From IMG/VR virus record IMGVR_UViG_3300015259_000009, positions 1-30,300 of that record: a DNA stretch of 30,300 nucleotides; one strand, given 5' to 3'. The notes under the pieces are model-generated. The model saw only the letters and a list, made by a program, of their open reading frames with translations. It made no database searches and had not been told where the DNA came from. The position numbers and the translations under genes were made by a program. Below, one piece after another: positions 1 through 30,300 of the stretch; position 1 is the first letter of the stretch, and every line of letters begins with the position of its first letter. This DNA comes from a virus. Its lineage: Duplodnaviria; Caudoviricetes.

Positions 1-744
1 CCCGGCTGGGTCGATTGGACGCCGTACGAGCAGCAGGCTACGGGGTATTTCGTTCTCTTCGGGAAGGATAAGGCCAACCCCGGGGCCATGAAGCCTCTGT
101 TCCATATTGAGGGTTTGCAGCGGGCTCTCGGGTGGGATGGGGCGTCGTTTGCTACTCTCGGCGGTACCGATTGGAGCAAGGCGACCGTTATGTTCTGGAT
201 GGAGGAGAACGAGTATCAGGGGAATACGACGATTCGGCCGTCCGCAATTGACGAGCAGAATGCCTCCCCGAATCGTTCGCTTCGCGTGATGGATACCAGC
301 GGCCTGAAGGATCTGGACGCGAAGTTTGCCGGTATGCTGAAGGTCGCGGCCCCTGCGGCTCCGGCCAAGGCTCCGGCGAAGCCGCCCGCTACCGGGGGAA
401 AGCCCCCTGCGGGAAAAGGCGTCCCCCCGAAGTCTGCTCCTGCTGCTACAAATCCTTCGCAGACCCCTGCCCCGCAATCCCCTGCGACCACTCCCGCCGC
501 CGGGGCACCCTCTGTGCCTGCGTCCCCTTCTAAGGGTCCGCCCAAGACTGGGGGCGGTATGACTCAGGAGCAGGCGTGGGATCACGTCTCCAAGAATAAG
601 GGATCTGCGGTCAGTGATGACACGCAGGCGGAGAAGTGGATTGACGCTTCTACCGCTCTCTTCCCCGGCAAGGATGAGACCACGATGACTAACGCCGAGT
701 GGGCTCAGGTCGCTACGAAGACCCTCGAATTGATTAAGGCTTAA
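1..744 (+). CDS. Probable phage ssDNA-binding protein (DUF669-like) with Pro/Ala-rich linker; 5' end truncated by window
   Basis: Frame 1 is open from base 1 (PGWVDWTPYEQQATGYFVLFGK...). The aromatic/Gly pattern LQRALGWDG...EENEYQG is followed by a long P/A/K-rich tail, and the gene lies directly upstream of the primase. The function is inferred. Confidence 0.55.
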   Translation, partial: PGWVDWTPYEQQATGYFVLFGKDKANPGAMKPLFHIEGLQRALGWDGASFATLGGTDWSKATVMFWMEENEYQGNTTIRPSAIDEQNASPNRSLRVMDTSGLKDLDAKFAGMLKVAAPAAPAKAPAKPPATGGKPPAGKGVPPKSAPAATNPSQTPAPQSPATTPAAGAPSVPASPSKGPPKTGGGMTQEQAWDHVSKNKGSAVSDDTQAEKWIDASTALFPGKDETTMTNAEWAQVATKTLELIKA

Positions 745-759
745 TCCTCTACCCAACCA

Positions 760-793
760 CTGCGGGCCGGTCTGTCGGTCTGCCCGCAGCTTT
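760..793 (+). terminator. GC-rich hairpin, possible weak intrinsic terminator or processing stem between SSB and primase
   Basis: CTGCGGGC (760-767) pairs perfectly with GCCCGCAG (782-789), followed by only CTTT. Confidence 0.45.
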
Positions 794-819
794 ATCGTCT
801 CTACTCTGGGAGAGGATTC

Positions 820-3153
820 GTGAGAATTAGCTGGCCGAAAATCTACGCGGAGCTTCTGCGTAATGTCGGGCAGCCGTGGTACGGGATGCTCCCGTATTTC
901 GCGGAATCCCTCGGCGTTACGGAAGCCAGCATCTCCGCGTTGGGAGTGGGGTTTGCCCCGCTGGTTCAATTCAAGAAAAGGATCTCGGCTAATTGGTGGG
1001 TGATACCGGAGCGTGATGCCGAAGGAAATATCGTCGGACTCTCGCTGCGGGCAGATCGGGACGGAACGAAGGTCATGTATCCGGGCTCTAAACACGGGCT
1101 GGTTTACGCCATTCGACCGGGGTTCAAGACAGGGAGCAAAGACTATACCCCGGGCAAGCACAATTGGGTGCGGACAATGGACGCCGGGGTTCCCTGCCCG
1201 GTCTGCGGCAAGCCTGATGGGTGCCTGCTATCGGCCGAGGATCCCAAGAATCCAAAGGCGGTTAAATGTATCAGGGAATCACAGGGAGCCGTCGCCCAAG
1301 GTGATATGGACTCGGGCGGGCATCTCCATATCCTGAAACCCGAGGGGCATTTGGTCAAGGGTGGCCCGCTCCTCGAAACCCCGGGGCCGGGGATCCTCGT
1401 GGAAGGGGCGTCAGATACGGCCGTGGCGATGGACCTTGGATTTGTGGCGGTCGGCCGTCCCTCGAATCTGGCCGGGCTCGGGTACCTGAAGCAGCTTGTT
1501 AAAGGCCGCGAATGGTATATCATCGGTGAGAACGATCTCAAGGCTGATGGCAAGCACCCGGGCAAGGCAGGCATGGAGGCGGTCTTTGAGACCCTGAAGA
1601 ATTGCTGCAAGCTCAAGAAATTCCTGCCGCCCGCCGATGTAAAGGATCTGCGGGAGTGGAAGCAAAAGCACAACCTTACCCGCGAGGATCTGCTCAAGTA
1701 CGCTGAACACAACGGCTCTGATATCAGCGATAATCGGAACCTTGAATCCAAAGAGCCGGTCTCCATCGCTAGCAGGTGGCTGAAAGAGGAGCATACGACT
1801 GAGGGTATCCCGGTTCTCCGCAAGTATGCTAAGGAATGGTACCGCTTTAATGGGGAACGATACGAGAAGGTAGATGAGGAGGCATACATCCGTAGCGGGC
1901 TCTATCGATGGCTGCTGGGCCGGGCGTACATGGAGGAGAATTTGGATGGTGGGATAGTGCTGAAGCCCTATGAAGCGGACAAAAGTAAAATCACCAATAT
2001 CATCGATGCTCTCCTCATGGAATGCCCGCTTATTGCGGAGCCGCCGTGCTGGCTCGACGGCCGTACGGAGCCGCATCCTACTGGGCTGGTATCTTTCCCA
2101 AATGGGGTGCTGGACGTGTACCCCTATCTTGCCGGGGAGTCCGCTGAGCTTCTGCCTCTCTCACCGCTCTACTTCACCTTCAACGGTCTGCCGTACAATT
2201 TCGACCCGAAGGCGGACTGCCCGCTGTTCAAGAAATTCATCCAAGAAATCCTGCCGGGGGACGCTAAGAAAATAAGGCTGCTTCAGGAGTGGATGGGGTA
2301 CTTGATCCTGCCGAAAACGGATCAGCAGAAATTCATGGTCTTTAACGGCCCTTCGGGATCAGGAAAGACAACCCTGCTCGGGGCGATTGAGGCGATGCTG
2401 GGATCCAATCAGGTCTGCCACCCATCCCTGATGGGCATGGGTCAGGAATACGGTTTGGGCCAATTCATCGGTAAGCTCTGGGCCTGCATCGGGGATGCCC
2501 ACCTAGACCCGATGGCGAAAAAGCAAGTGATTATGGAACGGCTGAAGGAATTGACCGGCAACGTACACCCGAAGTTGATGGTTAGGAGGATGCACATTGC
2601 GGAGGAAGACGTACACATCTACGCCCGTATCACGCTCGCCTGCAATGATCTACCCGACCTTCCCGACAGTGGCGGTGCATTGCCCCGGCGAACCCTCGCC
2701 CTCGCCTTCACCGAGAAATTCGAGACGGAGACTCGTAAGCCTGATCGCCAATTGGCGGACAAACTGGCGACGGAAGCTCCGGGGATATTTAACTGGGCTT
2801 TGGAGGGGCTCGATCGATTGACCCGGCAGGGGTACTTCACGATCCCGGAATCATCGGAGGAATTGGCAAAGAAATTCGCCGCCAACGCCTCGCCCATTTC
2901 GCAGTTTGTGGATTACTGCTGCGAGGTTGGGAGTCACCGTAAGGAACAGGATGATGTGGTATACGATGTGTGGCGTAACTGGGGCCGCGAGCATGGATTG
3001 AGCGGCGGGATGCGTCTGAAATTCAACCACAATTTGCTGCTCACTCTGTCTAGTGTGCGGCACGTCAAAGACAACATCGGCGGTAAGATCGTCGGAGTGT
3101 TTACCGGCATCGGTCTTACCAAAGAGGCACGGGAGAAATACCTTGCCAAGTAA
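820..3153 (+). CDS. DNA primase-helicase (DnaG-like TOPRIM primase + Zn finger + P4/D5-type SF3 helicase)
   Basis: IPERDAEGNIVGLSLR (DnaG core N-part); CPVCGKPDGC Zn knuckle; TOPRIM motifs ILVEGASD, IIGEND, KDLREW; Walker A GPSGSGKTT; motif C ACNDLP; GAGAGGA SD before GTG. Confidence 0.92.
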   Translation: MRISWPKIYAELLRNVGQPWYGMLPYFAESLGVTEASISALGVGFAPLVQFKKRISANWWVIPERDAEGNIVGLSLRADRDGTKVMYPGSKHGLVYAIRPGFKTGSKDYTPGKHNWVRTMDAGVPCPVCGKPDGCLLSAEDPKNPKAVKCIRESQGAVAQGDMDSGGHLHILKPEGHLVKGGPLLETPGPGILVEGASDTAVAMDLGFVAVGRPSNLAGLGYLKQLVKGREWYIIGENDLKADGKHPGKAGMEAVFETLKNCCKLKKFLPPADVKDLREWKQKHNLTREDLLKYAEHNGSDISDNRNLESKEPVSIASRWLKEEHTTEGIPVLRKYAKEWYRFNGERYEKVDEEAYIRSGLYRWLLGRAYMEENLDGGIVLKPYEADKSKITNIIDALLMECPLIAEPPCWLDGRTEPHPTGLVSFPNGVLDVYPYLAGESAELLPLSPLYFTFNGLPYNFDPKADCPLFKKFIQEILPGDAKKIRLLQEWMGYLILPKTDQQKFMVFNGPSGSGKTTLLGAIEAMLGSNQVCHPSLMGMGQEYGLGQFIGKLWACIGDAHLDPMAKKQVIMERLKELTGNVHPKLMVRRMHIAEEDVHIYARITLACNDLPDLPDSGGALPRRTLALAFTEKFETETRKPDRQLADKLATEAPGIFNWALEGLDRLTRQGYFTIPESSEELAKKFAANASPISQFVDYCCEVGSHRKEQDDVVYDVWRNWGREHGLSGGMRLKFNHNLLLTLSSVRHVKDNIGGKIVGVFTGIGLTKEAREKYLAK

Positions 3154-3187
3154 AAGCTGGGATGGAAAAGGGAGTGTGCCTGTATAT

Positions 3188-3532
3188 ATGGAAACCTTTG
3201 CGGAGTACGATACTGAGGCGGCGGTAACAGACACCACGGAGTCGGATGCGGCGAAGCATATGCCCGCCGTCGTCTATTACGCCTTGAAGCTGAACGGTGA
3301 GGCAGGCGAGCTTGCGGAGAAGGTTGGCAAGATTTACCGGGATAAGGATGGGGTCTGGTCTGAGGAAGATAAGATGCTCGTCCTGAAAGAGCTTGGCGAC
3401 TGCCTCTGGTACATCTCTCGACTTGCCAAATGGCTCGGCTTCAGCCTTTGCCGCGTGGCTCTTGAGAACGTCAAGAAACTGATGGACCGTGCGAAGCGTG
3501 GAGTGATTGGCGGGAGCGGGGACACTCGGTAA
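3188..3532 (+). CDS. mazG: MazG-like nucleoside triphosphate pyrophosphohydrolase
   Basis: LKLNGEAGELAEKVGK...KELGDCLWY...NVKKLMDR...GVIGGSGDTR is the typical phage MazG-like signature. Start moved to ATG 3188, downstream of AAGGGAG (GTG 3176 is an alternative). Confidence 0.9.
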   Translation: METFAEYDTEAAVTDTTESDAAKHMPAVVYYALKLNGEAGELAEKVGKIYRDKDGVWSEEDKMLVLKELGDCLWYISRLAKWLGFSLCRVALENVKKLMDRAKRGVIGGSGDTR

Positions 3533-3735
3533 TGCCAGCCACACCAATAACCACCATCGGAGCATGGACCCGAGAAGAGAGAGAGTGGGTAAACGTTTTT
3601 GCTTTTAACATCTGGCACCGGGCTATGAGCTACTATAAAGCCGTGAAGATGCTGAAGACGAAGGTTTATCGCACCGACGAGGCAATTCGTAAGCAGCTTC
3701 GGATCAGGGTGGAGTCGTTAGATCGGAGCGAGTAA
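3532..3735 (+). CDS. Small putative helix-turn-helix (Myb/GcrA-like) protein
   Basis: TAATG coupling at both ends; WTREE...RTDEAIRKQL pattern of small phage HTH proteins. Confidence 0.55.
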   Translation: MPATPITTIGAWTREEREWVNVFAFNIWHRAMSYYKAVKMLKTKVYRTDEAIRKQLRIRVESLDRSE

Positions 3736-3920
3736 TGGCCGGTAAAGGCGATAGATACCGCCGTGTTGACTACAAGAAATGGAGCGAGAATTATGAGCGA
3801 GTCTTCGGGAAGCCCCAGCACGAATCCGAAGGATGCGATCGGCCGGAAAAAGCCGATGCTCCACCTGATTCCTCCGTCCGCCCTGATCCTCGAATCACTG
3901 GCGATGCGGAACGGGGCTGA
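3735..3920 (+). CDS. Small conserved-type phage hypothetical protein (MAGKGD...NYERVFGK)
   Basis: TAATG coupling and GGAG SD. The N-terminal ~27 aa resemble a recurrent tiny phage protein pattern (recalled); the 3' part overlaps the next gene. Confidence 0.6.
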   Translation: MAGKGDRYRRVDYKKWSENYERVFGKPQHESEGCDRPEKADAPPDSSVRPDPRITGDAERG

Positions 3921-4830
3921 GAAATACACCCCGTACAATTGGCGTCGGGCCACGGTGGCGGCTACCGTGTATATTGACGCTGTGATGCGGCACGTTCTGG
4001 CGTGGTTGGATGGTGAGGAGAACGCCCCAGATAGCGGGATCCACCATCTCGCCCATGCTCGGGCCAGCCTCGGCATTATCCTCGATGCTCAGGTTCAGGG
4101 TACGATGGTCGATGATCGGCCGTCTGCCAACGGGGCGGCAGGCAAGGCATCGGAGCTTATCGAGAATCTCTCAAAGCCAAAGCGTGTGCATGGCTGGATT
4201 GACCATACAAAGACAGCCAGCGAAGTCAACGCGGAATACGGCGATGCCGGGGATGAGAACAAGGTGGTAGCTTTTGATCCGGCGGTTCCCGGAGCCGATG
4301 AGACTGCGTTGCTAATCATCGGGGGTAACGACGAGCAAATCTTCATCTGCGAGGGCGGCGTAATTACAGGAGTAATGCACTTGAGCAAGCCACGAAGCGG
4401 GCGGGTCTACATTGCTGGACCCATGAGGGGCTATGAGAAATTCAACTTTCCGGCGTTTGATGCGGCTCGGGATCTCGCTCTTTCGCTGGGTTGGGAGCCC
4501 ATCAGTCCGGCGGATCTGGACCGCGATAGTGGGTTCCATGAGGATGCGGCCCCGATGGAAGCCCTCGGCCCGGAGATCACCCGTCAATTCGTTGATCGTG
4601 ATACAACGGCCCTGCTGTCCCTGCGGTCCGAGCATGGAGACGCAATCGCCCTCCTCCCCGGATGGGAGAAGTCAACCGGAGCCGTTGCAGAATTCTTCGT
4701 CGCCCGGTGGCTGGGGTTGCGGGTGCTGAACGCTCAGACGTTTGAGCCGTTCGGATCCAAGGAAATGCTGGATCTGGATTTGGGGCCGATCGTTCGCAAC
4801 GTCCTGAAGACCATCAGGGAGAGCAAATGA
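3793..4830 (+). CDS. dATP/dGTP diphosphohydrolase (DUF5664-type) fused to DUF4406 (nucleoside 2-deoxyribosyltransferase-like) domain
   Basis: N-domain NPKDAIGRKK...LIPP...GAEKYTPYNWR...DAVMRH...DSGIHHLAHA. C-domain VYIAGPMRG...FNFPAFD...SPAD...IALLPGWEKSTGAVAE. GGAG SD at 3781 supports ATG 3793. Confidence 0.88.
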   Translation: MSESSGSPSTNPKDAIGRKKPMLHLIPPSALILESLAMRNGAEKYTPYNWRRATVAATVYIDAVMRHVLAWLDGEENAPDSGIHHLAHARASLGIILDAQVQGTMVDDRPSANGAAGKASELIENLSKPKRVHGWIDHTKTASEVNAEYGDAGDENKVVAFDPAVPGADETALLIIGGNDEQIFICEGGVITGVMHLSKPRSGRVYIAGPMRGYEKFNFPAFDAARDLALSLGWEPISPADLDRDSGFHEDAAPMEALGPEITRQFVDRDTTALLSLRSEHGDAIALLPGWEKSTGAVAEFFVARWLGLRVLNAQTFEPFGSKEMLDLDLGPIVRNVLKTIRESK

Positions 4831-5534
4831 GTCGGGTACTCATCATCGGCGATACGCACATGCCTTCGGTCCACCCGGCGTACCTCGCGTTCGTCCGGGA
4901 TTTGCGGGACAAGCACCGTTGCGACACCATCGTTCATATTGGGGACGTGCTGGACTTCCACTCCGTCAGCTTTCACGCCCACGTCCCCGATATGCCGGGG
5001 CCGAAGGATGAGTACGAGCAGGCATACGAAGCGATGCGGGGCTGGGTCAAGGCGTTTCCCAAGATGAAGGTCTGCATCGGGAATCACGACCGGCGGGTAA
5101 TTAGGCTCGCCGAATCGGTCAACATTCCCAGCCGCTTTGTCAGGAATTATTCCGAAGTCTGGAACACTCCTCGATGGGAATGGGCCGAAGACTTCGTGAT
5201 TGACGGTTGCTACTACAGCCACGGCGAGGGGTGCGGTGGCCTACATCCGGCCTACAATCAGATGCAGAAAATGTTGTCGTCGGTCGCAATCGGCCACGTT
5301 CATACGGCCGGGGGAGTCTCTTGGCTCGCCAACCCCTCGGCTCGAATGTTTGGGATTGATGTGGGTTGCGGGATCGATGAAAAGAGCTTATCATTCGTCT
5401 ACAGTAAGCACTTCAAGCGGCGATCGATTATTTCCGCAGCCGTAGTTTTGGATGGTACGCCGCACCATCAAATCATGGAGATGGGGCCGGGCGAGAGATA
5501 CCATCGTAGCCGGTTCAAGAAAGGATCCAAATGA
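4827..5534 (+). CDS. Calcineurin-like metallophosphoesterase
   Basis: All five motifs present: GDTH, GDVLD, GNHD, SHG, GHVH. ATGA overlap with the upstream gene. Confidence 0.92.
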   Translation: MSRVLIIGDTHMPSVHPAYLAFVRDLRDKHRCDTIVHIGDVLDFHSVSFHAHVPDMPGPKDEYEQAYEAMRGWVKAFPKMKVCIGNHDRRVIRLAESVNIPSRFVRNYSEVWNTPRWEWAEDFVIDGCYYSHGEGCGGLHPAYNQMQKMLSSVAIGHVHTAGGVSWLANPSARMFGIDVGCGIDEKSLSFVYSKHFKRRSIISAAVVLDGTPHHQIMEMGPGERYHRSRFKKGSK

Positions 5535-6001
5535 AATGGCGTAGCGTTCTTCTGGCTGTCAGTATTGCCGTGGGGACCTGTATGTTTTCCTGTGCAGGCC
5601 CTCGGGGTTGCGGGCGAAATATGGCGGCGGACGTGGGGGAGTCAGTCAAGGAAAAGGCGAAGAAAGCGACAAGCAAAGCGACTATCGCCGACTTCGGAAT
5701 TCTCGATGTGATTGGGGCTGCGTGTGCGGTGTTGGCCGTGGTAGCAATCATCGGATCAGTCTACGGCGTGGTGCCCGGCAAGCTCGCAATTACTCTCGGC
5801 GGGATCGCGGTCGGGGCGTGGACGTTGCACATTATCCTAGCCGCCTATCTTTGGATCTTTGCCTTACTGTCGATGATTGGGCTAGTGTTGGGCGGAATGG
5901 CTTTCGCCTACGGTCATGTCAATTGGATTGAGAAGAGGCTGAACGTTGATATCGACCGAGATGGCGACGTTGGAGAGTCTAATGCTCCCCGGCAGAATTA
6001 G
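5531..6001 (+). CDS. Membrane protein with signal/lipoprotein-like N-terminus and about three TM helices
   Basis: MKWR + hydrophobic stretch + MFSC; three further hydrophobic segments; C-terminal DIDRDGD loop; ATGA overlap. Confidence 0.8.
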   Translation: MKWRSVLLAVSIAVGTCMFSCAGPRGCGRNMAADVGESVKEKAKKATSKATIADFGILDVIGAACAVLAVVAIIGSVYGVVPGKLAITLGGIAVGAWTLHIILAAYLWIFALLSMIGLVLGGMAFAYGHVNWIEKRLNVDIDRDGDVGESNAPRQN

Positions 6002-6374
6002 CACACGGACGGATCTGGTGGAAGAAATCTACGGGCGGCTGGCTTCAGCTTCCTGTAAACAATCCCTCAGAGAAGGTAGGGTCCGTGTATTCGGGGGTTT
6101 TTCTTCGATCCCGCCGTCCGGTCTGCCCGGCTGGGTCTGTCAGGTACGTTCCAGACATGGACGTACTTGGCTTTTGGCTTTGCTAGTAGATGAGAATTCT
6201 CATAGTTACAGATTAACTGTGGGCCTCGGCTCAATCCCTTGGAAGAATTGGGTGGGGAAGAAAGATGGGAAGGGAGTGTACGACGGTGACAACCCGCAGG
6301 AGCATTGGCGTGAACATCGTAAATCTGTTATTCTTAGTCGGTTCGATCCTGTTCTTCGCAGGCTCACTGATTAA
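5982..6374 (+). CDS. Hypothetical protein
   Basis: GGAGAG SD at 5972-5977 before ATG 5982; fills the operon gap; no recognisable motif. Confidence 0.6.
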   Translation: MLPGRISTRTDLVEEIYGRLASASCKQSLREGRVRVFGGFSSIPPSGLPGWVCQVRSRHGRTWLLALLVDENSHSYRLTVGLGSIPWKNWVGKKDGKGVYDGDNPQEHWREHRKSVILSRFDPVLRRLTD

Positions 6375-6507
6375 CGTATGGAGAGACCTTAATGCTGTGG
6401 GACATGGAAAGGTGGCTGTGGATCCCGGCCCTGTGCGTGGTAATCCTTACGACCTTAGCGATCGGCGTAATACTGGTCGGGGTCTATTTCCTCGCCGGAT
6501 GGATTGA
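6310..6507 (+). CDS. Small membrane protein (N-terminal TM)
   Basis: AGGAG SD at 6298-6302 and GTG at 6310; MNIVNLLFLVGSILFFAGSLINVW forms a clean TM helix. Confidence 0.5.
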   Translation: MNIVNLLFLVGSILFFAGSLINVWRDLNAVGHGKVAVDPGPVRGNPYDLSDRRNTGRGLFPRRMD

Positions 6508-6523
6508 CAGGAGGAGGGACTGA
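6392..6523 (+). CDS. 43-aa single-pass membrane microprotein (absent from ORF track)
   Basis: Translated by hand: MLWDMERWLWIPALCVVILTTLAIGVILVGVYFLAGWIDRRRD. GGAGAG SD at 6380-6385; TGATG coupling to the next gene. Confidence 0.7.
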   Translation: MLWDMERWLWIPALCVVILTTLAIGVILVGVYFLAGWIDRRRD

Positions 6524-6750
6524 TGGACGAGGGTAGAATGACAATCGAGGCAGCGGCGGCATACGTGCTGGGAAAGACCGGCATCAACCGCACTCGTCAG
6601 ACCGTCTATAACTGGATCAAAAAGGGTGTGAAGATCCGGGGCGGCGGAAAGGTTTTTCTTGAAAGCACCGTGGAGGGCGGGCAGACCTTCGTATCTACTC
6701 GTCAAGTAGATGAATTCCTCGCCAGCCTCGGCAGAAAGGGCGGAGCATGA
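6523..6750 (+). CDS. Excisionase/MerR-like winged HTH DNA-binding protein (DUF1580-like)
   Basis: TIEAAA...RQTVYNWIKKG...LEST.EGG...VDEFL; strong AGGAGG SD. Confidence 0.75.
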   Translation: MDEGRMTIEAAAAYVLGKTGINRTRQTVYNWIKKGVKIRGGGKVFLESTVEGGQTFVSTRQVDEFLASLGRKGGA

Positions 6751-7070
6751 GCCACCGAATTGTATCCTGCGATTTGAGCGAGCTACACTTTGCCAGCGAG
6801 CCGCGACTCTCGCAGTTGACCCTAGACGTGGCGATGAACCGCGAATGGTGGTGGGATCATAACGGCATGATCGGCATTCTCACGGTGCCGATCATGCACA
6901 ACGCCCTGATTACCTACAAATCCTATAAAGAAAACAGGCACCAGCGGGAGCCGGTGCCTGAACACGTTGGCAAGTTTGTATGGGGTCAGACGATATCAGC
7001 CGCCGAACAGGCTGAGCAGTTTCGTCAGACCGACGCCGCCAATACCGCCAGCGGCAGCGACCCCCATTAG
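6747..7070 (+). CDS. Hypothetical protein, last gene of + arm
   Basis: ATGA overlap with the HTH gene and GGAG SD; the 3' end overlaps the convergent gene. Confidence 0.65.
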   Translation: MSHRIVSCDLSELHFASEPRLSQLTLDVAMNREWWWDHNGMIGILTVPIMHNALITYKSYKENRHQREPVPEHVGKFVWGQTISAAEQAEQFRQTDAANTASGSDPH

Positions 7071-7226
7071 GCTCCACTTCAGTTTCTTGAATTGCTCCAA
7101 CACGCCCCCGTGGGCGGATGTTGAATCATTGTGAGCAGACATAATCTGCTCAATCTGCTTTGGGAACACCTGTTCCAAGTAGTGATCGAAATATCGACCG
7201 ACCACTACCTCTGCCACCAATTCCAT
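6996..7226 (-). CDS. Small protein with C-terminal TM helix, holin/XhlA-like, last gene of virion arm
   Basis: ATG 7226 lies 10 nt after the stop of the large ejection gene. Amphipathic N-part, then KKLKW + SLMGVAAAGGIGGVGLTKLLSLFGG. Confidence 0.6.
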   Translation of the reverse strand: MELVAEVVVGRYFDHYLEQVFPKQIEQIMSAHNDSTSAHGGVLEQFKKLKWSLMGVAAAGGIGGVGLTKLLSLFGG

Positions 7227-7236
7227 CTTGGCACAA

Positions 7237-10200
7237 TCAACGCTCTTTGCCGCGTCGTTGGAATGTTTCCGATTGCCGCCGGGCATCTTCGAGCCGAAGC
7301 TCTGTGAGCCGCTCGGGCCGATCGCTGTTGAATTCAGCGATGATCCTTTTTGCCTCGGCTTCGTCTCCGGCGAGGATTGCTTCTGCCGCTTTGTCTCTCG
7401 CTTCATGTTTGCTCCTCTTCATCGAAACCCGCATTCCTCGCACGAGATTATCCATCTTCAGCTTGGGCTGATCCCCGGGTTTATACGTCTCATTCCACTC
7501 ATTGAGGACGGAACGGGCACCCTCCCGTTCACGATCGCCCACCATATTCTGAATCACCTTCTTTACCACACGTTCCGCAATGTAAGGGGTTCGGATGTTG
7601 ACGCCCCCCAGTGCCCCTAGGATGGCCCGTCCAAGGCTCTCTTCGCTCTGCCCCTCGGCAGCCCGGACAACCCGCTCGCGGCCGTAGGTGAGGGCGGTAG
7701 GCACCGGAGCGAGGGTGTCCAAAGCCCGCTTCCCACGGGCCTGCAAAGCCTCCCCCGTGGTCATGTCTTCCCTGATGAAGTTGCGGCCGGTAAACCTCTC
7801 TTTACCCGAAAGCTGCTCAATCACGGTGTTAGACAACGGCCCTGAAAAGATCCAAGGGATGATCGTGCTACCATTGCGAGCCTGCGGCATCAGGTCGTTG
7901 GCGAGAGGAAGAATCGACCGCAGATCCAGAGTCATCACCCGACCATCATTATCCCTGAATGGCACCATCGGCGAAGTCAGCATTCGAGCGAATTCGCTAG
8001 CACCCTTCTCCGCATTGACCAGCTTATCCTCTTCCTCCTTGAATCCGATGAATGCCCGCGACAAGGCTTCAAGCATCAGGGGCATAGCGACGATCTTGGC
8101 GACCTTCAGCGGCTTCCGGCGGACGGCCCTGCCCGCGATCCGAGCGGACTGATCGAAGAACGAAACGAAGGGAGCCCCGACCGGCGTGTTCCGCAGGAAC
8201 CGGGTAATCTTCGCAACCCGGGCGTAATTGGGGTACCACTCGTCGGCGTCGGCAATCGACCTATCCACATCCATGCCTTTCCGCATGTTGTTGTGGACAG
8301 TCGCCAGCTTGAAGATGATATCGCCCACATCATAGGATTTCAACACCTGACGATGGGCCTTGCCCGCAGCCGTGAACAGGGCGTCCAACACATTCTCGTT
8401 GGTACGGAATGCCTCCTGAATCGCCTTCAATTCGGTGCTGCTGTATTCGTTGCCGATGAGTCCCTTCTCCACGGCCCGGCGGAAAATCTCATCCCGCTTG
8501 CTCATCGACTCCACGGCCTTTTTATACGACGGCCAATTCTTCGGATTCGCCGGAGACGTATCAGCTAGATCAGAGAAAACAAGGGCGTTGGTTAGCCAGT
8601 TGCGAACATGGGTGCCCGGGTTATAAACCGTCTTGCTCGCCTTCCATGCGGAAAGGGCGGCACGATAGACCCGCTCGACTTCGCTGGGCAGCCGGACATG
8701 CTCTTTCAGCCGGTCCGCGACCGCCTTGGGCACGTAAACCCCCTTCAGGGCGTGCAATCGCCCGCTCTCGGGGAGGGGTTCCAGCCCGTTATCCTCGGCC
8801 CAAGCCTCGATATCCTCCCCGCTCATATCCTCGGGGGCCTGCTCGCCGTATCGCTCGCCAGCAAACTTGAAGAGATCGATCATCTCCGAATTATGGCGGG
8901 TCTCGATCATGGATCGAGCCACCAGATATCGAGGATCGTGGACTTCATGCTCAGCCCGCCATTCCTCGCTGATCGGATCAGTGAGCCGCAGGCCCTTGGC
9001 AGCCTTTCGCTTCAGATCCGCCTCAGTCACCGGGGGCGTACGCTCGGTAGCCGCCTTTTTGATGAGCCCCTCTTTACGCACCTTAATTTGCTCGTCAAGG
9101 AAAGCGTTTGCCTCCTCCTGCGTATCGAATTTCTTGAGGGGTTTCTTCCCGTCCCAGACAATGAATTTGTCCTGCTTCACTTTGCCAAACGAGGGGGACA
9201 GAGCCAGCTTCCGCTTTGCCCAATCCTTCATCCGGCCGGTCGGCGAGACAGTTTCCTTTGGCACGTTCTTCAGATATGTGCCGAGATTATCCTCGACGGC
9301 TTTTGCCTGAGCAGGGAGTCCCGCCTCGCGGAGTTTCTTGGCGAGATTCTTCGACTCTCTATCCAATTGGACTCGGGCACCAGCAGCCCAGCCCGCGATA
9401 TCCGAGCTTGTGCCTTCAGGCTTACCCTTGCCACGGAGCAGAGCCTCAATGATCTGATGGGCGTCGGCAGAATTGGGGTCTATTGCGGAGTCTTTTGCCG
9501 CTTGATTGAATGCCTTGCCAACCCGGTCAGCATCCATAGCAGTCAGCGAAGTCTTACCCTTCGCCTGCATAATCCGCTTCTCAAGATCCGCCAGCGGCCC
9601 CTTCGTGGGATCACGGAAGACACTGGCCGCACCCCTGAAAAGACGCCGCCCCAGACCGGGGCCGACAGGCCGACTAGGCTCCCCGGCGTCACCGGGCAGG
9701 CCCTCATCATTCGTGCCCGCAGGCGGAACGGGCGGCTTGCCTCCGCCACCGGCAGAGAATTCGGCAGGCAGCAGAGTAGCCTTCTGCTCAGCGTACTGCG
9801 TCTTCGCCGGATTAGCCCTATTCGCCTCGCCCTTCGGCCCGAAATTCACCCACGAATTCTGCCCATAGGGCTGACCTTCGCCCTTCCACGGCTCAAACTT
9901 CACACCCTGCTTATTGAGGTAATCCCATTGGGCTTTGGTCTCCTGCTTGAAGGCATCATACGCTCGCTTCACTTCAGGATTGTTCGGCTCGTGCTTCGCA
10001 GTCTCGTAGGCGTCGGCAATTTTCTTGCCGGTCTCCGGATTCACCGGGACGTAATCAGTCACATCGGGTTCGGCCTTGACGCCCGACGCCTTCAGGTATT
10101 CCGCAGCCTGCGAACGCACAGCTTCATTCGGCTGGCCCCGCCCGGCCTTCTTCATTTCAGGAGATTTGGCGACTTCACCAGCCGGTGAAACGCCCTGTTT

Positions 10201-11709
10201 CGCTGAAACCCACGATTCCGGCACCACGGCGGAGAAGGTCGCGGCACCCGGAGGCTGGCCTGCCGCACGGGCACGGGCCGCAGCCGCCAACAGGCGATGC
10301 CGCCCATCCTTAATTCGTAGCTTGCCCCCCTCCCCGGCCACTGCAATGACGGGAGGGAGGAGTTTATCCACCTGCTCGGGAGACAATTTCGCCAGAGACT
10401 CAACCTTCTGCTTGCTGAGGTTCTCAATCGGAATCTGATCGAAGTCATCGGGAGTGACGTTTATACGCACAAACTCGCCGGGCTCACTTTCGATTGCGTT
10501 CGAGATAGCGAATTTATCCGCCTGATCGTTGGGGATGGAGTCGATAATATCTGCTTTGCTCACGCGGGCAGGCTTAGCGGCAGGTTTCTCTGAAGTAGCA
10601 GTCTCACCATTAACCGTGACCGTGGTGGTACCGCCCACATTCGCATCCGCAATCTCCTGAGCTTTGGCCCGGGACTGCTCCTGCGTCATTTGCGGCCGAC
10701 CACCGGCATTTACCTTGCCGGACACACCGCCCAGAATCGGAGCGAGCCCGGCACCGTAGGCACCGGCCTTTGCAACCCCCTGAGAAAGCTCAGTCTCCGG
10801 AGCGATAGTCTGCTGGTTCACCACATTCTGAGCGAATTGGGTGACAGCCTCCTCGCCGCCTTCGGCCAGCATTTCAGGAGCAATTTTCTTAATCAGGGCC
10901 ATGATACCCGGAACACCCTGAGATCGGGCGACTTCCTGAAGGCCCGGGACACCCGCGAGCTTCTGCCCGATCCGACCGAAAATCTTGCCGCCGATATAGC
11001 CCGAGATTCCTTGGATAACTCCAGATCCCGCCGCAGCCGCAGCCTCTTGCCCCGTACTGATTTGCTGACCTTCGCCCCGACGTTCGGCCGTCTCTTGAAG
11101 AGAGCCGCCGATACCCTCCGCAGCCGCTTCAGCACCGAGACCGATAGCCCCGGTACCCGTGGCAATCATGGCAGCCGTCTTGCCGACAAGTCCAACAGCC
11201 TCGCCGACACCGCCAGCCACACCTTCGGGATCCCCGTAATATTCCCGGCTACGCTGCTTTAGCTTTGTAGCCGTCTCCGGGGCCACCAGCCCGACGAGGC
11301 TCTCACCCGTGCTACCCAGTGTGCGAAGCACACCGGCCGAATACTGCTCAGCCACGGAATTATCCGCAGAACCCCGGCGAATCTGCTCCTCACGGACTTC
11401 CCCGCCCTGCCGAAGCAGGGGAGGCAATCCGACTTGCCGCCGGTGCTGGTCAAGCAGGGCGATCTGGGCATCCACCGGCACATCAGGAAGACCCTGACGC
11501 CGAGCGTGGATCCGCAGTTGCTCAAGCTCCTGCAAAAATCCTTCCTCGTAATTAGGAACAACCGGGGCCGGAGCCACAGGAGCAGGGGCCGCAGATTGAA
11601 CGGGCTGAAATTCGGCCCACGGGTCTGCCGAAGGCGGAGCGGTAGGCTGAGGCGGCGTCACGCCCGGAGTCTTTACCATCTGGAATTCTGCCCACGGATC
11701 AACAGGCAT
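7237..11709 (-). CDS. Large internal virion / DNA ejection polyvalent protein (1490 aa) with ParB-like domain and LPD38-like C-terminal region
   Basis: Last of three genes after the tail genes. N-terminal DPWAEFQ x2; Gly/Ala-rich membrane-inserting region with EGGEEAVTQ; ParB-like PVIAV...IKDGRHRLLAA; WKASKTVYNPGTHVRNW and NYARV...PFVSF motifs typical of podophage ejection proteins. Confidence 0.82.
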   Translation of the reverse strand: MPVDPWAEFQMVKTPGVTPPQPTAPPSADPWAEFQPVQSAAPAPVAPAPVVPNYEEGFLQELEQLRIHARRQGLPDVPVDAQIALLDQHRRQVGLPPLLRQGGEVREEQIRRGSADNSVAEQYSAGVLRTLGSTGESLVGLVAPETATKLKQRSREYYGDPEGVAGGVGEAVGLVGKTAAMIATGTGAIGLGAEAAAEGIGGSLQETAERRGEGQQISTGQEAAAAAGSGVIQGISGYIGGKIFGRIGQKLAGVPGLQEVARSQGVPGIMALIKKIAPEMLAEGGEEAVTQFAQNVVNQQTIAPETELSQGVAKAGAYGAGLAPILGGVSGKVNAGGRPQMTQEQSRAKAQEIADANVGGTTTVTVNGETATSEKPAAKPARVSKADIIDSIPNDQADKFAISNAIESEPGEFVRINVTPDDFDQIPIENLSKQKVESLAKLSPEQVDKLLPPVIAVAGEGGKLRIKDGRHRLLAAAARARAAGQPPGAATFSAVVPESWVSAKQGVSPAGEVAKSPEMKKAGRGQPNEAVRSQAAEYLKASGVKAEPDVTDYVPVNPETGKKIADAYETAKHEPNNPEVKRAYDAFKQETKAQWDYLNKQGVKFEPWKGEGQPYGQNSWVNFGPKGEANRANPAKTQYAEQKATLLPAEFSAGGGGKPPVPPAGTNDEGLPGDAGEPSRPVGPGLGRRLFRGAASVFRDPTKGPLADLEKRIMQAKGKTSLTAMDADRVGKAFNQAAKDSAIDPNSADAHQIIEALLRGKGKPEGTSSDIAGWAAGARVQLDRESKNLAKKLREAGLPAQAKAVEDNLGTYLKNVPKETVSPTGRMKDWAKRKLALSPSFGKVKQDKFIVWDGKKPLKKFDTQEEANAFLDEQIKVRKEGLIKKAATERTPPVTEADLKRKAAKGLRLTDPISEEWRAEHEVHDPRYLVARSMIETRHNSEMIDLFKFAGERYGEQAPEDMSGEDIEAWAEDNGLEPLPESGRLHALKGVYVPKAVADRLKEHVRLPSEVERVYRAALSAWKASKTVYNPGTHVRNWLTNALVFSDLADTSPANPKNWPSYKKAVESMSKRDEIFRRAVEKGLIGNEYSSTELKAIQEAFRTNENVLDALFTAAGKAHRQVLKSYDVGDIIFKLATVHNNMRKGMDVDRSIADADEWYPNYARVAKITRFLRNTPVGAPFVSFFDQSARIAGRAVRRKPLKVAKIVAMPLMLEALSRAFIGFKEEEDKLVNAEKGASEFARMLTSPMVPFRDNDGRVMTLDLRSILPLANDLMPQARNGSTIIPWIFSGPLSNTVIEQLSGKERFTGRNFIREDMTTGEALQARGKRALDTLAPVPTALTYGRERVVRAAEGQSEESLGRAILGALGGVNIRTPYIAERVVKKVIQNMVGDREREGARSVLNEWNETYKPGDQPKLKMDNLVRGMRVSMKRSKHEARDKAAEAILAGDEAEAKRIIAEFNSDRPERLTELRLEDARRQSETFQRRGKER
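11605..11700 (-). repeat. Two copies of the DPWAEFQ peptide motif at the ejection protein N-terminus
   Basis: Copies at 11680-11700 and 11605-11625, separated by a Pro-rich spacer. Confidence 0.85.
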
Positions 11710-12755
11710 TATGGCACCCTCCGGATATTACCCTGCGGATCTCGGATCAGGGTTCCCGAAGGCAGACGACGAGCCTCCTCGGGCGAATTGACGCGGATCG
11801 GATTGCCGCCGGTCGGCGATTGGCCGCTGGAATTCGTGATGGGCTGGGTGAATGCCGCGACCTGACGAACGCGAGATTGCAGAGCATTCAAAGCATCGTC
11901 ATCACTGTAAATATCAGGATCTTGCATCCCATATTTGCGACGAGCATAGGCGACCTGATCGGCCCTTCCAAGCTGGGCGACTTGCTGAAGCTGCTGAGAC
12001 TCCACGCCTAGATTTTCACTCGTTCGCTGTCCGGCAGTCATTCGCCCGGAAGTCTTCGCCTTGGCAGCCCGCACATCGTCCACCAATTGATCCATCTTCA
12101 ATTGGCCGGACTGGGCGGCAACCCACAGGGCGTTCCAATCATCATCAGGAATCTGGCCCTGCATGGCTCGCAGATAATCCAATTGCGATCCGCCGCCCGG
12201 CGGTATGATATCACGGGATCCACGAACGCCTGTGCCCTGCACTTCCTGAACCTGACCGGGGCGAAGCTCGGTCTGCCCCTCATCCTTCGGGCCGACCCTG
12301 TAAATCCTGCCCTCGTGGCTGAAATAGCCGGATCCGCCCGGCTGGTTTTCGACCAGCGACATTTCGCCGCCACCCGCAGCCGCCTCTTCCGCCTGAAGCG
12401 AGATGGGCGAGGCAGCCCGTCCACGGGCAGAGCCCATAGCCCCCGCCGATTGGGCCGCAGCCCGACGCGGGGCGTAGCCTGCCGCCTCCACTAGCGTAGG
12501 CTCCTGCGAAGCACCGCCGCCAGCCATGAGAGCATTACGCTGCATGGTCTCGGCAGATCGGCGGTTCATCTCGCCGGTCATAAACTGCATATCCTGAGCC
12601 CGCTGTTGTAGCCACATTTCGTACTGCTGACGAGCCTGTTCCGTTTGGCGGTTACGCTCAGACAGACCATATGAAGCGGCCCCGGCTGCGGACGCCAATT
12701 GTCCGAGATCGAGAGCACTGCCATACCGGATATTGATGGGGGTTGGAGCAGGCAT
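11709..12755 (-). CDS. Internal virion / ejection protein (348 aa)
   Basis: Q/A/G-rich helical protein ending in VNSPEEARRLPSGTLIRDPQGNIRRVP, a C-terminal motif common in podophage ejection proteins; TAATG-coupled to the large gene. Confidence 0.72.
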   Translation of the reverse strand: MPAPTPINIRYGSALDLGQLASAAGAASYGLSERNRQTEQARQQYEMWLQQRAQDMQFMTGEMNRRSAETMQRNALMAGGGASQEPTLVEAAGYAPRRAAAQSAGAMGSARGRAASPISLQAEEAAAGGGEMSLVENQPGGSGYFSHEGRIYRVGPKDEGQTELRPGQVQEVQGTGVRGSRDIIPPGGGSQLDYLRAMQGQIPDDDWNALWVAAQSGQLKMDQLVDDVRAAKAKTSGRMTAGQRTSENLGVESQQLQQVAQLGRADQVAYARRKYGMQDPDIYSDDDALNALQSRVRQVAAFTQPITNSSGQSPTGGNPIRVNSPEEARRLPSGTLIRDPQGNIRRVP

Positions 12756-12763
12756 GGTTTATC

Positions 12764-13513
12764 CTAGAGGGGCCGGGGGCCGCGATAGTCACTCCAATAA
12801 ACACCGGGCATCGGACCCATATGGGGTTGCCAACTAGTCGGGGCAGCCGCTCCGCTCGCCGTAGCCCCGCCGGACTGAGAAAGCTGAGCGAGGAGATTGG
12901 CGTACATCCCCATATCCGGCCCCTGATCGTTTCGACTCAGGATCGAATCACCCATCAGGCGAGCAAAATCCATCTGCGTACCGGCTCGCTGCTGAAGCTG
13001 ACCGGCTCGGGCCGTAGACACTTGCTCATCCACCGCCTGATTCGCTTGCTCGGCTCCGGCCTGAATACCCTGCCGGACATTCGAGCGAATCGTGGTATTA
13101 CCCAGACCACGGCTAGTCAGGTCTTGCTCCGAGGAGCCAAGTTGCTGAGCCGTGGAATCAGCAATACGCCTACGGGCGGTCTGCCCCATATTCTGAGTCA
13201 GTTCATCTGCCCGATCGAGGGTGCCGCCCGGTCCCAATACCGATGTTTGAGCCCCGCCAACAGTTTCTAGAAGGCTCTGATATCGAGCGAGTCCGGCATT
13301 ATTAGCGTTGCTTTGTTCCTCCTGAAGCCGCCGCAGAAGTTCATCGATGTTCAATCCGCCACCAGATGAAGAGGAGATAGCCCCGCCAGAGCCGCCAGTA
13401 GGTAGCATACCGCCGGGAGCCCCGCGAGATCGGGTATTAACAACACGGGGGCCTCGACTGGGGCCGAGACCATAATTGTTCCGAGGATGGCCGTAGCCAC
13501 GGGGAGCAGGCAT
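12764..13513 (-). CDS. Internal virion / ejection (pilot-like) protein (249 aa)
   Basis: Q/G/A-rich coiled protein with LTSRGLGNTTI motif; first of the three-gene ejection block; AAGGA SD. Confidence 0.7.
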   Translation of the reverse strand: MPAPRGYGHPRNNYGLGPSRGPRVVNTRSRGAPGGMLPTGGSGGAISSSSGGGLNIDELLRRLQEEQSNANNAGLARYQSLLETVGGAQTSVLGPGGTLDRADELTQNMGQTARRRIADSTAQQLGSSEQDLTSRGLGNTTIRSNVRQGIQAGAEQANQAVDEQVSTARAGQLQQRAGTQMDFARLMGDSILSRNDQGPDMGMYANLLAQLSQSGGATASGAAAPTSWQPHMGPMPGVYWSDYRGPRPL

Positions 13514-13522
13514 GGTTTTTCC

Positions 13523-14728
13523 TTACGGGAGCGTCGTACCAATATCAGTGGTAGTCAAAACTCCGGTGTTTGAAACGGTGACTCGCCAATAGTGCGGTGT
13601 GGCCTGAGTGTCTTTGAGAATGAAGCCTTCGGCTGCGGCGTCAACGGCGACATATTTGGTGCCAATATGCTTGACATTGGAAGTAGTTTTTTGTAGTGCA
13701 TCGTCTACGACAAAAGCTGTGCTATTGCCAAAACCATGTAGAGTATCCCCGATCTTGCACGTTCCTAAAGGGACACTGACTTGAACGGCCGGAGTACCCA
13801 TATCAAAAATAGTGATAGCACATCCACCGTAGCTCCCATCTGAATCGCCAAGAAGTATGGTAGGAGCACCGGTAGTGCCGTTCTCGCCGGTCGTCATAGC
13901 GAAATTACCGGCACTATCCCTGATAACTAGCTGGTATTCACCGAGAGCAGACGATCCGACTACTAGGTGCCCAAATCCCGGATCTGCGGAATTTACTATG
14001 AGTCTGTTTTGAGCCAACAGATAGAGCAACCCTGAATCGGCTCCAAAAACTCCGCTATTATTGAATTGAACCTGAGTATTGGTCCCAGCGGGAGTCGCAG
14101 TGGCACTTGAACTAAGCACTGTGCCGGTCATTGTCAGACCAGTACCTAAAGTGATCTCTTCAAAATCACCTGCTCCTGCCGCTGAGCCACGCCCGACTAG
14201 ACGCGATGCGGCGGACGAGTTTTGCATCTTCGCAAATGTTACTACATCCGGGTCAATAGTCCAAATCGTTCCACTGCCAGAGACAGTGATATCTCCCTTA
14301 TCTCCGTCTGTAACCCCGACAACTGAGGTACTGAGGACGGTTCCTGTCATTGTCAGGCCAGCACCGAGCGTAATTTCCTGAAAATCTCCCGCCCCTGCTG
14401 CCGAACCACGCCCCACCAGCACCGATGCTGCGGATGAATTCTGCATTTTTGCGAACGTCACCACATCAGGGTCAATGGTCCACACCACTCCGCCACCGGA
14501 AACGGTGATATCCCCTCTATCACCGCTTGCAATCCGGAGACCGCCATCAGCAGGATCGAAGTCGAGCCCCGAAATGGTAGCCAAGAGTATAGAAATCGAA
14601 CTCGGATCGACGCCAAAAACGATGCCGTCTCCCTCGGTAATTCCGAGAACCCCAAAAGGATCTTGGCTCAGACGTTGAAGGGCTCGCCTTTGGCGAAGAT
14701 CCCCTTTACCGCCTTTGTCAACGCCCAT
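13523..14728 (-). CDS. Tail fibre / spike protein with internal tandem repeat
   Basis: GDKGDITVSG repeats, PAGTNTQVQFNNSGVFGADSGL fibre motif and C-terminal YWRVTVSNTGVLTT. GGAGAG SD supports ATG 14728. Confidence 0.82.
   Translation of the reverse strand: MGVDKGGKGDLRQRRALQRLSQDPFGVLGITEGDGIVFGVDPSSISILLATISGLDFDPADGGLRIASGDRGDITVSGGGVVWTIDPDVVTFAKMQNSSAASVLVGRGSAAGAGDFQEITLGAGLTMTGTVLSTSVVGVTDGDKGDITVSGSGTIWTIDPDVVTFAKMQNSSAASRLVGRGSAAGAGDFEEITLGTGLTMTGTVLSSSATATPAGTNTQVQFNNSGVFGADSGLLYLLAQNRLIVNSADPGFGHLVVGSSALGEYQLVIRDSAGNFAMTTGENGTTGAPTILLGDSDGSYGGCAITIFDMGTPAVQVSVPLGTCKIGDTLHGFGNSTAFVVDDALQKTTSNVKHIGTKYVAVDAAAEGFILKDTQATPHYWRVTVSNTGVLTTTDIGTTLP
14108..14524 (-). repeat. Two 66-aa tandem repeats (period 219 nt) in the tail fibre
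   Basis: Copies at 14327-14524 and 14108-14305; 58/66 aa identical by hand alignment, with many synonymous differences. Confidence 0.95.
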
Positions 14729-14729
14729 T

Positions 14730-17708
14730 TTAGCTCTCCGTGACTTCGCGGGCAGGCTTACCCGCACCTGAGAGATTTGCAGTCATGCTTTCCACAGCCC
14801 ACCTAGAGGCACCCGTATGTGAAAGCCCGATTTGTACCGCGTATCCACTGACTCGATTTCGTGCGGCCCTGTTTCTGCCAGCGTGAGAGAGCAATCGACG
14901 AACCCTAGGATTGGCTAGCATAGCACATTCCTCTGCGGATTGTCCGCTGAAAATCTCAAGATTTACTGGCCCACTACCACCGGCTAGAACGGGCAGAATT
15001 TCATTCAGCAAAACCTCTACGGCATGGCTCTCTGCGATGAAGGGAGCATAGCGAACCGAGCTTGCGATAGCCACGCCGTCATCATCTGCGGCCTCCTCAT
15101 CAATCATGCGGATATAGCTATCGTAGCAACCCATCAGAAATTCTTGATCGCTCGCGGCGGTGCCGTCATAGGCAAGCATACACGTCGGACCATACGCGGC
15201 AGGCCACGAATCCGACCACCATGCGTCGTTCCGCCGCTCCCAGAAGAACGACGTGTTCGCCACAGCCGGATTTATAGGAACGATTTGCACCATCAAGCCT
15301 TCGCGGATGTAGTCCCATTCCAGATATACCCTATTCTCATCCAGATTGACGCCTTGGAATCGAACATCGATCCGTCCCTTTGTTAAGCTCTCGGGCTTGC
15401 CGCCAAGGTTAAACTTGTAGATCCCATCAGTACCCATGAAATACAGAGTGCCATTCGGATCTTTGGTCCACGCCTTGCCGAAAGCGATGCCGGTCTTATC
15501 AGAGACGAGATCCACTGCTCCGCCTGCGGCGGGATCTCCCGTCATCTGCCAGATCGTATGATCGCCACCAAAGAGGAGAGCGTCGTCAGAGAAAGGGATC
15601 AGGGCAGTAATTATATCCCCGATTAGACCGACTTCGGAGTTATTACCCGCCACTGCCTTAATCGGATCATTAGCAGGAAGAGAGCCGTAGTCAAAATCGA
15701 ACGGATGCCCGACCCTAGACATGAACCAGTTATGAGGGTCGGATACGACACCAGAAAGTACCAGTCTGCCTCGGTACAAGCAGATTAGACGGGCACCCTG
15801 CTGAAGCGTGCCAGCCGTAGCAATCCAGTCCGTAATCGCATCGGTCTCGAAATTATACACCCTAGATCGCGTTCCATCGATCATAAAAACCTGATTGTAT
15901 GCAGGCTGAAACTGGATTACGTGCAGAGCCGACGACATGGCGTTGGCTCCGTTTGTGATGGTCAGAGCCGTGCCATTTCGCAGCCGAGAGATCGTCCCGC
16001 CCGAGGCTACAATCAGGGTACTCTCAGACGTGGGAGATGCTACCGCGAAATTAGCGTCCGGCCGCAATCGCCACCGAAGGATCTTGATGCCCGTGTCCGT
16101 GGTTGAGTCGCTGTGTTTCGGAGCGAGTCCGAATTGTGGATTTCCATTGAAAGTGGAGATGGTGTGAGCGACGATTAAGTGACCATCAATTGAAAGAGTG
16201 ATAGCCGTACCCGTGTCACTTATTCTAAAAACGGATTCTGAAGCAGACGTGTTTAGAGACAGGTTTGCAGTAGCCAACTGTGTTTGGACACCGTTAGTTA
16301 TGCTCCTGATGATCCAAGTGGCAAAGGCTTTCTGGTTAGACGTGCCCGACGTTACTGTACTCGGGCTAATGGACATATCGAATTCGATACCATTTGCAAA
16401 CGTAGCATCCACTCTCATCCAAGCCTTGACGCCGTTAGGTCCGGAACTTACGCCACGCTTCAGAGAAAAATCTACGTCAAAAGGTCCATCAGCAGCACTG
16501 GTACGAAAAAATCCAACGGCGGCTTCAGGAGTAGTATCTCCTCCCTTGAAGGATGCCGTGTCTGTAAACACAGACGACAATGGGTTTGGGTTCGTGTTGC
16601 TATCGTATGGGCCTACTTGAGAAGCCAGCACCCCGGCGGTTGTCCGACGAGCGGAAGTAAAACCTGATGGGATGAAATAGTCAAGAGTCCCGGCCTCGTT
16701 GTGCGAGATACTGTAACGGACGGCGGGCAGGACAGTGGTGATCGTGGAAAGCTGGATGTTCGTCACAATCCGCTTATTTACGGCATTCGCCCAGATCGCA
16801 TCTAGCCCAAATAACCCCACACCAGACCGGGTATCCCCTGCACTCAAGGCCGTGGTAACGGACAGGGTTTCATCCAGATTACTGCCGGATGCTCCGCCTC
16901 CCGCCCATTGAAGACGAGCAGTAAGTACATTACCTGATTCTGATAGAGACAGAATCATGTCGTTCTGTTCGACGGCTCCACCGTTCAGTGTAAGCGTCGG
17001 CCCCTCTGCCAAAATTACCGCGTTAGCAGTGAAGTTTACCTTTCTAAAAATCTGAAGTTTAACCGTAGTGTCAGTTGTGGCCCGAACGAGTCGAGCCCCG
17101 ATAAAGGTCAAGGTGTTGACGTTGCCTCGAATGAAAGGCCCCATACACTGACAGCTACTATTAGCAGTGCCAAAATCGCCACCATGATTGAAATTAGTGA
17201 CGGTGGCCTGCGGGGCAGCGAGAAAAGTGGCCGTAACACTGTTGGTGGTGGGTAAACGAGCCACCAGCAACCAGTATCGCATAGTGGTTCCGGCTCCGCC
17301 GAGGGAGAACCCGCTAGCGTGAATACCGATCCCGTTGCATGGATCATCCCCTCCGCCGCCTGCCCCGGTGCCCGCCCCGGATTCGGCGTTATGAGAGACC
17401 CAATTAGAGCCGAGGTCTGTGGGAGTGCCCACCACGCGATCGGCAGCCGAATCGCTGATACCCGCTGTGATAGTTGAGGCCACGCTCCTAACGGCTTTAG
17501 CCATCGCCTGAATAGGGTTTGAGCCGTTAATCTGATTAGGGAAAAACTTACTCAGACCCGCCCGGCGTCCGCCCCGCAGACGGTTTAGGAGGCAATCGAA
17601 ACCCCGCACGTTGGAGCCGTGCGACGTGGTTCCGGGCGGTTGAATGTCATAGCCCACGCTTTCGCTAAGGCCACGCACAGGGAACACTAGATTTTGAGAC
17701 TGACCCAT
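14730..17708 (-). CDS. Tail nozzle (tail tubular protein B / P22 gp10-like beta-propeller) with large inserted beta-rich region
   Basis: N-term FPVRGLSE...NVRGFD...RLRGGRRAG. Propeller blades LYRGRLVLSG, WFMSRVGHPFDFDY, IGDIITALIPFSDDALLFGG, LYFMGTDGIY. C-term VQIGLSHTGASRWAVE. Position after the adaptor. Confidence 0.82.
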   Translation of the reverse strand: MGQSQNLVFPVRGLSESVGYDIQPPGTTSHGSNVRGFDCLLNRLRGGRRAGLSKFFPNQINGSNPIQAMAKAVRSVASTITAGISDSAADRVVGTPTDLGSNWVSHNAESGAGTGAGGGGDDPCNGIGIHASGFSLGGAGTTMRYWLLVARLPTTNSVTATFLAAPQATVTNFNHGGDFGTANSSCQCMGPFIRGNVNTLTFIGARLVRATTDTTVKLQIFRKVNFTANAVILAEGPTLTLNGGAVEQNDMILSLSESGNVLTARLQWAGGGASGSNLDETLSVTTALSAGDTRSGVGLFGLDAIWANAVNKRIVTNIQLSTITTVLPAVRYSISHNEAGTLDYFIPSGFTSARRTTAGVLASQVGPYDSNTNPNPLSSVFTDTASFKGGDTTPEAAVGFFRTSAADGPFDVDFSLKRGVSSGPNGVKAWMRVDATFANGIEFDMSISPSTVTSGTSNQKAFATWIIRSITNGVQTQLATANLSLNTSASESVFRISDTGTAITLSIDGHLIVAHTISTFNGNPQFGLAPKHSDSTTDTGIKILRWRLRPDANFAVASPTSESTLIVASGGTISRLRNGTALTITNGANAMSSALHVIQFQPAYNQVFMIDGTRSRVYNFETDAITDWIATAGTLQQGARLICLYRGRLVLSGVVSDPHNWFMSRVGHPFDFDYGSLPANDPIKAVAGNNSEVGLIGDIITALIPFSDDALLFGGDHTIWQMTGDPAAGGAVDLVSDKTGIAFGKAWTKDPNGTLYFMGTDGIYKFNLGGKPESLTKGRIDVRFQGVNLDENRVYLEWDYIREGLMVQIVPINPAVANTSFFWERRNDAWWSDSWPAAYGPTCMLAYDGTAASDQEFLMGCYDSYIRMIDEEAADDDGVAIASSVRYAPFIAESHAVEVLLNEILPVLAGGSGPVNLEIFSGQSAEECAMLANPRVRRLLSHAGRNRAARNRVSGYAVQIGLSHTGASRWAVESMTANLSGAGKPAREVTES

Positions 17709-17729
17709 ATCTAAGCTCCCGAAGACTGA

Positions 17730-18953
17730 TTAGCGAAGGGCAACCTGAGCGGCGTCGTACTGATTGTAGGAGACCAGTGTAGAGTGATAGGCGACCCCGA
17801 CAGCCAGCAACTCGATCTCATCGACCGGGTGAGCCTCGGATGTGAGCGTAAACTGGACTTGCTGATCCCGGGTCAATCCCTGACCCTTGAAGAAAATCTC
17901 GATGATGCGTGCCGTGGCACTCAGATCATCGGATGGAGAACCAGAATCCGCGACCATAGCGACCGCAGCCCCTCCAACCGGCCTACGCGAGCCGGAAGCC
18001 GAGAGGGTCGGCGTGTCGGTGGATCCGGTCATTTTCGCAGCGATGCGAAGAACGATGATATCCGTCGCCTCGTCGTAATCACGAGGCACCATCCAACCAA
18101 CGGTCGCAACGGCCGATCCGCCGCCACCGCCGGACTGCGAAGCTCCGGTAACGGTGCCCACGTTGGCGTCCAACGTGATCGCTCCGGTACGAGCCAGAAG
18201 TCTGCCGACGAAGGTAGCCGCAGTCACCAGCGTAATGCTAGCCTGTGCAAGAATGTTGCCTTGGAAATCCGTGGTACTGCCGAGAGTAGCAGAGCTACCA
18301 ACCTGCCAAATGACATTACCCGCACTTGCACTGTTAATCAGATCAACGACTGAAGCACTTGCGGTCGTGAGTGTACTGCCGATCTGAAACACCCAGCTAG
18401 CGTTCGGATCACCGCCGCCGTCAAGCGTGAGCGTTCCCGTCAATTGGGCAGATGAGGAGAAGGAATACACACCCGGCCCGAGAACGAGCCCGCCAAGATC
18501 AATCCCCGTCAAATCCTGTGTAGGCTCCAACGCCTGTGCCTGAAGATACGCAGCAGTAAGGGCGACCTGAGCCGCAGCCGCAGTACCGTTGGCAACATGC
18601 TGCGTACCGCTCACAGTACCCGGGGGGAAACCAACGACAGAGGAACCCGGGCTGAGACCCAGATCCCCAGTAAGCACGGTTGCCCCCGTACTCTCAATCG
18701 TGGATGAGGCCAGAACAACGAAGTTTCCGAGAGCCGCAAGAGAGACAAAGGTATCTTCCACGGTCACAGCCGGGAAACCCCCTTCGTCCAGTCCAAACGT
18801 AGCACCAGCAGCGAGAGGAAGGCTGTCCAACAGCTTCCAGTCATCCACCAGAAATCCTGAGTCAAGCACAGACTCACCATGAGGGGACGTTCGACCGCCC
18901 CCCATAACCGTGTGCTTCACATGCGTCAAAAAATTGTCGGGACCAAAAAGCAT
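17730..18953 (-). CDS. Virion structural protein carrying an inserted DUF3494 (IBP-1) ice-binding domain
   Basis: aa ~69-267 match DUF3494: FVVLASSTI, TGDLGLSPGSSVVGFPPG, AQVALTAAY, LGGLVLGPGVY, LTLDGGGDPNASWVFQIGSTLTT, NVIWQVGSSATLG, FQGNILAQASITL, GRLLARTGAITLD. No signal peptide; AGGAG SD; lies between adaptor and nozzle genes. Confidence 0.9.
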   Translation of the reverse strand: MLFGPDNFLTHVKHTVMGGGRTSPHGESVLDSGFLVDDWKLLDSLPLAAGATFGLDEGGFPAVTVEDTFVSLAALGNFVVLASSTIESTGATVLTGDLGLSPGSSVVGFPPGTVSGTQHVANGTAAAAQVALTAAYLQAQALEPTQDLTGIDLGGLVLGPGVYSFSSSAQLTGTLTLDGGGDPNASWVFQIGSTLTTASASVVDLINSASAGNVIWQVGSSATLGSTTDFQGNILAQASITLVTAATFVGRLLARTGAITLDANVGTVTGASQSGGGGGSAVATVGWMVPRDYDEATDIIVLRIAAKMTGSTDTPTLSASGSRRPVGGAAVAMVADSGSPSDDLSATARIIEIFFKGQGLTRDQQVQFTLTSEAHPVDEIELLAVGVAYHSTLVSYNQYDAAQVALR

Positions 18954-18969
18954 TGCTCATCTCCTATTT

Positions 18970-20019
18970 CTACGGGTTGTAAATCACATTGGGTCGTACG
19001 TACATGAAATCACGGAAATTGCGGATATTCCAGCCATACCAGCCGTGCCGAGGACCGTTGCCGAAATACCCTAATTTCCGTGGACCAGACCGACTATCCA
19101 CCCTAATGCTGTTGTCTAAGCATTTGACGTAGTACGCCATATCTGGCCCAGAAACTTCATCTACATCTTTTTCCACTATAGCTCGACAAGCAGCCCGCAA
19201 GGATTCATCGTGCATAATCGGAGTAGGTGGTACTTCTGCACCGCTCGTAAGCTCATCAAAATGTAGGTCGTAGGGAAGTTGAATGATGAATACTTGATCG
19301 GGCGTTGGATACGCCATCAGCTTGTATCGACGCCTAGCACTGGCCGGGGGAACGCTGAATGCCGGGAGGAACACATCGATCGCCAGCAGCCGAGGAATGC
19401 TGATGGAGCTAGTGCTATTATTCTCCCGAAGTTGACGGATGGTGACTTCATGGGTCCATTCCAACATCGCTGCCCTGTTCGTCTGCGACAAAAAAGTTGG
19501 CGTACCCCCGAGGGCTCCCGCAAACGTTCGAGGTAGCGTGTAATCTCCGTTCGCCGCGATGCTGTACGTGGATGCGACAAACGTGTGGTTGCCGTAGACA
19601 TGGACTACAGTGGAAGAGATATACTGCTTAACCGTGAAGGTGCCCTGTCCCGTGACAACGATCTCTTTCTCTTCCATAGACGGGAAAAAGACGGCTGAAT
19701 TCGCCGTAACAGGGGTGTAATCATCGGCAGGAACGTGGGCACCACCGACGACTGTTTTAGCCGCGTCTACTACTATACTAGGCCACAGCGTAATATCTGC
19801 TACGGGCTTCGTCCACCGCCACCCACTCGGCGGGGCGTCAGAAATGAACATCCTGAGAGCATCGTTTACGTGCCGCTTGGCTTCTGCCAAATCATGCGTA
19901 TCAATAGGAATGCTAGCAGGTGCGTCACCATTAACCCCGTAGTACGCCACGCCCATCTTTAGAGCCACTTCCAGAATCAAGTCGTTAAACGTTAATGCGG
20001 ACGTAGCTTCGACGGACAT
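18970..20019 (-). CDS. Head-tail adaptor (tail tubular protein A-like)
   Basis: LTFNDLILEV...KRHVNDALRMF...WRW...DYTLPRTF...LMAYPTPDQVFIIQLPY pattern; first gene after the capsid block. Confidence 0.75.
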   Translation of the reverse strand: MSVEATSALTFNDLILEVALKMGVAYYGVNGDAPASIPIDTHDLAEAKRHVNDALRMFISDAPPSGWRWTKPVADITLWPSIVVDAAKTVVGGAHVPADDYTPVTANSAVFFPSMEEKEIVVTGQGTFTVKQYISSTVVHVYGNHTFVASTYSIAANGDYTLPRTFAGALGGTPTFLSQTNRAAMLEWTHEVTIRQLRENNSTSSISIPRLLAIDVFLPAFSVPPASARRRYKLMAYPTPDQVFIIQLPYDLHFDELTSGAEVPPTPIMHDESLRAACRAIVEKDVDEVSGPDMAYYVKCLDNSIRVDSRSGPRKLGYFGNGPRHGWYGWNIRNFRDFMYVRPNVIYNP

Positions 20020-20030
20020 TCGTGGCTCCT

Positions 20031-20063
20031 TAAATCAGTGGTACCCAATTAAAGGTACCACTG
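20031..20063 (-). terminator. Hairpin after the capsid/decoration genes, probable leaky terminator
   Basis: Perfect 10-bp stem CAGTGGTACC (20036-20045) / GGTACCACTG (20054-20063) with an 8-nt loop, followed on the - strand by ATTT and the AAGGAG SD of the adaptor gene. Confidence 0.65.
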
Positions 20064-20088
20064 CAATCCTCATAGAGAGGAGATGATT

Positions 20089-20928
20089 CTACCGACCATC
20101 CTCGTACGCACCACGAACCCAGTCAAACGTCATGGTTCGAGCCGCAGCCCCGCCAGTCTTGATCGCAAGCACGAAGGCCATGTTCACGTTGTCAGGAAAA
20201 GCGTTGTTGTCAGGAGAATTGGCCGGACCGATCAGGTGAGAACGCACCTTGATGCCGTCCACGAAAATCTGAATCTGATCTCGACCGTCAAATTTCAGAC
20301 CGAATTTCCGCTCCGTATTGGCGACAAGGCGGGCTGCCCCTGAACCGAGCACCGAGGAGAAGTTGGCATCCGCGAGAATATCCGTTCTCACGCCCGCGTC
20401 CAGCTTGAACACAGCATCGATATCGTCCTGATCGCCCGTGAGCAGAGCGAAACCGAGGAGAGACTCCCCGATCAGATCAGCCACGTTATCAGCGATAATA
20501 TCGCGGCTCAGGGCCGCCTCTTCGGCGAGACCGAAGAATGCCCCCTGATCGACATTCACCGCACCAAACTCCAAACGGGCCTCAAACCAGACCTTATTGC
20601 CGGAGTTGAGAACAATCTTCGCGGCAGGCTGCGTATACGCAGCAACCGCGTCGTTATCGGTAGCACCCGTCACAAGGCTCTGATAGCCGTCGAATTCACC
20701 TGCCTTGTGGGGAATCGTACTCACGTCCCCATCAAGCGTCATCTGAAAATGCCCGCCAAACGGCCCGCCGTCTGCGAACACTTCCGTTCCACCCGTGAAA
20801 TCCTCATGGAAATAGATTCCACGCCCCTCCTCGTTCAGTCGCTCACCGGGGCAATCCTTCCAAATACTGTCCGAGGGCCGGACTGCCTCCCCAGCCTGAG
20901 AGAAGCTAACCACGCTAGAAGTACCCAT
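20089..20928 (-). CDS. Putative capsid decoration / minor capsid protein (beta-sandwich)
   Basis: Immediately downstream of MCP with AGGAG SD. Beta-rich acidic sequence (FHEDF, VWFEAR, FGLKFDG, MTFDWVR) of ConA-like appearance. Confidence 0.6.
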   Translation of the reverse strand: MGTSSVVSFSQAGEAVRPSDSIWKDCPGERLNEEGRGIYFHEDFTGGTEVFADGGPFGGHFQMTLDGDVSTIPHKAGEFDGYQSLVTGATDNDAVAAYTQPAAKIVLNSGNKVWFEARLEFGAVNVDQGAFFGLAEEAALSRDIIADNVADLIGESLLGFALLTGDQDDIDAVFKLDAGVRTDILADANFSSVLGSGAARLVANTERKFGLKFDGRDQIQIFVDGIKVRSHLIGPANSPDNNAFPDNVNMAFVLAIKTGGAAARTMTFDWVRGAYEDGR

Positions 20929-20970
20929 CTATATCTCCTACAAGTCGTTTTTGCGTTTGAACAGCCGCTA

Positions 20971-22059
20971 TTAGGCGGCAGGAATGGCGAGATGAAGAGC
21001 CCAACCGGCCGTGCGACGGTTGATGCACAGATTGTTGTGGCAGGCATCAACGAACACCGTGATAACCGTATGCTGGGATTTGTCCATCATCGGCTTGCCC
21101 TCGACCATCCAGTAACCGTCCTGCACAATCGGCTGAATCTTCGACCAGTCCACGCAGTAAATGGGCTGCTCAGTCACACCGTCAAGCTGAGGAATGTAGA
21201 CGACGGGCCGACGATTGAAAAAGGTTGCCCCCTCCACATCCACCAGCACCTTGCCCGCGAGATCCTTGGGCGTATTCTGGTCATCTCGCTTATCAGCGAG
21301 ATCCATGAATTCGACTGCCCGATCAGCGTCACAGTAAATCTTCACAGTGCTGCCCGGCTGATCGTTGCCCGGGGCCTTCACCATCTGAGGCGGCTTGAAC
21401 CGAGTCAGAAGCATGGCTTTACGCATCTTCCGGAGAAGGGCATTATCCACCTTCACATACACGTCGGCATAATTCCGCCACTTCGCCTCAATCGCACCGT
21501 CCAGCCCCGCGACAACAGTGCCCGTGCTACCGTCCTGATAGCGGACCGTCTTACCGAGGAAGCCCCCGGCCGTGACGCCGTTATCGAGAAAATTCAGGTA
21601 GTACGGAATACCGTAGGGATAGAGTTTGTCGGATGCCGAAGTCGGGGTTTTCCAACCGCGATCCTCGATCAACTCGGCAAGACCCCACAGCCGCTCCATC
21701 TTTCGGCTCTCAAGCAGGTCGATGTAGCCCTTGGCGGAATTCTTATTCCGCATGATCTCAAGCACGTCCCAAGAGTAGTCCGTGCCAAGCTGAGTCCAAG
21801 GAACATCAATCTGCTTCTGGATGTTGTCCACCGAAGGCTGGTCGGTATCGAACAGCTTGCGGTAGCGAGCATTACCCTGTTCGTCCAGAACCACGTTACG
21901 CTGGATGCTGGTACCCCCGTCGACCTTTCGACGCTGGGAATTGTAGATGTTACAGAACTCGAAAGCCTGCGAATCCCACATCACTTCATACGTATCCTTC
22001 GGCAGATCCTTCAGCGTAGTTGCCACCAGATCCAGAAGGGCGTCATTGTCAACTGCCAT
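20971..22059 (-). CDS. Major capsid protein (HK97 fold)
   Basis: 362 aa; follows the scaffold; LVATTL...VDGGTSIQRNVV...IDVPW pattern of P22-like phage MCPs; GGGAG SD. Confidence 0.85.
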   Translation of the reverse strand: MAVDNDALLDLVATTLKDLPKDTYEVMWDSQAFEFCNIYNSQRRKVDGGTSIQRNVVLDEQGNARYRKLFDTDQPSVDNIQKQIDVPWTQLGTDYSWDVLEIMRNKNSAKGYIDLLESRKMERLWGLAELIEDRGWKTPTSASDKLYPYGIPYYLNFLDNGVTAGGFLGKTVRYQDGSTGTVVAGLDGAIEAKWRNYADVYVKVDNALLRKMRKAMLLTRFKPPQMVKAPGNDQPGSTVKIYCDADRAVEFMDLADKRDDQNTPKDLAGKVLVDVEGATFFNRRPVVYIPQLDGVTEQPIYCVDWSKIQPIVQDGYWMVEGKPMMDKSQHTVITVFVDACHNNLCINRRTAGWALHLAIPAA

Positions 22060-22086
22060 TTCTTGCTCCCATCAAATCCACAAGAA

Positions 22087-23217
22087 TTAAGAACCAAAGA
22101 TGCCAGCAAGGCTGCTCTTTACCCGAGCCTCAAGCTCAGGCCGGGTCGGAGCCCCGGTCTTTGTAGCCTTGCCGCCCTTGGAGGGCCGAAGCGAAACACT
22201 GTTGCCACGCTTCTCAACTTTGCTCTTAATTTCCTCGCGGACTGCTTGCGTTTTGAACCCGATGCTCACGCTATCGTGAGCCATCAACATAGCCTCATTG
22301 AAGCTCAGCTTTCTGTGCTGCATTGAAGCACCAGCCATCAAAGCATCCGCCATTTCGAGAACCTTATTCCGGCTCTCAATTTGCTCATCCGTGGCCGTCT
22401 TGCCATCCTTGCCGTACATTTTCTCGTACGACTTCAGATCCTTGCCACCGAAGAACCCGTCAATTTGACGAGCCAGATTATCCGTCTTGGATTGCTTGAT
22501 TGACTGAACCCCGGACATGAGATCAGGAAGAAGTGCATTCACTTGCTTCAAAAGCTCATTGACCGGCTCGGTGATCTGCCGGACCAGATCCTCATTACCG
22601 AATTTCTCCACCATCCCGTCAACGTCCAGAGGCTTAAACAACCCCTTTTCATCGAGATGCTTGGGCCGATCGACCGTCTTGGCGGGCTGATCCTCATTCT
22701 CCTGCTCGGGCCGCGAAGCCCGACCCATCTCCGCCCACTTCGCAAGCTCGGCGTTCCGGTTGGCGTGAATTCTCTGAGCCGTCAGCGTGAAATTCACGGG
22801 GTCGGACTTCAGGGCGGCATCAATATCCGCATCACTCCAATCGTACGCCTTCAATGAACGCCGGTAAGAATCAGGGAGGGTAGGCCCTTTACGCTTAGGC
22901 TGGGGCTGCTCCGCTTCCTCTTTCGGCTCATCTTCTGACTCATCCTCTGAGGGCTTGTTATCCCCATCGGCGGGCTCGTCATCCGGAGCAGGATCATTTG
23001 AGTCATCTGTGGGGGACTCGGCATCCGCCACAGGCTCCTCAATTTCCGGCTCTGGCTCCGAATCCCGGGTACCCGTCTCGCTGGCCCGAAGGGCGGCGAG
23101 CCCCTTCTCAACCTTAGAAACGAGCGTAGCCCGATCCACCGCCGGAGCGGGAGGAGCGGGCGAATCTGCCTCGACGGCATCACTACCCGAAGTCACGGTG
23201 CTTTCGTCAACTGCCAT
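22087..23217 (-). CDS. Capsid scaffolding protein
   Basis: Very acidic disordered N-third, helical middle and basic C-terminus; directly upstream of MCP; AAGGGAG SD supports ATG 23217. Confidence 0.8.
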   Translation of the reverse strand: MAVDESTVTSGSDAVEADSPAPPAPAVDRATLVSKVEKGLAALRASETGTRDSEPEPEIEEPVADAESPTDDSNDPAPDDEPADGDNKPSEDESEDEPKEEAEQPQPKRKGPTLPDSYRRSLKAYDWSDADIDAALKSDPVNFTLTAQRIHANRNAELAKWAEMGRASRPEQENEDQPAKTVDRPKHLDEKGLFKPLDVDGMVEKFGNEDLVRQITEPVNELLKQVNALLPDLMSGVQSIKQSKTDNLARQIDGFFGGKDLKSYEKMYGKDGKTATDEQIESRNKVLEMADALMAGASMQHRKLSFNEAMLMAHDSVSIGFKTQAVREEIKSKVEKRGNSVSLRPSKGGKATKTGAPTRPELEARVKSSLAGIFGS

Positions 23218-23231
23218 AATTACGGTCTCCC

Positions 23232-23264
23232 TTGGGGCTGCCGCGAATAGCGGGGTAGGCCCAA
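23232..23264 (-). promoter_or_regulatory. Structured 5' leader hairpin abutting the scaffold SD
   Basis: - strand TTGGGCCTACCCCGCTATTCGCGGCAGCCCCAA: outer TTGGG/CCCAA and inner CCGC/GCGG stems; the SD begins at the stem base. Confidence 0.5.
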
Positions 23265-23274
23265 CGAGCATCTA

Positions 23275-23302
23275 AGTATACCTCACATCCACAAGAATGC
23301 AA
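23275..23302 (-). promoter_or_regulatory. Sigma70-like promoter upstream of the scaffold-capsid genes
   Basis: - strand TTGCAT-N16-TATACT in the longest intergenic gap of the virion arm. Confidence 0.65.
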
Positions 23303-23309
23303 GGAAACT

Positions 23310-23657
23310 TCAGTTTGTTTCCACGAATCCTTCGGCCTTCAGAATCCGGAGCTTCTCAGAACGCGAGGTAGCGATAGGGACACCGAAATTCCTGTCTCGC
23401 CTATCGCCGGAGATTTCAACTCCGGGATTTCGCTTGCGAAACTCATCAATCTCATCTTCGTTATCCAAGGCAATTGAGAGCATCTCAATAGGCTTGGTTC
23501 CGCTTCCTTCGCCGTACTTGGTTCTCACATTCGGCCTCTGAATGGTCTTTTCACACGGACGCCCATCCTTCATAGTTAAAGCATCTGCGTGTATAGACTG
23601 AACCTCCGTGAAGGCCCCGCCCGGCTCATCAATGAAGCGATAGTCATACAGAGGCAT
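23310..23657 (-). CDS. FmdB-family-like small protein lacking the Zn-ribbon cysteines
   Basis: MPLYDY...FTEVQSIHADALT matches the FmdB start pattern but has no CxxC pairs; GAGGAG SD. Confidence 0.65.
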   Translation of the reverse strand: MPLYDYRFIDEPGGAFTEVQSIHADALTMKDGRPCEKTIQRPNVRTKYGEGSGTKPIEMLSIALDNEDEIDEFRKRNPGVEISGDRRDRNFGVPIATSRSEKLRILKAEGFVETN

Positions 23658-23667
23658 GGGTTTCTCC

Positions 23668-23880
23668 TCAATAATCCGGGAACGCCTTTTTCAAACCGTG
23701 AGACGCTTTCTTTTCCATCCGCTTGCGTTTCACTTTTCGGTCATATTCCTTGCCGTTAAGCTCGGGCTCCCCAGACTTACGCTGCGAATTGTAAACCTTC
23801 GCAGCTTTAGTCTGAGCCGCATCCTCACTAAGACCGGCTTTCTTGAATTTGCCCTTCATTGCCAGATACTTTGCAGGCAT
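23668..23880 (-). CDS. Small basic protein (70 aa) downstream of portal
   Basis: ATG 23880 lies 1 nt after the portal stop; MPAKYLAMK...AQTKAAKVYNSQRK, Lys-rich. Confidence 0.7.
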   Translation of the reverse strand: MPAKYLAMKGKFKKAGLSEDAAQTKAAKVYNSQRKSGEPELNGKEYDRKVKRKRMEKKASHGLKKAFPDY

Positions 23881-23881
23881 T

Positions 23882-25735
23882 TTAATACCCCTGACGCACG
23901 GGCAAGTCAGCCTGCCCCGGGGCGGCTCCCTGCTGTGCAAACGACCGCTGCTCCTGTTCCGGGGTCTGCATAGCCCCCACGCCCGGCGGCTGGCCGTTCT
24001 GGGCCATCTCTGGCCCAAGACCGCCCGGGGCTGCCTGCCCCTTGGATTCGCCCATCTGCGGGCCGCGAGCCGCAAGTTGCATCATCTGAGCCTGAAACTC
24101 CGGATCGAAGAATACTTCGTCCATCCACGTAATCCCCGACTCTTTAGCCATACGAGTGATAAAGCGGGGGAACGAGAATGCCACGCCCATCATCGCACAC
24201 GTCTGAGCCGCTGTCGCCGCAGCCGGAAGAATCTTAACTGCAAATTCAACCGCCTGAGTCATCCGCTTCACCCGATCGGTGCGACCCATCGATTCAGGCG
24301 TAATCGTGAAAGCGAAGTCGAGGAAATCACCGCATCGAGCCTCGGGCGTCAAGAAAACTTGAAGCTCCTTCTCCTGCGGGGGCTGAATCATCATGCCGCC
24401 AGAATACTGAGCAGGAATATGCACTCTGCGGATCATCGGAACTTCAAGCAATGGATCAGTGTGCAGATACCATGCACGCTTGCGAGCCTCTTCGGATGCA
24501 CCGCAATAAACCAGATCCTTCATATCGTCCTGAGTAATCTGGGCATTGCCCTGAAGAATATTTGCCTCGGATGCAGTCTTGGCGTTCATGGAGATCCCGG
24601 CCATACCCTCGGGATTACCGGCCATCATATTGAACCACATCTGAAGTTGCTGGATATGAGCCTCATTGGACGGCTGCTGCCCACCAAATGAGAAGGTCTT
24701 GACCCCATCCGGATCCTGCATGGCAATTGCCTCGCCATCGCCAGCTTCCAAGGCATCTTGGGCATCGTCAGCGGCAGACGGCTTGTAACCAACAATATCC
24801 TTCTGTCGATCGGCCTGCTCCATGACTTTCTTCACCATCTTATTTGCGGCAAGGTGAAGATCATGCCAGATACCGACCATCGAGATCGGGAGCGGATTAT
24901 TCGGCACCGGGGGCGTCAGTCGCAGATACGTGTACGGCCCGCTGTCATCACCGTACGCATCATGGGTCCGGAGGAATTTATCCGTCCTGAATCCACCCCC
25001 GGCCGGGATCGTGACGATCGCCTTAGCCCGGGGAACCCACAATTCCCACACCGCGACCTTATCCTCAAGATCGCCGGTCTCAGAGTAATTGATGTTTTTG
25101 GCGGACAGCCTTTCAGCCCGATCGTAGTCGGCGGGCTCTCCGTTAGAACGCGGCATACGCTCAACTATATCGTTGGCGTATTTGCCTGAGTCCAGCAAGA
25201 GGCTCCGTGAAATCTCGATCCGATCGCCGATGAAGAGAGCGTCGTCAATCTGCTTGGCGTTGGGGTCGAACACGAAATTGTCGAAGTCCACGTTGTCCGT
25301 ATAAACGGTACCGGGATCGATCCGATCATCAGGATTAAATCCGATCACCGAACCTGAATCGCAAAGCCCTGTCTTCAGAATTCCGATTTGGAAGATAGCA
25401 TCCACAATCCAGCGACGGTAGATATCCCGCATCTTCAGCTTTCGATCCTGCTGAGAGAGGGCCATCCCAATCATGTCGCCATAATTGCGATACGCCAAGA
25501 ATTGTGATCCGACCACATGCTCAGGATAGTTAAAGACGAGGCTGGGGACCAGCACACGAATCGCGTTGAAAATCAGATTCAACGGTTCGCTACCAATATT
25601 GCCGTGGGCGGCGTCGTAGTATTGCCCCACGAATTGCCGGAGAAACATCAGGCGAGAAGCACGGAACATCTGAAGCCGCTTCACGCCGTTCTCAACGGCC
25701 TCGTTCAGCTTTTGGGGTGAGATTTCGGTCGGCAT
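23882..25735 (-). CDS. Portal protein (P22-like)
   Basis: 617 aa directly after TerL; NLIFNAIRVLVPSL, GIGILKTG-like turn (QIGILKTG), FVFDPNA, TASEANILQ and Q/G/P-rich C-terminal tail. Confidence 0.88.
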   Translation of the reverse strand: MPTEISPQKLNEAVENGVKRLQMFRASRLMFLRQFVGQYYDAAHGNIGSEPLNLIFNAIRVLVPSLVFNYPEHVVGSQFLAYRNYGDMIGMALSQQDRKLKMRDIYRRWIVDAIFQIGILKTGLCDSGSVIGFNPDDRIDPGTVYTDNVDFDNFVFDPNAKQIDDALFIGDRIEISRSLLLDSGKYANDIVERMPRSNGEPADYDRAERLSAKNINYSETGDLEDKVAVWELWVPRAKAIVTIPAGGGFRTDKFLRTHDAYGDDSGPYTYLRLTPPVPNNPLPISMVGIWHDLHLAANKMVKKVMEQADRQKDIVGYKPSAADDAQDALEAGDGEAIAMQDPDGVKTFSFGGQQPSNEAHIQQLQMWFNMMAGNPEGMAGISMNAKTASEANILQGNAQITQDDMKDLVYCGASEEARKRAWYLHTDPLLEVPMIRRVHIPAQYSGGMMIQPPQEKELQVFLTPEARCGDFLDFAFTITPESMGRTDRVKRMTQAVEFAVKILPAAATAAQTCAMMGVAFSFPRFITRMAKESGITWMDEVFFDPEFQAQMMQLAARGPQMGESKGQAAPGGLGPEMAQNGQPPGVGAMQTPEQEQRSFAQQGAAPGQADLPVRQGY

Positions 25736-25744
25736 GGCTAATCC

Positions 25745-27628
25745 TTAACGGAAATCGAAGGTCTTTCCAGCAGCAACGGCTTTCTTGGCTTTCATCCACG
25801 CAGCCTTACGACCACCGATGGATTTGTGAGGGGCCTTGGGGCCTTGCGATTTGGCCTTGGGCACATCTCCGCAACCCCATAGAGCTAGGGCGTCCCCAAT
25901 CACGCGGTCCCCGTGAACCTTGCGGGCGGCTGCGGTCTCCGCGACTAACGCCGCAGGGCCGAGCCCGCCGTCCGGCAGGCGGACGTAAAGCAACGCCTCA
26001 TCCAGAGCTTCAAATGAAGGATTGATAAATCCGCCGTGAGCCAAAGCACGACGATAGTGCCCAAACACGACTTCTTTCTTATCCGTATTAGAATTCCAGC
26101 CGTATCGCTTTGAGGCTTTCTCATTGATGGTTCCCACGGCCTTATCGATGAAGTAGTACGGATATTGGAATTTCTTGACTACCTCGCGGCCGAAATCCCA
26201 GCCGGGACCGTTAGCCTCCCAAATCATCAACGGTCTGCCGCCGTTGGACGCTCCACCCACCCACATAGCAATAGCACAGGCGATGCGAGCGAAATCGTAG
26301 GGAGGCGTGTTGGCATCAGCCCATTCACCGACCTTTTCCCCGGTCTCTTTGCAGAAGACGGTAAGCGTTGAATTAGATGCTCCCTGACCTTTGGACACGT
26401 CGATCCCGAGAACATAATTCTTCGTCTGATCGAGACGGCCGCTGATAAGATGGACCCACAATCGGAGAGGGCCGGTTGGGCTGATCTGGAGAAATTCACG
26501 CTGTTTGCGGAGAAGAATGGCAGGGATCGCATCGAGAGACACCTTTTTTCGGAAGTCGATTGCTCGACTGCACATTTCCTTGCGGCCGAACATCCGCTTG
26601 TGTTCCTCAATGATGTGACCCTCAAAGAATACTTCGCCAGATCCGATATGATCCATGTCGATTTCTTGGGCCATCTCTTGAGGAGACCGCCTCGCCGACT
26701 CCTCGATATACCACGGTGATTTGATTCGGTATTTGCCGGTACTCGTATCCTGCTCAACAAACCGACCGCGACCCTTCTCAGGATGCTCGTACCACGGCAG
26801 GACAAAAACCTTGATCTGACCGGACATACGCCATTTGGAATAGGTTGTGCCCGGCCCCCACGGAGTCGAATTGACGAGACGGCACGCTGACACGTCGCGG
26901 GTAGCTGCTTTAATCTTCTCCGCGTTCTCCATCTTGGCAAACTCATCCATCAGGAGAGCGTGCCGCCGGTCGCCTGAGCCTGCCGCCTTATTGCTGGATT
27001 CGCCGTCGATGCGGGAACCATTATCCTTATTGATAATGTGCATCCGCGTCCGCTCGATCCGAGGCAGCATCCACTCAGGCAACCACCGATTTATATAGTC
27101 ATGCTTGACGAACAAGCAACGGGGATTGTCCGCACCGTCCACGTCGGTCTCGACGCGGGACATTTCAAGGAAAAGTCTATCAGGGCGGAAAAGCCACTGA
27201 TGGTGGAGCGTGACGATGTGATTCCACGAAGCACCCATCTCACGGGTTTTATCCGTGAGAAGGTCGTAGCCCCCATCAATTGCCTTCTCGATCTCCAAGA
27301 TGTGTTTGTCTTGAATTTCCCATGTCACGAAGGGCAGATGTTGATTCTCAGCCTGCCGAGCCTTGCCTGCTTCATCGACTTCCTTCACGACGAAGGTAAA
27401 GGCAAAAGCGTTAATCCAAAAAAGAATGGATTGCTTGCAGGCGGTATACAGATCAATTTGAAGCTGCTCATCCTCTTCAGCCTCACGAAGCAGCTTCACT
27501 CGCCATTCTAGATTCTTGTCTGGATCCTTGGGCACATATAGTCCGGTGGTTGGACAACGCCATAACTCCGGCACCGAAGGGAACGGTGCCGGAAGCTCCG
27601 GCTTCACCATGTATGTGCCAGCGGCCAA
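25745..27628 (-). CDS. terL: Terminase large subunit
   Basis: Walker A DKTREMGASW, Walker B LLMDEFA, coupling motif NSTP, nuclease LGIDVSKG...WEANGPG...HGDRVIGDAL. Start is either TTG 27628 (after AGGAG) or ATG 27610. Confidence 0.95.
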   Translation of the reverse strand: MAAGTYMVKPELPAPFPSVPELWRCPTTGLYVPKDPDKNLEWRVKLLREAEEDEQLQIDLYTACKQSILFWINAFAFTFVVKEVDEAGKARQAENQHLPFVTWEIQDKHILEIEKAIDGGYDLLTDKTREMGASWNHIVTLHHQWLFRPDRLFLEMSRVETDVDGADNPRCLFVKHDYINRWLPEWMLPRIERTRMHIINKDNGSRIDGESSNKAAGSGDRRHALLMDEFAKMENAEKIKAATRDVSACRLVNSTPWGPGTTYSKWRMSGQIKVFVLPWYEHPEKGRGRFVEQDTSTGKYRIKSPWYIEESARRSPQEMAQEIDMDHIGSGEVFFEGHIIEEHKRMFGRKEMCSRAIDFRKKVSLDAIPAILLRKQREFLQISPTGPLRLWVHLISGRLDQTKNYVLGIDVSKGQGASNSTLTVFCKETGEKVGEWADANTPPYDFARIACAIAMWVGGASNGGRPLMIWEANGPGWDFGREVVKKFQYPYYFIDKAVGTINEKASKRYGWNSNTDKKEVVFGHYRRALAHGGFINPSFEALDEALLYVRLPDGGLGPAALVAETAAARKVHGDRVIGDALALWGCGDVPKAKSQGPKAPHKSIGGRKAAWMKAKKAVAAGKTFDFR

Positions 27629-27629
27629 A

Positions 27630-28022
27630 TTACTCCTGTTTCTTTTTCGGCAGTTTTGGTGGAAGAGTCTTTTTCGTAGCTCCTGCACCAGCCATTGCGT
27701 TTATACGGTTGCGGTTGAGATCCGACACTTTCTCGGCCGCACTGATCTTCCCACCCTCTTCGCCTGCGGAGGGGGCGACTTTGCCTTCCAGACGCTCATA
27801 GATCAACTGAATCGCCCATGATTCAGGAGTATGGATAATCTGTTTGACCTTGCCATCATCGCCCCGGCGATCTTCGACATATCCAAGGGCCTTCATCCAC
27901 AGGAGTTTAGCCAGAGCTTCGGCCTTAGTGACCGTATCGCCCTCATCGGAGAGCGTCTGAGCCTCAGCGGCAATCTGCCGGAGGAATTTGGTAAGCTCTT
28001 TTCCTGTGAAACGAGGAATCAC
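27630..28022 (-). CDS. terS: Terminase small subunit
   Basis: 130-aa helical protein immediately upstream of TerL; TKAEALAKLLWMKALG...AIQLIYERLEGK motif. Confidence 0.75.
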   Translation of the reverse strand: MIPRFTGKELTKFLRQIAAEAQTLSDEGDTVTKAEALAKLLWMKALGYVEDRRGDDGKVKQIIHTPESWAIQLIYERLEGKVAPSAGEEGGKISAAEKVSDLNRNRINAMAGAGATKKTLPPKLPKKKQE

Positions 28023-28025
28023 AAA

Positions 28026-28415
28026 TTAACCCTTGATGATGTAGCCATTACCAGAAATAGCGATCTCGCCCACGGCCGCAGCTTTAATCTTCGGAATCCG
28101 GCCTTTACCGCACGCCTGCCCCTCGCCGTTCCAAGCACCGCTAATTGGAACAGGGAATCCAGACCGATTGCCAAATTCGGCCAGCCTCTCTCCCGGATCC
28201 ACGACACTATCCCCATCCTTATCATCAAACAGAGATACGATAGTGGTGCCCGCCTCAAGGGAGGCGGTATATGACAGAAGAAACAGACGCTCCTCGGGAT
28301 CAAGCGGACGAGCAACGCTGTTGGCATCCCATAGAGTGATGGGAGCAGCCGTGGTGGCATCGCTGCTCGTAAACTCCCACTTAACAGGCTCACCACGATC
28401 GGCAAAACAAGACAT
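28026..28415 (-). CDS. Putative virion protein, paralogue 2 (DxDxD loop)
   Basis: GGTGGAG SD before ATG 28415, which aligns with the start of the upstream paralogue; ATG 28487 is an alternative start. Confidence 0.8.
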   Translation of the reverse strand: MSCFADRGEPVKWEFTSSDATTAAPITLWDANSVARPLDPEERLFLLSYTASLEAGTTIVSLFDDKDGDSVVDPGERLAEFGNRSGFPVPISGAWNGEGQACGKGRIPKIKAAAVGEIAISGNGYIIKG

Positions 28416-28490
28416 ATTTATTCTCCACCAGCCGGACAGAATTTTGAGAGCCCAGAAAAGGTCTTTTTCAGTGAATTGAACGCCCATGTA

Positions 28491-28871
28491 TCACCCTTTG
28501 ATAATGTAGCCGTTTCCAGTGATATCCACGGTACCAGCCACACCGGCCTTCACCTTTGGCATACGACCCTTACCGGCAGACTGACCTTCGCCCTCATAGC
28601 TAATAGAGAATGCGAGGGCGGCAGCAACAGATTTGTAGAACAGCTTTTCGCCAGCATCCACATTCCCATCCTCATCCAAATCATCGAACAGGGCCAGCGT
28701 GGTAACGGCAGCAGCAGCATGAATTGAGAGAGACAGAATAATCAGCCTCTCCTCCTCAGCAAGCGGACGAGCAATGCTGTTGCCGTCCCAGAGAGTGATC
28801 TCTGCGGCGATGGTCACATCGGCACTGGAAAATTCGAGACGAACAGGCTCACCACGATCTTCAAAACCCAT
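28491..28871 (-). CDS. Putative virion protein, paralogue 1 (DxDxDG loop)
   Basis: AAGGAG SD; about half identical to 28026-28415 (DRGEPV...ITLWD.NS.ARPL...GNGYIIKG). Confidence 0.85.
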   Translation of the reverse strand: MGFEDRGEPVRLEFSSADVTIAAEITLWDGNSIARPLAEEERLIILSLSIHAAAAVTTLALFDDLDEDGNVDAGEKLFYKSVAAALAFSISYEGEGQSAGKGRMPKVKAGVAGTVDITGNGYIIKG

Positions 28872-28883
28872 CGAAAAACTCCT

Positions 28884-29690
28884 TTAAGTGGGGGTATGCT
28901 TACGGATAGAGAATTGGTGGAGCCTTAGCGTCTGCGTTGCTGCGGCATTGGCTGATCGCACAGATAAGGCCACTGTCGTAGTGCCAGTAACGTCGCTAGC
29001 AGTCGTTCCCCACCCCATGCCACGTAGGCACGTAGCGGTCATCACGGTATCCCCGCCCGAAGCGAGACCCGCTGCGAGTTGCCCCATCACATCTATGGTC
29101 ATATACGCCAAACTGACCGATCGAACATCCAACACAGCCCGGAAACGAAAAACATGGACCAATGTGGCCGAAGCTGCCAAAGCTCCGGTACTGATCTCAA
29201 TGTCGAATCGAGCATCAAAATCCAAAGTTATGACGTATACCCTAGTGGCACCGCTATTGTTGAGGATCGTGAAAGAACCTTCCACAATTATCTGATTGCC
29301 TGCAACTATTCCCGTCACATCTTTTGTAGCGATCACGGTATCCGCCACGACGTTTACGGCTTTATCCGCTGTCGTTGGGACATACACTAACTCAGGATCG
29401 ACCCATTCCGGTGCATTGGCCCCGGCATTCACCCGAAGAATTTGCTTCGCCGTACCGACAGGGAGTCGAACATTATCAGTCCCACTTCTGTAAAGCAAAT
29501 CCCCGGCAGCCGTCAGCGGTGAGAGTGCATTAAAGGCCCCGAGTGCCGTACCCTGCCCGGTTCCACCATCGCTGATTGCTACGTCAGTTCCTCCTGCCCG
29601 ATACAGGGTGGAAGTATCCGCAATTCCATGCACACTGGTCGTAACGGCTGCATGGGCGGATAAATCCTCTTCAATGGCATGAATCGGCAT
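28884..29690 (-). CDS. Fibre-like virion protein
   Basis: HAAVTTSVHGIADT, VAISDGGTG and GDLLY...RLPVGTAKQILRV...PEW are fibre motifs, followed by a beta-sandwich tip. GGAG SD supports ATG 29690. Confidence 0.75.
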   Translation of the reverse strand: MPIHAIEEDLSAHAAVTTSVHGIADTSTLYRAGGTDVAISDGGTGQGTALGAFNALSPLTAAGDLLYRSGTDNVRLPVGTAKQILRVNAGANAPEWVDPELVYVPTTADKAVNVVADTVIATKDVTGIVAGNQIIVEGSFTILNNSGATRVYVITLDFDARFDIEISTGALAASATLVHVFRFRAVLDVRSVSLAYMTIDVMGQLAAGLASGGDTVMTATCLRGMGWGTTASDVTGTTTVALSVRSANAAATQTLRLHQFSIRKHTPT

Positions 29691-29691
29691 T

Positions 29692-30300
29692 TTATTCGCT
29701 CCGAGGAAATTCAAGGGCGGGGCTATCAGGTGTCACATCAGCAAGCATCTCTGCCAGTCGGTCAGACGAGGCGGTAATCAGGAAGGTCACATTCATCGCC
29801 ATCCCCGCAGGCGGCGACCGCGACACCACGCCAATTACATAGCCGTCTTCTCCGACGAGCGGACCCCCAGACATGCCGAAGTGTACGCCACCGTCGTATA
29901 GGGCTGCACCGTCGCCATCGGTGATGATGCTGGAAATGTGCCCGCTTGTCTGGGCAAAATCGAGGAGCCCGGTGCCCAACGACACAAAACCGTTGGCCCA
30001 TGCAGGCTCGGCGAACCGCGGACTACGGATAAAAAATGAGTACCCTAAATCCCGCTCGACACGCAGAATTGCAAGATCCGCAGCCTCATCCAAGGCGACG
30101 ATCTCGGCGGGCACCCCGTCCACAAGAGCATATTGCTCATCACAGACAACGTGGTAGGCAGTAGCAACGAGTCGGTGGCCGACATAGAACCCCGAGCCGT
30201 GCCCATTTGCCAGCACGACTGGAACGATCCGTTCGTCGGCATTTTGCACGACGACAGGAATCAGGAGTCGCGGCGGGTCTTTAACGCTTTGGCTGACGAC
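29692..30300 (-). CDS. Trypsin-like (S1/Trypsin_2) serine protease; 5' end beyond window
   Basis: GSGF...TAYHVV (His), DLAIL (Asp), GMSGGPL (Ser); frame open to base 30300. Confidence 0.9.
   Translation of the reverse strand, partial: VVSQSVKDPPRLLIPVVVQNADERIVPVVLANGHGSGFYVGHRLVATAYHVVCDEQYALVDGVPAEIVALDEAADLAILRVERDLGYSFFIRSPRFAEPAWANGFVSLGTGLLDFAQTSGHISSIITDGDGAALYDGGVHFGMSGGPLVGEDGYVIGVVSRSPPAGMAMNVTFLITASSDRLAEMLADVTPDSPALEFPRSE

Follow-up and report, generated by a model that had tools for sequence, protein, structure and literature searches.

A DUF3494 domain inserted in a loop of a putative virion protein of an uncultured phage, one case of a mobile candidate ice-binding module

Tailed-phage particles carry swappable Ig-like or CBM decoration domains (e.g. 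T4 Hoc), which are thought to aid weak surface binding, and the assumption is that the accessory domains of phages bind hosts or mucus. Hoc-type domains are glycan-binding beta-sandwiches, whereas DUF3494, the insert described here, is a beta-solenoid whose known ligand is ice and whose two ends lie on the same side of the fold. The solved structures closest to our domain are EfcIBP (6EIO, E 4e-45), 5UYT and AnpIBP (7BWX, E 2e-38). EfcIBP and AnpIBP are free cell proteins, AnpIBP being secreted, and Tyr mutants of AnpIBP S153 and T156 retain 17% of activity (PMC7277481, in the part available). In Shewanella SfIBP_1 (6BG8, E 2e-25 to our domain) DUF3494 is joined to beta-sandwich domains, and tethered DUF3494 adhesins with Ig-like stalks are suspected of ice adhesion (PMC11645318, in part). 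A signal peptide is usual in DUF3494 proteins according to the available part of the same source, and is missing in many single-domain members (PMC9957290, in part). Viruses enter this literature through three Arctic vOTUs with PF11999 genes, interpreted as host-cryoprotection AMGs in a paper that also cites a Southern Ocean viral antifreeze protein (PMC11515562, in part); the available part of it makes no mention of virion display or loop insertion. The corresponding parts of PMC11645318 and PMC9957290 do not mention phages or viruses, and those of PMC10970483 and PMC10796529 add nothing on virions. In the literature searched, which covered few subscription papers, we found no virion-displayed DUF3494 or other ice-binding domain.

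The locus that we compare with these systems lies in a window of 30,300 nucleotides, a linear virus record (IMGVR_UViG_3300015259_000009) scored as 63% complete by CheckV. Genes on its minus strand run in the order terminase, portal, scaffold-like gene, major head protein, 279-aa gene, 349-aa gene, gene X, 992-aa tail protein and three candidate ejection-type genes, where the roles of genes without a family label are assigned from position. The portal matches Pfam SU10_portal (E 6e-10), the terminase also has a family match, and the family match of the major head protein is weak (E 1e-3). The features that we refer to below are:

20089..27688, minus strand: head block upstream, with terminase, portal, scaffold-like gene, major head protein and 279-aa gene (Pfam/PHROG, synteny)
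18970..20019, minus strand: 349-aa gene upstream of X, putatively adaptor-like by position (synteny in 19/19 loci)
18961..18965, minus strand: RBS AGGAG, 7 nt before the ATG of gene X (read from the sequence)
17730..18953, minus strand: gene X, 407 aa, predicted jelly-roll protein encoded in the head-tail block and interrupted by a DUF3494 domain (ORF, Pfam, relatives, synteny)
18759..18953, minus strand: carrier N-part, aa 1-65, conserved N-terminal helix and first predicted jelly-roll strands (8 insert-free relatives; model)
18735..18758, minus strand: short entry linker, aa 66-73, junction placed to within about 10 residues either way (alignment)
18156..18734, minus strand: complete DUF3494/PF11999 beta-solenoid, aa 74-266 (PF11999 E 7.8e-58; matches to 6EIO and 7BWX)
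18693..18695, minus strand: E87, first rung of the Thr ladder (domain alignment)
18285..18296, minus strand: S220 and T223, equivalent to AnpIBP S153 and T156, centre of the B (ice-binding) face (7BWX/7BWY alignments; PMC7277481)
18114..18155, minus strand: exit linker, aa 267-280, with a Gly/Ser run at its end (sequence, alignment)
17733..18113, minus strand: carrier C-part, aa 281-407, remaining predicted jelly roll and conserved C-terminal tail (43-54% identity to 8 relatives; model)
14730..17708, minus strand: 992-aa tail protein downstream, putatively nozzle-like, with a variable middle of ~480 aa (PHROG 376)

An earlier note on this DNA had placed a complete DUF3494 domain at 18153-18749 and described four Thr/Ser rungs, a Gly/Ser linker and the absence of a signal peptide, and all of these readings hold. 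The PF11999 profile search covers aa 80-265 of X, in agreement with that extent (profile 1-206 of 208, 196 bits against a cut-off of 28.7), and a domain-specific HMM widens the domain to aa 75-266; the record holds no other PF11999 match. The rungs and the linker (aa 272-280) are both found in the translation, which starts at an ATG, and a crude hydrophobicity heuristic detects no N-terminal leader (best 12-residue mean 1.31). No promoter or terminator stood out above chance. Like EfcIBP and AnpIBP, X has a match over the full length of the domain, aligned B-face rungs and both S153/T156 equivalents; unlike them, it lacks a leader, sits within a phage protein loop and carries a Glu on the first rung. 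The tethered adhesins are tandem-domain proteins with a signal peptide on a cell, in contrast to the nested arrangement on a virus protein in X. X therefore differs from the secreted DUF3494 type, yet falls within the domain family, and it shares with the Arctic viral genes the presence of PF11999 in a phage genome.

The two flanks of the domain belong to a single protein. When aa 278-407 were used as a query among shorter proteins, 8 of 81 candidates matched (195-215 aa). These insert-free relatives match both flanks and have the counterparts of aa 1-65 and aa 281-407 of X joined directly. The ~210-aa insert takes the place of a ~5-residue loop between two predicted strands, with the junctions again placed to within about 10 residues. 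A model of an insert-free member (pLDDT 72.2, both termini below 50) comprises an N-terminal helix and strands, and its core of ~196 aa is, as modelled, a CBM-like, galactose-binding-like jelly roll. Fold search related this modelled core to Cry4Ba domain III (1W99; Z 12.4, rmsd 2.9, 135 aligned), the CBM BT0996-C (7ZVO; Z 12.3, rmsd 2.7, 128 aligned) and the HFTV1 tail protein (9H4P; Z 10.7, rmsd 3.4, 138 aligned), all at 8-10% identity and among many tied matches, so that they indicate a common fold only. Relatives, model and fold search together bear out the earlier suggestion that the flanks form one beta-sandwich protein interrupted by a true loop insertion, and we regard the insertion itself as practically certain. 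The monomer prediction that had been proposed succeeded for the insert-free core, which folds as a jelly roll, but the model of full-length X is too poor to speak to co-folding of the flanks (pLDDT 54.7, pTM 0.37, N-part below 50; fold-search matches weak and split). The termini of the core are both its most conserved and its worst predicted segments, and we therefore read them as likely partner-binding segments.

X belongs to a large, previously unnamed phage family with insert-tolerant loops, for which a profile search (E up to 0.001) recovered 258 representatives. PF11999 was found in 0 of the 150 relatives scanned (of 157), so the domain is dispensable in this family; the same 150 gave sub-threshold matches to BclA_C in two and Ig in one, and no CBM Pfam match. 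A family N-terminal signature is present in 92 of 158 proteins, 46 of these 92 carry inserts of at least 15 aa, and in 35 of the 46, X included, the insert lies in the N-proximal region. Most inserts begin near residue 45, which puts them one loop ahead of the insertion site in X; this placement rests on MAFFT alignments, as hmmalign pooled long inserts at one state and a PSSM was too noisy. DNA alignment to the related locus L001 likewise misplaces the N-part of X. The inserts near residue 45 are BclA_C/TNF-like, long helical repeats or a ~110-aa sandwich (P0032, P0047, P0039; L011:2332-3408; P0011, P0028, P0034), and the TNF-like and helical ones hint that X may be a trimer. Some proteins (P0115, P0121, P0130, P0044, P0157) contain the jelly roll two or three times in tandem or have it after other N-terminal domains, which suggests that the carrier fold is itself a mobile module.

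We considered whether the fusion could be an assembly chimera that joins a cellular ice-binding gene to one of a phage. Positions 14500-22100 lie in a single contig, with 0 differences, in each of two DNA runs whose label is freshwater sediment, and the identity to locus L100 is 100% over 10,369 bp; since the runs and L100 may be the source of this DNA, they demonstrate reproducible assembly and not independent occurrence. The check for a chimera at the junctions that the note had advised was made on contigs, one of which spans both junctions identically in each of the two runs. In favour of a chimera, a second independent genome with this fusion was not found. Against it, both junctions are in frame and the flanks collinear with the insert-free relatives, the fusion is identical in three assemblies (possibly of one source), a repeat pair at the junctions that would point to a mobile element is absent, and the nearest relatives of the domain are also inserts without signal peptides (see below). 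We consider a chimera extremely improbable. The domain resembles its flanks in base and codon-end composition (GC3 0.56), which suggests long residence.

The note had treated the insertion in X as a single event. That view did not survive, and X is one case of a module inserted in many unrelated phage structural proteins. A domain search scored 8,000 candidates and returned 7,767 matches. Among the best 120 of these 7,767, 22 were labelled leaderless inserts (by eye and by heuristic), the four most identical domains (69-72%) are all leaderless inserts, and the insert carriers are mostly classed as putative viral only; one carrier, P0237, agrees in length and N-terminus with an ORF of viral locus L021. 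Scanning viral contigs for the domain confirmed 132 of 167 stretches, from which 79 loci were kept with 89 domain-bearing ORFs, which fall in 28 groups by their flanks. Scans that used a single C-part or a single domain as the query returned nothing from the viral contigs, and alignments were needed; an Atlas search with the N-part of P0211 gave no match. By the heuristic, a hydrophobic leader is missing in 82 of the 89 ORFs. PF11999 was found in all 39 that were scanned, of which ten match tail-category PHROGs (sheath 3, fibre 2, baseplate wedge 1, other tail 4) and 29 carry no such label; as judged by eye, several of those without a label are preceded by a gene whose size and position resemble those of a capsid gene. 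In homologous sheath proteins the domain follows residue 69 in L074 and residue ~167 in L026 and L042 (flanks 49% identical, E 2e-13), and P0231 and P0251 likewise hold it at differing sites, which implies repeated insertion. Domain-free twins of other carriers were rare within the fetched loci (4 of 112, one of them collinear, in L067) because the loci had been chosen for having the domain.

The domain tree is consistent with exchange among phages. From 267 near-full domains, picked by likeness to the query, we kept 149 rows (92 phage-type and 57 secreted-type, labels assigned partly by eye) after leaving out rows of unclear type and near-copies above 85% identity. X groups with P0211, P0216 and P0240 (SH-aLRT 95), all three putative viral only, inside a 59-row group of signal-peptide-free inserts without a secreted member (SH-aLRT 94, just below the tool's starred level). 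The type label changes 11 times on the tree, compared with 45.8 times in shuffles (0/500 shuffles as low). One common origin for the 92 phage-type rows is neither rejected by the data (p-AU 0.42) nor shown by them. The simplest reading of the tree is that the domain of X would have come from another phage.

Some loci carry more than one copy of the domain. Two separate domain genes lie within 12 kb of each other in ten viral loci (L030, L034, L040, L048, L063, L066, L068, L071, L080 and L089); in L089 the pair is one gene split by a stop, and several ORFs hold two domain copies. The DUF3494 match is split in two in L050:4297-7155, L084:5686-7185, L091:5476-7155 and L070:2782-9645, as would fit either another insertion within the domain or a reordering of its parts; the profile start comes after its end in L050.

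Whether X is part of the particle was approached through its neighbours. All 19 viral loci have a 349-aa gene homologue as the immediate upstream neighbour of X, and 18 of the 19 have a 992-aa gene homologue downstream, in one case separated from X by an extra 158-aa ORF; in the nineteenth the contig ends downstream of X. Twelve more metagenome loci have the same order wherever they are long enough, and plus-strand ORFs of all 31 X-family loci contain no DUF3494. The note had put X between an adaptor and a nozzle in a morphogenesis operon; the position is indeed fixed, but both labels are weak. The 349-aa gene has no Pfam, PHROG or PDB match of its own, and 2 of 15 of its homologues match virion or tail PHROGs at E<0.01, while the 992-aa protein matches PHROG 376 'tail protein' at E 2e-4, as do 5 of 12 homologues. 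X itself has no sequence match in PDB or PHROG, the best among 21 family members tested being a PHROG match at E 0.05 in one, and the structural matches of its core are to a generic fold. Its nearest three Atlas clusters are 81-98% viral, with a recognition score that the tool grades weak. We found no relative of the X core, the head protein, the DUF3494 domain, P0211 or P0217 among 50,697 GenBank phage records, and no cultured phage or prophage relative of X; the core has no relative in GTDB genomes either, and for this reason no host is called. The phage is uncultured and probably short-tailed.

The nozzle-like protein varies at about aa 77-555: the closest relative, L001, whose head protein is 86% identical, aligns to no more of it than aa 4-76, and this middle may be a second swappable display site adjoining gene X. 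A 414-aa gene at 13523-14767 on the minus strand has two DUF5907 repeats, varies among relatives and is probably a fibre-like virion protein. The 1490-aa ejection-type protein at 7237-11709, minus strand, contains a short ParB-like match (aa 424-487, E 4e-4) and a weak match to the virion RNA polymerase family (E 9e-4).

X could instead be an assembly helper or a soluble product, with the domain acting in or around the host, for example in AMG-type cryoprotection. No library gives X a structural name, viral PF11999 genes have been given a role in protecting the host from cold (PMC11515562, in part), and some single-domain DUF3494 proteins lack signal peptides (PMC9957290, in part). This reading fits poorly with the fixed place of X inside the head-tail block, with insertion into a loop instead of a free gene, with the same module inside sheath, baseplate and fibre proteins, and with the absence of an export signal by a crude heuristic, and we consider it unlikely. 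Display on the virion is what the neighbours and the related inserts point to, and we hold it to be quite probable. In our best reading, X is a scaffold that displays a swappable adhesion domain on the virion. Like Hoc-type decoration, the domain would be an optional adhesion module shuffled among structural genes; it is itself a known one, likely put to use here as an exchangeable decoration of the particle, on a carrier family that had no name before.

The flat face of the domain bears on what it may bind. The X domain aligns almost without gaps to 6EIO and 7BWX; the full-length model is of low confidence in this region (pLDDT 54.7). S153 and T156 of AnpIBP, on B-face rungs (PMC7277481, in part), map to S220 and T223 of X. 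At the outward B-face positions of X (columns 1, 2 and 4), 16 of 18 residues are G/A/S/T/V, the exceptions being E87 and a family-common Gln. Among the 58 other members of its group, the 18 outward B-face positions have a mean entropy of 0.76 bits and are 96% G/A/S/T/V, compared with 1.91 bits and 71% at 10 outward C-face positions, which were assigned from the rung pattern (B vs C p 0.0004). Secreted copies show the same trend (1.08 bits for the B face vs 2.52 for the C face), so the conservation may partly reflect the fold. Constraint on this face in unrelated carriers is as expected for one unchanging ligand, but does not thereby name the ligand.

In X this face has changed at one edge. Thr occupies the position of E87 in 96% of 91 phage-type and 93% of 57 secreted copies, and no acidic residue is found in the five-rung ladder of any of the 58 other group members; E87 is free of variants in two assemblies. 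X departs from the conserved columns at 6 of 52, where 51 of the 58 depart at 5 or fewer, and its B-face changes at the edge of the first rung are Thr to Glu 87, Asn to Ser 88 and Thr to Val 107. The copy in X is slightly eroded. These three changes, the absence of the domain from all 150 relatives and an end branch of 0.26 (0.11 for the nearest row) could mean that the domain is a tolerated passenger that recombined into a permissive loop and now drifts with little benefit in this lineage. The reading frame and full length are intact, however, 46 of the 52 conserved columns are kept, including the central S220 and T223, and GC3 and codon endings are like those of the flanks, which makes a passenger improbable.

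A retained, displayed domain could still have a ligand other than ice, such as a mineral, cellulose or chitin, a biofilm polysaccharide, a host surface layer or another ordered hydrated surface. The habitat is sediment, PF11999 is common in ice-free environments, lake sediment included, and DUF3494 has also been described in substrate-binding proteins (PMC12337378, in part). The carrier itself has a predicted CBM-like fold, its relatives swap in other adhesion-type inserts, and Glu87 may suit a polar ligand better than ice. On the other side, the B face is built of small residues, Thr-laddered and of low entropy across unrelated carriers, unlike a host-tracking receptor-binding tip, and the closest solved relatives are ice binders. 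A displayed domain with a ligand other than ice is to us a rather unlikely account; ice would be the likeliest single ligand. We put a rough probability of 0.4 on the main reading, that the domain of X is displayed on the particle and that ice is the ligand for which it was selected. The earlier note had advised looking up the sample habitat: the record gives freshwater sediment, but no temperature. One metatranscriptome contains scattered short contigs of this region in 14 of 30 bins, one bin falling inside the domain; as DNA may be present, these contigs do not show transcription.

We propose that X is a minor structural protein of the phage, in which the conserved N-terminal helix and C-terminal tail of the core probably dock on the neck or tail hub. 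Across the X family, N-proximal loops of the core tolerate inserts, and in-frame recombination would have set a whole DUF3494 domain into one of them in this lineage, its source probably being a structural gene of another phage, as the tree suggests. Short linkers would suspend the domain from the core and leave its flat Thr/Ser B face exposed, and with several copies per particle the phage could adhere avidly and reversibly to a hydrated surface that is flat and does not change. If ice is the ligand, particles may be held at the ice-water interfaces of seasonally frozen sediment, near hosts, or may alternatively benefit from limited freeze damage. More broadly, and tentatively, tailed phages of sediment and soil may share a mobile pool of DUF3494 domains that are grafted into tolerant virion loops of sheath, baseplate, fibre, neck or hub proteins and make ice-binding particles. 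Such an adhesion system would target an abiotic crystal and not a host, and would govern where phages are located and how they survive freezing and thawing. A virion domain selected for ice or another abiotic surface would represent a new class of phage environmental adaptation, and some viral 'antifreeze AMGs' would then be structural inserts and not host-protection genes.

Elsewhere in the window, two adjacent look-alike proteins of 153 and 126 aa lie upstream of the terminase (28026-28487 and 28491-28871, minus strand); they have no family match and appear as a tandem duplication. On the plus strand, 3763-4830 encodes a fusion of a dATP/dGTP diphosphohydrolase domain with DUF4406, which adjoins a MazG-like ORF (assigned by eye) and a metallophosphoesterase, apparently a nucleotide-pool module.
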